A DNA stretch of 63,304 nucleotides, the filler included, from Hausera hauseri (lineage: Eukaryota): the NCBI GenBank assembly GCA_046269625.1. It is 12 parts of 12 records of this genome, joined end to end, with 100 filler letters (N's around TTAATTAATTAA, not from the genome) between each part and the next. Parts side by side here need not be neighbours in the genome. Positions count along the whole stretch, not along the records: positions 9,207 to 16,820 come from JBJURY010004791.1; 11 more parts are not named here. One strand, given 5' to 3'. This document shows positions 1 to 63,304 of the stretch, piece after piece; within the stretch, counting starts at the first letter, position 1; every line of letters begins with the position of its first letter. The notes under the pieces are model-generated. The model had not been told where the DNA came from, ran no database searches, and was given only the letters and a program-made list of their open reading frames with translations. The translations under genes were made by a program, and so were the position numbers.

Positions 1-529
1 ATAACAATTTTTCCAGTATGAAAAACATTAACACAGAGTGGATTGAATTCTGTTAGACGTAATGCTGGAAATAATTCGGGTTTATATGAATATAGTACTT
101 TTTTGTGCCAAGTCATTCAGATTGACACTATCAATCAGATTTATACATATAATTATAGACTGAAGTTTTTCTATTTTGATATTTAGCGGTAAATCAGATT
201 CCGCAAAAGTTTTCTAACAACCCATAATACGACAAATACTGCTTGGAAACGTGATGATTTTGTAATCGGCATAATTAAGAATACACTGTCTTGGTTTCCA
301 TTCGTTAAACTGGAGATGTTGGACATGTTTTGCATCCGTTTGCGCCTTATAATTAACTAACATTTTTAAAATATCACACTTATACTTCTATTTATACTTA
401 TTTTCAACCGATCAGAATGCAGCATGTTGATGAAATTTAGTACAAATACACTTCGCAGTTGGAAAGAAATCATTTTTTTCAATGGAATACAAACCGTGCT
501 GTCTTTGATTAGATGTGGACGGCAATGGT

Positions 530-854
530 AAAGTCGTAACTGTCGACCCAAATGAACAAAACGATGGTGCAATAATTGATGATAAAATTATGGATGAAAC
601 TGCTGCAAATGAAACAGACGATACAATTGAAGAAGAGGAATGTCAAACTCCCTTCATAAGCGTATAATTTTATGTTCAATATATTCTATTGAATAATTTA
701 ATAGGACTGTGAAGAGTGTAAAAATGATGCAAGTTCAGATGAGAGCAAAAGAACGTTTAATTATTATGTGGATGAACTAGCAATGATTTATCAGTCTAAA
801 ATCTATGCTACTGAAATTGACACTTATGAAAAGGATTTCGATATTACCTGTTGA
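530..854 (+). CDS. Last exons of an unidentified host gene (acidic C-terminus), partial
   Basis: Open acidic frame DVDGNGKVVTVDPNEQ...EEEECQTPLHK, an AT-rich GT...AG intron-like segment (~662-704), then 49 open codons DCEECKND...DFDITC ending at TGA 852-854. Confidence 0.35.
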
Positions 855-1625
855 AATCGATGCCATTTGTGAGAATTTGCAGTTTTCTCTCAGGCCGTGT
901 CACATGCAAAACTAGCCGTGTAGACTTTGATAATTCGGAAAGGGCTTGTTTCCTGAATCCGGAAAATAAAGAATACTTATCGGCATTGACCAAATAATCA
1001 AAATTGGACCATAAGGTTTCAGTTTGATTAAGTCTTGGATATACGTTTGTCACCGGAGGCGCAGTTGACACATTGTCATTCGACTGGAATGTGAGTTCAT
1101 CGAGTTCTTCATAAATATTTGATTTATCAAGATTTAGTAACGTTCCCATCACCCGATCTCTCTCGAAGTCGTAGAATAAATACCACCTGCCAAATCGTTA
1201 AATCTCGATCCCGAGAAACTCGCACAGAATCACTGTGCAGCTGTAAAATTTTTGATTGGATTATACCCGTTTGAAATTCACAAATCCATGAGTTCATTTT
1301 ATGTTCGGATGCGGCAGCGAATTTCAACTCCGAGACGGATTCAATTAATGGTTTCAAATAAAACACCCATATTGGTTGTTGAGAACGATTTTTAACCATT
1401 TCAACCTGTTGAAATGCGCTTAAGATGCCAACGAGACTCGGTTTTGAAGATGTATTACTCGTATAAATATAAAGATTACCACTGGAAATGACTACATAGT
1501 ACTTGATCCAATGTTTGAATGAAAGCCAATTAATTTTCCGTTCCAAATAACCGGAATATATTACACTTCGATCTTGTAATAAAGTGTGAACTGGTAATTT
1601 GTAAAAAACACTATTTTGCGCTATG
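844..1625 (-). pseudogene. N-terminal PH-domain protein, SH3BP2-like; degenerate copy
   Basis: Reads LPVHTLLQDRSVIYSGYLERK..W.KYYVVISSGNLYIYTSNTSSKP...FAAASEHKMNSWI, a PH-domain pattern resembling the SH3BP2 N-terminus. The apparent start is ATA (ATA GCG CAA) and the frame changes near 1150. Confidence 0.55.
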
Positions 1626-2749
1626 TTTCTGCAGCAATCAAAATAATCTTAAAAACAAAACTACCACTTTTGAAACTCCACCAAAAAAGACTTTTATTTA
1701 AACAACAAAAAATGTCAAATCAAAAATGACGTTTCGCATGCCAATCATCGATTAAGTGAATGTGGGCACAAGATCACCACCCTCGTGGAAAAGTGAGAAC
1801 CATGAAAGGTAAAAGAGACAGAATGAAAAATCGTAAAACGAAAAAGTGTCTGTCAGCTGGTATTAGTGTGAACAAAACGTTGGGTGCCTTCTATTGATTT
1901 TTCCCTGCTATAATGCTGAATGTGACTCCGCGTGTTTTGTCTTTTTTCGGTGTGTCTGCCTGCAGAGTTTGAAGTTGGGGAAAAATTATCTGATTTTGTT
2001 GTCAGTATTGTGTCATGCAAAGACGGGTCAGAAAGAAGAGAAGATAAAGAATGTGAAGGAGGAAGAGAGATTGTTGAAGACGGATGGTTATAGGAATTCA
2101 AGAAGGTATTAGAAGACGGAGGAATGATACAAGGTGTAGTGGCGAATAAAGGAAGAGAGAGAAAGGTTGGAGTAGAAGTTGGAATGGAATTGTGTGAAAG
2201 AGTGGAAGCGGAAGATGAAGCAGAGGTAGTGGTAGAGAAAGGAAGAGAGATGGGGATAGAAGTAAAGAAATGAGGAAGTTGCGAAGTGGAAATGAAAGGA
2301 GTAAAAGGTGATGTGTCAGGAGAGAGGGAAAAAGAAAACGCCGAATATTAGGATGGTGTGGAAGGAAGAGGAGAGAGATATGATAGCACAGAGGTACAAA
2401 ATGAAAGAGAGCAAGAAGATGCAGTAGGCGAAGGGAAGTAGTTGGGAGATGGTGCGCAAGAGTTTGAAATGATGAAAGGGGTAGATGGAGAGGTTGGTGA
2501 AGTCGAAATGCTGTTTGATGGAGGAAGTACTGAAAAACAGAAAGCAGGTTGTTATGAGGGGATGAAAGAGGTGTGAAAAGGCTTGATGGTGCAAAATCGT
2601 ATGGGGAAAAAGAGGCTGAATTGTGAGAAGATATTGAAGTGGAAGTCTTGGGAGAAAACGTAGGGGAAAGTGGATTAAGAAATTGAGAAAAGATGGACGA
2701 TGAATTATTGGATTGCTGCGCGTCGTGTAAAGATGTTTCTGGAGACGTG

Positions 2750-4300
2750 GCTTTGATGGGAGACGTATCGTCAATGAAGAAGGCCGGTTTAGCATTATTG
2801 ATGTGGACGGTTACTTCTTTGTCGTCTTTGTGAATGATGATGTTATGGGAGTGTAAGCGAATCACTTTGTGAGGGCCGACATACTGAGGTTGAAAACCAT
2901 ACGGCGTCTGATTCTTTAGCCAAGCGAGCTTGGCAGTATGTAAATCTTCGGCTATGTAGGGTTTATTTGCGTGTAACAGTCTGCAAAATGAGTCTTTGCT
3001 GATCTCAACGAAGTGTCTCTTTCGTCTGTCGGCGTATTACCCGGCTCAATCAGCTCGAATAATGATCTGATGGACGTGCAAATAATGCTTCTGCAGGTGA
3101 GCAGCCTGTAGAAGTAGATGGTGTGTTCCGCCAGCCAAGCAGAACGTACGGAAGGAGTGTAGTCCAACTGCGATTGGACTCGGCAAGAATTTTGAGAGAC
3201 GTTTTCATTGTTCGGTGAAAGCTTTCGAGAAGGCCGTTCGATTGTGGATCATATGGTGATGTGTTAATGTGGTTAATTCCCAATCGACTGACAAGAGCTT
3301 TAAACAGGTTGGATTCGAACTGTGAACCTTGGTCCGAAATGATGTGGCGAGGTGATCCAAACCTGCTGATCCAAGTGTGGATGAAAACATCCGCTATGGT
3401 TTCTGCGTTAGTGTTCCGAAGCGGGACAGCTTCTGGCCATCGCGAGGAACGGTCCATTATTGTGAGGATGAACTGATGACCGTTGTCTAAAGGTAATGGG
3501 CCTACAATGTCAATGTGGACAGATTCGAAACGAGACGTGCAGAAAAAATGAAATAGTGATGGTTTTAGGTGCTTAGTAACTTTGTATTTTTGGCATGCCA
3601 CACACTGCCTAACCCATGCCTGCACGTCAGAGCGTATTGACGGCCATACTACTTGGCGCTGTATTAGGCGAAAAGTGTCCTTGTCACCAGGATGATGCAA
3701 GGAATGTATGCTGTGGAACGCTTCCTTTTGAAGCGACTCACAAAGAATAATTTTGGGATTATTAGGTTTGGAGGTGTCAAAGGCCACGCCGTCGATGGTT
3801 TTGCAAGATTTAAAAGATTTAAGGATGTCAGGAAATGGCTGGTTTTGCTGAAGTTTGAATTGAGGAAAAATTGGTGTAAAATCAATCGAGCTGACTGATC
3901 GAGACAAAAAGTCAGCTACTAAATTGTCGACTCCGTTTAAATGTTTAATTTGAAAATTAAATGTTGACAAATATTTTATTAGCCTCTCTTGACGTGGAGA
4001 AGGCAATTTCATGGTGAGAATTTGGAGCAAGGGCTTGTGGTCTGTTTGTATTGTGAAAGCTCGTGCAGCTAACAAATGTTTGAAGTGTTTTACGGCAAGG
4101 ATCATTGCAAGCAACTCTCTGTCAAAGGTGGAATATCTTTGCTCTTGTGCTGTGAATTTTCGAGAAAAGAATTCCAATGGCTCATGGGATCAATTTTTGA
4201 CTTAATGGAGGACAGCACCTGCGGCTGTTGGGGATGCGTCCGTGGTTAAGAAGAGTTTTGCATAGAAGTCTGGATAGGCCAGAATTTCCGCAGTTTTTAA
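2750..4300 (-). pseudogene. RNase H + integrase of family A copy 1
   Basis: TDAS, YSTFDRELLA, TDHKPL, N.VAD.LSR; H..HPG..C..C zinc domain; DDE core (DIVGP, SDQG, ESFHRT). Confidence 0.92.
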
Positions 4301-4345
4301 ATTGTCTTTGAAGTGATCGAAAACGTTGACTAGCTTCGCGGTCCA

Positions 4346-5110
4346 TTAAATGGGCTGTTTCTTCTTGCCAGAGCTTAGTGATGCAAATGGAGCGGTTATA
4401 GTGGAACAGTGCGGAACGTACTTATGAATAAAGTGCAAGGTTCCGAGGAAAGAACGCATCTCTGTCGATGTACGTGGTAGTTGTATGCTTTTGAGCTGTG
4501 TTATGCGGTCTGGCTGAAGTAAATGCTCGGAGGAGCTAATAACATGTCCTAGGAAGTTGACCTTAGGTTGAAAAAAGAAGCATTTAAAGAAACTGATTTG
4601 CAAGTTGTTTTGGTGTGAGCGCTGGAAGATTAAGCGTAAGTGTTCAAAGTGTTGTTTGGAGGAAGATGGTGCAATTAAGATATCATCAATATACAGATAA
4701 GTGAAGTCTAAACCTGAGAGAACTGTATGGATATGCCTTTGGAGGGTCTGGGAAGCGCTACGAAGTCCAAAAGGCATAAAAAGGCATTCGAAAAGGCCGA
4801 AAGGTGTAATGACAGCCGTTTTCGGAATGTCTGCTGGGGCCACCGGAATTTGATGGTATGCTTTGTGTAGATCAATGCAGGAAAACATGGTCGAACTATG
4901 GAGCCTGTGAAGGATATCGTTGAATAATGGTAGAGGGTAGGCATCCATTGTTATGGTGTTGAGTTGACGGTAATCATCGCATGGGCGAAAGGTGCCATCT
5001 TTTTTGGAATCACATGCAGTGGTGAAGACCAGGGGATTTGGATCTTCTGATTATTCCTGATTTTTCCAGTTCGAGAAACTCAGCTTCCACTACCTATCTG
5101 CGACGAGGCG
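4346..5110 (-). pseudogene. Reverse transcriptase of family A copy 1
   Basis: DL.KAYHQIPVAP.DIPKTAVITPFGLFE, YIDDILI, KC.F....V.FLGH. Confidence 0.93.
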
Positions 5111-5949
5111 ATAGCGGGCGAACCTTTTGACGCATTGGTCTTTGATGTGCTGTTACCATGTGATGAAGAATGGATTGAGGTGGTACGAATGATTTGTCTT
5201 TTTGCAACAGACGCGTGCAAGAAAACGAAATGTATTGCTGTAGATCAGAAGGCAACGATGAAAAGTTATCCGATGGTGTCGATGTATCGTGACTGGATGC
5301 AATTGTGGTGTGAGTTGCAGACAAGATGTTGTGACTAGGTGGTATTAGGTGCAGGTTGTTCGTGTTGAAGATGGTGTTGGCAGCTTTGCTATTAGTAATA
5401 GGTGCCACGCAGTTGGCGATATCGTATTTGTCACCGTAGAAAAATTTCTGTATAATGAGTGATTATAAAAATAATTCAAATCGGAAGTCGTTTTTCTCAG
5501 TATTGATTTGTTGGAAACGATCACCCGGATGGTCACCGAAATGGTGCTAATTTCATTAAAATTATTTCCGCACTTTAAGGAACATCGTTTGCAATCTACA
5601 AGTAAATTGTATTGGGACAGAAAGTCTGAACCCAATATAGGTGTGCGTATATTGGCTATTGTAAATTCCCATATGAATGTGTTTGGAAAGTGTGGAAGAT
5701 TGAACGTTAATTTGGTAACTCGAAAAATTTGTAAAGGTTCACCGGACGCAGTGGACAGTTGCTTTTTTGAAGTGAAATTTTTTTTGATGTGCTGTGTTGG
5801 TGATTTCTGCGCCGATGTCTGAGGAAATTGGTGTTTTGCTTCGTTGGAATGAGGGCTGCTGCTTCCAACGTGAATACAGCAAAAGAAATGTGTCGGCTAT
5901 CTTTTTGCAAGTTGTTGCCTTTGCTAGGACTTGCCGTATAGGCATTTTT

Positions 5950-7136
5950 GTTCTTTTGTTCCAAATTTTGAGTAACAGATGCAAATGATGTTGCTTGCAT
6001 TAAAATCGGGAGAGTAAAATGTACAACCGATGCAGCATTTCTGCGAATTATTACCAAATTTGTTATGGTAGTAGCAAATAGACGACCGCGCGGGCGAGAG
6101 CGACCATGGTTGTCGTTGATGAAATATATTAGGGAAAGCAGCCTTAGAAAAACTCCTCGAGGCAGCGTTAACTCATTTAATTTCTCGTTTATGTTATTAA
6201 TTGTCTTTTGCAAAATTTCGTTTTCTGTGCGTAATTGCGCAATTTGTTGCTGCAGCAATACATTTTGTTGGTGGTTTGTTGTTAATGCCGCAGAGACAGT
6301 TGGTGCTGTGTGAGTGTAGCACTTCATAGGCTTTGTCCGCCAGTTCGGCTAGCTTTTCCAGCGCCGTGGAGTCTTCGACCACAGTGAGAAAAGCTCTTAT
6401 TTGAAGGGGCAATGCATTTAAAAAGTAACGGCGAAGAAGTTCTGTACTATGTTCAGATGTTACGCCAAGTGTATTGAGGTAAGACAAAGATGTGCGCAAG
6501 AATTCAGAAGGCTTTTGTAGGTCAATGGCGTTGTCGTTGAAGAATCTTTGAATGATTGAGTCGATTGACGGCTCAGGGAGCTTAAGAACGGCATTATACA
6601 GTTGAGTATATGAGTCGGTGTGATGAAGGATGTCGATGATATGGGTAATTTTAGTTTTGATGGAAGCTGTAAATTAAAAGAGGCTGTTGACTTTGGATAA
6701 GGAGTCGACGACGTTTTGCAATTGGAGCCAGAATTGATGCAGTTTTAGCCAAGTTTGAATAGAGTTTTGGCTATCGAGGAAATATTCTGTGCAAGGTGAA
6801 TGAGTGAGGAGCGTGTTGCGTCGAAGTGTTTGGATCACTTTGTTTGGGTAGGTAAGTGATGGAGATCTGTGGTTTGTTCAGTTTGTCCGTGGTATCAATT
6901 GTGGGTGGTGAATCCATGCCACCACGGATACGGAAGTGAATGTGAAGGCAGACAGAAGTTGTAGAAGGTTGGAGGGGTCCAGCGAAAGGCACTACAGATC
7001 CATTGTGTGTGAGGTAGAAGTCAGAGAAGTGAAGAGAAGTGGAAATGATTTTATGGATGGCAACTGTGTTTCCATGTATTACTGTATGTGTGCTAATGTG
7101 TCTGTTGTTTAGAAAAAAAGGACAAGAAGAGGTCAT
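5950..7136 (-). pseudogene. Ubiquitin-like leader (6918-7136) fused to Gag, frameshifted
   Basis: A 73-aa leader ends LHIHFRIRGG and is followed by MDSPP. Downstream are capsid-like FLNALPLQIRAFL...LEKLAELADK and the CHCC knuckle. Confidence 0.8.
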
Positions 7137-7419
7137 GTGGCCGGGGCGTGTCGTGTGGCCAGGGCGTGTCGTTGGGCGGCAACGAACGGTGCCGTCTGAC
7201 TCAATGGTGCAGGGTGGGCGGCCGGGACCTCAGCCTCGCCGCGGCGGATCCCAAATTCCGGGGTAACCGAGGTCCCAGTTTTTTTGCTGTCTTTTGGAGG
7301 ACTTTAATGGGTTCAAGACCGTCTTTGGACTGGTATGCATCAATAAGTCCGGGTTGAATAAATTTGGCATTAACACCATGGACATTGTGACAATGGGTTT
7401 AATAATTGTTTCTCTTTAG

Positions 7420-7790
7420 TTCGACCCGCATATTATGACATTTGAATGTTTCAGTGGAGGCCTCTGCGAAATGATTAAGAACACGGATGTAGAAATGACT
7501 TGGATTTTTAAAGTGTGAAATCCTAAATTTGATGTATCCCTTATTCGGAAAGACAGGTTTATCAACTTCCAGTTGAAGCATATGACTTTGAGGAAATTCA
7601 CCATGCGCTTTTATTTGCAGACACATTTTATTTACACCCTTTGACTTTTCCTTTGCGAAAGAAAGTCAACTGCTTTGTCACTTAACCAATCTGGTCTCTG
7701 ACAGTCACATGGACTTGAAATCAAACGTAAATAATAAGCATTCATTGAATTGAAGTCATTTGGATTCAGAAAGATATAGGAATGATAGAG
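7420..7790 (-). pseudogene. TDRD12: Intronless fragment resembling TDRD12 (helicase C-terminus, Cys motif, start of extended Tudor)
   Basis: VCLQIKAHGE followed by PNKGYIKFRISHFKNPSHFYIRVLNH resembles TDRD12 LCxxLKAFGxC...GYIKI...NASNYFGRI. Confidence 0.45.
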
Positions 7791-8169
7791 AGATGTCTCT
7801 TTAGTTTTGGATTTAGATGCCGGCGAGAATGGGAATTCAGAAGATGTGCCTTTCAGGAGATTCAGTTGTCGACCGAATGCTTCTTCTGTGACGTCGACGT
7901 GAAGCAATGTACGTACATTATACATCGATATCGCAGTTTGTTCAAAAGCCTCGTCCCAAATAATAAAACGGGTATTTTAACGCATCCCTGATATTGATTG
8001 CACTCCTTCGCAATAACACCCAATTCAGGGGCCAAGAGCATTTTATCCCAGCACCAACGATCATAAATAATTGATAAATTATTATCACTGGGCATTAATT
8101 CGATGTGATAATCAGTTATTACAAGATTGATGAATATTACCTTTACGGGGATAGAGGAATAATGCGAAC

Positions 8170-9106
8170 TTGCCTGGCACCAATTATCCGAATCCAACGT
8201 GACGCAACTATTAAAAGCTCCAGCGGCCTTCCTGTACTCTGATGTTTGCCCGTTTCGTTCGATTTCCTCTCGTATTAAAGTTTCCGCTCGCCCGCGATGA
8301 CCCAATCTAATATGACAATCGATAATTATGTGCCATTGATCCCATGGCAAAACAGCTTCGAGTGCATTTTTTACACAGTTTACGTCGAGATAAACGTTGG
8401 CCAAACACAATTGTAATTTCCAAATTGCTAGAATTCGAGCCAACCAAAACTAAGAAAGCCGATCGCCAGCTGATGGAATTGCAATAAACATCGCTCATCG
8501 TTGTGCTGTTTAGGTTTTCTTCAAACAACGGCAGAGCGATGCGTCTATTACAATTGTCCACGTTGATGTTCGTTTGGCTCCATCACTGAGTGCTGCGGAT
8601 ATAATCGAATCACATTGTTCACCGAGCACATCGTCTTTCGGATGGGCTTGGAAATGTAATTGGCATAGGAGAATTAACACAGCTTGTTCAGCAAGTGACG
8701 GATATTCGAATTCCGGCATGTTATTAAATTTGACTTTATCCATTTGTACCTCGTCATCCAAATAATGATAATTTGGCAGAGTTTTTGATCCAGCATCCGC
8801 CAGTGCATCATTGATAGACTTTCTCGAAGCCTTTTCATCTCGATTTACACTGAGATAAAGTCACGATTTATCGTCGTGTTGGAATTTTATCCGCTTACCC
8901 AATGCTCCTTGAAATTGCGTTTTGAAACCCAACAAAACTTGGCAATGATGAAATAATCTCTCAGCTTCTTCGTCTTGATAATTAAATAGCTGCATGTAGG
9001 ATGCCAATGAATGCACTTGAAATTCGTCCAGAACATCGATTGTATTGTCGCCATCGTTTTCTTTCACAAACTTAGCTTTATCGAGACAATAATTAATTTC
9101 ATCTAA
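8170..9106 (-). pseudogene. TTC27: Intronless, frameshifted fragment of TPR protein TTC27
   Basis: GALGKRIKFQ (TTC27 GALGKRTRFQ), W..IIDCH..LG....AETLIREEIE, YRKAAGAFNSCVTLDSDNW (AAKAFQRCVTLEPDN). Several frameshifts and internal deletions. Confidence 0.75.
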
Positions 9107-9206
9107 NNNNNNNNNNNNNNNNNNNNNNNNNNNNNNNNNNNNNNNNNNNNTTAATTAATTAANNNNNNNNNNNNNNNNNNNNNNNNNNNNNNNNNNNNNN
9201 NNNNNN
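9107..9206. other. Artificial contig linker (N44-TTAATTAATTAA-N44); the same linker occurs 11 times
   Basis: An identical 100-nt spacer with stops in all six frames recurs at 16821, 22623, 26853, 31297, 35694, 39895, 45931, 50083, 54390 and 59209. Confidence 0.98.
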
Positions 9207-9691
9207 ACCCATTTTATGGGGTACATCAATTGTATTATGTCGTCGAGTTCCGTTATGTTAGCCCGTTCTTTGGCTGGTATGACTAGCTTTACTTGTAGTT
9301 TTATTGCTCCTTTTGTACGCTCATCATTTTTGTAGTACATCCGTATAGTAAAGGTATAAGTGTCTCCATAATTTACGACACAACATTGTTCTTGTGCTCC
9401 ATATAAAAAATCGCAATGAGTCATTATTCGTTTATTTGCGTTCCACAGAACTACTTTGTATTTTACTGATTTTCTCACGGTTCCGTCCGTCTTAAATAGC
9501 ACACAGCCTCGACTTAGGTCTATACTTTGAACTTTAAAACGATCCAAAGTGTTTAAATCATTTCTTTTTATTCTTATCAATTCATTCTTCATCCATTTGT
9601 TTAACTGTTGTAGAAATCCTCTTTGAGCATTGGCTTTCGAAATAAATGAAGCTATCAGTGATAGTGATAAGACTATCTGTAAATAAGACAT
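9207..9691 (-). CDS. Signal-peptide-bearing domain in frame after integrase (env position), truncated by contig end
   Basis: MSYLQIVLSLSLIASFISKANA hydrophobic leader, RIKR furin-like site (9563-9574), Cys-containing beta-rich region. Confidence 0.55.
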
Positions 9692-9749
9692 GGGTTTAGT
9701 AACTATAGATGAAGTTTTGGTTTTCTTACCTTCTGTTTTCGGGTTCGAT

Positions 9750-10959
9750 TTTGTATCCTTATTACGTAACTGATATCGTTTTTCTGGTCTTATTTCTGTC
9801 TTTAGCACTTGCTGTATTGACACGACTTCTTCCTTTCCGTTTTTACTAATATAAACAGTAGTGGGTGTTACTCTGATAACTTCGTACGGTCCTCTTCCGG
9901 TACACGTAAGTTTTAACGATGTGCCTTTCTTAGCTACGGGATAATGCACATAAACCCAATCTCCGCTTCTTAAGTCATGTGGTTTCGCCTTTTTGTCGTA
10001 TTGATTCTTAAATCCTACTTGATATTATAAAGATAATGTCTTCGCTACTTTCCAACACTTTTGTAGTCTAACTTGTAGAACTTCTACAAAATTTGCTTTT
10101 AGCTCTTCAATGTTTGCTTCATACGGAATCATTCCTAAGTCCGTAGGTAGTGCTGCTTCTCGTCCATACATCATAAAGAAAGGTGTAAAACCTGTCGCGG
10201 AATGCGGTGTTGTATTGATGGCGAATTGTGTGCCTTCTAGAAATTCATCCCAATCCTTCTGATCCTTTGCGACTACGATTGACAGTATTTGTATCACGGT
10301 AGCATTCCATTACACTGGGGATGGTAAGCTTTTGTAGATAGTCTCTCGATTTCGAATATTTTCGTAATTTTGTCGAACAGTTCGCTGGTGAAATTCCTTC
10401 CTCGATCATTTAATATTTGATCGGGCGGACCGTATCTGCAGATAATTTTTCTTAATACGGCTTCAGCTAATGTTTCTGCTTTCTGGTCGTATAACGCTAT
10501 TAATTCTACAAAGTGAGTTAAACGATTGACTTGTGTTAGTATATACTTGTTATTTTTGTGCGTCGTGGGCAGTGATCCTACGATATCCATTGACATGGCC
10601 TGCATTGGTCTGTCCGGTACAGCTATCGGTTTCAATTCTGCTATATAATTTCGCATATTCCTCTGCTTAGTTGCGTATACTTCGCAAGCGCTGACCCAAT
10701 TTTTCACATCAATATATATACTAGGCCAATAATATTTGTTTAACGCTCTCTCTAACGTTTTCTTCCAGGATATGTGTCCTGCTAAATGCGAATCGTGTTC
10801 GGCCATTAATACTTCGGTTCGTAGAATTTTGGGTATAACTACTAACTTTCTTCCTTTTCGTTCATAATACAAAACTTTTTCACTGTCCTTGTTCTCGGAG
10901 ACACAATACTTATGTCTATGTCGTTGTAAATGTTTCCTTAACTGGTGTCCTTTTGGCAT
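9750..10959 (-). pseudogene. Integrase, family B copy 1
   Basis: EHDSHLAGH, KYYWPSI..DVK.WVSAC, MDIVGSLP, AYHPQCNG, WDEFL...QFAINTTPHSATGFTPF. Confidence 0.92.
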
Positions 10960-10999
10960 TACGTCCGTTTTGACATACTCGATGATTTGTTAGATGACT

Positions 11000-12420
11000 C
11001 GATCCTTCTTCTGTTCATATGAAATCTTAATTGTTCCGTCTGATGCTAAATTTCGTTGTCTGTCGATTAATTCTTCAAGCTGATTTTTCCTCATTGTCAC
11101 TATTGCACTTGCCTTTGTCTTCAACCTGGATAATGCATCTGCATCCACGCTTTTTGCATCAGGTTTATATTGGAACTCCATATTGTATCTTGATATTTCT
11201 TCAATCCACCGATTTAGTCTACACGTACGGTTATTCGCTCGTCTCTTTGGGGTTGTAACTGTCTTATGATCGGTAACTATTATGATCCTCTGGCAGTATA
11301 CATATACGTTAAAATGTCTCAGTGCTTCTTTTACTGCGAGCGTTTCTAATTCTGTCACAGAATAATTTTTTTCTGCTTTCTTTAGGAAGCGTCCTCCATA
11401 AGCAGTTGGGTGTTCTAGTTCATCGTCTTCACGTTTCTGTGCCAATTCGTATCAGATACCGTCTTTACTTGCATCTGTTTTAATAATAAACGGTAAGTTA
11501 AAATCAGGATATCTCAGCACTGGTTCGCTAGTTAATATTATCTTCATTTCATCGAATGCCTTCTGCTCAACATCGGTTTATCTCCATTTTATCCCCTTTT
11601 TTAATAATCTGTATAATGGTGCGTTGATTTTTGAGTTATCTGGTACATAGGTAGCATAATATCCATATAAACCTAACCAATGTCTTAGTTCCTTTTGGTT
11701 CTGAGGTTCCATACAGTCTGAAATTTTATTCAGTAATGATTTGTCGGGCTTGGAACCTCCTTTGCAAACTATATGGCCAAAATAGGATACAGCATTTTGG
11801 GCCCATCTACATTTCTTCGGATTCAGCTTCAATTTGGCGTGTTCTAATCTCATAAGAGTATCTTCAATATCCTTCAAATGCTCTTTTTCGTCTTTTGATG
11901 CAATCATTACGTCGTCTAAGTACGCAAATGCATGTTCAAGTCCCATTAACATTTTATTCATCATTCTGGTAAATATGGCTGGTCCGGTGGTGATTCCGAA
12001 CGGCATAACGTTAAATTCATATACGCCATCGTGAGTTTTGAACGCTGTTTTAAAACAATCTTCGTCTTCAATTTCTACTTGCCAATATCGGGATTGTAAG
12101 TCCAGAGTAGTAAACCATTTTGCTCCTAAGAGTCTATCTAAAGCTTCCTTTACAGACGGTAGGGGAAAAGAATCCTTCATCATAAGAGTATTCAATGCTC
12201 TATAATCAATACAGAACCTATGTTTCGTTGTACCTTTCTTTTTGACCATAAGAATAGGTGAATACCATGATCTAAAACTTGGTCAAATTATATCGGCCTT
12301 TAACATACGCTCTACCTCCTTGGTTATTTCCGGTCTTAGGGAATGCGGCGGTGGATACCATTTTGGCATTTTCTGTTCCTCGAGATCCATTTCATCATTG
12401 GATCCGGGCTTTTTCTTAAG
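11000..12420 (-). pseudogene. RT + RNase H, family B copy 1
   Basis: RFCIDYRALN, LDLQSRYWQV, MPFGI, YLDDVMI, NYSVTELETLAV, DADALSR. Confidence 0.93.
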
Positions 12421-13041
12421 CGGTATTGTTAACTTTAATGCCTTTGCTCGGCCAATGTCTTCTTCGTCTTTAGCAATAATTGATTTATATCGACATAATA
12501 ATTCGTAAAACTGACAATAAGCTTCTGGTGAAAACTTCGTATCGACGTGTGGTGGAAATTCAGCGTACTTATACGGTTTCTCTTCAATCGTTATTGCCGC
12601 TACTTTATAAGTATGTCCTAGAGTAGTGTTAGTATATAACCTTACTGGAGTCTAAGCATTATTTACTATCCTTACGGGTATTCGACCGCATACTACTCGG
12701 ATTAATATATTGCTTAAGATTATATTCGGATTTAGCGTTTCTTTTGGTTCAAAATATACTGGTAAATCGTCGTTCTGACAGATTTGTGCAAATATCAATA
12801 ATTCCGTTCTAGGCGGAATGTTTTCATCGACTGGAATCCAGACTTCTCCAGATTCTCTTTCTTTATTAACCTTAGTTCCTTTTATCGGTCCGAGCTCGAT
12901 TAACTTCGAGGTATTCAGATCTATCGCGACGTTTGGTAGACGTCTTAATACATCACATCCTAAAACTACGTCGTCTGTTAAGTGTTCCATTATAGAAAAT
13001 TCATGGAGGAATGTTTCTCCCATTATTTTAAGATTAGGATT

Positions 13042-14370
13042 TCACTTGAATTTCGGTCTTGATTCTTGTCCGAAAGCTCCTGTACTTCCGGGATCGGTTG
13101 CGAGTGGTAGTCGTAATTGATTTCGCAACGTTTTTGGTATCGATCTGTCCTTTATGAATGATTTCTCTGATCCGGTATCTACTAATGCGTAAACTTCCCA
13201 ATCGTCAATACTAATTTTGGCGAAAGATCTACCTTCTTTTATCTTGGGTTGTTTAACGACGGATATCTTGTACCCATTTATACTAATTTCTGGTGCTTTA
13301 TTCTCAGCTACTTGTCTTAATTCCTCAATAGGATATAGTCCATTATTTGCACCGTTTTCGTCGTTTCGATCCGGCGTATTGATGAGCGGTTTTCGGTTGT
13401 TTTGATTATGAAATGATTGCATTTGTGGATTATCGCAAATTAATGATTTAGTTTCTATATTCCGCGAAATCCTCGGATAGTGTATTATCTTGTGATCATC
13501 TGCCGGCTGGCGGCATAATTCGGAGTTTTCCCTGGTTCGGTATATTTTCGGTAACACGCCGTACTGTTTTGTTCCTTCATAGGGATCTTCATAATTGAAA
13601 GGCTTTCGATAGATTTCCGAACTATAGGAGTTAATAGATCTCTTATCGCTGACTTCGTATTGCGGTACCGAAGGGGGTAGCATTGGTAATGGTGGCCTAA
13701 GCGCCTTCCGATTGCTTATCTTGGAGACCGCGTCTCCTCCCTTAGGCTCATCATCATCCGAATCGTTTTTTCGAAATTTTGTATTTCTTTGTCCTATGAA
13801 AAATATAGATTTTCTCTTTCGTTTTCGATTATAATAACCAACGTGTCGCTCCACGTCGCTTTTACATTTGTTTTCTTCGTAAGCCTTCAGAAATTTGCCA
13901 AACGGTGTTATGACCGCGGTCAAAATTTTGCATGAAATTCCGGTTACAGAAAATATTTCATAGCCATTTATGATAGACTGAATTATAGCCTTTACGAGTT
14001 GTACCAGGAAGTAGATGGCTAAAAATCCTGATGCAGCTTTTCCGAAAATTTAAAATCTTCCCCAGATTTTATATAGTATTTCTGTAGTGACTCTTTCATA
14101 ATGATTAGTGTTAGTAGGGATTCCCATTTTGCTGGACAGCGAGTGTCATCTATCACCGTCGACTTGGCTCTATTTAGCTCATGCGTACGCTGTCGAGGGA
14201 AGGCTAAAAATGTCTAAAAGCTTCAATCTCTTTAGGTCTGTAAATCCCTTTACTTGCAGTGTCGGCGAACCTGTTGTCGGGTATATCTTTTAATAAATTT
14301 GTTCCAGGTGTAGATATTATTCCTCAATTTTGCAGACTTACCCAATCTGTCTCACTTCTCTTAAACATAT
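13042..14370 (-). pseudogene. Glycoprotein C-terminal/TM region + linker + aspartic protease in one frame
   Basis: From 14040, KAASGFLAIYFLVQLVKAIIQSIINGYEIFSVTGISCKILTAVITPFGK reads without a stop into ALVDTGSEKSF. One TAA lies just upstream (IWGRF*IFG). Confidence 0.75.
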
Positions 14371-14699
14371 GAAAGATATCCATCGGTTGAATTTGGATGG
14401 GCGTCTTCGGATTTTGGTTGTATAAATCTTCCAAATAAACATTCCATCCTGAATCATCTGCAACTTCTGGAAGTCCACAATCTAACAATGCCATAAGCGC
14501 GCTTCGTGCATTTTCACGGATTACGTTTAGTCTTGGCTGTATTTATTTCATCAAGTTAGTTTGAAACTTTACTTCGTATCCACATGCATGTTGTATGGTT
14601 TTTAGTGTCGGTCCTAATTCCTCTGTAGGAAATAACCCTTTTCTTTCAGAATCCGTTAATTCGGTCGTCACATCCGTTAACCATCTTTGTACGAATTCT

Positions 14700-16790
14700 C
14701 TTTTATTCGTTAACTCTGATTGTGTGATCTTATATTTGCTCTTATAAGCCTCCAGTTTTTTTTGCCTAATTCATCTAGCTTCGTAGCTATTTGCTTTGTA
14801 CGAATTCGCAATTCTTCTATATCTTTAACTTGAGTTGTCAATTGTCGCGTTTTATCGTCATCTATTTCTGCCATTGCCGACAGTAGTAATATCATTTCGC
14901 GCATTTCTTTTAGAGTCTCCGAATCTGGGTCTATTGCTTCAATCAGTCTCTTTACGAATCTAGCTTCGTCTGGTGTGAGGCGATGGTCTTTGGCTATTTT
15001 TATTAGCTCAGCGTGACAGTTCTGGTCGGTATCTGATGCCCACTCAAAAGGACGATGTAGGTATTTTAGTACTTCTTCTAACGCTTTTCGATGATTTGGA
15101 CAAATATCCAACGTCGATAAATCACACATGGATATTTCATCTATAGGCCTTATTATCAAATGTCGTAAACCTTCTAGGTGGATACCCTTTAGTTTCATCG
15201 ATAAGGAGAGATCTTCTCTTGTTTCGCCGATAATTTCATTTCTTCGATCACGGTATATAATTTTTCTGTACGTTTCATTTCCTGGTCTTTGTTCATAAAT
15301 CTTATTCTCAATAACTCGTTAAATTCAACTCGAAGGTTTGCCTCTATTTTGTAAACATCAACTTTACGAAGTATTTCCTTTAGCTGTTGTTTTAATATTG
15401 GTTCACGTTCTAAATACTTTCTTAAACGATATTTCGTTAGACCCACCAATTTGTCTAATAGTTCAAACCATACTTTGAGCTAATTATCTATCATTGGTTT
15501 CGCGTTTATTACATTTTCTAATCGTTCCTAGGCGTCGTACAATTTATCATCTGAACCCTTAATATAGTTCATTACTCCTTTAACGTAGTTAACTTCCTTC
15601 TTATATTCGTCCATTTCTAAAATGCATTTTTTCGTTATGCTTTGTACTACTTGTTTCTCCGCATACGATATTTTATTCCAATATCTGTAAATTTCGGAGC
15701 GCCTTTTGTCTTGCGAGGCTATGCGAATTCCTATTTCCGCATATTCTTTAGGCGCGTTGTACGCGATCTTACATATTTCCATTACGGAAGGAATGTCTAC
15801 AGGTTCTATGCTTAGTATTAAAAATTCGTTTTCATCCAATTCGTTTATAGGTTTATTTTTGAGATGATAGATTACTGCAATCTCTATTTTTACCATTAAC
15901 TTCTCCAAATTCCTTTTTGTTTGCTTCTGTTCTGGATCCGTTTCTAGTGTCTTTAGTAATCCTTGGGCAGTCGCCACTTTATTCTTAATTTCTATCTCCT
16001 GATTATTCCATGTGTCGGTGAAGTCGATTCCGCTTTTTATCCATGAATCTAGTTTTGTCTTCCATTTGTCAATTGACTTCTCCATAATTTCATACATTTA
16101 CTCTTGTTCTTTTTCCTTGTTAACGTCTTTCTCAAGGTATTGTTTGAATTCTTTATACACTCTTTCAGCAAATTTCTGTTCTTTTCGTGACACATTTACT
16201 TGAGTTTTTATACGTCTTAATTCTTCCAAATTGTGACGTATCGTCTCTGTATCTGTTGGCGCCATTTTAATCTCTTTTAATTTATCTGAATTTTTCCAGA
16301 ACTTTCTGATTCTCCACACTTTTCCGTCTAATCTTTTAATTCGTTCCGTGCCATCAGTTTCACCTTCGCTATCGGGTAATAGACATATCGTATTTATCTC
16401 GCTGTTCACGTCTCCAAGAGATACACTTGTACTTTGAACATCCGAAACGTCAGTAAGCTGCACATCTGGAGTGTCTAAGTACGGAGTGTCCTCTATGTCT
16501 ACATCTCAAACTTGAGTTTTCTCTGCATTGTCTCTTTTTAATGGCAATCTTGATCGACCCTTTTGCTTCGTTTTAATGTAATGGACTACGACCTCTATTT
16601 TTTGTTATTTTAAGGACTAATAGCACTATATATTCACTCTCAATTTCGTCAGCCACATCTTGACGTCCTTCTATCAGGGTTTCAGATTCAACGTCCAAGT
16701 TTACATTGGACGATGTCGTTGCTACGTCGACTTTGGTTACTTCTTTTGTCTCCGCAGGCTTTTCAAGCACATTCTTCTTGCGAAACATTT
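14700..16790 (-). pseudogene. Large charged/helical ORF of unknown function upstream of the glycoprotein (broken into several ORFs)
   Basis: Consecutive same-strand K/E-rich ORFs (16573-16788, 16098-16463, 15528-16097, 15195-15449, 14710-15198). No zinc knuckle recognised. Confidence 0.55.
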
Positions 16791-16920
16791 TACTATTGTT
16801 TGGCGCTATTAAGTACTCATNNNNNNNNNNNNNNNNNNNNNNNNNNNNNNNNNNNNNNNNNNNNTTAATTAATTAANNNNNNNNNNNNNNNNNNNNNNNN
16901 NNNNNNNNNNNNNNNNNNNN

Positions 16921-17120
16921 GCATATGTTGTTGCTGGGCGATTGCCACGTAGTCAGAAGATAGTTCTGACGGACGACCTTGTTGATATATGCAAACCTGG
17001 TGACGAAATTGATGTTACTGGCATTTTGTGTTTGCAATACGATTCGTCCACAAATATCAAACATGGATTTCCTGCGTTCGATATTTATATCCTCGTCAAT
17101 AACCTCATAAAAACTGTCGA
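16921..17120 (+). pseudogene. MCM2: MCM2 fragment (OB-fold region)
   Basis: GRLPRSQKIVLTDDLVDICKPGDEIDVTGI...YD.S.NIKHGFPAF...ILVNN matches MCM2 GRLPRS..ILL.DLVDSCKPGDEIELTGIY...YDGSLN..NGFPVF. Confidence 0.85.
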
Positions 17121-17283
17121 ACAACTCATCCTCAGTAAACTAAACGATGAAACTTATCAAAACACCGAATTCAAACAGGCATTGGCTCACTATCGCGTAA
17201 CTGTCGGAATTTGCCTTGAGAATAGGTTGTTAATCACACCAAGAATTTTGGCCAGCAAGGCTCAGGCCCTAAGTCAGGTGCCG

Positions 17284-17394
17284 TGCATCAACAATGATTC
17301 ATTGCACCCTGACGCTGCATTTGTCATAAAAGACAATGGCGAACGAATTGGTCTGAAGAGACGGACAGCTACATCAGACGTTCGATTACAATTC
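17284..17394 (+). pseudogene. POLR2A: Short fragment of RNA polymerase II largest subunit (RPB1)
   Basis: DSLHPDAAFVIKDNGERIGLK...TSDVRLQ versus RPB1 [20 protein letters not shown]...SDLHLQ. Confidence 0.65.
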
Positions 17395-17595
17395 ATTCGA
17401 CACACCACTTTACATATAATGCCAACGATGTCGCACCGAATGATTTCGTACTTTCCGGCAATACTCAGATCTTTACGGGATAACACCGTGTTGAACACGC
17501 GCCTCGACGAGTTCGGAACCCAAATTATCACTTTCGAACGTAAGCCGATTAATGATACATTTATATTTTCTGTAAATATTTCTAAATTTCCACTA

Positions 17596-17754
17596 CCCGA
17601 AGCTTACCAACTTCTCAAAAGTCGAATTCGTAATTTAATTTGTTTACACTTTTATGGCTTAGTCTACAAGTTAGTTAGGAAGTACAAGGAAGCCACGAAA
17701 TTTTATCCGAAAATTTTAAAATTGGCTCAAGAGTTCAGTCAGCCGTTGCGTGAT
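17596..17754 (+). pseudogene. NAA15: Short TPR fragment of NatA auxiliary subunit NAA15
   Basis: EAYQLLK...ICLHFYGLVYKLVRKYKEATKFYPKILKLAQEFSQPLRD versus NAA15 EAYELVR...[39 protein letters not shown]. Confidence 0.7.
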
Positions 17755-17756
17755 TT

Positions 17757-20700
17757 CTGGGGAAACTCGGGCACCCCGTATTTTCGTGCCCGCCCTGCCG
17801 GGGCGGGAACCCCGACCGCCAACTCTGCGCCGGTCGGTCGGGGGCACCTTCGATATCGGCCCTAAGTCACGCTTCCAGGTGCACCACTACTTCCCCATTT
17901 CCCTTTTCTTTTATAATAACACCTACATATATACGGCCCACATAAAACACCTATACATTTCCACTCTTCAGACCCGCATCTCTTCCCTTGGGTCTTCTGA
18001 CTTCTTTCTTACTCATCACGACGCTATCATTTATCATAACGAAATTTTTTCTTTTCCCAATCGAACTTGCTTCAACATACATCTGCGTATCCGTGGTGGA
18101 ATGAATTCCCCACCATCTATCGACACCACGGATACAACTACCACAAAAAACCAATACCCATCCTTTATTACTGTAAACCTAGCCCACCACTCTCTTTAAT
18201 CGATGCAAATCTCCATAAAAAATCTACCAACACTCCTCACTGCACTGAATACTTCATCGATAACGAAAAGTCCAGTAAGACGTGGCTTCATTTCCACCAA
18301 CTCTGTTTACAGTCTAATGGCATCACAGAATCCTTATCTAAGGCCCACAGCTTACTCTATCTTCTCCCAAGCTCAATAAAAGCATTAATACATAACTTGT
18401 TAGAGGTCTTTCAGAACCCTGATCCATATACCCAACTCTTCGATGCTGTCTTAAAACAGACCGAACCCTCCATTGACTCCATAATGCAGCGTTTCTTTAA
18501 CGAAAAATCCACTTGGCACGCAAAAATCCAGTGACTTCTTACGTACTTCATTAGAATACTTGCGTACTCTTGGCGTCACTAGGGAACATAACCCGGATTT
18601 TCTACGCCATTATTTTATGAACGCCATACCTAACCAAATCCGGGCCCTTCTTACCGTGGTGGGAGACTCCACGCCGCTTGAAAAATTGGCCGAATTGGCC
18701 GACAGAACATACGATGTCCTTCACATAAATTCACAACCAGTAGTTTCAGCAGCAGTTGCTACTAACGACACACAAACACTTAACACACCAATACAACATC
18801 AGCTAAATCAGGTACGTGCTGAAAATATTGCACTGCAGGCAACTATCAACAACATAAATAATAAACTAAATGAATTGTCTTTGTCCCGACGATGGGGTTT
18901 TGCTGATGACCGTACCCGTTCTGCGTCACGAAACCGCTCACCATCGCTTGCTCGTGCGTCGATCTGCTATTATCACCGCAGATTTGACACTAATGCCCAG
19001 AAGTGCTGCATAGGATGCACTTTTTATAATCAGAAGTTTTCCTCGGACACCGTTATCTGCATCTAATATGCAAGGTTCAAAAATCAAGCTCGTAGATGTC
19101 TTCCAGGCTGCACTTTCAAATCCAACACGAATAACGGACGTACTGCCTTTCCTTCTAATAGTCGTCCTAATTCTCCTTTTCAAAAGGCTAATTTCGCCAC
19201 TAGAGGCCACGGCAAACTCTGACAAAGGCACGCCTTCACATTCTGAACGCCGACACGTCTTCTTCGCTGTTTTCACCTTAAAGGCTGCAATCACTGCTCC
19301 TACTACGCAATCTGTTGACTTGCTTATTGACACAGGTGCAGATATTTCTCTATTACCGCAAACCTTTACTGTTCAAAACTCTCCATTCAAACTTCAGCCC
19401 TTACACACTGCTTCAGGCCAACCGCTGCACATCTCTGGAATGGTTAAATTATCTTTTACTCTTTAAATTTTCCAACACCTTTCCGTTGGACGTTCACAGT
19501 CGCTAACGTCCAGTCGGCAATTCTAGGATCTGACTTTCATTCACATTATAATCTACTGGTTGACTGCAGCCACCGATGTCTCAGGAACAGCACCGCTGGC
19601 CGCATTTCTGAGCATGTACATAGCATTTCGACTACCGCGCAGTCGACCGGAAAGCGGAGGTCAATATTAAAAATTCTATGAATAATTCAATTTTTATAAC
19701 GATAATTCTATTCGTAAATTTTTAAATAACAATACTGACATTCGATCGAAGTTCAATGTCGACAATTGTGGTACTGCTACCAACGTTCACTCATTCGACT
19801 AAAATACTTCAGCCAACACCATTTTCAACTCAACCATTTTGCACCAAATTCCACTTGCCTGCACATCATCTAACAACTCATAAATTGCATCTGCTACTAC
19901 TCAAGCCGTTTCACCACTTTCACCGAATCTCTCACAGCTACCTACAACTTTTCAACAGTTCATCAACACATCTTGCCCACGCGTACTTAAAAAGACCGTA
20001 CTTTTACCCCCGCAAACAGCACCTTACACCACATAGTCCCACAACACCAACGTCTAATACGCCAAAAAGTACGGCCTCTGTCACCTCGCCGTAGACATAC
20101 CGCAGAAGCCGAATTTCTTGAGCTCGAACGTTCCAGCATTGTACGCCGTTCCAAATCTCCCTAGTCATCACCGTTACACGTTGTGCAAAAAAAGGATAGT
20201 ACTTTTAGACCGTGCGATGACTACCGACAGCTTAACAACTTGACCATCATGGACGCATATCCTTTACCACTCATCAAGAATATTTTGCATCGCCTTAATT
20301 CAACCACCATATATTCAACCATTGATCTAACTAAAGCATACCATCAGATACCGGTAGCACCCGAAGACATTAAAAAAACCGCAGTAACTACTCCTTTTGG
20401 CCTCTACGAATACCTATTCATGCCATTCGGTTTGCGGAATGCCGCACAAACTTTTCAGCGGCACATTGATTCCATTCTTTCCGATTTCTCGTTTGCACAC
20501 CCTTATATCGACGAAATTTTAGTCGTTTCATCTTCGGCCAAACAACACGAAGAACACATTCGAGCAATATTTCAACGTCTCCACCACCATAATCTACAAA
20601 TCAACCTTGATAAATGCCAATTTTTCAAAAAACGCATTAACTTTTTAAGCCACGTTATCAAACCAAACGGCCATTCCCCACAATCAGACCGAGTCGAAGC

Positions 20701-22622
20701 TCTTAAAAACATCCAATTGCCACGTACGACCACCAAAATGCGTTGCTTCCTTGGCACACTCTACTTTGTACATAAATATGTGCCATATTGCTCGGAATTA
20801 ACAGCTCCATTCGCACACCTAAGCGGCGGAAAAAAACATCAACGAATTTAATAAACACGTGAATTGGTTGACAAATTCGACAAATTATGTGACGGAATTA
20901 AAACCGTCGACATTCTAGCTTCTTCCAAACCTGAAGCAGAACTTATCCTCACCACAGACGCCTTAACCACCTCAGTAGGCGCTGTACTCCACAAGGTCTG
21001 CAAGGAAGAAAACCAACCATTGGAATTTTTTTGTCGCAAACTAACCGCACCTGAAACCAGGTATTCCACGTTCGATAGAGAACTGTTGGCAATCGTTTTA
21101 GCCCTCAAACATTTCTCACACTTACTCGTCGCTCGTCATTTCACTCTACAAACCGATTACAAACCCTTACTTAACATCATGGCCATAAAACACCCTTCCA
21201 CACGCGAAGAACGGCAAATATCATACTTATCAACATTTAACTTCGAAATTAAACATATTAACGGAGTTAACAATTTAGTTGCTGATTTTATATCGAGGTC
21301 GGTTAGTTCGATTAATTTTTTACCGATCTTTACGCAAGAACAACTTCAACAGAATCAGTCACCTCAAGACATGCTTAAGTCTTTTAAATCTTGCACAATC
21401 GTTGACGGCGTGGCTTTAGACACCTCTAAATTAGGCAATTCAGTAATAATTCTCGCACCTTCATTGCAAAGGCAAGCATTTCACCACGTGCATTCACTAC
21501 AGCCACTTTTCATCTATTGCACCGACAGGTAATATGGCCGTCAATGCGTTTTGATGTGCAGGCATGGGTTAAGGAGTGTGTGGCATGCCAAAAATACAAA
21601 ACAACTAAGCATTTAAAGCCACCATTATTTCACTTTCCCTGCATATCGCGTTTCGAGTCCGTGCATATTGACACCGTTGGCCCTCTTCTTCCATACAACG
21701 GTCATCAATTCATACTCATCATGATGGACCGTTCATCGCAATGGCCAAAATCCATCGCTTTGCGAAGCACTAACACGACACCATAGCTGACGTTTTCATT
21801 CGCACATGGATTAGCATGTTCGGATCACCTCGCTTCATCATCACGGATCAGGGTCCACATTTTGAGTTCAACCTGTTCAAATCCCTCGTTAACCGACTGG
21901 GGATCCACCACTTACATACTACGCCTTATCATCATCAATCGAATAACCTCCTAGAACGTTTCCACCGTACATTGAAAACGTCACTAAGAATTCTCGCAGA
22001 GTCTAACAGTAGATGGACCAATCTTCTTCCGTTCGTTTTGCTTGGCTGGCGGAACACTCCGTCCACTTTTACAGGATGCTCACCTACTGAAGCCTTATTC
22101 GGAGTTCCTGTCCGATCATTATTCGAACTGACCGCCCCAGACGACACTCCCACGGATGAGACGATACGGGCGGCGCAAAATCACTTCGTCGAGGTTAGCA
22201 AGGATTCGTTTTGCAGGATACTTCACAAAAATAAAACATACCTACCTGAACATTTGTACACAGCTAAATTCGTATGGCTGAAAAATCAGGCTCCTTGCGG
22301 TTTCCAGCCACGGCACCTGGGGCCCTATAAACTTATGCAGCTACACTCGCATAACGCCATCATCTCCAAAGACGGTAAAGACTTCACAGTACACATCGCC
22401 AACCTAAATCCAGCTTTCCTTGTCGACGACACCTTACTACCTGATACGCCAACTTCTTTTCTTACTCCTCCACTCCCTGCTATCCCTACATCTATTACTA
22501 TACCACTTCCACCTTTCTCGTCTGCGCCAAGTCTTGCTCCATCATTTCCTACACGTCTTCCTTCTATTCCTACCAATCTTCCTATCTCTACCACTACCTC
22601 TGTATCATCTCCTTCCACTCTT
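17757..22622 (+). mobile_element. Ty3/Gypsy CsRn1-like (family A copy 2), decayed; UBL-gag-PR-RT-RH-IN
   Basis: UBL ends HLRIRGG (18100) followed by MNSPP; Gag CHCC (CYYHRRFDTNAQKCCIGC); protease LLIDTGADISLLP; RT 20183-20851 (YIDE); RH 20864-21300; IN 21517-22430; Pro/Ser-rich tail. Colinear with copy 1. Confidence 0.93.
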
Positions 22623-23179
22623 NNNNNNNNNNNNNNNNNNNNNNNNNNNNNNNNNNNNNNNNNNNNTTAATTAATTAANNNNNNNNNNNNNNNNNNNNNN
22701 NNNNNNNNNNNNNNNNNNNNNNCCGATTAAAATTGAACAGAAAACCAGATAGCAAAAATACCATATATAATAGTCATGTCGATAATATTTTAATATGAAA
22801 CTATTGATTGTTATGGAATTCACTCACGTTCTCCTTAATGATTTTCTTCAAATGCTGGTTACGTTTTGTTGAACAGGGTGTTTGAAAAAGCATGATATTT
22901 ACAAGAACTTACTGAATAGTAATGCATGAATCTATGCTAACTTTAATTTGTAATTTACAGTATATTAATTAATCTTTTAAATAATTATATTTCATTAATT
23001 TGGTTTCCGATTATTATTTTTCCATTCATTAATTTCTTTATAATAGTTTGTGGTTTTTTGTTTTGAACAATCGTTTAAAGGAACTTTACTTCTGTATGGA
23101 TTTGGCATTTCATACCATGACTGATAGCAGTATTTACACCATTGAAATAACCAGTCTTGGCATCATGCTGGTGACATGA

Positions 23180-23828
23180 AAGTGACAGATCAAAACAAAC
23201 TATGGCTGAAGTTCGAAAGAAACTCAATGAGCGACTTGACGTTTCATCATCTCGTGGATCTGTCATCACAAATTGGGAGGAGAAGCTGTTCACTTGTGGT
23301 TTCTTAGCAGATATGCACCGTAGTGGCGGTCCATCATGTGAAGATGAAATCGGTGATAACCTTTCCATCACTCTTTCTCAAAAACCAACCTCATCAATCC
23401 ATGGATTCGCTGCTGATATTGGCGCATCGATACAGAGCATTCATAAATATCTTCACAAAGAGGGATTCAAGCCATTTCGCCCTACATTTACTCAGTATCT
23501 CTCCAGTGATGATGAAGACAGGCGTCTTGCTTGTGGGGACCTACTAACCAAGTATCCATCATAATTTGAGCGTCGAAACTTTTTTCTTTGATGAATGTGC
23601 GGTGTACGCGGATGCCCGAACACCAGATCTCGTTTGGTGGAGCAAAGAAAATCCTCACTTCAACACACAAGTGCAACAACATCCACCATCCTTTATGATG
23701 TGGGCAACCATGTCAGCTTCTGAGCTTATTGAACCATTTGTGCTAAATGGTCATATAACACCGGAAGTGTGCACTGAGCTCCTGGAGAATAGATTCCTGC
23801 CTTCATTGAGACAGAGGAATCTCAGTTA
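23180..23828 (+). mobile_element. Tc1/mariner-superfamily transposase remnant, interrupted by an LTR insertion
   Basis: RSGGPS, HTH-like SIHKYLHKEGFKPFR, FFFDECAV, W..ENPH, MMWA.MS...LIEPF. The frame is cut at 23829 by an LTR. Confidence 0.7.
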
Positions 23829-24544
23829 TGTTGTTAATTGAAGGTGAGCCCTATCCACCACCCAACTATAACAATATTAAATTGTTAGAAGTTAATATAT
23901 ACTAGGCAGATAAGTTCTAGCGTTCTCGTTAGAATGGTTGCACTGATTTTATATTGCGTGAACTGCCTGCGAATTTACTAAAAAACTCGACTTAGCTATA
24001 GATTTTAATACGAAATTTAAATACTTAGTGTGGTACTAGTCCCTCGTAAGGAGCGACGGAAACTATTAAGAATTTAAGTACAAAGTTTTATTGACAATAA
24101 AAAAAGTACCGATAAGGTAATGGCTGTCAATCAACACGATCCAAATCGACTAGTAGGTTTGATTACAATTCCTCTCTTCAGTAAGCAATTTCAGAAATTA
24201 CAAGAGTCTAATCACAACTACAACTGTATACTGTGCCATAGCATTTATATAGTCGCTTTTAGGCAGCATTTGGTGACAGAGATTTTCTTAAATTTTCTCT
24301 AGGTTTTTCTCATTTTTACATTGGTTAGTTCTAATTAACTGCAAGTAATTAGTTATTTTCTCGATATTTTGTGTGCGAATTTTCACAAAATTTCTGTATT
24401 TTCCTAGAACAATTCAATGAATTAATCGATTTCAAATTGAAAATTTTTATTAATCCACTTGCAATTTTCACTTTCAGTTTCGCTTTCGTTTCTATTTATT
24501 TACAAATTTGTACATGGTCGTTCACAATCGTTCTATTTACAACA
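23829..24544 (-). repeat. 3' LTR (716 bp) of an LTR retrotransposon
   Basis: Termini TGTTGT...ACAACA; preceded on the minus strand by PPT AGGAAGGAGAAA (24545-24556); TATATAAA at 24244-24251 and AATAAA at 24087-24092 in the expected order. Confidence 0.8.
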
Positions 24545-24556
24545 TTTCTCCTTCCT
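24545..24556 (-). promoter_or_regulatory. Polypurine tract
   Basis: AGGAAGGAGAAA immediately 5' of TGTTGT on the minus strand. Confidence 0.75.
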
Positions 24557-24614
24557 GCACGGCACTCTCGGATGTGCCCATTGCGTCAGAACAGGTGCCG
24601 CGTAAACGGTTCAT

Positions 24615-25403
24615 TCATCCGCGTAAGTCCGCTTCCGAATCCGATTCATCTCGCGGAGGTCGCGGGTCAAAGTGGTATGATGTAGTGGGTCTTTGGGGAA
24701 ATATTTCTACTATCTTTTTACTCTTTCCATTAGAGAAATATCTTAGTCTGGTAGCTTCCGCTGTACATACTGGACAAGTCGTTTTCCCGTTTTTCAGGGT
24801 CCACGTTTCTAAACAGTACCGACAGTACTTGTGGGTACAATCCATATTATCCAATACTAAAAATCCTTGGTATAGATTTGCATCGCAAACGGGGTATTCC
24901 TCTTTTTCACCTCCATCTATATCTACTAGTTTTTCATCAATTTCAATTCGTTCGAACACGAGTCCTTTTTTGTCTTGGTATAAATATCCATATAGTCGTT
25001 TTTGTTTAGCATCTATAGAGCTTTTCTTGGGGTCGTCTGACACGGTAAACAAGGTCCATTCAACGATTTCTTGTTCATTCAAGTCGGGTATTCCGGTTCT
25101 CTTGTATTGCCTCTTAAGTTTTACTCGAACTTGGGTATCCACTGGGATAATTAGCCGATTGGTTCCGTTTTTCGACTGAAATATCGGGGCTAGGTATTTA
25201 CCAATGGTTATGACTTTTCGGACGTATCCGTTTCCGCTTACAATTTTTCTAGGAACAGTAGAGACATAGAATATGGCTTCTTGGATCTTACTCTTGCTAT
25301 AATATTCAGCCATGACGAGTATGCGGGTATATTCTTTAACCTGGCCGAATTTGGTTACTATAATTGGGGTTGGTTCTTCCCATTTTATTCGAAGTACATT
25401 CAT
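24615..25403 (-). CDS. Accessory ORF with C-terminal RING finger (first Cys replaced by Tyr)
   Basis: YPVC-x12-CTH-x2-CRYC-x12-CPVC at 24765-24896, a C3HC4 pattern. Confidence 0.7.
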   Translation of the reverse strand: MNVLRIKWEEPTPIIVTKFGQVKEYTRILVMAEYYSKSKIQEAIFYVSTVPRKIVSGNGYVRKVITIGKYLAPIFQSKNGTNRLIIPVDTQVRVKLKRQYKRTGIPDLNEQEIVEWTLFTVSDDPKKSSIDAKQKRLYGYLYQDKKGLVFERIEIDEKLVDIDGGEKEEYPVCDANLYQGFLVLDNMDCTHKYCRYCLETWTLKNGKTTCPVCTAEATRLRYFSNGKSKKIVEIFPQRPTTSYHFDPRPPRDESDSEADLRG

Positions 25404-25675
25404 CTCTGTTTTGGGTAGTCCGCATTTGGGTGTTTTAGTTCTTGGTTCGTTGGATTTTTCGGCTTCCTGTCGTTTTAGTTCTTCCGTGGGTTTTGTTGTT
25501 TCTTTTTCATTAATGGATATACGACTGCGAGTTGACGGTTTAATCCCTTCAACCTGGTTCCTACTGGTCTTACTTTTCTTTTTACTAATATATTCAAAGA
25601 AGGAAGTTTTCGCCTTTTGTCTTCTCGGTAGCTCTCCAGTATTCGGTTTCGGTCCTTCCAGTGTCTTTTGAGGGG

Positions 25676-26611
25676 TTAATCCAATCTCAGTTCGAGTCTG
25701 ACCGATTGATGAATTTTGCTAATTGCTGGACGTTTCAACTGGGTTGTTTTGAACTGTAACCTAGAACCGTTATGTCCTTGGAGCTCAATTTGTCTATATA
25801 TTGGATATTCACTAAATTCCTTTCGGAAGTTTTGAATCAAGGTCTTTGGGTTATTGTCAGACATCATATTCAGTCGGGGTTCTCTTGGTTTCCACTCGTG
25901 TTCCCATCTTAAGGAAATATAAATGTCTCTTATAAGTCGCGTTCGTTGACTTTCTGCCATCAATTTGGGAAATCTGAATTGTTTGCCATTCATGGCTTCT
26001 ATCAACATATTGAACTGCGATTCACGTGATGCTGAAGGAAGCAGACATCCTTTTTTTCTCATTAGGCTGTTCTCCACTTGGCTTATAACAGTTGGATTGC
26101 GACTTAGTTCCCGAATTCCTGCTGTGTATTCCTGTCTAATTCCTAGCCTTTCTAGCACTTCATGTACTCTGAATCCAGTTACAACGAATCCGTATAAGCA
26201 ATGGCTTATGTCTTCCTGGATTTCTAAGAAATCCTTGCCTTTTTCAAGTTGACATTTTGTGATTCCGGTAACGTCGGAAAATGTATCCTTAATTTTGTTT
26301 CGAGGTGCGATTATTTTGTTTGTGAGTTCTTCTCCCTTTACACTTCGAATAGAGACTTTAATTGGTGTGTACCAACCATCATCCTTCTCTCCATAATTTA
26401 CGGCTAAAATTCGAATATTCCGGCCGTCTGGAACTAATCTGAAGGACTCTACACTTTGTTCAATCTCATCTTCCGAGGGCTTCTGCATGCATAATAGGCG
26501 TGGTAACAGTTTCATTATTTCAGTCCGTAGGGTTAGTTCGAACATCAATTTGGTCTGAAGTTTAGCAACTCGAAATTCCAAGGTATGGTCCATAAGACTG
26601 TAACAACACAA
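25676..26611 (-). CDS. Accessory ORF with REX4/ISG20-like DEDDh exonuclease fold, catalytic residues not conserved
   Basis: VSIRSVKGEELTNKIIAPRNKIKDTFSDVTGITKCQLEKGKDFLEIQEDISHCLYGFVVTGF follows the REX4 pattern VSIV...G..L....V.P...I.D..T..SGIT...L..A..F..VQ..V..LL.G.ILVGH. The ExoI DxE position reads NYG. Confidence 0.6.
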   Translation of the reverse strand: MCCYSLMDHTLEFRVAKLQTKLMFELTLRTEIMKLLPRLLCMQKPSEDEIEQSVESFRLVPDGRNIRILAVNYGEKDDGWYTPIKVSIRSVKGEELTNKIIAPRNKIKDTFSDVTGITKCQLEKGKDFLEIQEDISHCLYGFVVTGFRVHEVLERLGIRQEYTAGIRELSRNPTVISQVENSLMRKKGCLLPSASRESQFNMLIEAMNGKQFRFPKLMAESQRTRLIRDIYISLRWEHEWKPREPRLNMMSDNNPKTLIQNFRKEFSEYPIYRQIELQGHNGSRLQFKTTQLKRPAISKIHQSVRLELRLD

Positions 26612-26952
26612 TTCGTATGTAATAAATTTCCACCGTTGACCTTTTTGTGTATGTCAGGATTGTCCTACGATCCTGTATTGGATTTCTCCATCAGCGACAT
26701 GTATGTACATTTGCTGATGTGTTGGTTCATAAGGAATTAGGTCCCTTAAGTGGTACACTCGTACATCCTTGGAATTTCTCATAGCGTACAGTCGGACCAA
26801 TCTATTCTCTTCTAGACCCCATTTCAGCCCGTTTGGTATTTCACTCTCTTTGNNNNNNNNNNNNNNNNNNNNNNNNNNNNNNNNNNNNNNNNNNNNTTAA
26901 TTAATTAANNNNNNNNNNNNNNNNNNNNNNNNNNNNNNNNNNNNNNNNNNNN

Positions 26953-27143
26953 ATTAGAGCCGTCCCTTTCAAATGAAGGGGTAATCTTTCTACTCTTTGC
27001 TTGTCATCCCAGCCAAAACTTTTGGAATATACCTCGTATTCCATCATGAAATCTTGAATATCTTCTTTACCTGAAAACTTCTTCATAGGTAAAGTGAAAT
27101 CAGCCTTGGACTGAATCACTTGTTCTACTTTATTGCTTGCCAT
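26953..27143 (-). CDS. Ty3/Gypsy Gag N-terminus (partial)
   Basis: KFSGKEDIQDFMMEYE.Y....GWDD..R...LPLHLKGTAL, a retrotransposon capsid N-terminal motif. Confidence 0.85.
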
Positions 27144-27272
27144 GGCTTCTTCCTCACTTAAAGTCTCTAGGTACTCTAATCCAAAAGGTACTTCTTCTTC
27201 TGGGTGATAAACTGTTCCTTTCCTAGTAGGAATATTGAGGCTTTTCTAATCTAAAGGTCCTAAAAATGAGTT

Positions 27273-27291
27273 ATCCCGGGTCACGGCACCA
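27273..27291 (-). promoter_or_regulatory. Primer-binding site, tRNA-His type
   Basis: TGGTGCCGTGACCCGGGAT lies 3 nt after an LTR-like ...AACA end and is complementary to the tRNA-His 3' end. Confidence 0.85.
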
Positions 27292-27294
27292 GTT

Positions 27295-27852
27295 TGTTCA
27301 ATCCTCACCAATTTACTTCGTAAATGACACTAATTTATTATTTAATTAGTGAAGAGAACAATTAACTTTTATTTCAAATCGTTTGGTGGAAGTAGTCGTA
27401 CGTAATCCTACCTAATCGTCAGTCGGTAATGTGTATAACAAAAGTTCGATGTTAATTGCGTTATTTACTAAGGTTTACTATCCTATTGTTTTACTTGGGT
27501 ATTAAACGGGCGGCCGTCAGGTAGAGTTAGACCTGGACGACCAATGGCCAAATTATTTAAAGATTATTTGGTTAGTTTCTTTACTTAATATAGAACAAAC
27601 AATATCTAAAAATTTTATAATTGATACTGAAATGCAATAAAGAAAACGAAAACTTTAACATGCATACAAAAATCCAAAAATTAACTTACAAGATGACATA
27701 GTAGACCAGAAATAATCGAAGACAATGTCAATGTCTCTAGTGATAAAATGTACAGCTTATATACTTGACACATGTACAAACATAAATGTCTATAATAGGA
27801 CATTACGTCCAAATTAGGGTAGAATCACTAAAATATATCCATAATACACACA
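27295..27852 (-). repeat. 5' LTR of the Gypsy element above (outer boundary approximate)
   Basis: Ends CA next to the PBS; TATATAA near 27760; TGTG candidate start near 27850. Confidence 0.55.
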
Positions 27853-27858
27853 ATTAAT

Positions 27859-27921
27859 TTCTCTGTCCTTTATTATAGTCACAAGAAATTCTCTGTCCTT
27901 TATTATAGTCACAAGAAATTC
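27859..27921. repeat. Two-copy tandem duplication (~30 bp)
   Basis: TTCTCTGTCCTTTATTATAGTCACAAGAAA repeated twice. Confidence 0.85.
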
Positions 27922-28776
27922 CATTTCATTTATTACAGCCAGAAAAGATAATTAAAAAAAATAGTCAAATGTCAGATTTCTGGATTTGTCAGATTTCTAG
28001 ATCTAGATCTGTACATTACTATTGTTGTTCTTTCAGTTATCCGTTGATTAATTGGTTTGTTATAACTTTCAATATTGCCAATCATTATGAATGGAACTTG
28101 AATCATGTATTTATATTTATTGAATTTCAATTTTGTTCATACATATCCGTTTATAATTTTCATTTACTTGTAGTTTGATATTGTAGGTTAAACATCTTTT
28201 ACAAAATACTTAATTTTTACCAGGTCTAGTCTCAAATGGTAGTTCTGATTTCATCCATGAATTAGTCTTTTATGACCCTCCGTCTAAATAATAGTAGCAA
28301 ATGAATATTTTAGAGGGAATTATTGGCGAATGCCGTTTTAACTCAAAATGGCGAAGTCTTCAATCAAAATCATTTGTTTTGAAACATGTGATAACTTGTA
28401 GTTGATTGATAATCAATACAGATTATAACAATTTTCTGATTTCAGCGGGAGTAATATATAATGATTGCTTTTAAAAGTTGATGGTTATTAAAATTGTCTT
28501 CCACATATTTTTCAATACGCATTATTTTCGGGTGCTTGATTTGACGCCATTCTTAATAAAAATAAAATGATTCAGTTTTATTTTTATTTTTTTAATCATT
28601 AGTTTTTTGAATTTTCAGTAGATTTCCAAGATATCTTTCACATTATTGAATATTCATTTATCTATTTAATTTATTTTAATGTATTTCTGATTTTAAATGT
28701 CTTTCTCATCCTGATGGTTTTTTTAATTTTCTTCCATATATTTCGCAACACATTTGTTTTCGAACACATTTTAGCA

Positions 28777-28913
28777 TCAGTAGATGTAAAAACCAGTTTT
28801 TGATCGACTGGAAATAAAAATTCGAGTGAACGAAGCGAGCGAAGATTTTTATGTTCCGCGCAGGGTGGTGGGTTCGGATCCAGCTGGTCAAAACTGGTTT
28901 TTACATCTACTGA
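28777..28913. mobile_element. Small MITE-like element with ~24-bp terminal inverted repeats
   Basis: TCAGTAGATGTAAAAACCAGTTTT ... AAAACTGGTTTTTACATCTACTGA. No TSD seen. Confidence 0.65.
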
Positions 28914-28999
28914 AAATGGACAGTTAAAATCGATAAGAAAATAACTGCACTGTTGAAAGACGAACATAAGATAGGATTAATATTTTATGTCTGTGGAAA

Positions 29000-29650
29000 T
29001 TAGGGAATTTACTATATTGGTTTGTTTGCTTGTATTAAAGAAGAACTCTATTTACTTACATTAGTTCTTCCGTTTGATGAAAGCCACTTGGATTGTGAAG
29101 TTCACATCGTGTTTTTTTGTGCGATTTTGAATTTATTCGAAAAAGAAATTCGAAGACGTAGTTCTATTGTTGGGGATATTTGTCCTTTAAACAAATTTGT
29201 CACTAATAGAATTCCACTTCCCTTAATTGGATGTGCAAGTCATATATTCAATTTGGCAGTTGACGACTACATCAATACATACAATAATTGTGAATAAGAG
29301 GAGTATTATGAGAATATTATGATAAGTCTACGACCTGCAAAAATCAGAGGAGAATTGCGAAATCCGACAATACATGTAATCCACATAATTTACTATGACA
29401 CTCGATGGCAAGGAAAATATAACGTGTCTCTGTAACAAGAAATAATAGAAGCTTTGGGTGGCGACGAATTTAGAGTCCATCGAAATTTGGTACTTTCAGA
29501 CAGCGAGGAAGCATAATTAAATGATTTGTTTCGAACTATGAAAGACTTCAATATTGTCAATTTGGAGCTTCAAAGAAGAGAGCAGAGAATGGTTCGACTT
29601 TATATTATTGAAAAATATCCCGTCACCCAAAGCCGGCTTTCTTCTCCAGC
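29000..29650 (+). mobile_element. hAT-like transposase remnant
   Basis: IVGD.C..NK....IPLPLIGCASHIFNLAVDDY (CxxH motif) followed by a TRW motif near 29400. Heavily decayed. Confidence 0.6.
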
Positions 29651-30559
29651 CAGTCCTTTCTAACTATATTTCTGGTTTAACTCACACCGAGAAGTTATTT
29701 GAAAAAATTTGATATTATCAATCCTGCAGTCCGAAGTACTTCTCATTCTAGAATCGATGGAATTACAGAGGATTAAAAAGAAGGCTAGATGAAGAATCTA
29801 CAAAGCGTTTGAAAGAATTGCCTGGGTGTCATTATGAAGGGTTTGAATGGATTTCAACTACTTCTAATGATTCGAAAGACTTTTCTCAAAATACAAGTTA
29901 ACTCTGGGGTTTCTGGAAATTTATATGCGCAAAATAATATTGGACTAAAAAACAGCAAATTGAACAAACATTGGTGGCTAATAGATTTAGTTACATACAC
30001 TATTGGGCAAATGCACAACAATGGTTCCAAAAGCAACTAAAAGAATGCGCTACATGGTGGAATAGTCCGGGATTTTTGAAAGAGTACAAAGGTACTCTCG
30101 CCAAAATGTCGAACTAATTTGGAGGGGAAAAATGATAAAGGGAATTTCGAGTTACCTTACAGACAACGATTTTTCAAATTCAAAGTAATTATAATGAATA
30201 ACAAAATCAAAATGCCATGATAAAACAATAACTATCAGTAAGAAAATGGAAGATAAGTAGGTAGAAGTGAGCGCACTGCGTCAAACCCTCCCCCAGGGAA
30301 GGAAAGAAACGAAATAGTTCGGTGATGAGTCATGGGCTAGAAAAACGATACGCACATACACGTTTAGTAAGGTGGAGATAGGAGACACAAGCAGTTTATT
30401 GATACACACAATCACGCGTACTGTATGGATTAGGACTGGTTTAAAAATGTGAATTTTGCGCCAAAAAATTTTTTGTTTAAATTTGTTTAAATACTGTATT
30501 TCTCAAAATAAACGCAAAGTAAATAAGTCAGTATGTAGTAGTAGTAGTGTGCAAAACAT

Positions 30560-30920
30560 GATAATGATGACCAATGTTCATCGAAGTGTCTGTAATGTAA
30601 TCTACAATAAGCTATAATGTCCGCACAATACGGTCAGTGGATGTTGGTAATAAAGTCTGTTATATTCAAAACGATATGACGATTGTCTTTCAATTTGAGA
30701 AACTAACGATTACGGATAGAAAAATCCGAGCGGATCGAATACCTTGACAGCGAAGTTCGTACGACGTACGTACACAGCAATCCTATGTTTGCCAGGTAAC
30801 TATGACGTGTGTATTGACAATGAAGTTGATACCACCGTCAGTTCGTCGTAAGTCGCGCGGTACACGGTCCAGCGGAAACATGCCACGAAATTTCTCGTCC
30901 ATGAGCAATTTTCCGTAGCG
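30560..30920 (-). pseudogene. Adenain-like cysteine protease remnant (Polinton/adintovirus)
   Basis: Across frameshifts: FRGMFPLDRVP, FIVNT, PGKHRIAVY, FDPLG, YQHPLTVLCGHY. Confidence 0.65.
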
Positions 30921-31034
30921 ACTGAACTCGGTGGAGCTACATGTAAAACGTGGGATTAAAGCATAACACTATTAATAATCAATTACTTCATATTACTGAG
31001 TAGTAGTAGTATGGCAAGAGTGATGCATTAGATT

Positions 31035-31296
31035 TATTTATACAATGACGACTCCGTTTTTTGTTATTTCCACCTCGGTATCAAATACACCTTAAATATA
31101 CATCACGGTAGACTGTTCTAACGCTTTGGCAAAGTGAATCTCCAGTCGCATGTTTCCTTGTTGAGGTAGTTGGGTCTGTTCAACATCATAGTCCGGAACC
31201 AGGGCAAATGTGAAGAATGGGTAGATGGACTTGGACAAATCCATCAATATGCCATTGTTGACATTTTTGTTCAGCAAACCCATGTTGCGCACGATA
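31035..31296 (-). pseudogene. C-terminus of Polinton/adintovirus major capsid protein
   Basis: FFTFALVPD...QQGNMRLEIHFAKAL....MYI*GVFDTEVEI matches the F.FDLTPD...G.LRLE..F..AL...VYAEF..IEI pattern. It lies directly upstream of the adenain remnant. Confidence 0.7.
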
Positions 31297-31396
31297 NNNN
31301 NNNNNNNNNNNNNNNNNNNNNNNNNNNNNNNNNNNNNNNNTTAATTAATTAANNNNNNNNNNNNNNNNNNNNNNNNNNNNNNNNNNNNNNNNNNNN

Positions 31397-34300
31397 CCCA
31401 CCTAATTTTGGCGTAGTCTAATTGGTCGGAGATCTTGACACAAAACAAAGCATTTTCTGATCTGCTCGTGGCTTCACAAATCCAACCACTTTCAGTTTAA
31501 ATTTTGGTTCTGAACAAAGTGATCTCATCATGTTTTCACTATACCCACCACAGTTCTGTTCAAATTTTGGTTGTGGACAAAGTGATCTGGTCGTGGTTTC
31601 ACTATTCCAACCCCTCTTAATTTTGAGTGTAACCTGATTGGTCGGAGATTTTGACACTGAACAAAGCATTTTTGGAGCAGAGTGGGTTTTACTATTCCTA
31701 CCCACTTTTGTTCTAATTTTGGTTATAAACAAAGTGATATGGTTGTAGTTTCACTATTCCCGCCCATTTTGTTTGAATATTGGTTCTGAACAAAGTGATG
31801 TGATCATAGTTACACTATTCCAATCCCACTTATTTTTCGTGCAATCTGATGGGCCGGAAATTTTAACATTGAACAAAGCATTTTGGAGCAGAATGGATTT
31901 CTCTATTCCCACAAATTTTTGTTTAAATTTTGGTTGTGAACAAAGTGATATGATCGTGGTTTCACTAATCCCACCCCCCCTTTTGTTTAAATTTTGGTTG
32001 CGAACAAAGTGATCTTGTCGTGGATTCACTATTCCCACACGCTTTAGTTCAAATTTTGGTTGTAAACAAAGTAACTTTTTCGTCCATTCACTATTCCCAC
32101 CCCAGTTTCGTTCAAATTTTGGTTGTAAACAAAGTGATCTGATCATGGTTTCACTTTTCCCACTCCACTTAATTTTGGTGTAATCTGATTGGTCGGAGAT
32201 TTTAACACTAAGCAAAGCACTTTTCGGAGACGAGTGGGTTTTACTATTCCCACCCATTTTTCTTTAAATTTTGGTTGTGAACAAAGTGACCTGGTCGTGG
32301 TTTTACTATTTCCAGCCCCCTTTTTCTCAAATTATAGTTGTAAACAAAGTGATCTGCTCGTGCTTTCACTATTTTCACCCTTCTTTCGTTCAAATTTTGG
32401 CTATGGACAAAGGGATCTGGTCGTGCTTTCACTATTCCCACCCCCTTCCTATTCAAATATTGGTGTTGAACAAAGTTATCCTGTCGTGGTTTCACTATTC
32501 CCACTCCACTTAATTTTGGTGTAATCTGATTGGTCGGAGATTTTGACTCTCAACAAAGCACTTTTTGGGGCAGCGTGTGTTTCACTATTCCCAACCATTT
32601 TTGTTTAAATTTTGGTTGTGAACAGAGTGATCTCGCGGTGATTTCAGTATTCCCACTCCCTTTTTTTCAAATTTTATTTGTGAACAGTGATCTGATTATG
32701 GTTTCACTATTCCCATCCCATATAATTTTTATTCTAATCTGATTGGTCGGAGATTTCGACACTGAACAAAACATTTTTTGGAGCAGAGTGTGTTTTGCTA
32801 TTCCAAATTATTTTTCTTTAAATTTTGGTTGCGAAAAAAGTGATCTGATCATGGTTTGACTATTCCCACCCCACTCCATTTTGGTGTAATGTGATGGGTA
32901 AGATTTTCACACTGAACAAATCATTTTTTGGAGCAGAGTGGGTTTTACTATTCCCACACATTTTGCTTTAAATATAGTTTGTGAACACAGTGATCTGATC
33001 ATTGTTTGACTGCTCCCACTCCACTTCATTTTGGTGTAATCTGATTGGCCGGAAATTTTGACACTGAACAAAGCACTTTTCGGAGCAGAGTGGGTTTTAC
33101 GATTCCCGCACATTTCTGTTTAAATTTTGGCTGTAAACAAAGTAATCTGGACGTGGTTTCACTTTTCCCACTCCTTTTTAGTTTAAATTTTTGTTATAAA
33201 CAGAGGGATTTTGTTGTGGTTTCCCAATTCCCTCCGCTTTTCGTTCAAATTTTGGTCGTAAACAAAGTGATCTTGTCGTGATTTCACTATTCCCACGCCA
33301 TTTTGTTTAAATTTTGATTGTGAGCAAAGTGACCTAATTGTGGTTTCACTATTCCCACTGACTTCTATTTTGGTGTAATCTGATTGGTCGGAGATTTTGA
33401 CACTGAAAAAAGAATTTTTTGGAGCAGATTGGGTTTACTATTCCTACCCATTTTTGTATAAATTTTGGTTGTGAGCATAGTGATCTTGTCGTCGTTTCAC
33501 TATTCCCACCCTAGTGTTCTTCAAATTTTGGTTGTAAACAACGTGATCTGGTCGTGGTTTCACTATTTCCAACCCCCTTTTTGTTCAAATTTTGATTGCA
33601 AACAAAGTAAGCTGGTCGAGGTTTCATTATTCCCACCCCGCTTAATTTCCGTGTAATCTAATTGGTCGGAGATTTTGACACTGAACAAAGCATTTTTTGA
33701 AGTAGATTGGGTTTTACTATTCCCACCCACTTTTGTTCAAATTTTGGTTATGAACAAAGTGATCTCTTCGTGGCTTCCCTATTTTCACCCCCCTTTCCTT
33801 CAAATTTTGGTTGTTATCAAAGTGATCTGGTCGTGGTTTCACTATTCCCACCCCAGTGTTCTTCAAATTTGGTTGTGAACAAAGTGATCTTGTCGTGGTT
33901 TCACTATTCCCACCCACTTTTGTTCAAATTTTGGTTGTAAACAAAGTGATATTATCGTGGTTTCACTATTCGCACTCCGTTCTATTTTGGTGCAATCTGA
34001 TTGGTCGGAGATTTTGACACTGAACAAAGCACTTTTTGGAGCAGAGTGGGTTTTTCTATTCCCACCCATTTTTCTTTAAATTTTGGTTGTGTACAAAGTG
34101 ATATGATCGTAATTTCACTATTCCCAGACTATTTCTGTGCAAATTTTGATTGCAAACAAAGTGATCTGGTTGTGGTTCGATTATTCCCACTCCCTTTTAG
34201 TTTAAATTTGGTTGTGAACACAGTGATCTGGTCGTGGTTTCACTATTCCCACCCCACTTAATTTTGGTGTAATCTGATTGGTCGGAGATTTTGAATCTGA

Positions 34301-35587
34301 ACAAAGTACCTTTTGCAGCAGCGTGTGTTTTACTATTTCCACCCATTTTTGTATAAATTTTGGTTGTGAAATGGGGATGTGATCATGATTTCACTATTTT
34401 CACCCCCTTTTTGTTCAAATTTTGGTTGTGCAAAAGGTGATCTGATCATGGTTTGATTATTCCCACCCCACTTCGTTTTGGTGTAATCTGATTTGTCGGA
34501 GATTTTGACACTGAACAAATCATTTTTTGGAGCAGAGTGGGTTTTGCTGTACCCACCCATTTTTCTTTAAGTATTAATTGTGAACACAGTGATCTGATTA
34601 TCGTTTGACTGTTCCGGCCCCACTTAATTTAGGTGTAATCTGATTGGTCGGAGATTTCGACACTGAACAAGGCATTTTTGGAGCAGTTTGGATTTACTAT
34701 TCCTACCAATTTTTGTATAAATTTTGGTCGTGAGCGAAGTAATCTAGTCGTGGTTTCACTATTCCCATCCCACTTAATTTTGGTGTAATCCAATTGTCCG
34801 GAGATTTTGAAAATGAACAAAGCATTTTTGTACCAGAATGGGTTTCTCTATTCCCACAAATTTTTGTTCAAATTTTGGCTGTGAACAAAGTGATCTGCTC
34901 GTGGTTTCATTATTCCTATTACCTTCTTGTTTAAATTTTGGTTGTGAGCAGAGGGATCTCGTCGTGATTTCACTATTCCTATTTCCTTTTTGTTTAAATT
35001 TTGGTTGTGAACAAAGGGATCCGTTCGTGGTTTCACTATTCCCACCCCAGTTTTGTTCAATTTTTGGTTGTAAACAAAGTGAGCTGATCATGGTTTCACT
35101 ATTCCCACCCCATTTTTGATCAAATTTTGGTTGTAAACAAAGTGATTTTGTCGTGGATTCACTATTCCCACCCCAGTTTTGTTCAATATTTGGTTGTAAA
35201 CAAAGTGAGCTGATCATGGTTTCACTATTCCCACCCTACTTTAATTTGGTGTCATTTGGTTGGTCGGAGATTTCAACACTGAACAAAGCACTTTAAGTAG
35301 CATAGTGGGTTTTACTATTCCCACGCATTTCTTTTAAATTTTGGTCGCAACAAAGTGATATGGTCTGGATTTAACTATTCCCACCCTATTTCTGTTTAAA
35401 TTTTGATTGCAAACAAAGTGATCTGTTCGTGGTTTCACTATTCCCACCCCATTTCTGTTTAAATTTTGGTTGTAAACAAAGTGATCTGGTCGTGGATTCA
35501 TTATTCCCGACCCACCTAATTTTGGCGTAGTCTAATTGGTCGGAGATCTTGACACAAAACAAAGCATTTTCTGATCTGCTCGTGGCT
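31397..35587. repeat. Satellite array with two interleaved monomer types (~62 bp and ~85-90 bp)
   Basis: Recurrent TTCACTATTCCCACC...AAATTTTGGTTGTGAACAAAGTGATCT unit interspersed with TTTTGGTGTAATCTGATTGGTCGGAGATTTTGACACTGAACAAAGC unit. Confidence 0.95.
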
Positions 35588-35793
35588 NNNNNNNNNNNNN
35601 NNNNNNNNNNNNNNNNNNNNNNNNNNNNNNNNNNNNNNNNNNNNNNNNNNNNNNNNNNNNNNNNNNNNNNNNNNNNNNNNNNNNNNNTCACTANNNNNNN
35701 NNNNNNNNNNNNNNNNNNNNNNNNNNNNNNNNNNNNNTTAATTAATTAANNNNNNNNNNNNNNNNNNNNNNNNNNNNNNNNNNNNNNNNNNNN

Positions 35794-38700
35794 TAGTGGG
35801 TACCATTTAGGCATTTTTTGCTCCTACAAATCGATTTCGTCATTGGAACCAGGTTTCTTTTTTAATGGAATGGTTAATCTTACGGGTTTTGCTCTACCTA
35901 CATCTTCCTCGTTTTGGGCGATAATTGACTTATATTTGCATAATAATTCGTAAAATTGACAATATGCTTCTGCTGAAAATTTTGCCTTAACATGAGATGG
36001 AAACTCGTCATATTTGTAGGGTTTTTCTTCGATTGTTATTGCCGATACTTTATAAGTATGACCCAATGTAGTATTGGCATACAACTTTACGGGAGTTGGC
36101 GCGTTATTAACCAATCTGACTGGTACTCTTCCCGTCGTTACTCTTGTCAAAATGTTACTGAGTATAATATTTGGGTTAACGTCTCCTTGTGGCTCGAAGT
36201 ATACTGGTTGATCATCCTCCTCGCGTATTTGAGCATAAATTAGAATTTCGGTTCTGGGCGAAATATTTTCGTCGACGGGAATCCATACTTCTCCTAGTTT
36301 TCTCTCTTTCATTGCCTTAATACCTTTCACTGGTTTGAGTTCTAGTACTTTCCCCGTATGTAAATTTATTGCGATATTGGGTAATTGTTTTAGTATGTAA
36401 CAACCTAACACTACATCATCGGTTAGTTGGTCCATTACGGCGAACTCGTGTCGAAGAATTTGGCCCATTAATTGGACTAAGGGCCTCCATTTAAATTTCG
36501 GTTTGGATTCTTGCCCGAAGACTCTGATAATAATGATGGCTGTAGTTGTTTCTGGAGTGTTGGCGGTATTGATTTCTCTGATCCGGTGTCGATTAAGGCA
36601 TAGACTTCCCAATCTTCAATGGTAACTTTAGTGAAGGGTCGCCCTACCATAACTGTTCCATAACAACTTGACACGTCCTTTGCTCGTTTAATTGAAGAAA
36701 TCTTATGTCCGTTTACCGTTATTTCTGGCGATGAAATAATATTTTCGGTCAACTGTTTCAGTTCTTCATTCGGGTATAAGTCATTAATCGCTATGCTATT
36801 CTCACTGTTTCTAATTAATGGTTCTTGTGCTATTGGATTTTGGGGCGTTTTCATTTCTTGTATTTCCCAGACTGTTCATCTTGTCTCTATATTACGAGCT
36901 ATTCTCGGTGAGTACAATAACCTATGGTCATTTTCCGCTTGTCATTGATTATTGATCTGCATTTTCTTTAATACTCCGTATTGTTTTGTTCCTTCGTAAG
37001 GGTCCTCATAGTTAAAAGGTTTCCGATGGAATTTCAATTTGCATGACACCATAGATGTTCTATCGCAGTCTTCATATATTGGAGCTGTTGATGGAATGAT
37101 GGGCCAGGGTGCCTTAATTACTGAATACATCTTGTGTCTGTTTTGTCTGAGGATCGCTTCTCCTCCCTTAGGCTCGTTATTATCGAAGTAACTCTTTGTG
37201 TTGTTAATTTCTTAGCTTTGCGCTTTGACAGAAATGTGGGTCTTTCTTGTCGTTTATAATTATGGTTGCCGATATGGCGTTCAACGTCATTTTTATATCG
37301 GTTTTCTTCGTATGCTTTAAGCATTTTGCCGAACGTTGAGATAATTGCGGTTAAGATTTTGCAGGAAAATCTTGTTAGCGTAAATATTTCGTACCCGTTT
37401 ATAACCGCTTGGATTACCGCTTTTACTAGTTGTACCAAGAAATAGATTGCTAAAAATCCAGATTCAGCTTGTCCAAAGATTAAAAATCTTTATAGAGTAT
37501 TTCTGTGGTTACCCGTTGGTAATGGGTTGCACCAAACAAGGATTCCCATTTAGCCTGGTAGCGGGTATCATCTACTACTGATGCCATAACTCGGTTTAAT
37601 TCGTGTGTACGTTGCCGTGGAAAAGCGAGAAATTGTCGAAAAGCTTCAATCTCTCTGGGCCTGTAAATACCCTTTTCAGACGTGTCCTAAAATTTGTCAT
37701 CAGTAATTCCTTTCGCTAAATTAGTTCTAGTTAGTCTTTTGAGGATGATAGTGACACCTCCATTCGGTAAGCTAACCCAATTCGTTTCGCTACGCCTAAA
37801 CATTGGTTCATCCAAACTTGCCTTACAATCCTTTAATATTGTAGGTTGTGTTGCGTTGTCCAGCAGCAGTCTAGTGAGGGGCGTGGCTAAGCGCGAAGTG
37901 TTCTGATAGATCACAGGAAGTTCTTGTATACACCGGTTTTCTTCGACATTAATTGATACGTCTCTTTTCTCGCACTCGTAGGTCAGTAGGACCGCGCCAG
38001 TAACTAGGCCGAAGATTTCTTCTCTCATGGGAATGATCGGTGAAGCTAACTCAGGGTTCGCATAAATAAGAGCTAATTTTGTCCTCATAATTTCCGTATC
38101 TAATTTGCAGTCATTAGTTATCATTTTTTGATATAGTTCGGCTATCCCGATTTGTCCTTTAAAATAAAAATAATCGTCTCGAGTTTTGAGATAATCTTCG
38201 ATTCTAATATCTTGCGTTTCCAAGTTATATGTCTTCGCGTTTATCTCCGTTTTTGCGACGAAGAACGCTTCGTTGTTAGTGGTAAACATTACTACTTCTC
38301 AACGGGAAATCATTTCCTTTTTATGAATTTCAATCCGTGCTGATCAGAGATTAATATCGTAGGTGTGTGATGCTCTGATACGCCTTCGCGTACCCTTGAA
38401 CTGATATCAGATCTATCTACGTATCGTTTCCCGGTAGTTTCATTAAATTTTAATTCCTTAATGTTAATAAAGTTACAACCTTTTCCAGTGGGCGGTTCCC
38501 ATATGACGACTGAACTTCTAAAGGCACAGGTTCCATCCTGTATATGACACTTTTGGTTCTCAGTATATAGCTTAGTAACGCTATGAAACATCACCTTCTG
38601 TACTCGCATTTCCGATTCGTAAAAGTCTACTACTACTACGCTTGCTTCTAATCCCTTTCCGGTGTCATATTCCGCTCCACTACAGTGCCCGTTGTGCATA

Positions 38701-39894
38701 TCTAACCTTCCGAATACTATCTTGTATGCTCTGATTATCTTTCCGGGCTGCATTTCTAATTCCATACTATCCCATTTTAGTCTCCCTGTTTCTTTGGCCT
38801 GTCTGCAATGTTGCCTTTCTAAATTCATTGGAATTGAAGAGGTCGTTGGTTTGATTATAGAGAAGTGTCCGTGCATTAGTCCACAGTGGAAGATGCTACG
38901 AGATCGTCTCAGCATACATTCCATGCCATCCAAAAATATCAACTCTTGTTGTTGGTATAGGAAATAGCACTTCTTTTTTCCAATTTATGTGGTCTGGCAT
39001 CCTCACGTGCTTCTAAGTCCATTAGTGAGTATTTTTGTACAAGCTGAAATCTATCGCAATCGTAGACAGTGACAGCACCCATCTGTTTTATTAACATCCT
39101 TATAGTGAGCAAACTGATTAACCAGTTAGATTCATTCTTCCGGTAGTTATTATCCGTTGTCGTCAAGTTCAGTATGATGTCTCCGAATCCATTACTACTG
39201 TTCCTCTTATCGTCTTCCTTGTCAAACAATTTTGGCCAATTCAATTCATACGGGAGCTTTCTAGATGCTTTCCGCGCCAAACTTGTAGCTCGATTTAGTT
39301 CATTTTCTCGATTTGGATTTGTCTTAATTGCCAAGTACAATAATACTTAGCTCTTCTGTCGTATTTTCCACCATAATTTTCTCAACTACTGCGTCGTCAG
39401 TTAGGCTGCTTTTTGACAGCTTGAAGTGCGAATTTATCATTGTGCTAGCTGCGTTAAATATCGCCTTTTCTTTATCATCTAATGTATCTCCGCGAAGACT
39501 TGAATAATTTACAATACGTATTAAATTCTTCATTAACTCGTTTAACTCTTCATGGTCGGCGCTAAAGGTACGAATCGACATCTGTTTCAGCTCTCTAATT
39601 AACTCTCCGTTATAGTTAACTTCTTCTCGGGCCTTCCTAGGTCTACCAACTGGGTGTTTTGGCTTTTGGACATTGGTTATCATTCCAGTTATTGGCACTA
39701 GATTCTTGTCATATTGTTCCTTGTCTTCATCTGTATGTAAATACTCGAAATACATCGCCTCATCTAGTACTCCCATGATTTGCCCTACGCATTGTTCCGT
39801 TTTAGCCTTCCGCGTGGCTTCTTTTGTCTGTTCATTAGCTATTATTACTACTATTCGATTTGTTTCGTCGGGAATAATTCCAACATCTACTAGT
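35794..39894 (-). mobile_element. Gypsy family B copy 2: unknown ORF - full-length glycoprotein - linker - protease - start of RT
   Basis: VYALIDTGSEKS near 36590. The post-protease domain is closely similar to copy 1, and the glycoprotein lies upstream. Confidence 0.88.
37300..39124 (-). pseudogene. Chuvirus-like (class III, gB-related) envelope glycoprotein
   Basis: Signal-like WLISLLTIRMLIKQMGA then VYDC..YSL.D; ECMLRRSR.IFHCG; GHCSGAEY; C...DGTC; VIWEP; C.....RTKLAL..ANP; G.V.G.V...YECE......C..ELPV.Y......P.TR.L; TM FG...SGFLAIYF...VK..I..VINGY. This Cys and TM pattern is that of chuvirus G and G-like endogenous elements. Confidence 0.75.
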
Positions 39895-39994
39895 NNNNNN
39901 NNNNNNNNNNNNNNNNNNNNNNNNNNNNNNNNNNNNNNTTAATTAATTAANNNNNNNNNNNNNNNNNNNNNNNNNNNNNNNNNNNNNNNNNNNN

Positions 39995-40487
39995 TTGTAT
40001 GGGAGAAGGTTTACACTGAGGACGGATCACAAGGCCATTACCTTCATGTTGAAAACGAAAAAGCCGATAACAGGATAATTCCAAACCTGGATAAACTATT
40101 TATCAAGCCTAGACATAAGACTGGAATACAGGAAAGGGAACAGATCATGCAAACGATGACATGTTATCCCGGACCAATTGCGGCACATGCAGTCAATGCA
40201 TGTTAGCTCACGAAAAGACCAAAAGCCATAAGATCAAGACTCGAAGGATAAACGCAGTAGAATCGACAGAAGCATATCCATATCAAAGAGGCAGCAAAAA
40301 ATGTAAGAAATAAAAGAAGACATCTCAAAGGAAGAGCATTGGAAATTCATAGTAGAAAATGGAATAATGAAGACAAGAAAAGGCAAGATATGGATACCAA
40401 CTGATAAGAGGGGAGAAATGATAAAGCAATGTCACGTCATGCTATCCCATGCTGGAATAGAAAAATTAACAAAATACATAAGCAGTA
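39995..40487 (+). mobile_element. Fragment of another Gypsy element (RNase H end, integrase zinc domain)
   Basis: TDHKAITFM, QTWINYLSS, IWIP...R.EMIKQCHVMLSHAG. Cut by a Tigger insertion. Confidence 0.7.
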
Positions 40488-42854
40488 CAGTGGTACCTCG
40501 GTTTACGAACTTAATCCGTTCCAGGATTGTGTTCGTAAACCGAAACGTTCGTTAACCGAAGCATCAATTACAATAGAAATGTATATAAATGCGATTAATT
40601 CGTTCCAATATAAAAATTTTTGTTCGTAAACCGAATTTTTCTTAACTTTAGCGTTCGTAAACCGAGGTTTAACTATAAATTTATTTTTAATTTAAGGTGT
40701 AAAAAATATCGTAATGCTTATATTTTTATAAAACACAGTTTTTGAAAAGAAACAGTTTTATTTAGGTCAATAATTTATTGCTGAAAAGGATCAACATTAA
40801 TTTCATCGGTGGTTTTTCTTTGTCTCTTGGTTTCTTTTTCTCCTGAGATTTTCGTCAAAAATGTATCGAGAGTAGTCTGTATTCTCCTTCTTTTTAGAGT
40901 CTCTTTAAAATATGATATTGCATTATCATTCATAATATTGATTGCTCGGTTTACATCAAATTTGTTTGGATGGTACTTTTCAACAAATTTAAGTACTTCG
41001 GTCCACTTATCGCAAATATCTTTAATGGTGGCACTTGTGATATATTCTTCATGTTCATCCTCAGATAACAGGTCCTTTTCAAACACTTCCTGCTTCTCAC
41101 ACGAAAGCATTTGAAGGTCTTCTGTGGTATACTTCTCGTCTGAGTCTAATACTATCTCCTCTACATCAGCATTGTTTACTTCTAAACCCATGTTTTGGGC
41201 CATTGACACAATATCCTCTACTGCATCAACTTCGGACTTGGCTTCAGAAGGGCCAACACATATTTCTATCAAACAATCCGGCCAAAGATTTTTCCATGCC
41301 TTGTTCAAGGTACGACAAGTAACACCAATCCATGCTTTATCAATAAAATTTATGCAGTGAAGGATATTAAAATGTTCCTTCCAAAATTCTCTTAGAGTTA
41401 AGTCAGTATCATTGGTAATTTCAAAACATTTTGAAAATAATTCTTTCATGTACAATTTCTTAAAATTTGCAATCACTTCTTGATCCATAGGCTGAATCAA
41501 AGGAGTTGTATTAGGCGGAAGATACATGACTTTTATGAAGTCAAGTTCATCAATCGAATCATCTTCAATATTACGAGGATGTGAAGGAGCATTATCCATG
41601 ATGAGAAGACACTTAATTGGTAAATTATTTTCCTGCAAATATTTTCGCACACCTGGTGCAAATACATCACGCAACCAATCCATAAAAAAAGCTTTGTCAT
41701 CCAAGCTTTAGTGTTTGATTTCCAAACCACAGGCAATTTAGACTTATCCACATTTTTCTTTTTAAAAACTCGTGGGTTTTCTGAGTGGTACACCAGCATC
41801 GGCTTCACTTTAAAATCTCCGCTTGCATTGCTACATAGTAAAAGAGTTAACCTTTCTTTCATTGGCTTATGTCCGGGCATTGATTTTTCCTCCTGTGTAA
41901 TAAAGGTTCTATTGGGCATTCGCTTCCAAAAAAGTCCAGTCTCATCACAATTAAAAACTTGCTGTGAAACATAACCCTCATTTGCAATGAACTCTATAAA
42001 CTCTTTTTTAAATATTTCTGCGGCTTGGAGGTCTGAACTCGAAGCTTCTCCATGTCTAACCACACTATGAATACCACTTCTTTTACGAAACTTTTCGAAC
42101 CATCCCCTACTAGCCTTAAAAAGCTCATTACCAATGACATTGTTTTCAGAGGCCTGCTTAAATAAATCTTTATGTAATTGGTTGGCTTTTTCACGTATTA
42201 TCAATTCACTAATACTATCACCAGAAAGCTGTTTCTGATTTATCCAAATCAATAATAATTTCTCTACCTCCTCTATTATTTGCGATCTTTGTTTTGTCAA
42301 GACATTCACGCCCTTTGCAACATTGGCTACCTTAATTAAATCTTTGTTTTTTAAAATTGTGCTAACCGTTGATTTCGTTAAATTAAAATCTCTTGCAATA
42401 TTGGTTGTACGAATGCCCATCTCATGTTTCTTAACAATTTCTTTCTTTTTTTCAATTGATATTTTGCGGCGTTTTGAATAAAATTTTGATGGTACCATGA
42501 AGGGATAAGAACTAAAAAATAAAACATCATCACAAATAATATAACAAACCATTAATTAAACTATTAAGATAAATCATGCATTAAATTATTAAGATTAACT
42601 ATTAATTACAATAAATATCATAACCCGTGTTTATTTAAATTTATGTGATATGTTTTAAAATAGTTTACATTAAAATGGTTTATTTAAACACTAAAAATTT
42701 AAAATATCTACGTTTTTGTTATTTTATATTTTGATGTTCGTAAACCAAAGCATGTTTGTAAACCGAGACAAAATTGACAAAAACTTTTCGAAAATTTTTG
42801 TTCGTAAACCGAATTGTTTGTAAACCGAGACGTTCGTAAACCGAGGTACCACTG
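40488..42854 (-). mobile_element. Tigger/pogo DNA transposon, full length (2367 bp)
   Basis: 23-bp TIRs CAGTGGTACCTCGGTTTACGAAC, TA on both sides, subterminal GTTCGTAAACCGA repeats. Confidence 0.95.
40775..42499 (-). pseudogene. Tigger transposase (CENP-B HTH + DD36D), one frameshift near 41700
   Basis: FKASRGWFEKF, HGEA.S.D, NCDETGLFWK, MDNAPSH, QPMDQ. The frame break falls in an A/T homopolymer run. Confidence 0.92.
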
Positions 42855-42967
42855 TATCTTTTGAGCAGTAACCCAAAAGAACTTTTTGCTGATCAATGTA
42901 CGTTACATAATTAAAAATTACATGTTTGTTTATATAATTAATTTCTGGCGCTTAATTGAAATTGATT

Positions 42968-44248
42968 ATGAAAGTTGCTGAAGTTAATCAATGTAGTATA
43001 CCATTTTGGTACAAAGCCCTTGCTGCGTATACAGTTCCATGGTTATTTATCATGTTCTTAAATTATTATTTGTATGTTTAGCACTTTTATCGAACTGCCA
43101 AAGGAATTTGTGGAATATTTACTGAAAGACGGAATAATTTGTCCAAAAGGATGGTCTGTATTATCTTTCAGACCATTCAAATGTTATTTTTGTTAATTTT
43201 AGGGATGATGAAAATGCTGAAGAAGTTTGATGACTTGTATTTTATTTCATAAATCTCTTAGATAGAATTTGAGGACATTTATAAAAGCATTCGGAAAACG
43301 ATAAAAGTTCTCGGATGTGTCTTTCCAAAACTCAATTGGTCCGCTCCAAAGGAAGCATCGTACATGACATGTGGTGGATTGTTTCAGTGTTATACACCGT
43401 CGGATGTCGTATCGTTGTTGAAGGCGTCGGAGTTGGTTTTTTTCGATTTAATAACGCCGTTTGTTTTATTGTTGTGCATTTTGATCATTTGAGAATTTCT
43501 AAAGATATTTGCATTGCACTGATAAAGATGAAATGCCAAATGGCGGTTGTCAATATGTGTTAGTGCTTAAGAAATGGACGAACATATCGCGATTTAATGA
43601 ATTTCGCTGCTTCGTACGTAATTCCGTCTTAATTGGTAAATGGAGATTGTTGTTGTTGTTTATGAATTAAATGTTGAATGAATCAGCTATCAGCCAACGA
43701 CACGCAGATGAATTCAGCGATACTGTCGTACAGAATATCGACGAAATTGTCGGTAAAATTTCGTCATTTTATCGCCGGGTTATGACGAAAAAATTTTCAT
43801 TAGAGAACTGTAAGTTTTTTTCTATCTAGCAGATAATGTGATAATCTACAATGTTAGACGTATTTGATGTTTACGTGCCTGAGGAAATTCTACTTATTGA
43901 TATCAATGTCTACTCGTCAGATATCACCGAATCTTGCTTGTTTGATTGGACAACTCTAAATAATGTTCGCTCTCATTTTTTTATCCGTTTATATTTTGTT
44001 ATTCTCTCAGATCGACAGTTCTGCTGACAATCTGCCGCTGGTGGAATTTGTCCGCAATGGCGGCAACGTTGTGCCGAATGATCCCCGACAATATTCGCGA
44101 GACTAGTTGAAATGGATTTTCTGTAGGAAAATGTTGTATCCGGAAATCTGTTTCAGTATTTACAGACGGTTTAGTTTGTGTTCGTTGCCAAATCAATGTG
44201 TTGGTTTAGATGGCGCAGACACAGTCAGGCAGTGATAATGAAGAGTGA
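42968..44248 (+). CDS. CDC123: Cell division cycle protein 123 (D123 family), multi-exon host gene
   Basis: MKVAEVNQCSIPFWY, IELPKEFVEYLLKDG, VFPKLNWSAPK, LLKAS, VLKKW....FNEFRCFVRN, ISQR, VFDVY..LLIDIN. GT-AG introns at e.g. 43636-43686 and 43810-43857; AATAAA at 44251. Confidence 0.9.
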
Positions 44249-45329
44249 CTAATAAAATAGTCTTTTTCTTTTATGATGAATGAAATTGAGAAGGAATACG
44301 TCAATATTTTTTTGAACTGTAAAGTACTGTTTGCACACAAACAAATTTTCTTTAGCAATGATGTTGTATACTTGTAAAATAAAAGTCAGGTGTAATAAGT
44401 GTAATTTATGGATACATATACAAGTGTTCAATTTTTATTGTTTACGAGAAAAAACGAAATCGCTTACAGGATATTTCAAATGTTGTGGGAAATTAGTTTG
44501 GGTTGTATCAAATATCGACTTCGTTGGGTAAATTAGTCATTTGAGGAAAATGCGATAAATTATTGTCTCCATTTCTGATTTTATACCTGTCTTTATCGTC
44601 TGCAAATTGTAGAAGATAAGTTTTATGTCAGATTATTTATTGAGAGAAATACTGCGTTTTAGGTTTTTGACTCAAAACAATTGAAATTGTATGAATCAAT
44701 TTATTCAATAAAATAAGTTCATATAATTTTTTGTAATGTCCAAACGTATACTACCGTTTACGTTTAATAAATGTCAACTCATTTTAATTTATTTTGTTAA
44801 TGTAACATTTTACAACTTCTAGCAATCTGTGTAATCATTTTTGAACCAAACAAAATCTATATTTCAGTGAATTGCCGAATTGCTTTACGTTTGGTCACAT
44901 TTGTTTTATTTATAGACACAGAGGTGTGCCGAAGATGGGTTTTAGTAGTTAAAGCTATCCTATGAAATCTGAATTCAAAGTTTTCCCATGTTTTATCGCC
45001 TGATTTATAGTTAATTTCGTGAGTAATTAAATTAAGAATTGCATGAAGCAGTAGTATATGTGCATTGAAATTATCTGTTTTAAATTTTTCTGAAGCCAAA
45101 AAAAATGCTAAAGTATTGTTTCAGAAAGGATAAAACTTTTGATTGAAGCCGTGAATTTTAATTATTTTTATTTTTATTAGATAAAAATTTCGTCGTCTTC
45201 AGATTTGGAGCAATTATTAATTGATAAGAAAGTCGAAAATTATGGCGAATTTGTTGAATTTTGGTATTTCGATGTCAGCAATTATTTAGCATGTTTACAA
45301 CCTCGAGACTGTGTACATTGCGAGGCTGC

Positions 45330-45930
45330 ATGGGGCGCACTCGCCACCCATAAAAGATAGCACGGTGAGCGCCGGTTTCGGCCCTGTGGGTTCGATTCCC
45401 ACCTGTCTTGTTGTGGTGTTTGTGCCATATGCAGCCATGCACTTCAGTGAATGGTGTCGAGGTGGAACATGTCGATTGGTGTTAGCGAGCTCCGTATGAG
45501 TTGTGTGGCATGATCATCGATTGTTAAAAGCGGTATGGGCGAGTGTCGATTCGGCACTGTGGGTTTGATCCCCACCTGCTTTAATGCGACGTTTATGCCA
45601 CATGCGATCGAGCACGCTTTCATTCGACCTTGTAGGGTTTTTATTGTAGTCGAGGTATCTTCGATGCACTCCTGGTGCGGCTTGATACCGGTGCGGCAGG
45701 GGTTTTGCTCCTTATTGTCGTGCGTTCCGTTTCCGGAAGTACTGGCGTTGGAGTAATATGTATTTCGGTTTGGACCGGGGTTGGCTCATGTGCTACGAGA
45801 TTGTCCATGTTGAATGGATCAATTCTGTCGTAGTTCTCGCGAAGCTTGTCTCCTTCTGACATGCTTGGTTCGTCTTGATGGGCATGATCTTCGGTATCGG
45901 AATCATGATAGCCGAATGCCGGTTTTACGT
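45330..45930 (-). mobile_element. Probable 3' end of a Gypsy element (integrase tail and 3' UTR with two imperfect repeats)
   Basis: VKPAF at the contig edge (family A integrases end AKPAF/LNPAF), Pro/Thr-rich tail, PPT-like GGGTGGCGAG near 45340-45349. Confidence 0.4.
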
Positions 45931-46030
45931 NNNNNNNNNNNNNNNNNNNNNNNNNNNNNNNNNNNNNNNNNNNNTTAATTAATTAANNNNNNNNNNNNNN
46001 NNNNNNNNNNNNNNNNNNNNNNNNNNNNNN

Positions 46031-49000
46031 GCACTGAACAAAAGAAAAGCTTAGAAATAGCAATGCAGTCACCAACTACCTTAGAAAAGAGAAAAGTAAT
46101 AAATGGAGTACGAGTCAAATTAAGCCAAGTAATGATAACTTATTTAAGATTCTGGAAACGAAATCATTATGTAAAAGATTACTTCAAAATAAAGTCATAA
46201 AAGAATCAGAGCATCTCGCAGGAAGAGTTAACACCCTTATTAATAAGTTGAAAGCTCTAGGTATAAAAAGTACCGAAGAAAATGAAAAGAAATTAACAAA
46301 GATTCTCAATGAAAGTAACGATTTGTACCAATGTCTAATTGATGATATTGATCTCGATGAGGAACTACACCAACTATTAGAAAGATTAATTTCAATTTGT
46401 AGATATCACATAGAAGAAGGAATAACTGATGATGGGTACCCCCTATGATATCCCATTTAACTATTGATGAACTTACTGACGGAGTAAAACCGACTAAAGA
46501 ATTTGCCAAATGGACAGAAGGAATAAAATCATCGTCCGATTTCAATAAGTTTAATGAAAAGTAAGAAAAGCAGAAGATTTTTAACCTGATTTCTCAAAAG
46601 TGATTGATAAAGAATACATTGCAGCTGAAGAAAGAAGTTTGAGAAAACGTATGGAAAAATTAAAGCCACCTAGATACCATGAATTTTTAACCAAAGAAGA
46701 GAAAAGAAAACAAGAAAAACCAATAAAATATCCAGATATGATTGACAGCGACATGAGTGAAACTATTGAGAATATACCGCCGATACAAAAACGGAAAAAG
46801 CATGCTACAAAGAGAATAAGATTGTACAAACCACAAAAGGCCGGAAAAGAAATAATACGAATGCCAGTAAAGATGGTTCAAGACGCTCTTAAAGACACAA
46901 CTGAGTACGATACACAAGACAGTTTTGAAGAGAATATAAACCTTAATGATTTTCTTGAATATGACTTTGATACCATCCATCTAGATAAATTCAAAGACGA
47001 AGAGATAAATGAAAATGAAGGAATAAAATCAAAACCAACTCTAATTAAGAGAATGACCGCTCTACAAGAATTTTAAGAGGATTTAGATGACTTGCTAATA
47101 TCTTACCTTATTAGAGAGAATAATATTCCTGAAATCGAAGAAGCAGTAGAAGAATTAGCTAAAAAAGCAGCTGACAAATGGAGGTATAATGGTACGCCTC
47201 GAACCTTACTGAAATTGTTAGGAAAATACTATTTAAGTGAAAAGAAATTTATGAATCGGAAAATAACAGTGCGACCTTGGATTGACGACACCTTCTTCCC
47301 AAATCTAGAAATGAGTATTAATAGTCGAGTTGTTGATCTTGAACAAGCAATCAAATCTCAAGCACAGAAACGACTGAAACACCTTAGAATTATATACTAT
47401 GATAGAATTTTGGATCCAGAGGAACTTCTAATAAATGTAGGAATGCTTCCTGATACCATATGTAGTGTCGCAGTAAGACAAACAACAGAATTAACTCCAG
47501 AAGAAGCTAAACGGAAAATTATTAATGGCGAAAATATAACACAAGAAGAAACTATTATGGGAATAAAAGATAAACGAGGATATTTGAAACATCTTAATGA
47601 GACATTAATCGAAAATTTGAATCAACCAAATATTGACACTGATGATCAAGAAGTTGTACAGCCAATTGTAAAGAAAACTTTACTCGATCTAAATAGACGA
47701 AGTAAACGGAATAAAACTATAACGATAGCCAAGAATTTCGCTACCCAAATAATGGAATACGAAACACCAAAATTATACAAAGAGTATAAAGAGGTCAAAC
47801 AATTAGCAAGAGAATTATATTACATTGATATAGGCAAAGATCCAATAAATAATCGTTCTCCTAAATGGAAGAAACGAGTTAAAGAACAATTAAAATTCAT
47901 GAAGAATTACAAGAAAAATTCACAATGTAAAAATTTTACTGACGGTGGCATAATTCAACTCATTTTAGAAAAACCGTCACGTACAAATTTGGAGAAAGTG
48001 GTAATTCTGCTCATTTCCGAAACACCGAGTGAAAGCGAGTTGAAAGCAACAACTGGAAAAATGATCCAAGTTGGCAAATTGATTACACCACAATATGGTA
48101 AATAGAAAGATCTGCTTTTACAAAATGAAGAAGTAACTCAGTCTAAAGTAGGCCAAACTACTATAGGAAAAGCCATTTCTGAAATTACTCAGAATACCCC
48201 TCAAGAGGAAATGGTTCAAGTTGTCATGGAGAAAATGACACAACAAATTCAGAAAGATATACAAAAGACTGACGAAACGAAATCCAATGAATCATTCTTG
48301 CAATTTATTTTGTTTGTATTTATTCTATTTTCCAACTTTAGGAAATTAGGAACTGTAATGGCATATCACTGTGACAAAATCCACGAGGGAAGTTATTATT
48401 CACTCATGGATTTACAATCATGCCCGGATGCACTTCCGAAAAAACTTGAAACCATATCACAAAATTTATATATCGATTACGACAAACTACACTCCACATA
48501 AAAGGATTAGATTGCTCATTGTGAGTATCTCGCAACATCACTTGCTGTGGTCATATACATCACGATTCTTTAATACAGCCAACTACAATGCCTATATATG
48601 TGTCGTGACCGTAAATGTGGACAACGAGTGTTCAGTAAAAATTATGAAAAATATTTTATATCGGAAAAAGAAATTGCACAGGCAGATAATTCGCCAGTTA
48701 ACAGAGCTCAATTAGTGAACATTGCTAACTATATCGCTAACAGAGATGATTTCTTATTTTATCTCACCCACAAAACGATAGAGGAAATATATTCAGAAAC
48801 AATACAAAATATCTGCAGAGCAAATTTCGAGACGTTGAGGAATCGATTGGCTATTTACGCTTCAAATCCAGAAATGATAACGATAACATTACCATTTAGT
48901 GAAGGAATCCTGGGCAGAGTCCTAGGAGAAGTTTTATTTACCTACAAATGTAAGAGATTGGACTTACCATTAGTTAGAGGTACCCCATGTTATTCAAAAG

Positions 49001-50082
49001 TACCGGTTAAGTACAAAGACAAAATTCGATATGTTCAGCCAATAACTATAGTATTGTTGGCGCCACATACAATACCAACGGAAATTCAAAACTGTACAGC
49101 ACTGAACAAACCATTTATCAAATACGATAATCAAGACTTATGGGTCAGACTACCTGATAGAGATAGAGTAAAGGAATAACCAAAAAATTAATGATGATTA
49201 ATCTCAGACATTCCATCGAAACGAATATGTTTACTGACGTATCAAAGTTAGCATTGTATAGCAAAAAAGTGATTGATTTATTTGTAAAATTTTTGGCATA
49301 TCCCAGACAACGAGAGCAGGTAGTAAGCAGAAGAATACATAGACTAATCGATGATTCTGCTTGAGAAGGAAAATGGGATCGATTGTGGATGCCTGATGCT
49401 TATGCAAAAATAGTTTCAATCTTATGGCACAAAATGTGGGGTGGATTTCTAAAATTTAGACAAGTAGCTTCCGGATTTCTGGCTATTTACCTTATTCTGC
49501 AAAAATTGAAAGTTTGTATCAATTCAGTATTAAACGCTTACAAAATCTACAATCTGACGGGATTATCTTTGAGCATAATTGGTGCACTATTTTCTCCTGT
49601 TGCAAATTCATTAAAGCTTCCCATGAAAAGCAATGGGGAGGTAAATTAAAAAAACATGTGGGTTATAAGAATGGAAATCCGATATTAGAAGATACCTCCT
49701 CAAGTTCAGAGCATGTTGATGACTCACCTGGACATTACTCAAAACCTAATATTTCTAAGAAAAAGAACCGGAAAATCCGAAAATTTCCCACAATAAAGAA
49801 AACAAGACTAAAGAACAATCGTTTAGTACCATGCGCTCCGTATGAAAATAAAATACGTTCGATTGACGAACAAACAATTGACAAACTACCAAAGTTATCT
49901 GACCTTAATGATCAATACATAAAGCTACATAGCATTCCGAAATATTCACAAGAAGAAATACTTCAATATATTATTACTCAAAGTATGGAAAAGAATAGAG
50001 TATCACTACCAATTTCTCCAAAATTAAAAACACTGCCACCTATACCTTATCATCAAGTAAAATTAAATAAACCAACCAACGA
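46031..50082 (+). mobile_element. Divergent family B-like element: long unknown ORF (with UBL-like domain) - internally deleted glycoprotein - basic/Pro-rich tail
   Basis: FLQFILFVFILF..LGTVMAYHC..YSLMDLQSCPD; CRANFETLRNRLAIYASNPE; GRVLGEVLFTYKC...CYSKVPVKY...QPIT; WGGFLKFRQVASGFLAIYLIL. All are homologous to the 37300-39124 glycoprotein. Confidence 0.75.
48290..49640 (+). pseudogene. Chuvirus-like glycoprotein, mid-ectodomain deleted
   Basis: Same motifs as at 37300-39124, but the sequence jumps from the CCGH region to the RDDF region near 48620. Confidence 0.72.
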
Positions 50083-50182
50083 NNNNNNNNNNNNNNNNNN
50101 NNNNNNNNNNNNNNNNNNNNNNNNNNTTAATTAATTAANNNNNNNNNNNNNNNNNNNNNNNNNNNNNNNNNNNNNNNNNNNN

Positions 50183-50268
50183 GTTTATCGTCAAAGTTTC
50201 AGTTTACATAATCATCTGACGTTAGAATATGAGTAAAACAGGGGCGTATACTATCCCCCCTTTATCTT
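50183..50268 (+). repeat. ~85-bp direct repeat of 51068-51151
   Basis: GTTTATCGTCAAAGTTTCAG...CCCCCTTTATC occurs twice with small indels. Confidence 0.9.
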
Positions 50269-50329
50269 CTCCCTGGTAAGAAACTGAGTAATGACCCCAA
50301 AGGACGGAATTTTGTAGAAACTAAAACAC

Positions 50330-50640
50330 ATATTTGAGGGCTTGGACTTTGCAGATGATACATTCTCTCCGACACGGAGGAAAGAGATCCAATCCAATAG
50401 AAAAAGGAAATATTACAGAAAAAAAATCATACCTACCGGTCTACACATAAACAACCCAGAAAAAAGGAAAATAACGAAATATAGGATATACAATAAGCAT
50501 CCACCTGTCTGGATTGAGAACCACTGAAAGGTGTTTAGAAGTTAAATTGCTCTAGAAGTTGTATTAGTATAGTAGAATGCAGAGAGAAGGACATAAAAGC
50601 TAAAATTAATAAGGCTAAGCATGCCTTTAGCTCATGAGGA
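50330..50640 (+). mobile_element. Non-LTR retrotransposon (RTE-like) RT fragment
   Basis: LDFADD, GLHIN..K, EDIKAKINKAK.AF motifs across frameshifts. Confidence 0.65.
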
Positions 50641-50999
50641 AGGTAAAGAAATGTATATACGGTGTCACTGTTTCTCTTTCAATATCGCTTCTAAACGAGA
50701 TATCACTGCTCATACATTCTTACACACCATATGAGAATGTGTTTACTATGGCTGAAATGTCATAATCCGTATCATCACGTCACTGTGAGTGAAAGTACAT
50801 CATGGCCGATTAAGATAGACGTGACTGTGAAAGTATGACGGAAATGTGTTTGGATTTTGCTTTAAGATGGAAAGAGTGTGCTGGTTAACTGAGGTCTGGA
50901 ACACGAGCACCCAAAATATTAGACCTTATTCATAATCAACTCTTCCGGACAACCCTAGGTTCTCTACTTTCACCCTCTGGACAACAAGTCCTCCCTTGA

Positions 51000-53677
51000 A
51001 TCGTATGAGATACTCGTCTAACGCCGCTGTATTTCTACTATCTTCTGAAGTATCTTCTTACTGATAAGTTTATCGTCAAAGTTTCAGTTTACATAATCAT
51101 CTGACGTTAGAATATGAGTAAAACAGGGGCGTATTACTATCCCCCTTTATCCTGCCTTCAACTCCAGGCAGGCGACTTCTTTCGACAGGGTTAAACTTGT
51201 CCTCACCTTCCACCCCCACAGTACCTTGGTCAAGCGCATTCTCTTTCATCATTTCCCTCTTCTACTCTCTGACGCCTTCACTCGTAACTCACCTCTGACA
51301 ATAGCTTCTCTTTGCTTGATCTTTATAAATGTCGATGAAACACCTGTGCAGTACGATGGAGGTGAAGAAGATGAAGATGATTTACTGCACAGGTTAATGA
51401 GAGCTTTACTGCTCCTCAGATGACGCCTCATCGTCAGGTGCTAGGGGCGCTGGATCGTCGCGGGCAGCTTCGGATAGAGCTGGGGTAGCTGCAGGAGGCG
51501 GCGTAGAGGCAGCAGGAGGAGCTTCTGCAGAACGTTTTCGGCGCACAAGGAACATCGTGATGGGGAGTTGTGACCGTTGTTTTTTCTTCTGAGCAAAGAT
51601 GCCCTTGTACAACGCCATTACACCGTCAATACGGTTACTGAATTCTACGGCTCTGACCATGTTGTTGTCGATTTCTTGGGCCCTTTGTTGCAGAGTCCGT
51701 GCTATGTTGCAGAGCTCTTGCAGGTTTTCCAAGGTAAGGCCACGTTCTTCATCTTCGTTGTCGTCACCGTCGTCAGCTACCTCATCTTCTTCCGCCGATC
51801 TTGTCATTTCGACGAGTTCCTCGTCGGTTAGGGGGTTAGAGTGGCACTCGATCAGTGTGTTCACTTCTTCCGTCGTCATGTCGGAGAACCCTTCAGTGGC
51901 TACCAACCGAGCCAGCCTCACAGCCTTATCTACGGCGGAGTGGTGAACTTCGTCAGGCGTAAATCCCTCGTAGTCATGGGTGACGTTTTTTGGCCACAAT
52001 TTCCTCCAACTTGCAATCAGTGTCTGCTCTTTCATCTCATTAAGAGCATTCTGAATGTTGACCAGGCACGTTGCAATGTTGTATCCCCGCCAATAGTTCT
52101 TCAGGCTGAAGGCCACGTTGTCTTCGTCGATGGAGGAGATGAGGCCCTCCATCGTGGACCTCGTGTAGAGGGCCTTGAAGGCCCGAATGACCCCCTGATC
52201 CATGGGTTGTATAAGGGAAGTGGTGTTGGAGGGCAGGAACTCCACTTGGACCCCGTCATAATGGAGACTGGTTGCATGTCCTCCTGCACAGTCTATGAAG
52301 AGGACGACCTTAAAGGGCAGCCCCTTTTCAGCGAGGTACAGCTTCACCTGCGGGATAAAGCAGTTTACGAACCAGTCGAGTGTGAGGGCTTTTGTTATCC
52401 ATGCCTTTTTGTTGTGCATCCAGTAGACGGGCAGCAAGGCTTTGTTTTTGTTTTTCAAAGCCCGAGGATTCAGGGACTTGTAAATGAAGCCGGGCTTGAG
52501 CATGAAGCCCGCAGCATTCCCACACATGAGGAGAGTCACTCGATCTTTGTGGGCCTTGAACCCTGGCCTCTTCAATTCGTCCTTATAAAGGAACGTCCGG
52601 GACGGCATCCTCTTCCAGAAGAGGCCAGTCTCATCCATGTTAAAGACCTGCTCCGGGCGATAACCACCCTCATCAATTATCTTCGGAAACTCTTCCTCGA
52701 CGTAACGAAGAGCTGCCTCTTGGTCTGCCGAGGAGGCCTCCCCATACAAAGGAACGCTGCGAAGGCCAAATCTCCTCTTGAATTTCTCGAACCAGCCCTT
52801 GCTGACAACAAAACCACGTTTTTCTCGTGGGGTAGGATCACTCGAGGCACTGGTACTAGGCTGAGGTTCATTTTCGTCGTCGTCATCACCTTCGTCGTCT
52901 TCGTTCAACTCTCCTTCAGGAACGAGGCTATTATACAGGGCTTTGGCTTTAGTCCGAATCATATTGGTATCGAGACTAACCTTCTTTTCCCGACAGTCCG
53001 ATATCCACACTGATAAGGTATTCTCCATTTTCACAATTCGCTTATTACGAGAAGTCACAACTCGCTTAGTGTCCTTGGAGAACGATATCGAGGCAGTTTT
53101 ACGGATATTCACTTCATCTTTTTTTATATAGCGAACCGTCGATTCGTTCAATCCGTAATGGCGTGCAACAGACGCATAGCTATGGCCTGCCTTAAGCATG
53201 TCCAATAAATTAACTTTCTCGTTCACTGTCATCATTTTTCTCTTCTTCTTGGGTTCACTAGAGGATTTAGAGGGTGGAGGACGTTTAGGAGCCATTTTCA
53301 AGGGCGTCACAAGCACTATTTTGCACAAAAAGACACAAGAGAACAGCAAAAATTAGCACACCTCGAGACTAAGCATCACTCAAACATTGATTTGAATGAG
53401 CGCGGTCGTCTTCGCTGGGTATGAGAGCGAAGGTGGGGGAAACGTCTAGGCCAATCAGCTTGCGAGATTCCCGAGTCGGGAGGGATATCAAATGGCGGGA
53501 TGCTAGCCAGCCAATCAGAGACGTGGATTTTGAATTGTGTGGGCACTCCCTGCCTTCTGCTGGCGTGCGGGCAACTTTCGCGCCATAATTCCTCAATTTT
53601 GAATTTTTTATGAATATTTTTGAACAATCCGCGATGTACTGAAGCCGCGATAAATGAAATCCCGCGAGGGATGACTG
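51000..53677 (-). mobile_element. Tigger element; 5' TIR present, 3' TIR not seen
   Basis: TA|CAGTCATCCCTCGCG on the minus strand, ending at 53677. The 3' boundary is undefined. Confidence 0.75.
51406..53295 (-). CDS. Intact Tigger/pogo transposase (DD30D), 629 aa from MAPKR
   Basis: Uninterrupted ORF with Psq/CENP-B HTH, SKGWFEKF, NMDETGLFWK, FIDCAGGH, QPMDQG. Confidence 0.93.
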   Translation of the reverse strand: MAPKRPPPSKSSSEPKKKRKMMTVNEKVNLLDMLKAGHSYASVARHYGLNESTVRYIKKDEVNIRKTASISFSKDTKRVVTSRNKRIVKMENTLSVWISDCREKKVSLDTNMIRTKAKALYNSLVPEGELNEDDEGDDDDENEPQPSTSASSDPTPREKRGFVVSKGWFEKFKRRFGLRSVPLYGEASSADQEAALRYVEEEFPKIIDEGGYRPEQVFNMDETGLFWKRMPSRTFLYKDELKRPGFKAHKDRVTLLMCGNAAGFMLKPGFIYKSLNPRALKNKNKALLPVYWMHNKKAWITKALTLDWFVNCFIPQVKLYLAEKGLPFKVVLFIDCAGGHATSLHYDGVQVEFLPSNTTSLIQPMDQGVIRAFKALYTRSTMEGLISSIDEDNVAFSLKNYWRGYNIATCLVNIQNALNEMKEQTLIASWRKLWPKNVTHDYEGFTPDEVHHSAVDKAVRLARLVATEGFSDMTTEEVNTLIECHSNPLTDEELVEMTRSAEEDEVADDGDDNEDEERGLTLENLQELCNIARTLQQRAQEIDNNMVRAVEFSNRIDGVMALYKGIFAQKKKQRSQLPITMFLVRRKRSAEAPPAASTPPPAATPALSEAARDDPAPLAPDDEASSEEQ

Positions 53678-54489
53678 TATTTTAAATAGCAAATAAGTCC
53701 CAGTTATGAACCTAGAATTCTGTGACTTCTGTACTCCTGCTTTTCATTTATGATTTTGTCAAAATGTGGAGCTTTCTTGCCAACTGCAATCCACATGTCT
53801 TCCTCTGTATTCAGATGATACTTGGAATTTGTCTTGACTGGCAAGAGAAAGCTGAACCCACATTTACAATGCAGAGTGCTTTTTCTTCAAGTCTTCACAG
53901 AGTTTTAACTCAAAGTGACGACTGGGCCATGATAAGATATCACCATGCAGTGACCAGCCTCAGTTCTGTCTCTCCTTCCTTCATTTTCTAAATAAACTGA
54001 TTCTATTCAGGGTTACTCCTGTCATAAAATATGACATTTATATAAATTCTTTGAGTTTTATAACAGTAGTGGACATTGATGTGCATCAGCTGATGGAGCT
54101 TAAAAAGTTCAGGAGGTTATGATAGATTAGAACGCTACATAAACTCTCCTTTCCTGCTCCAAACACATGCAAAAATGTACATTGTGCATGTCTTTATGTT
54201 TGAATTTGGGTTTCTACTTCTTCTAAAAACAACCCAAGCACAGCAACTGAATTGTTTTTGCATTGAATTTTTTTTGTTTTATTTTGTATAAAATACAGTG
54301 TTGAAAATGACAAATTTTAAACAACACAGTGTTTAAAATGACAAAATACAGTGTTTAAAAAGCCGTTAAAAAAATCTGATTAATCGATTNNNNNNNNNNN
54401 NNNNNNNNNNNNNNNNNNNNNNNNNNNNNNNNNTTAATTAATTAANNNNNNNNNNNNNNNNNNNNNNNNNNNNNNNNNNNNNNNNNNNN

Positions 54490-55072
54490 TGCGTATAATG
54501 GTCGGAGTGTTGAAAGATATCCAGTAAGTTATGGATTGAGTTCTTTATAGAGTTTGGTAGAAGATACAGTAGATTATGGGCTTTGGATAACGAGTCTGTG
54601 ATACCGTTGGACCGTAGCCATAGTTGATGGAAGTGTAGCCAAGTTTTGCTAGAATTTTCGTTGTCTATAAAGTATTAGGTGCAACGTGAGGAAGTACTGA
54701 TAGGATTTTTGTGGGAAGAATTTGTATTGGTTGAAGTAGGTGGATGGCTTGGTTTGGGGTAGTAGAGAATGGACTTCGGTTTTGTGGTTGTCTTATCGGT
54801 GCTGTCACTAGTTGATGGAGAAGTCATGCCGCCACGGATTCTAAAATTGATATGTATACATAGATAGTTATTTGAGGCCATGATTTTGGGAGGTCGATTA
54901 AAATGCATCCGTTGAGGGTCGAGTAAAAATCATTATAGGCGATAGCTTTACGAATGAGGTCATGTAATTGTAATGTATCGATACGGTTTGTGGTATTTGT
55001 GGCATGTATGAATTTGTTATTAGCAAAAAGGTTGATGGGAAATGACGTTGATAAACAACAAGCTTGGTCATG
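54490..55072 (-). mobile_element. 5' part of family A copy 3: UBL leader + Gag start
   Basis: FPINLFANNKFI...NDFYSTLNG / CIHINFRIRGG|MTSPSTSD, then YFIDNENSSKTWLHFHQLWL homologous to copies 1 and 2. Confidence 0.85.
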
Positions 55073-56129
55073 TTGTATCTCATAGTTTATCTCGTGTTTT
55101 GTCACGACAAGTTTAATTCCGTCAGTGTACAGTTGCAGGTGTTGTAAGACCCACAGAGTTCCTTCTTACGATTTGTCCGATCACTTGTGCGTCAAGGAAC
55201 CTTTTGTAAGCGTCTGTACCTACCTCGGTGAATGGTGTGTCGTATGAGGAATCAGTATTGTGCGTGTAGAGTAGAAATTTATGAAAACCCAGTCTCACAG
55301 ACCAATCAGCTAGATAATGTTTATGAACAAAAGACTCACAAAAGGCATCGAGATGCCCCTCGGACAAGTCTGGGGACGTATCAAACAGATGAACACCAGT
55401 AATTAGTTGAATAGTGGTGCCGACAAGGCATTCCATTCTTTTGTCTCTGAACCTACTCGATCGTGTTTCATGTCGGAAAGAAATGTGCGACGGTGCAAAT
55501 GTACAATTGCTTATCTGGTCGTCACTCGTTTGACGTAATGTAGTAAATGTAATTGTGGTAAATGTGGACTTGTTCAGTAATCGACTTGACGTATATAACG
55601 AGAAATTCGCTACACATTTCCACGTGGAATAGCATTATCGCATTGTAAGATTGGTGTTTCATTATAATGTCTTCAAACGATTATTTCTGTTTCAAAGATG
55701 TTGACGTGTGTACGGATGTGGTGAGGACACTGATATTCTTCACGGATTTATTCGAAAAGTAACGATAATTCAGATAAAAACTACTATTGTGAACATACGA
55801 CAAAATAAGGCCTTGAATTCGAGGAATATGGGGACAAAGTAAAATTTCTATTGGCTTATATTGACCTTTTGGCATGCTACTTGTATTTTGATTCAGATGC
55901 ATTGGTTGCAATTGTGCTGCTCTCAGTTTTCAGATCCGATTTTGACACAACCACTTTAACACCATACAGCATATTCGGCCTATTTGTGTCATCAGTCAGA
56001 ACAATGTTATAGAAATCTGGACGTCCGTGTTGTTCTGATTCTACAGGTGCATCTCATTGGAAAGTCGAATGCTGTGCACCTCTACTAGACAAGTTTGCAT
56101 ATGAAGGAACATTAGGCACAAATAATTTG

Positions 56130-57752
56130 GTCTTTATCAGCAGTTGTTTTACGTTAACATACATTTGCCGATCGTCAAAAAGCAATTGCATATCACCTAG
56201 GGAATTCTGGTGATTTGATGTCGAGTAAATGGCCATGATTTTCTGCAATGTCTCTTCAGATTGTCGTTTGCAATTGAACCAAACTGAAAGATTAATTTGT
56301 ACAAGCCGACATTGATTTGGAGTAAGAGCAATGTCAGAAGTTGCAGATTCGTCATAAGTTTTGTAATTCATATACAATGACTTGTACAGATAGGATACAA
56401 GAGGATCACCTGAGCCGTACCTTATCGGTTCATCTAATGTTAGCTCGTACAATCAACCTTGTGAATTTTGCTGAAGCTTGTGCAAAGCACTTCCAGCTGT
56501 AATCAATGTGAAGTTTTTTCGAAATTCTTCAAACAGCTTTGTTGCTAAAGTTCTCCCAGTTCCCTTATATCCAGAAACCGTTGTCGAGACAAACACAAGA
56601 CCATAGCAATAACGAAGATACATGTTGATAATATGCAATGGAATGGCCGCTGCTTCATAAATACACGACAGATTACAGTCCAACGACTCTGTTTCCGATG
56701 GTTCAACATAACGAATAATTTGAGAAAATTTCTCTCGTTTTAATTCGAGTTTCGTTATGACTTTTGTCTTATTATCAAACTGTGATGTCGTGTTTTCGTA
56801 ATCAACGTGTTCCGAATATTCAAACGCCTTCCACTTCAATCCCAATTTCACAAACTGCCATGAAGTAATAATGTTTGTCGGACTTGGAAATGTTACACAA
56901 ATCCGCCCAACACCGATCTGAAGCGCAGCACATAATGCCATGCCCAATGGTGCGGATTTTCCGCGACCACGAGTAGCAGTAACGAGGACTGTTATGGGCT
57001 GTTGTAAACCGTTGTCGTTTACATTAACGTGATGAACAAATGGTCTTAACTCTCTGAATAGAGTACACAAACAATGGGCCTGATCATAAGTGGCACAGTG
57101 ATTTACTAGTGGGAAAAAAACAGAATCCGAGACCCTTAATTAATCCTTCAAACAACTCAAATCTTCCTTCTTCTTCGTATTTGTATGTTTTTATGATTTG
57201 TCGTTTTCTTCGAAACTTCCAATTCAAATTTATCATTTAATCAGAAGCAAAAATTTTCTTTTAAAAGCGACAATGTAAACCTACGTAAAAAATGTTTACC
57301 ACTTGACTTCACAAATGGCAATTTATGCAATGGGGGCGTTAAGAATATAACAATTCCTTCTCCAGAAACGGTTTCTATACAGCGTGCAATCGTATTCGGC
57401 GTAAGCAATTCATAATCTTCAAAAATACAAATATCGAACGTTTGTCCGAGAATATTTTGAGTTTCCTCATACAAACACCATTTTATGCTGCACGAACAAT
57501 TTTTCAGATATTTTTTTCGACATAATAACGCGTGTTTTTGGTCAGTTTTTTGCCAGTAGCTTCTTGCTTATGCTTTTTGTTATCCTTCACATAGCAATAA
57601 AGAATATTTTTTGGTCTTTGCTTTTCAATAAAGTTACAAACAACACCAAGACATTTTTGATTATTTTGACCGGTTAAATAAATCACGGTCCGGTAATGAA
57701 CTTTAATTGAAATTTTGATCCAATCAAATATTTGACTCTGAATAGTATTCAT
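56130..57752 (-). pseudogene. NAT10: Intronless degenerate N-terminal half of RNA cytidine acetyltransferase NAT10/Kre33
   Basis: YEETQNILGQTF.ICIFEDYELLTPNTIARCIETVSG; TATRGRGKSAPLG; EAAAIPL; GYKGTGRTL; LDEPIRYGSGDP; SEETLQKIMAIY.TS.HQNS..D.QLL.D. Stops and frameshifts, no introns recognised. Confidence 0.9.
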
Positions 57753-57774
57753 TAAAATTTGATTTGTACCAAAG

Positions 57775-58300
57775 GATTTGGAAACTGCATTTACAGCTCC
57801 AGTTTTTGGATACCGGTATTTCTCTATACCAAACCCACCGGTATATTCTGAAATGCATATTTCATTAACCATGCTTTCGTCGTATTCTTCGACCAAGTGA
57901 TAAAAATTTGTCTCTTCCTCTTTGGTTCTCCACCAATTACCAATAAATCGATTGAATTCTGCCTGTATAATAAAATGTGTAGAACCGGTTGCTGTATGTG
58001 GACCATTGAAAGGTAGCTGTTTCTCGTTATTATTAATAATATCGATGACAAAACGTTATTTTCTTTGACAAATGATAACAATCTCCAATTTAAAGGATTT
58101 CTTGAAAGCCCCGTAGCATATTCTATAACAAGAGTCTGCATTGAACAGTAATCACATATCCATTTTCCAGAGTACTGGAATAAAACCACCTGTCATAAGA
58201 AAAAGTCGGATTTTTACTTTCTGAATGGTAATGAAAAAATTTTACACCACATGCGCTACTTATTCTTTTATGGATTAATATTTCGGCCAAGGTTTTGGGT
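57775..58300 (-). pseudogene. DPP9: Intronless fragment of dipeptidyl peptidase DPP8/DPP9 beta-propeller
   Basis: GSTHFIIQAEFNRFIGNWW (alternate frame; DPP9 ATFVIQEEFDRFTGYWW), EEYDESMV, YRYPKTGAVN. Confidence 0.75.
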
Positions 58301-58559
58301 TTCTTTGTTACTTTAACTCTGATAATTTTAGCCCTGAAGATGTCAAAGACAGCTATGACGTACGGCGAATTCGCTTCATTGTCCGTATATTCATGATCAG
58401 TGACATTATAAATTTCCATGTAGACAGATCCCTTATGCCACAAATCCTTCTGACATGACGGTACAAGCGACACAGCGCATCTGAACACGATACAAATGAA
58501 TTTCAAAACGAAATTTGTCACAGTGACGACCCACAACGAATGCCGAACAGAACGGAGTC

Positions 58560-58793
58560 CATTTGATATATAAAACAAAAACAATTCCCTATATAATTTA
58601 TCCGATAAATAGATATAATACAACGAAATATGCGGCTGATGAGAAATATAACAATCCAAAATGTTTCGAAACGATATTTTATCATATTCGTTTTAAAAGA
58701 AATATCGGTAAAAGTAGAATCCGCTAGATGAAACAATAACAAAAAGGCCCCAGATACGATAATTCCGTCAAAATGATTAAACAGAACTTTCAA
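58560..58793 (-). pseudogene. Fragment of a voltage-sensor-like transmembrane domain (S3-S4)
   Basis: HFDGIIVSGAFLL (S3-like) followed by LISRIFRCIISIYR (Arg-spaced, S4-like). Confidence 0.4.
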
Positions 58794-58879
58794 AAGAATA
58801 ACAATACATCCAGAAGCGTTGGTGAATGTTTTAAAAGATGTTTGAAAGACAAATTATGATGATCATGGGACATAGAAAA

Positions 58880-59074
58880 TTCCACCAGAAATGGTCTCTG
58901 TTCGTAATGTAACGTAACTTTACACCAGTTAAAATAATAATTTTCGCACAAAATAAGCTTTTTCACATTGAAATTTACTAGTAGCTGAACACCATCCTTA
59001 ATATCGTCAAATTTAATGCTTCGTGCGGAGAAATTCTGATGAAGTTTAATTATGTTATAGTGCCTCAATGTCAA
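58880..59074 (-). pseudogene. Possible UHRF1 tandem-Tudor fragment
   Basis: SARSIKFDDIKDGVQLLVNFNV resembles UHRF ARTIIKW.DL.VG.VVM.NYN. The match is short and weak. Confidence 0.3.
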
Positions 59075-59308
59075 ATCAACAGTATCAATGATTCAGGAAA
59101 ATAACGATTCAGACCTTTTATAACTCAATCTAGGATTTTTAGCTACACCAAGAAGTTTACTAATCCACGAAATTTTCATCTTCAATTTTAATTGATGTTG
59201 GTAAATGCNNNNNNNNNNNNNNNNNNNNNNNNNNNNNNNNNNNNNNNNNNNNTTAATTAATTAANNNNNNNNNNNNNNNNNNNNNNNNNNNNNNNNNNNN
59301 NNNNNNNN

Positions 59309-62300
59309 ACCACAAAATGATAACGAATGACTGCAGATTAAATACTGAAGTCATGAGAACCAAACTGGCCTTAATTTATGCCAACACAGAATTGGCATCA
59401 CCAATTATACCGATAAAAGAGGGTGTTTTTGGAAGAGTTACCGGTGAAGTCCTATTAACTTACGAATGTGAAAAAGAGACGTGCCGATCAACGTAGAAGA
59501 AAAAAGATGCATGCAAGAATTACCGGTTATCTATGAGAATATGCCGAGACTAGCGATGCCACTCACCAGGGTATTACTGGCAAACTCGACCGAACCAACA
59601 ATATTGAAGAAATGCAAAAGGAGACTAGGTGAACTCATGTTCCAACGCAGTGCAACCGACTGAATAAGTCTATCTAATGGAGGCGTTGCTCTAGTCCCTA
59701 GTAAGTTAACCGGGACAAAATTAATTAAAAGATTATCAGAGGATAAGTTCAAGGACACGGCCAATAAATGAATTTATAAGCCAAAGGACATAAAAGCCTT
59801 TAAGCAAGTCTTAGCATTTCCGCGACAGAAAACGTATAAAATGAATCTGGCCATGTCAGTGGCCATGGACGACACCCGCTTCCAAGCGAAATTCGAATCG
59901 TTACTTGGTGCTAATCACTATTAAAGAGTAACTTTGGAAATACTATAAGATTTGGGGAAGGTTTCTAATTTTCAAACAAGCTGCATTTGGATTCCTAGCC
60001 ATCTACTTTTTCGTCCAGTTAATTAAAGCAGTAATCCAAGCCGTTATAAAGGGATATAAAATATTCACATTAACAGGATTTTCCTGCGAAATTTTAACTG
60101 CAGTTATCACCATTTGGAAAAATACTTAAGGCCTATGAAGAAAATCGATGGAAAAATGACGTAGAGCACCATGTCGGGTACTATAATCACAAAAGACGAG
60201 GAAAGCCATCCATTTTGTATAGACGTAATAATAAAAAAACCGTAACACGAAAGGATGGTTCAGATGATAACGAGCCTAAGGGAGGAGAAGCGAGTTCCAG
60301 GATAAAGATGCGCAATATGTACTCAGTGATTAACGCGCCAATGCCTATTATCCTACCAACCGCACCAATATATGAAGACTGCGACCAAAGGTCAGTCATG
60401 TCATATAAGTCGGACATCTACCGTAAGCCTATTGATTATGATCCGTATGAAAGAACAAAACAATATGGAGTATTACGGAAAATGAATATTAATAACCAAG
60501 GGCTAACAAAAGACGACCACGGGATATTATACTCAAAAAGGATACTTCAAAACATAGAATCAAAATCAGCTATCTGAGAGAACCCAAAGCTGCGTTCGAT
60601 CTCAGATCCACTACCCCAAGAACCACTCATCGACAGCCATGTCACTGAGATGTCAAATAACGATATACACCCAAAAGAAGAATTAAGACAATTAAAGCAA
60701 GATATCATTTCGTCGTCAGAGATAACAATAAATGGACACAGAGTCTCTACCACAAAACAATCAAAGACAGCGTTGAATTGCTTTGGAACAGTAGTAGAAG
60801 GCAGACTTTTCGCTAAAATATACATTGAAGACCGGGCAGTATGTGCCTTAATTTACAAAGGATCAGAAAAATCGTTTATAAAATACGAATCGATACCAAC
60901 CACACTACGGGAACAACTATGCCCATCATTATCATCAGACTTGGGGAGCATAAGAGCATGTGGGCAAATATCGAAGCCAAAATTTAAATGGACTCCTACG
61001 GTTTATTTGATGGGCCAAGCACTCCGACATGAATTTGCGATAATTGACCAGTTAACAGACGTTGTAGTACTGGGTTGTGATATACTGAAACAGATACCAG
61101 GCATGGCAATTTATGTGCAGAGCGGAAAATTAATTGAGCTCGAACCAGTAAGAGGGACAAAAGTAATAAAGGAAAGGAAATCGGGCGAAGTATGGATTCC
61201 GTTAGATGAAGACATTCCGCCCAGAAACGAAATGATAATTTTCGCACTGATTCGTCATGACGAAGATCTACCAGTATACTTCGAACCTCAAGAAAATATT
61301 GATCCAAACCTTATGTTTATCAATATTCTATGTAGAGTAGTGACGGGACGAATACTTATCAGGTTAGTGAACAATGCACCAATCCCCGTAAAATTGCACG
61401 ATAACACTACTTTAGGTTACACTTGCAGAGTATCGGCAGTAACAATAGAGGAAAAGCCATATAAGTGAGCTGAATTTCCGCCTCACGTCGAAACCAAATT
61501 CTCTCCTGAGGCGTAATGCAAGTTCTACAAATTACTATGTAAATACCGTTCAATAATCGCACAAAATGAGGACGACATAGGCAGATTAAAAGCCCTGAGG
61601 TTAACAATCCCATTGAGGAAGAAACTCAGCTCGAATGATGAAATCGATCTAGAAGAACAGAAAATACCCAAACGGTACCCACCTCCCCATTCACTGAGAC
61701 CAGAAATAACTAAACAGGTAGAGCGAATGTTAAAGGCCGATATAATTCGACCAAGCTACCGATTATGGTACTCACCTATACTTATGGTTAAATAAAAAGG
61801 AACTACAAAACATCGATTTTGTAAAGACTATCGGGCATTAAACACGCTGATGATAAAAGACTCGTTTCCTCTACCGTCAGTAAAGGAAGCTTTGGACAGA
61901 CTATCAGGAGCGAAATAATTTACCACTCTCGACTTACAATCGGAATACTGGCAAGTGGAAATAGAAGAAGAATATCGATATAAGATAGCGTTCAAAACAC
62001 ACGATGGCGTATACAAATTTGATGTTATGCCTTTCGGCATCACCATAGGACCAGCTATTTTTAATAGAATGATGAATAAAATGCTCCTGAGACTTGATCA
62101 TGCTTTTGCGTATTTGAACGATGTAATGATAGCATCACGAACAGAAGAAGAACACTTAAAGGACATTGAGGATACACTCATGCGACTAAAACAAGCAGGG
62201 TTGAAACTAAATCCAAAGAAATGTAAATGGGCACAAAACACAGTATCGTACCTCGGACACATAGCTGGAGAAGGAAAGTCAAAACCGGATAAATCCCTGC

Positions 62301-63304
62301 TAAATAAAATATCAGATTGTATGGAACCGAAGAATCAAAAAGAGTTAAGACATTGGTTAGGTCTATATGGATATTATGCCACTTATGCACCAGATAATTC
62401 GAAAATTAACGCACCACTATATCGCCTGTTCAAAAAGAGAACTAAGTGGAGATGGATGGAATTGGAACAAAAAGCATTCGACGAAATGAAGAAAATTTTG
62501 ACAAGCGAAACAATTTTAAGATACCCTGATTTTAACCTACCATTCATCATTAAAACAGATGCAAGTAAAAAAGGTATAGAATATGAATTAGCTCAAATAC
62601 GATAATATTATGAACTAGAACATCCAATAGCCTATGGAGGATGCTCGTTTAAGAAAGCAGGAAGGAATTAATCGGTTACCGAATTAGAAACCGTAGCCGT
62701 AAAGGAAGCACTACGACACTTTAATGTCTATCTCTATGGACAAAAGATTATAATAGTAACCGACCACAAAGCATTCACGACATTGAAAGGACGGGCTAAT
62801 AACCCAACATGTAGATTAAACCGTTGGATCAAAAAAATCTCACGATATAACATCGAATGCCAATACAAACCAGGTTATAAACACGTCGAAGCCGATGCAC
62901 TATCAAGGTTAAAGACAAAAACCAGTCGGATTACCACGGTGAAGAAAACGCAGGTCGAACAAATAATTGAACGTCAAAGGACTTTAACCCTGGATAAAAC
63001 GATCAGAATCACCGCGGAACAAGCTAAAGATAAGGTTATTTAGCAAATTGTTGAGTTCGCACAAAACGGCGACATGCCCAAAGGACGACAACTGGAGAAA
63101 CACCTGCATTAACACGGACATAAATGTTACGCATCGAACCTAGATAATATCCTATATTATGAACGAAAAGGGAGAAAACTAATAGTTGTTTGAAAAGGAT
63201 TATGATTCATATTTAGCCGGACATATGTCTTGGAAGAAGACCTTGAAAAGGATATTAAATAAATATTATTGGCCAAGCATTTATGTTGATGTAAAGAATT
63301 GGGA
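59309..63304 (+). mobile_element. Gypsy family B copy 3: glycoprotein C-terminal half - linker - PR - RT - RH - IN start; decayed
   Basis: NDCRLNTEVMRTKLALIYAN, RCMQELPVIYE, GFLAIYFFVQLIKAV; degenerate protease (ALIYKGSEKSF); RT 61800-62450 (YLND); TDASKKG; TDHKA; EADALSR. Confidence 0.9.

Follow-up and report, generated by a model that had tools for sequence, protein, structure and literature searches.

The capture of host mRNAs through LTR elements is already known from scattered animal loci. Tan et al. 2016 described a template switching mechanism, and for flies, mosquito, fish, chicken and mammals the accessible part of their paper reports LTR-mediated retroposition, including secondary retroposition and retrocopies with more than one parent (PMC5131818). 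In the cases covered there, the retrocopy replaces a part of the internal ORFs, the element is found on both sides of it and multi-parent retrocopies are a minority.

The Gypsy elements of the CsRn1 clade have a CX2HX9CX3C gag motif as their signature, according to the portion of PMC2582038 at hand. Described members are 4–6 kb long with LTRs of 146–368 bp and a clear tRNA-Trp primer-binding site in the available parts of two papers (PMC2582038, PMC3630058). Burro, a giant Gypsy of planarians, has fixed domains in one polyprotein, a gag of the CCHC type and an env that sits between gag and pol, as far as the consulted part of its source goes (PMC6431247).

Here we analysed a 63,304-nucleotide stretch from Hausera hauseri (GCA_046269625.1), called the window below. 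It is made up of 12 contigs of 4–9 kb joined by artificial linkers, one of them at 9107..9206 (N44, 12 bases, N44) and 10 more elsewhere in the window. Since the joining is artificial, neighbours across a linker carry no meaning. The first contig is 1–9106 and holds copy 1 of an element family, here family A, that is bounded on both sides by the contig ends.

Family A is best explained as a decayed CsRn1-like Gypsy retrotransposon of a flatworm. The core of copy 1 (1853..6917, minus strand) comprises gag, RT, RNase H, integrase (5005–3245, minus) and a low-complexity tail. It follows the Ty3/Gypsy domain order of RT, RNase H and integrase by Pfam and is interrupted by stops and frameshifts. 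Copy 2 (17758..22622, plus) extends from the leader to the contig end, has a broken core and is 68% identical to copy 1 over 2.4 kb of pol; gag to integrase is present in both. Copy 3 is represented by its start (54490..55042, minus), with a stretch ending in RIRGG and the gag start, and is without the GC-rich leader.

All six frames of the window together contain the CX2HX9CX3C gag motif twice, once in copy 1 (at 6076) and once in copy 2. The integrase is followed by GPH in copy 1 and GPY in copy 2, as read from the DNA with no profile match. Pfam finds no fusion-protein family in any of the three sense frames across the copy 1 core.

Relatives of family A occur at two of 33 metagenome loci (L001, 576–4214, and L002, 692–4546) with 53% identity, and their pol frames are stop-free over 1213 and 1285 codons. 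Both contigs begin within gag, so they are uninformative on the 5′ end. In copy 1 the integrase region 3041–3648 reaches a depth of 58,000–95,000, severalfold above the remaining core, perhaps coming from a derived short element.

The window contains other repeats as well. In a second Gypsy family, a domain of viral fusion glycoproteins (Pfam Monjiviricetes_fusion) lies in frame just before the protease, an arrangement as described for Burro. The sites concerned are 13045–14049 (minus), 37690–38984 (minus) and 48574–49176 (plus), the domain being present on a third contig too. Tigger/pogo-type transposases (DDE_1) lie at 40778–42555 (minus) and 51409–53352 (minus) on contigs of 35% and 44% GC, and the contig of the latter has an 85-base direct repeat.

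A satellite of 62–63-base units with higher-order spacing occupies 31397–35693, and 24618–26653 (minus) contains a pair of long frames, of which the second has a RING finger at its end. The stretch 31000–31296 (minus) has no Pfam match and presumably looks like the last part of the Maverick/Polinton capsid protein. The 3′ flank of copy 1 is cut by a separate repeat at 1–848, whose depth is 2,500–12,500 times that of a single contig. This repeat contains a short-intron-like 45-base GT..AG stretch on the plus strand, and its plus frames have no Pfam match.

Beside its core, each of the three family A copies has a mosaic of host-gene fragments. In copy 1 the 5′ cargo begins with a TTC27 fragment (8150..9106, minus), which is cut by the contig end, truncated mid-protein and intron-free, with a short gap and a gap of ~75 residues. 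The read-through of 8159–9106 (minus) has 316 codons with 4 stops and gives 233 matches at E≤0.001 by HMMER against 1.84 billion representatives, the best at 3e-57. Among the 10 best clusters that were looked up, 6 include members named TTC27, which upholds the decayed TTC27 that the first-pass annotation placed at 8170–9106. A word-based homologue search with the fragment found no match, unlike the full HMMER scan, and the PDB holds no match for it.

The TTC27 homology maps to 9088–8237 and 8248–8180, with weak homology on to ~8150. It corresponds to residues 113–412 and then 486–508 of the closest relative, so ~75 residues are absent without any DNA between the flanking parts, and the last 220 residues, the C-terminal part, are nowhere in the window. 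In a quick tree of 55 of 151 rows (P0001–P0055), the fragment groups with two unnamed proteins in a clade that holds four named flatworm proteins (SH-aLRT 100). Hence it comes from a flatworm host.

Two of the four TTC27 stops fall within a short segment whose homologous residues appear to lie in another frame. An alternative genetic code was considered and rejected, as the four stops use all three stop codons at different residues. We compared the window with the contigs of two sequencing runs (X1 and X2) at 80% likeness, with 16 records listed of 29,020. Record 8, a contig of X1, is identical to 8327–9106 over 780 bases without a difference, so the stops are real in the DNA, with X1 being a possible source of the assembly itself. 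Record 16, of X2, is identical over 257 bases. A parent TTC27 gene is not among the listed contigs at 80% likeness, an outcome that a filter and short exons can produce.

Next to TTC27 follows a coding-like stretch (~7670–8150), for which the first-pass annotation had offered no identity; Pfam, PDB and feature searches likewise give no firm one and only two weak leads. One is a possible NOMO-like fragment (8039..8128, minus) in the same open frame as the TTC27 end, with Pfam NOMO_6th at E 0.063, short of the cut-off. The other is an open frame of 114 codons (7635..7976, minus), which has no Pfam family and a sulfotransferase-like feature score of 0.95 at a low shared count (146 of 256 features). 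For residues 95–195 of the middle stretch the feature search scores at most 0.84, the PDB returns five rows at chance level and none of 116 candidates scored, so these searches lend the NOMO-like lead no support.

The piece adjoining the leader (7280..7665, minus) was earlier labelled TDRD12-like. We take it to resemble a Tudor domain by impression, and the TDRD12 name is left unconfirmed: the frame has no Pfam family at E≤0.05 and no meaningful PDB match, with four rows at chance level, and the literature on TDRD12 in planarians offered nothing usable for it. On the 3′ side of copy 1, a PH-domain fragment (1271..1564, minus; Pfam PH, E 1.7e-10) lies on the same strand. It begins ~200 bases past an imperfect purine-rich tract followed by TG (1770..1785, minus), in which 9 of 11 bases are purines as read by eye.

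The 5′ cargo of copy 2 (16921..17757, plus) lies in one stop-free frame. It consists of an MCM2 fragment (16927–17157, plus; E 3.5e-16), a coding-like middle with a weak RPB1 match (17158–17595, plus; E 0.028) and a weak NAA15-like piece (17596–17757, plus; E 0.0026). As a separate observation, 16921–17865 (plus) is a stop-free frame of 314 codons running through at least two parent genes and into the leader, despite the broken core of copy 2.

The 5′ cargo of copy 3 (55130..59208, minus) is >4 kb long. It contains a DPP-IV-type N-terminal piece (DPPIV_N, 58052–57516, minus), NAT10 (57618–56174, minus) and an RNase III-like piece short of the cut-off (55487–55221, minus), besides coding-like stretches without identity at 58123–58692 and 55560–56170 (both minus). 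In all three copies, the far side of the 5′ cargo is a contig end, and element sequence is visible on one side of the cargo only.

The flanks of the three copies are mutually unrelated. All six fragments with a match (TTC27, PH, MCM2, DPPIV_N, NAT10 and, below the cut-off, RNase III) are sense to their own element, in line with the same-strand arrangement first reported for copy 1, and Pfam has no match in any of 15 antisense flank frames. The earlier idea that copy 1 exemplifies a repeated capture pattern is thereby strengthened, with three copies having three unrelated same-strand mosaics of host fragments and a paralogue having the same junction. This suggests that family A regularly takes up fragments of host mRNAs and carries them along.

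The paralogue is seen in record 7 of X1 (421 nt), which spans the joint of leader and cargo. It covers 7212–7577, where it differs from the window at 55 positions in 367 nt and has 3 gaps, being 15% diverged, and so represents another copy with the same leader/cargo joint. Summed contig depth, expressed in multiples of the depth of record 8, is not equal to copy number, so only its steps are used as evidence. The core bins computed are 217–1367 and the leader bin is 123. Across 7297–8208 the values are 12, 12 and 8, followed by 2.4, 1.3 and 1.0 towards 9106, and the PH side is at 49–65 times single-contig depth.

The depth steps and the paralogue together mean that the nearest cargo has multiplied with the element, by whatever route, and that distal TTC27 has not. 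Moreover, the depth suggests that hundreds of related cores exist. The first-pass annotation would have been overturned if the flank were ordinary intron-containing host genes hit by an LTR-truncated element. Distal TTC27 at single-contig depth would suit such genes. Nevertheless, the ~10-fold depth and the paralogue over the proximal part cannot come from ordinary genes interrupted by an insertion. The stops confirmed in record 8, the ~75-residue gap, the missing C-terminal part and the unrelated pieces adjoining without intergenic space speak against them too, so this reading is largely refuted and keeps hardly any probability.

Another concern is an assembly chimera, in which short reads fused different paralogues or unrelated pseudogenes. 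The contigs are short and full of repeats, the whole stretch is not covered by any single listed piece and 7882–8327 is bridged by none of the 16 records listed of 29,020. Against this, record 7 comes from a further copy and runs across the key junction, records 8 and 16 match without any difference over the lengths given above, and the same layout recurs on three contigs. We thus regard a chimera as very improbable.

Whether the templates were spliced RNAs bears on the vehicle of capture. No intron is found in 852 nt of TTC27 or in 823 bases of the NAT10 helicase part. The mean coding exon is 302 nt in another flatworm (PMC13238120, Table 1, a partial source), and at this length intron absence by chance is ~0.06 for each and 0.004 for both, a rough estimate from another species. 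The closest TTC27 relative, P0003, is likewise unbroken over the same stretch, which weakens the reading of intron absence as RNA origin.

Near the end of the TTC27 fragment, 9 of 59 covering homologues leave the family pattern, several of them exactly at one site, which by its alignment is probably a conserved intron. The window reads past the site for ~11 codons, and only 24 of 6389 control windows score as high, in a test picked after the alignment had been seen, with a gap allowed and with overlapping control windows. A spliced template is therefore likely rather than proven, and the intron data show it weakly.

This weakness leaves some room for another vehicle, such as a Helitron, a Maverick, LINE-type template jumping or segmental duplication, having made or spread the mosaics. 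Family A cores would have joined later, lost their LTRs and been duplicated along as DNA. The genome is rich in other elements, and a paralogue diverged by 15% could equally well stem from a DNA duplication of long ago. In such a history, unrelated insertions must all have lost their LTRs at one identical point and each of the four flanks seen must share a single orientation, and Pfam reveals no hallmark of another element in the flanks. We consider it rather improbable.

Our best explanation, held with middling confidence, is template switching onto host mRNAs in an element whose true termini lie beyond the contigs. Host mRNAs would be packaged in the same particle as the element RNA, and the reverse transcriptase of family A would jump between the element RNA and host mRNAs and then back. 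Several unrelated mRNAs would be copied in sense and joined mid-domain, sometimes with internal deletion. The cargo would lie inside the transposed unit, upstream of leader-gag and downstream of pol, with the working termini further out than the contigs, >1.8 kb in copy 1 and >4 kb in copy 3.

The product would then integrate and could transpose again. Older captures beside the core would be common to several copies, and newer distal ones such as TTC27 would be private. The switching, the position of the termini and this order of capture are what we infer from the layout. The sense-strand GC skew is −0.35 in the core versus 0.02 in the 5′ flank, a composition shift at the boundary.

In copy 1 the leader is GC-rich (7125..7279, minus) and common to copy 2, with a likeness score of 27 that 0 of 40 shuffles reach. 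Both leaders hold a relic of a tRNA-Trp primer-binding site with 3 mismatches of 12, at the homologous positions 7258–7269 and 17768–17779. The window has no match to this site with fewer than 2 mismatches and no tRNA gene. Self-priming or a conserved leader hairpin is unsupported (z −0.45 and −1.62).

In both copies the change between cargo and leader lies ~10 bases 5′ of the relic, and their cargo-to-leader switch points are within ~10 bases of each other. This near-fixed boundary counts against the internal capture of our best explanation, which can account for it only by a hot spot. It would suit a cargo that is itself the LTR, where strong-stop DNA, between U5 and U3, jumps by way of host mRNAs. 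Each LTR would then be a multi-kilobase mRNA mosaic with only short tips derived from the element, having the Tudor-like piece on its U5 side and the PH piece on its U3 side, and would exceed the contig.

The distance of ~200 bases from purine tract and TG to the PH piece agrees with such an LTR, as do the multi-contig depths of both flanks beside the core. An LTR of >2.8 kb would give no overlap here, and Ogre LTRs reach 1.9–6.5 kb in the seen part of PMC6431247. On the other side, site matches of relic quality are no commoner than chance, 50 observed versus 67 expected in the window. In copy 3 the leader is absent and the cargo extends as far as the RIRGG stretch, the depth of the two sides differs fivefold, and 8817–9106 is at own-locus depth with no twin LTR, a weak point as contigs show presence and not absence. 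A cargo that is the LTR is thus unlikely, while being the most serious of the alternatives.

The 5′ and 3′ flanks of copy 1 have no sequence in common by blastn at word 7, and their local alignment scores 25 against a shuffle mean of 23.6, with 10 of 40 shuffles as high. The two tests agree with the earlier statement that no LTR pair is detectable. As 9106 is a contig end and a contig of X1 extends 71 bases beyond it, this absence is established within 1.8 kb only. No outer LTR, outer primer site or target-site duplication is seen on these contigs, so a cargo enclosed between termini belongs to the model rather than to the observations.

The first-pass annotation went further in stating that the mosaic replaces the 5′ LTR. 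With a primer site that is a mere relic, a leaderless copy 3 and a contig that ends within TTC27, this claim does not stand as shown. It had offered two options, very long LTRs built from captured sequence or a 5′ LTR beyond the contig. Because of the relic site, the leaderless copy 3 and the twinless distal TTC27, we rank termini beyond the contigs above the cargo as LTR; hence the second option is favoured and the first is possible without being demonstrated.

A bolder variant is that family A has no fixed LTRs at all, with mosaic mRNA termini renewed each round and a ubiquitin-like module freeing gag after RIRGG. We hold it to be speculative and improbable. The possible ubiquitin-like stretch (6918..7127, minus) ends in RIRGG directly before a gag-like Met, and matching stretches are at 17891–18100 (plus) in copy 2, where it is naturally stop-free, and at 54828–55042 (minus) in copy 3. 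The six frames of the window contain R[IL]RGG three times, and in every case the next residue is the gag-like Met of a family A copy.

A profile of the three pieces matches the ubiquitin tail weakly (per-domain E in hundreds or more) and SDE2 at E 0.26. The stretch has no Pfam match and no single-sequence PDB match. Its models are poor (pLDDT 46.5 and 45.5), with no Foldseek match at E≤0.001; ubiquitin-like entries make up 16 of the 46 Foldseek rows listed, all insignificant. The available part of PMC3597677 makes no mention of ubiquitin or SUMO. A cleavable ubiquitin-like module is hence a lead, not a result; if the stretch is such a module, gag would tolerate any frame fused upstream.

What is new here is a different multi-gene cargo beside the core in 3 of 3 copies seen. 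If the pattern is genome-wide, the family offers many natural junctions for testing template switching, its hot spots and how fast exons are shuffled, and it supplies pseudogene fragments able to mislead annotation and phylogenomics in the lineage. If the cargo is the LTR, the view of what an LTR needs would change. With mosaic LTRs in hundreds of copies, the family would act as a permanent exon shuffler and would archive the transcriptome of the germline.

A literature search, mostly among papers outside subscription, found no published description of this cargo layout. The main text of a Dugesia preprint (10.64898/2025.12.11.693146), seen in part, yielded no passage on gene capture.

Among other carriers of foreign sequence, the ORF3s of bdelloid LTR elements are likewise foreign coding sequences in a transposon, but they are whole recurring enzymes or env, unlike the cargo of family A (PMC5408684, in its accessible part). 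Pack-MULEs and Helitrons bear multi-gene mosaics like those of family A, yet are DNA transposons (PMC6431247, in part), and neither is found in the family A flanks. Family A resembles Burro as a flatworm Gypsy loaded with host-like domains (same source), whereas its cargo is variable and decayed, its gag is CHCC and no fusion protein matches. It is not Burro, to which family B of the window is closer than family A.

With the CsRn1 clade (PwRn1, AgCR, CsRn1_Cv1), as covered by the consulted portions of PMC2582038 and PMC3630058, family A shares the CHCC gag in copies 1 and 2, the RT-RH-IN order and possibly a GPY-like motif after integrase. It differs from the described members in the relic primer site, the lack of a short LTR pair within 1.8 kb and the RIRGG-ending stretch before gag.

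The closest likeness in cargo is to the cases of Tan et al. 2016 and to maize Bs1 as cited there. In the accessible part of that paper, these are partial mRNA copies with several parents per locus, fused to an LTR element and multiplied later with it (PMC5131818). The TTC27 fragment is such a partial copy of a host gene, and the nearest cargo has multiplied further with its element. In copies 1 and 2, however, the cargo does not replace internal ORFs and flanks a core in which gag to integrase is present. Family A thus departs from those cases in having cargo in 3 of 3 copies seen, from other genes in each and with no outer element sequence visible, while sharing with them the fusion of fragments from several host genes to one LTR element.

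Follow-up and report, generated by a model that had tools for sequence, protein, structure and literature searches.

Does one element family of Hausera hauseri make its envelope glycoprotein and its Pol proteins as a single chain, and what would this mean for the way Pol enters a particle? The window, by which we mean the whole 63,304-nucleotide stretch of DNA analyzed here, is gapped eukaryotic sequence rich in transposons. Since its gaps (e.g., 9107-9206) consist of two 44-N runs around a 12-base stop-codon spacer, neighboring contigs are not necessarily adjacent. Four copies of the element were detected, A and B on the minus strand and C and D on the plus strand, all of them decayed; copy A spans about 16800-9200 (minus). 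We consider it very probable that they represent a family of Ty3/gypsy LTR retrotransposons in which a gB-type env follows a Gag-side region and precedes pol in a single frame, encoding a membrane-threaded precursor from which Pol would be freed by the element protease.

Table 1. Coordinates of element features in the window
Feature	Position	Strand	Basis or remark
Copy A, stop-free frame from glycoprotein anchor to protease	13045..14049	minus	335 codons; ORF + Pfam
Copy A, predicted transmembrane helix of glycoprotein	13969..14025	minus	KD19 2.03; PF24664 547-604
Copy A, second, weaker hydrophobic segment, then basic cluster	13900..13956	minus	KD19 1.61; putative membrane-surface helix
Copy A, hydrophilic linker	13315..13869	minus	185 codons, purifying selection; PSVP
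Copy A, retropepsin	12937..13230	minus	catalytic DTG at 13179; single stop within, at 13044
Copy A, spacer, RT, RNase H, integrase zinc finger and core	10294..12936	minus	anchor frame kept down to 10990
Copy A, ectodomain-end remnant, decayed	14050..14368	minus	signal and most of ectodomain gone
Copy A, upstream ORF remnants, helical/coiled-coil-like	14380..16820	minus	no family match; link to element assumed from position
Copy A, integrase C-terminal region, signal-like stretch (Met 9691), FN3-like beta-sandwich, in frame	9209..10024	minus	cut by gap
Copy B, upstream ORF, NES and signal-like stretch (39136), ectodomain pieces, anchor, linker, protease	35796..39893	minus	
Copy C (more distant), upstream ORFs, NES and signal-like stretch (48286), ectodomain, anchor, tail	46038..50082	plus	
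Copy D, ectodomain end, anchor, linker, protease, RT, RNase H	59309..63304 (window edge)	plus	

The frame from glycoprotein anchor to protease

The first-pass annotation had placed the transmembrane (TM) segment of a glycoprotein and the protease (PR) in one reading frame. This was confirmed for copy A: the ORF scan of the window returned a 335-aa ORF with zero stops (13042..14049, minus), which leads from the Pfam family PF24664 to RVP. Residues 6-23 of this ORF are ASGFLAIYFLVQLVKAII, and the TM segment reads without a stop into VDTGSEKSF, as had been noted, whose catalytic Asp is encoded by codon 291 (13179-13177). PF24664 covers residues 2-60 (E 2.4e-9), and the glycoprotein in copy A corresponds to the C-terminal part (PF24664 547-604) of a Monjiviricetes (chuvirus-like) fusion glycoprotein. 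RVP starts at residue 274 (E 0.0045, or 1.5e-4 if stops are read as X). The five other frames of this DNA contain 16-26 stops each, none of 20000 shuffles was stop-free, and the chance of 335 stop-free codons is about 1e-10. With stops read as X, the frame covers protease, spacer, RT, and RNase H in 1019 codons that contain five stops and no frameshift, and Pfam detected an integrase downstream of RNase H. All five stops are within Pol, indicating that decay hits Pol as well as the linker.

Upstream of the anchor, copy A is rearranged, and the glycoprotein match beyond the open frame is limited to 14368-14050. The ORFs farther upstream matched copies B and C in none of nine comparisons, and an Atlas search with the TM-PR protein of copy A gave no usable match. 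Contigs of one public run differed from copy A by eight single letters and no indels; this run is possibly the source sample and so is not independent. The same run gave three weak joints, each in one contig, with a short side of no more than 24 letters and non-splice ends; these were set aside.

Three copies span the region from TM to PR, and the frame is open in one of them (A). Copies B and D each carry one net frameshift plus one or two stops in this region: in B, the frameshift is near 37200 and the stops are near 36950 and at 36878; in D, the frameshift is near 60105 and the linker stop at 60575. These breaks are at differing sites, each absent from the other two copies. The nearest stops are 3 codons apart (B at A codon 202, D at A codon 205), and both frameshifts are less than 100 codons from the anchor. 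In-register stops at B 92 and D 176, 177, and 229 were left uncounted as alignment artefacts beside gaps, the ORFs being open there. Thus, no stop or frameshift between glycoprotein and protease is conserved among these three copies, in agreement with the annotated joint frame. In copy C, the ectodomain is internally deleted and the tail is cut by a gap before the protease. PF24664 was detected in copies A, B, and C with E values of 2e-9 to 7e-20.

The linker was analyzed for selection. In the anchor-protease frame, pN/pS of the 185 codons was 0.47, 0.42, and 0.47 in the three pairs of copies (bootstrap 95% 0.32-0.60), with selection over the whole length, while the two other frames gave 1.03-1.77. 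This purifying selection indicates that the linker is protein, in register with both of its neighbors. Furthermore, pS between the copies was 0.58-0.79, and we conclude that they are old separate lineages that diverged under selection rather than recent duplicates; the window copies are dead remnants of these lineages. The selection data show a working fusion in at least three of the family's lineages. The linker of copy D contains PTAP, which we take to resemble a late-domain motif; PSVP stands at this place in copy A, and P(S/T)AP is present in the tail of 1 of 11 relatives.

Natural relatives and the region upstream of the signal

A search with an ectodomain profile yielded 475 proteins at E 0.001, and the best 150 of the 475 were examined; the relatives' proteins are gene predictions whose calling method is not visible. 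Among the best 22 of 475, nine are fragments that end at or before the anchor and 13 pass it. In 11 of these 13, Pfam detected a protease in the same chain, 106-346 residues past the anchor; five of these 11 chains extend as far as RT and four as far as integrase. P0018 and P0025 end 37 and 79 residues past the anchor start region and contain no protease. No protease motif followed the anchor in the 36 anchor-bearing proteins among the lower 128 of the 150 examined matches. Since fusion was found in the best matches but not in the lower ones, it characterizes the clade closest to the window family. Of 29 mid-length matches that were scanned, 28 are plain glycoproteins or fragments, and one has RT-RNase H before the glycoprotein.

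Other searches returned little: word-indexed protein searches for longer relatives gave 0/1630 and 0/1522 candidates, a Pol search gave 6/4170 (glycoprotein in 0/4 scanned; P0003 and P0004 were judged from their listed domains), and viral contigs gave one pattern match, with none confirmed. In an RT-RNase H tree with 17 rows, the window copies paired (100/100) on a long branch, and the deeper nodes do not place them. Tandem protease domains (two or more) past the anchor were observed in P0011, P0013, P0017, P0022, and P0159, the window copies having one; P0013 and P0159 have an extra protease domain after integrase. The database entry of P0010, which is a full Gag-Env-Pol protein, reads hypothetical protein and assigns it to a 9-kb contig of a Flavobacteriaceae metagenome-assembled genome, where it is probably eukaryotic contamination.

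In copies B and C, the signal-like stretch had been described as in frame with upstream coding sequence and preceded by the tripeptide NES. NES is present in copy B at 39136 (minus) and in copy C at 48286 (plus), and 70 and 60 codons upstream of it are open. Farther upstream, the frame is broken: copy B changes frame about 70 codons before NES, and copy C has a stop 61 codons before it. Nevertheless, the upstream region is colinear between B and C over about 190 residues (1/2000 shuffles), which indicates that the region before the signal is coding. The last 70 residues before NES did not align between B and C (1040/2000 shuffles scored as high). Met codons are present 17-25 codons before NES in copy C; copy B has no Met among the 70 codons that precede its NES.

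That NES is a conserved motif was rejected, as 0/12 relatives contain it; nothing speaks for it as a specific motif. N-x-S/T just before the internal signal is present in both window copies and in 7/12 relatives (6/11 without a near-duplicate), compared to an expectation of about 1.8, the interval having been picked after the fact. Perhaps it acts in helix capping.

Neither a Gag domain nor a CCHC motif was detected in the 250-810 codons upstream in the window copies by Pfam, CCHC, and similarity searches, and their Gag may be located beyond the gaps. Among the relatives, CCHC or Retrotrans_gag was found upstream of the internal signal in P0010, P0015, P0017, P0022, and P0026. Copy C contains a ubiquitin-like lead at 47260-47490 (plus; Pfam E 0.043; Atlas 0.85-0.88, below the trust level), for which no PDB sequence match was found. 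A structure model of the copy C upstream protein was discarded (pLDDT 38).

Topology, the proposed precursor, and rival readings

Topology was read from hydropathy (KD19). The first segment after the ectodomain scored 1.69-2.13 in all four window copies and at least 1.6 in all ten long-tailed relatives. The second segment scored 1.20-1.61 in the window, falling below 1.6 in three of the four copies, and reached at least 1.6 in one of ten fused relatives (P0022, 1.71) and in 4 of 36 stand-alone glycoproteins. It contains Lys and Pro, and in the window copies it is followed by basic residues. No further hydrophobic stretch was found between the second segment and the protease (maximum 0.88). Hydropathy therefore favors one anchor plus a surface helix as the simplest reading, with a predicted cytosolic protease, and to this extent agrees with the side of the membrane assumed in the first-pass annotation.

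From this layout the following scheme can be proposed. Translation would start in the cytosol, and an internal signal sequence would send the ectodomain into the ER lumen. Signal peptidase would then cut this internal signal, freeing the Gag-side product from the rest, and the glycoprotein anchor would stop transfer, so that linker, PR, RT, RNase H (RH), and integrase (IN) would be made in the cytosol, joined to the glycoprotein tail. The element protease would release Pol from that tail, and Pol would be recruited to the assembly membrane via Env rather than by fusion to Gag. Packaging of Pol as part of a Gag-Pol fusion is the norm in retroelements. Since signal peptidase would cut Gag from Pol during synthesis, Pol would have to reach the particle another way, the simplest being the tail of the envelope protein; in this layout, Gag-Pol packaging of Pol would not be available unless a spliced RNA exists. 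For the membrane-threaded polyprotein as first annotated, the single Env-PR frame is upheld by the linker selection and the 11 of 13 anchor-passing relatives; the Gag end was seen only in relatives.

The frame could be continuous while most Env or Pol comes from spliced or subgenomic RNAs or from internal starts, with the full precursor a minor product or Gag-Pol made by splicing out env. We regard this as rather unlikely, but it can be compatible with the membrane-threaded precursor. It would avoid the equal amounts of Gag, Env, and Pol that a single chain implies and that retroelements usually avoid, and Met codons exist ahead of NES in copy C and where the post-integrase signal of copy A begins. 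However, copy B lacks such a Met, the region before the signal is colinear coding sequence in B and C, and the linker is under selection from end to end. It is improbable that a leaky stop or a programmed frameshift within the linker terminates Env instead, that Pol is made by read-through, and that copy A has lost the signal for it. The proximity of the stops of B and D, the position of both frameshifts close to the anchor, and the early ends of P0018 and P0025 are in line with such a site, but the stops and frameshifts affect differing codons, each intact in the other two copies, and 11 natural relatives are uninterrupted from anchor to protease.

A transmembrane hairpin formed by the two hydrophobic segments would make the protease lumenal, and the fusion would be no working precursor. 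Despite the scores of the second segment in copy A and P0022, this is very improbable: that segment is weak in three window copies and nine of the ten fused relatives, is similarly weak in stand-alone glycoproteins, and carries Lys and Pro ahead of a basic cluster. Moreover, RT and integrase need access to the cytosol and nucleus. It is hardly credible that decay, deletion, or misassembly opened the frame by accident in a single copy, even though the scaffold is fragmented by many gaps and the region before the anchor is rearranged in copy A. Three independent copies have a common order, spacing, and selection, relatives have the same layout, and the possibly nonindependent public run shows no indel along copy A. 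The membrane-threaded precursor thus remains our preferred reading.

Copy A continues past the integrase. No stop separates the integrase from the signal-like stretch, and the following domain has seven strands. Its single-sequence model has a mean pLDDT of 52 (core 60-73); compared to fibronectin type III (FN3) folds, the best Z was 8.7 (rmsd 2.4 over 83 residues), and Foldseek gave E 0.006, with none at 0.001. This modeled FN3 match is modest, and the fold is a common one. In all four long relatives examined, the same chain continues after integrase with a signal-like stretch, a region containing Cys, and, farther on, a hydrophobic stretch, which are clear in P0010, P0013, and P0159 and less clear in P0030. 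Sequence similarity between the copy A domain and those of the relatives was not significant (113-737/1000 shuffles).

Tentatively, and with rather less confidence than doubt, we propose that one chain crosses the ER membrane four times: Gag-side product, signal, gB-type fusogen, anchor, cytosolic PR-RT-RH-IN, second signal, FN3-like ectodomain, and second anchor. The Pol loop would be pinned at both ends, the FN3-like domain would be a captured attachment or receptor-mimic partner of the fusogen, and the retrotransposon would make a two-glycoprotein envelope in the manner of flaviviruses. A real post-integrase protein would tether Pol at each end and give the element a second surface protein. 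In herpesviruses, gB-type fusogens require partner proteins, and two envelope proteins, if real, bear on the targeting of such fusogens in retroelements. No report of an FN3 domain after integrase was found in the titles and abstract beginnings searched.

Known elements and other content of the window

The pol order of copy A (RVP, RVT_1, RT_RNaseH, RT_RNaseH_2, Integrase_H2C2, rve) is of the Ty3/gypsy (Metaviridae) type. No LTR pair was found among the window repeats, and every copy ends at a gap or at the window edge. In all three copies holding both, env is 5' of pol.

NERV, which Sacco et al. are said to have described in 2022, reportedly has a single uninterrupted gag-env-pro-pol ORF whose env derives from negative-strand RNA viruses, and is said to be confined to chromadorean nematodes and to have a monophyletic RT. 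Its flipped gene order is mentioned second-hand in the available text of PMC13524379. That text equates the PF24664 family with gB-type env and describes GAG-ENV-POL errantiviruses with gB-type env in Nematoda, Bryozoa, and Platyhelminthes, which are not monophyletic. Like the window family, they have a Ty3/gypsy pol, a chuvirus-like gB-type env 5' of it, and an ectodomain between signal and anchor or two membrane segments. As far as the available text goes, PMC13524379 gives the gene order and states no shared env-pol frame ('polyprotein', 'in-frame', and 'fused' occur 0 times), and it contains no discussion of tethering or of a second membrane protein. Supplement 1 of PMC13524379 gives copy numbers of 45 and 215 for two planarian elements. 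These errantiviruses have intact ORFs in multiple near-identical copies, whereas all four copies in the window are broken, and the most similar of them are 70-76% alike; intact copies may exist elsewhere in the genome. Furthermore, these errantiviruses carry GAG, while in the window copies Gag was not identified. The window element has the tested GAG-ENV-POL features except intactness.

Burro/GYPSM1, a giant gypsy element of planarians, encodes one polyprotein in which env is placed between gag and pol without a change of frame (PMC6431247). Env is in frame with PR both there and in copy A, and another shared trait is an env that matches mononegavirus glycoproteins. Burro is over 30 kb in length with long LTRs and has ubiquitin/SUMO-like and then Bcl-2 domains before env. 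The window copies are cut by gaps; the ubiquitin-like lead of copy C is located where Burro has its SUMO-like domain, and Bcl-2, MATH, BIR, and ankyrin gave no Pfam match in the window copies. Both have a PR-RT spacer, which contains a dUTPase-like domain in Burro (PMC6431247) and in the window comprises about 215 conserved codons with no Pfam match. A post-integrase signal and FN3-like domain are unmentioned for Burro in that part of PMC6431247. Among the relatives, two proteins recall Burro: a 4844-residue cluster member that adds repeated protease domains and ankyrin repeats to the same layout, and P0018, with a weak Bcl-2 match before env.

The mosquito element Anakin has the same glycoprotein family as the window element. 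Its backbone is BEL/Pao, while the window pol strongly matches gypsy-type RNase H and integrase models; Pfam families that we take to mark Pao were absent from it at E 0.1. The available parts of PMC12440569 and PMC10309623 provide background only. In summary, the env-pol layout is already published, as the polyprotein of Burro (PMC6431247) and as a gene order in three phyla (PMC13524379). Literature on processing, tethering, topology, or stoichiometry of such polyproteins was not found among titles and abstract beginnings.

Other sequences in the window were also recorded. On a contig of its own, 24615-26653 (minus) contains two overlapping ORFs: one of 367 aa, in which Pfam detected a C3HC4 RING finger (E 3.9e-6), and one of 325 aa that is DEDD exonuclease-like by eye and had no Pfam or PDB match. 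Possibly they are accessory genes that belong to a large retroelement. A second gypsy family, lacking env, is represented by two copies at 2100-7000 (minus) and 18000-22670 (plus), which are 71-78% alike and have a strong GC skew. Host-like fragments comprise a PH domain (1127-1648, minus), an MCM OB fragment (16921-17030, plus), a NAT10 helicase (56453-57139, minus), and a DPP IV N-terminal fragment (57504-58055, minus), several of which look degraded. A 4-kb satellite array at 31400-35570 has periods of 63, 150, 277, and 340 nt. Finally, there are two pogo/Tigger-type transposases, at 40775-42555 (minus) and 51406-53352 (minus); the latter is an unbroken 648-codon ORF among decayed elements and is therefore probably recent.

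Follow-up and report, generated by a model that had tools for sequence, protein, structure and literature searches.

The DNA analysed here (the window, 63,304 nucleotides from the Hausera hauseri assembly GCA_046269625.1) consists of 12 contigs of 4-9 kb from a repeat-rich eukaryote genome, with N spacers between them. Four of these contigs carry broken copies of a retroelement in which a glycoprotein (G, or Env) lies upstream of Pol. We refer to the contigs at 35794-39894, 9207-16820, 46031-50082 and 59309-63304 as the first, second, third and fourth copies. Their features are as follows.

39130..39894, minus strand: first copy, end of the accessory region, placed by comparison with P0003-P0006; in relatives this region separates Gag from Env
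39075..39145, minus strand: first copy, internal signal/anchor of Env, weakly hydrophobic and decayed (KD12 1.97 from 39124; aligns to the signal of P0004, P0005 and P0011)
37490..39075, minus strand: first copy, gB-type (class III) Env ectodomain, full length (PF24664, colinearity, conserved cysteines)
37330..37489, minus strand: first copy, Env membrane-proximal region and transmembrane anchor (PF24664 positions 544-638; KD12 2.21 from 37459)
36650..37330, minus strand: first copy, basic, Pro-rich cytosolic tail/linker, broken (62% amino acid identity to the copy at 60263-60565)
36330..36645, minus strand: first copy, retropepsin, frameshifted, DTGS near 36590 (homologous to the RVP match at 13230-12940)
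35794..36330, minus strand: first copy, protease-RT spacer, at the position of the Burro dUTPase-like region (E 1e-17 to P0004 1202-1401)
14369..16820, minus strand: second copy, long helical accessory region, in frame with the last third of Env
13045..14368, minus strand: second copy, Env remnant, anchor, tail and protease start (PF24664, RVP)
9750..13044, minus strand: second copy, protease end, spacer, RT, RNase H, H2C2 zinc finger, integrase core and GPY
9207..9688, minus strand: second copy, post-integrase extension with a signal-like hydrophobic stretch (KD12 2.61), followed by a beta-type domain that contains Cys and is truncated at the contig end
47131..47454, plus strand: third copy, helix and ubiquitin-like module of the accessory region (iE 4.8e-4, profile from P0012/P0156/P0027)
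48280..50082, plus strand: third copy, signal, Env with an internal deletion of ~190 residues, anchor and tail
59309..63304, plus strand: fourth copy, second half of Env, anchor, tail, degenerate protease, spacer, RT, RNase H and integrase start

The first copy contains a full-length, broken class III glycoprotein directly 5′ of a retropepsin, and its contig ends before RT. Its G is colinear with that of intact relatives over the whole length, from signal to anchor, and matches the Monjiviricetes_fusion family (PF24664) above cut-off in three pieces (38984-38313, E 6e-12; 38298-37690, E 2e-17; 37489-37121, E 4e-12). Twelve of the 14 ectodomain cysteines of the intact relative P0011 are kept; one of the remaining two is not kept and the other falls inside an unaligned gap. 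The ectodomain is interrupted by frameshifts near 38970, 38305 and 37490 and by a stop at 37689. The accessory region at 39130..39894 had no family match, and the contig ends before any Gag.

Env and Pol are joined in one frame in the second copy. A single ORF without stops (14049-13045) spans the Env anchor, the tail and the protease motif and contains matches to both PF24664 (E 2.4e-9) and RVP. The Env frame continues to 10297 through RT, RNase H and the integrase core, with five in-frame stops. This copy is without the signal peptide and roughly the first two thirds of G, as similarity begins at 14368. Its Pol carries RVP, RVT_1, RT_RNaseH, Integrase_H2C2 and rve in that order (Pfam), with a YLDD motif in RT and a GPY motif, and the best PDB match of the window Pol is Ty3-G Gag-Pol (E 3.6e-88). 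Peptidase_A17, DUF1758, DUF1759 and DUF5641 are families of BEL-type Pol, and none of them matched the window Pol. Thus, judged by its domain set, domain order, motifs and best PDB match, the window Pol is Ty3/Gypsy, as an earlier note on this DNA had held.

The other two copies are less complete. In the third, PF24664 matches at 48574-49176, ~190 internal residues of G are missing relative to that of relatives, and no protease appears before the contig end. The fourth begins mid-ectodomain and stops within the integrase zinc finger. Hydropathy revealed hydrophobic segments at Env signal positions 39124 and 48295 and at anchor positions 37459, 14028, 49464 and 59980.

The four copies belong to separate subfamilies: three share 65-69% DNA identity, and the remaining copy aligns to them at 57-60%, in short stretches only. 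All four contain stops or frameshifts. Since broken copies of different subfamilies each hold parts of it, the gene order is real but composite. The order that the earlier note proposed (signal, ectodomain, transmembrane segment, linker, protease, RT, RNase H, integrase) exists across contigs, but no single contig holds all of it. Its recurrence at 9207-16820, 35794-39894 and 59309-63304 likewise holds for the G-tail-protease part, found in all three, with each copy partial. The description of 46031-50082 as a divergent relative that ends before a protease agrees with what we found there, and a protease motif does follow the basic, Pro-rich tail, as stated. No Gag, LTR, primer-binding site or target-site duplication was found on the four contigs, all of which end inside an ORF, and a Gag profile run against them gave no match. 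The window also gave no match in Rfam. In one public run, 9639 contigs match the second contig (7.6 kb) with at least 85% identity. Elsewhere in the window there is a NAT10-like fragment, for which one relative was found.

Between copies, G was most divergent at third codon positions (0.47-0.65, versus 0.09-0.15 at second positions), and in RT the corresponding values were 0.44 and 0.08. This excess of third-position change, seen in G as in RT, shows that purifying selection acted on both Env and Pol as the subfamilies diverged.

We searched for relatives with a 272-residue central piece of G, which retrieved 201 proteins at E ≤0.001, 150 of them listed. Among the best 14 matches of at least 700 amino acids, 11 had G before the protease (one by motif only), two ended after G and one had RT before G; with two longer cluster members, the 11 make up a set of 13 G-before-protease polyproteins. 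The top matches listed were retroelement polyproteins (E 3e-37 to 6e-20), and stand-alone G proteins followed at 1e-15 or weaker. Identity between the window and relatives is 28-33% in G and ~34% in Pol, and branches are long. The G piece had no PDB sequence match and, used alone, no match in viral contigs; word-index protein searches returned no G relative and only two distant Pol proteins. Three metagenome loci (L001, L002 and L003) carry the same family. The G-tail-protease junction occurs in the three window contigs that share 65-69% DNA identity, with an open frame in one, and a G-before-protease junction is found in 15 unrelated records (the 13 proteins, L001 and L002). The recurrent junction and the open frame bear out the claim that env is part of the element, 5′ of pol, and not a nested insertion.

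Intact relatives are single ORFs with the order Gag(CCHC)-ubiquitin-like-Bcl-2-like-G-PR-RT-RH-IN. In L002, one ORF of 3703 amino acids encodes Gag, two knuckles, ubiquitin-like modules, a helical region, a signal, G and its anchor, then two proteases, RT, RNase H, integrase and a second signal, ectodomain and anchor; separate ORFs follow, one of them an exonuclease. A CCHC knuckle or Retrotrans_gag lies upstream of G in 5 of the 13 polyproteins and in L002 and L003. Since Gag is upstream in relatives, G does not sit where Gag normally does, contrary to what had been proposed, and by comparison with relatives the “unknown ORF” of the window corresponds to the accessory stretch between Gag and G. 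No LTR pair was found within L001 or L002.

Parts of this accessory stretch and of the protease-RT spacer could be traced in the window. The segment at 47131-47454 was the best six-frame window match of a helix-plus-ubiquitin-like profile built from three relatives (iE 4.8e-4); Pfam ubiquitin matched it at E 0.033, and ubiquitin rows in Atlas scored 0.75-0.77. The module was detected in one of the three window copies that keep upstream DNA. The Bcl-2-like domain is weak in relatives (Pfam E 1e-3, 0.036 and 0.2), and a profile search for it gave no significant match in the window (best iE 0.13 and 1.0). The protease-RT spacer of the window is homologous to that of relatives; dUTPase had no Pfam match in either, and the published Burro dUTPase-like call used HHpred.

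To characterize the fold of G, we modelled the natural intact relative P0011 (88 sequences, pLDDT 85), to which window G is 28% identical over the matched part. Compared with viral structures in Foldseek, the model gave chuvirus-type G as its top rows (best E 3e-43, TM up to 0.60), and all PDB rows listed were herpesvirus gB (best E 1e-13, TM 0.31-0.36 for most). Sequence identity on P0011 was 17-21% to the three best viral matches and 9-13% to gB. Thus, as modelled, Env of the intact relative is a class III fusogen of the gB/chuvirus-G type. In the window, PF24664 and hydropathy place an ectodomain of this class between signal and anchor, in line with the earlier expectation of a chuvirus-G/gB-type fusogen.

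For a tree of central G, 130 of 155 fetched proteins were kept; 22 were short or excluded and three had no match. In a quick tree, both window G rows and all 13 G-before-protease rows fell into one group of 24 rows (SH-aLRT 95). In slower trees of 31 chosen rows, this group was split from a viral/insect side at 98/94 and 100/99. That side has ten rows and includes Wenling fish chu-like virus, three viral contigs that carry mononegavirus-type polymerases, and BEL-type and Pol-Env proteins; the four viral G rows represent sampled known viruses. The best trees put window G outside Jingchuvirales G rather than nested among them, and AU results were mixed. A clade of window G with Wenling fish chu-like virus was rejected (p 2.4e-4), as was one with all four viral G rows (p 2e-36), which are not one clade themselves. 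Joining window G, whose rows are long branches, to the whole ten-row viral/insect side was not rejected (p 0.123). A Pol tree, built without named reference elements, put 12 G-before-protease rows, the window among them, on one side at 91/91 against four outgroups; this grouping is not starred. A shorter RT-RH tree gave no supported placement of the window Pol.

The gene order itself has been described. Planarian Burro/GYPSM1 consists of a single ORF for Gag with its knuckles, motifs of ubiquitin/SUMO-like and BCL2 type, env, PR, a dUTPase-like region and RT, and its env region matches mononegavirus glycoproteins (PMC6431247). Knockdown of smedwi-2 derepresses Burro in planarians (PMC8532177). 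The Burro section of that 2019 paper, which cites Jurka 2007 and Grohme 2018, presents these giant Gypsy elements of dugesiid planarians as the first with an in-frame env between gag and pol, and describes decayed copies in Dugesia japonica (PMC6431247). Another study describes 114 Gypsy elements with chuvirus-like G and reports gB-type errantiviruses with the order GAG-ENV-POL from Nematoda, Bryozoa and Platyhelminthes; judged by Pol, elements with this order are not monophyletic there (PMC13524379). The idea of a new lineage with a new gene order is therefore superseded by these papers, and the window adds a divergent, decayed family to a group already described.

The window resembles these elements in several respects. 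As in gB-type GAG-ENV-POL errantiviruses, its Env lies 5′ of Pol on the same element. It shares with Burro/GYPSM1 an Env that follows the Gag side and reads in frame into the protease (14049-13045, with Env and Pol in the same frame as far as 10297), a ubiquitin/SUMO-like motif upstream of Env (47131-47454) and a long protease-RT spacer. Unlike in Burro, Gag, Bcl-2-like, MATH, BIR and ankyrin motifs and LTRs are unseen on the short window contigs, and identity to Burro-like relatives is 28-33% (G) and ~34% (Pol). The proposed kinship with named Burro or Schmidtea elements is drawn from architecture and motifs. With the Platyhelminthes C1a group of GAG-ENV-POL errantiviruses (PMC13524379), the window has in common gene order, Ty3/Gypsy Pol, a class III Env and Schmidtea motifs, although those errantiviruses were chosen as intact, LTR-flanked or multicopy and the window consists of broken fragments. 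Six Schmidtea Env rows in the supplement of that study resemble, by eye, the group that holds window G (PMC13524379). Three motifs, read by eye from these rows, occur in 10/15, 10/15 and 6/15 in-group rows and in 1/66, 1/66 and 3/66 others, and two of the three occur in window G. Anakin BEL/Pao elements (PMC7642597) and Pol-Env Gypsy elements with chuvirus-like G (PMC13524379) have a G of the same Pfam family, but there it follows integrase (P0055, P0126) and is split from window G in the G tree, whereas window G precedes the protease. Jingchuvirales G and herpesvirus gB share the class III fold predicted for P0011, while window G sits inside a retroelement polyprotein.

A model that we consider very probable is that the contigs are decayed Ty3/Gypsy fragments in which a gB-type env precedes pol in the same frame, and that they likely represent a divergent subfamily of Burro-type GAG-ENV-POL elements. 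An intact copy is predicted to encode a single long polyprotein. Reasoning from signal-anchored viral polyproteins in general, we infer the following steps. Gag and the accessory domains (ubiquitin-like, Bcl-2-like) would be made in the cytosol, whereas the ectodomain of Env would enter the ER by means of the internal signal and be released there by signal peptidase. The Env anchor would bring the chain back to the cytosol; cleavage by the element protease would then separate Pol from the tail of Env and release Gag, otherwise tethered to the membrane. Such a scheme would supply Gag, Env and Pol in a 1:1:1 ratio with no need for splicing or frameshifting, and the budding particles, bearing a trimeric class III fusogen, would spread between cells. 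The broken window copies are not expected to do this any longer.

We considered whether a chuvirus-like G was instead captured independently by another Gypsy lineage that converged on the Env-before-Pol order. PF24664 and Foldseek do point to a chuvirus-type G, the long branches and the AU test that did not reject a placement with the viral/insect side (p 0.123) leave room for such an event, and GAG-ENV-POL elements are non-monophyletic by Pol (PMC13524379). Nevertheless, the top matches listed are all retroelement polyproteins, ahead of any stand-alone G, and the window has a ubiquitin-like module in common with Burro-like relatives. The best trees nest window G among retroelements, apart from sampled viral G, and clades with one or four viruses were rejected. 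As window G groups with retroelements and not with the sampled viruses, a fresh chuvirus capture is unsupported, and we regard the independent capture that the earlier note had envisaged as unlikely.

Alternatively, a Burro-type element may already have lost the fusion role of Env and kept it as a membrane tether for the polyprotein, moving only within the cell. Two of the four copies are without large parts of the ectodomain, and one remnant is in frame with the accessory region. The DNA around this remnant reaches a summed contig depth of ~490-760 in run X1, compared with 5-13 for single contigs, but this depth is not a copy number and none of the listed contigs spans the junction at 14368. 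One copy is also full length, with most of its cysteines, and the ectodomain was under purifying selection between subfamilies, so that we hold the tether to be quite improbable. That an ordinary Gypsy pol stands next to G only because G comes from a separate endogenous viral fragment or from chimeric assembly is a highly improbable reading: the contigs are short, the assembly is repeat-rich and Jingchuvirales G fragments beside Gypsy fragments are described as common in arthropods (PMC10084718), but the junction recurs in three contigs, lies in one open frame and is present in 15 unrelated records.

A further feature concerns what follows integrase. All seven relatives that read past the integrase GPY motif have a signal-like segment, an ectodomain and an anchor at the end, compared with 0 of 2 Gypsy Pol proteins without G. 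The seven are kin and therefore do not represent seven independent cases. A cysteine and an L-x-P-x-T-x-Y/H motif are common to four of the five post-integrase modules examined, and L001 has a further such membrane module between its proteases. Searches of Pfam and PDB sequences with the post-integrase module returned nothing, and a predicted model of the P0155 module, from seven sequences, had pLDDT 33. In Atlas, fibronectin type III clusters scored 0.86-0.87 for the module, which we take as a lead only; the second membrane protein of the relatives is possibly fibronectin-III-like.

In the second window copy, too, the frame extends beyond integrase: a signal-like stretch comes first, at 9688, and then a Cys-containing domain cut by the contig end. 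This domain had no match to profiles built from relatives, and comparison with its three best partners among the seven gave 21, 39 and 53 of 1000 shuffles. As these comparisons gave no significant similarity, its homology to the module of the relatives, of which it is likely the start, is putative and drawn from position. The Burro section of PMC6431247, which mentions no membrane protein after integrase, the main text of PMC13524379 and literature searches contained no description of such a module; the original Burro paper, the supplements or Repbase may show it.

Herpes gB works with attachment and trigger partners, gD and gH/gL. How gB-type errantiviruses enter cells is unknown, because proteins equivalent to the herpes partners are absent (PMC13524379). 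A tentative and rather doubtful possibility is that Burro-type elements encode a two-protein envelope, with a gB-type fusogen before Pol and, fused after integrase, a fast-evolving type I membrane protein with fibronectin-III-like repeats as its attachment or trigger partner, the window being a deep branch of this group. If so, this arrangement would explain the entry of gB-only retroelements into cells, and would be the first in which one retroelement polyprotein contains distinct proteins for fusion and for attachment. The post-integrase module thus offers a concrete candidate for the absent herpes-partner role in gB-type errantiviruses, one that can be checked in planarian data.

Several features of the window lie outside the copies that carry G, the class III fusion glycoprotein:

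1-9106 and 16921-22622: two Gypsy elements without G, of another lineage
24615-26850 (-): exonuclease-like ORF, similar to 3′ ORFs of the metagenome loci L001 and L002, and RING-finger ORF
26953-27320 (-): LTR-element 5′ end, with a 12-mer like a primer-binding site, then the start of Gag
31397-35587: degenerate complex satellite
40775-42555 and 51406-53352 (both -): a pair of DDE_1 transposases of the pogo/Tigger type, with CENP-B and Tc5 helix-turn-helix domains
54490-59208 (-): run of broken, intronless pieces of host genes (DPP IV N-terminal, NAT10 helicase, RNase III-like)

The two Gypsy elements without G share 68% DNA identity across 2.4 kb and form a long branch in the Pol tree. Fragments of host genes flank them, namely a PH domain (1130-1648) and an MCM OB piece (at 16921). 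The run of fragments at 54490-59208 terminates in a short stretch similar to the leader of these elements and looks like a set of gene fragments captured by this G-less family. The transposase at 51406-53352 retains an unbroken frame of 648 aa, and an exact 77-base repeat lies at each end of the sequenced stretch of the satellite.

Among the relatives, P0003, P0004, P0012, P0153, L001, and L002 have two to six retropepsin motifs per polyprotein, some of them lying after integrase; the window's second copy (9207-16820) shows one. Another relative, P0005, is a full G-Pol polyprotein that NCBI assigns to a metagenome-assembled genome of Flavobacteriaceae; it is probably animal DNA misplaced in a bacterial bin. 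In P0002, a Gypsy Pol of 3563 aa, RNase H and integrase are separated by a long insertion that bears PF01661 (macro domain) in the precomputed Pfam annotation.

At 26953-27320, the 12-mer at 27291, which resembles a primer-binding site of the tRNA-His type, is followed by a Gag start that matched the relatives' Gag profile (iE 1e-10, profile search) and is cut by the contig end. Possibly this region is the 5′ end missing from the G-carrying family, or it may belong to another Gypsy. At 24615-26850, one ORF resembles the exonuclease ORFs located 3′ in L001 and L002 (E 4e-8 and 7e-7, respectively), and the next ORF encodes a RING finger. These ORFs probably form the 3′ accessory region of a related element.
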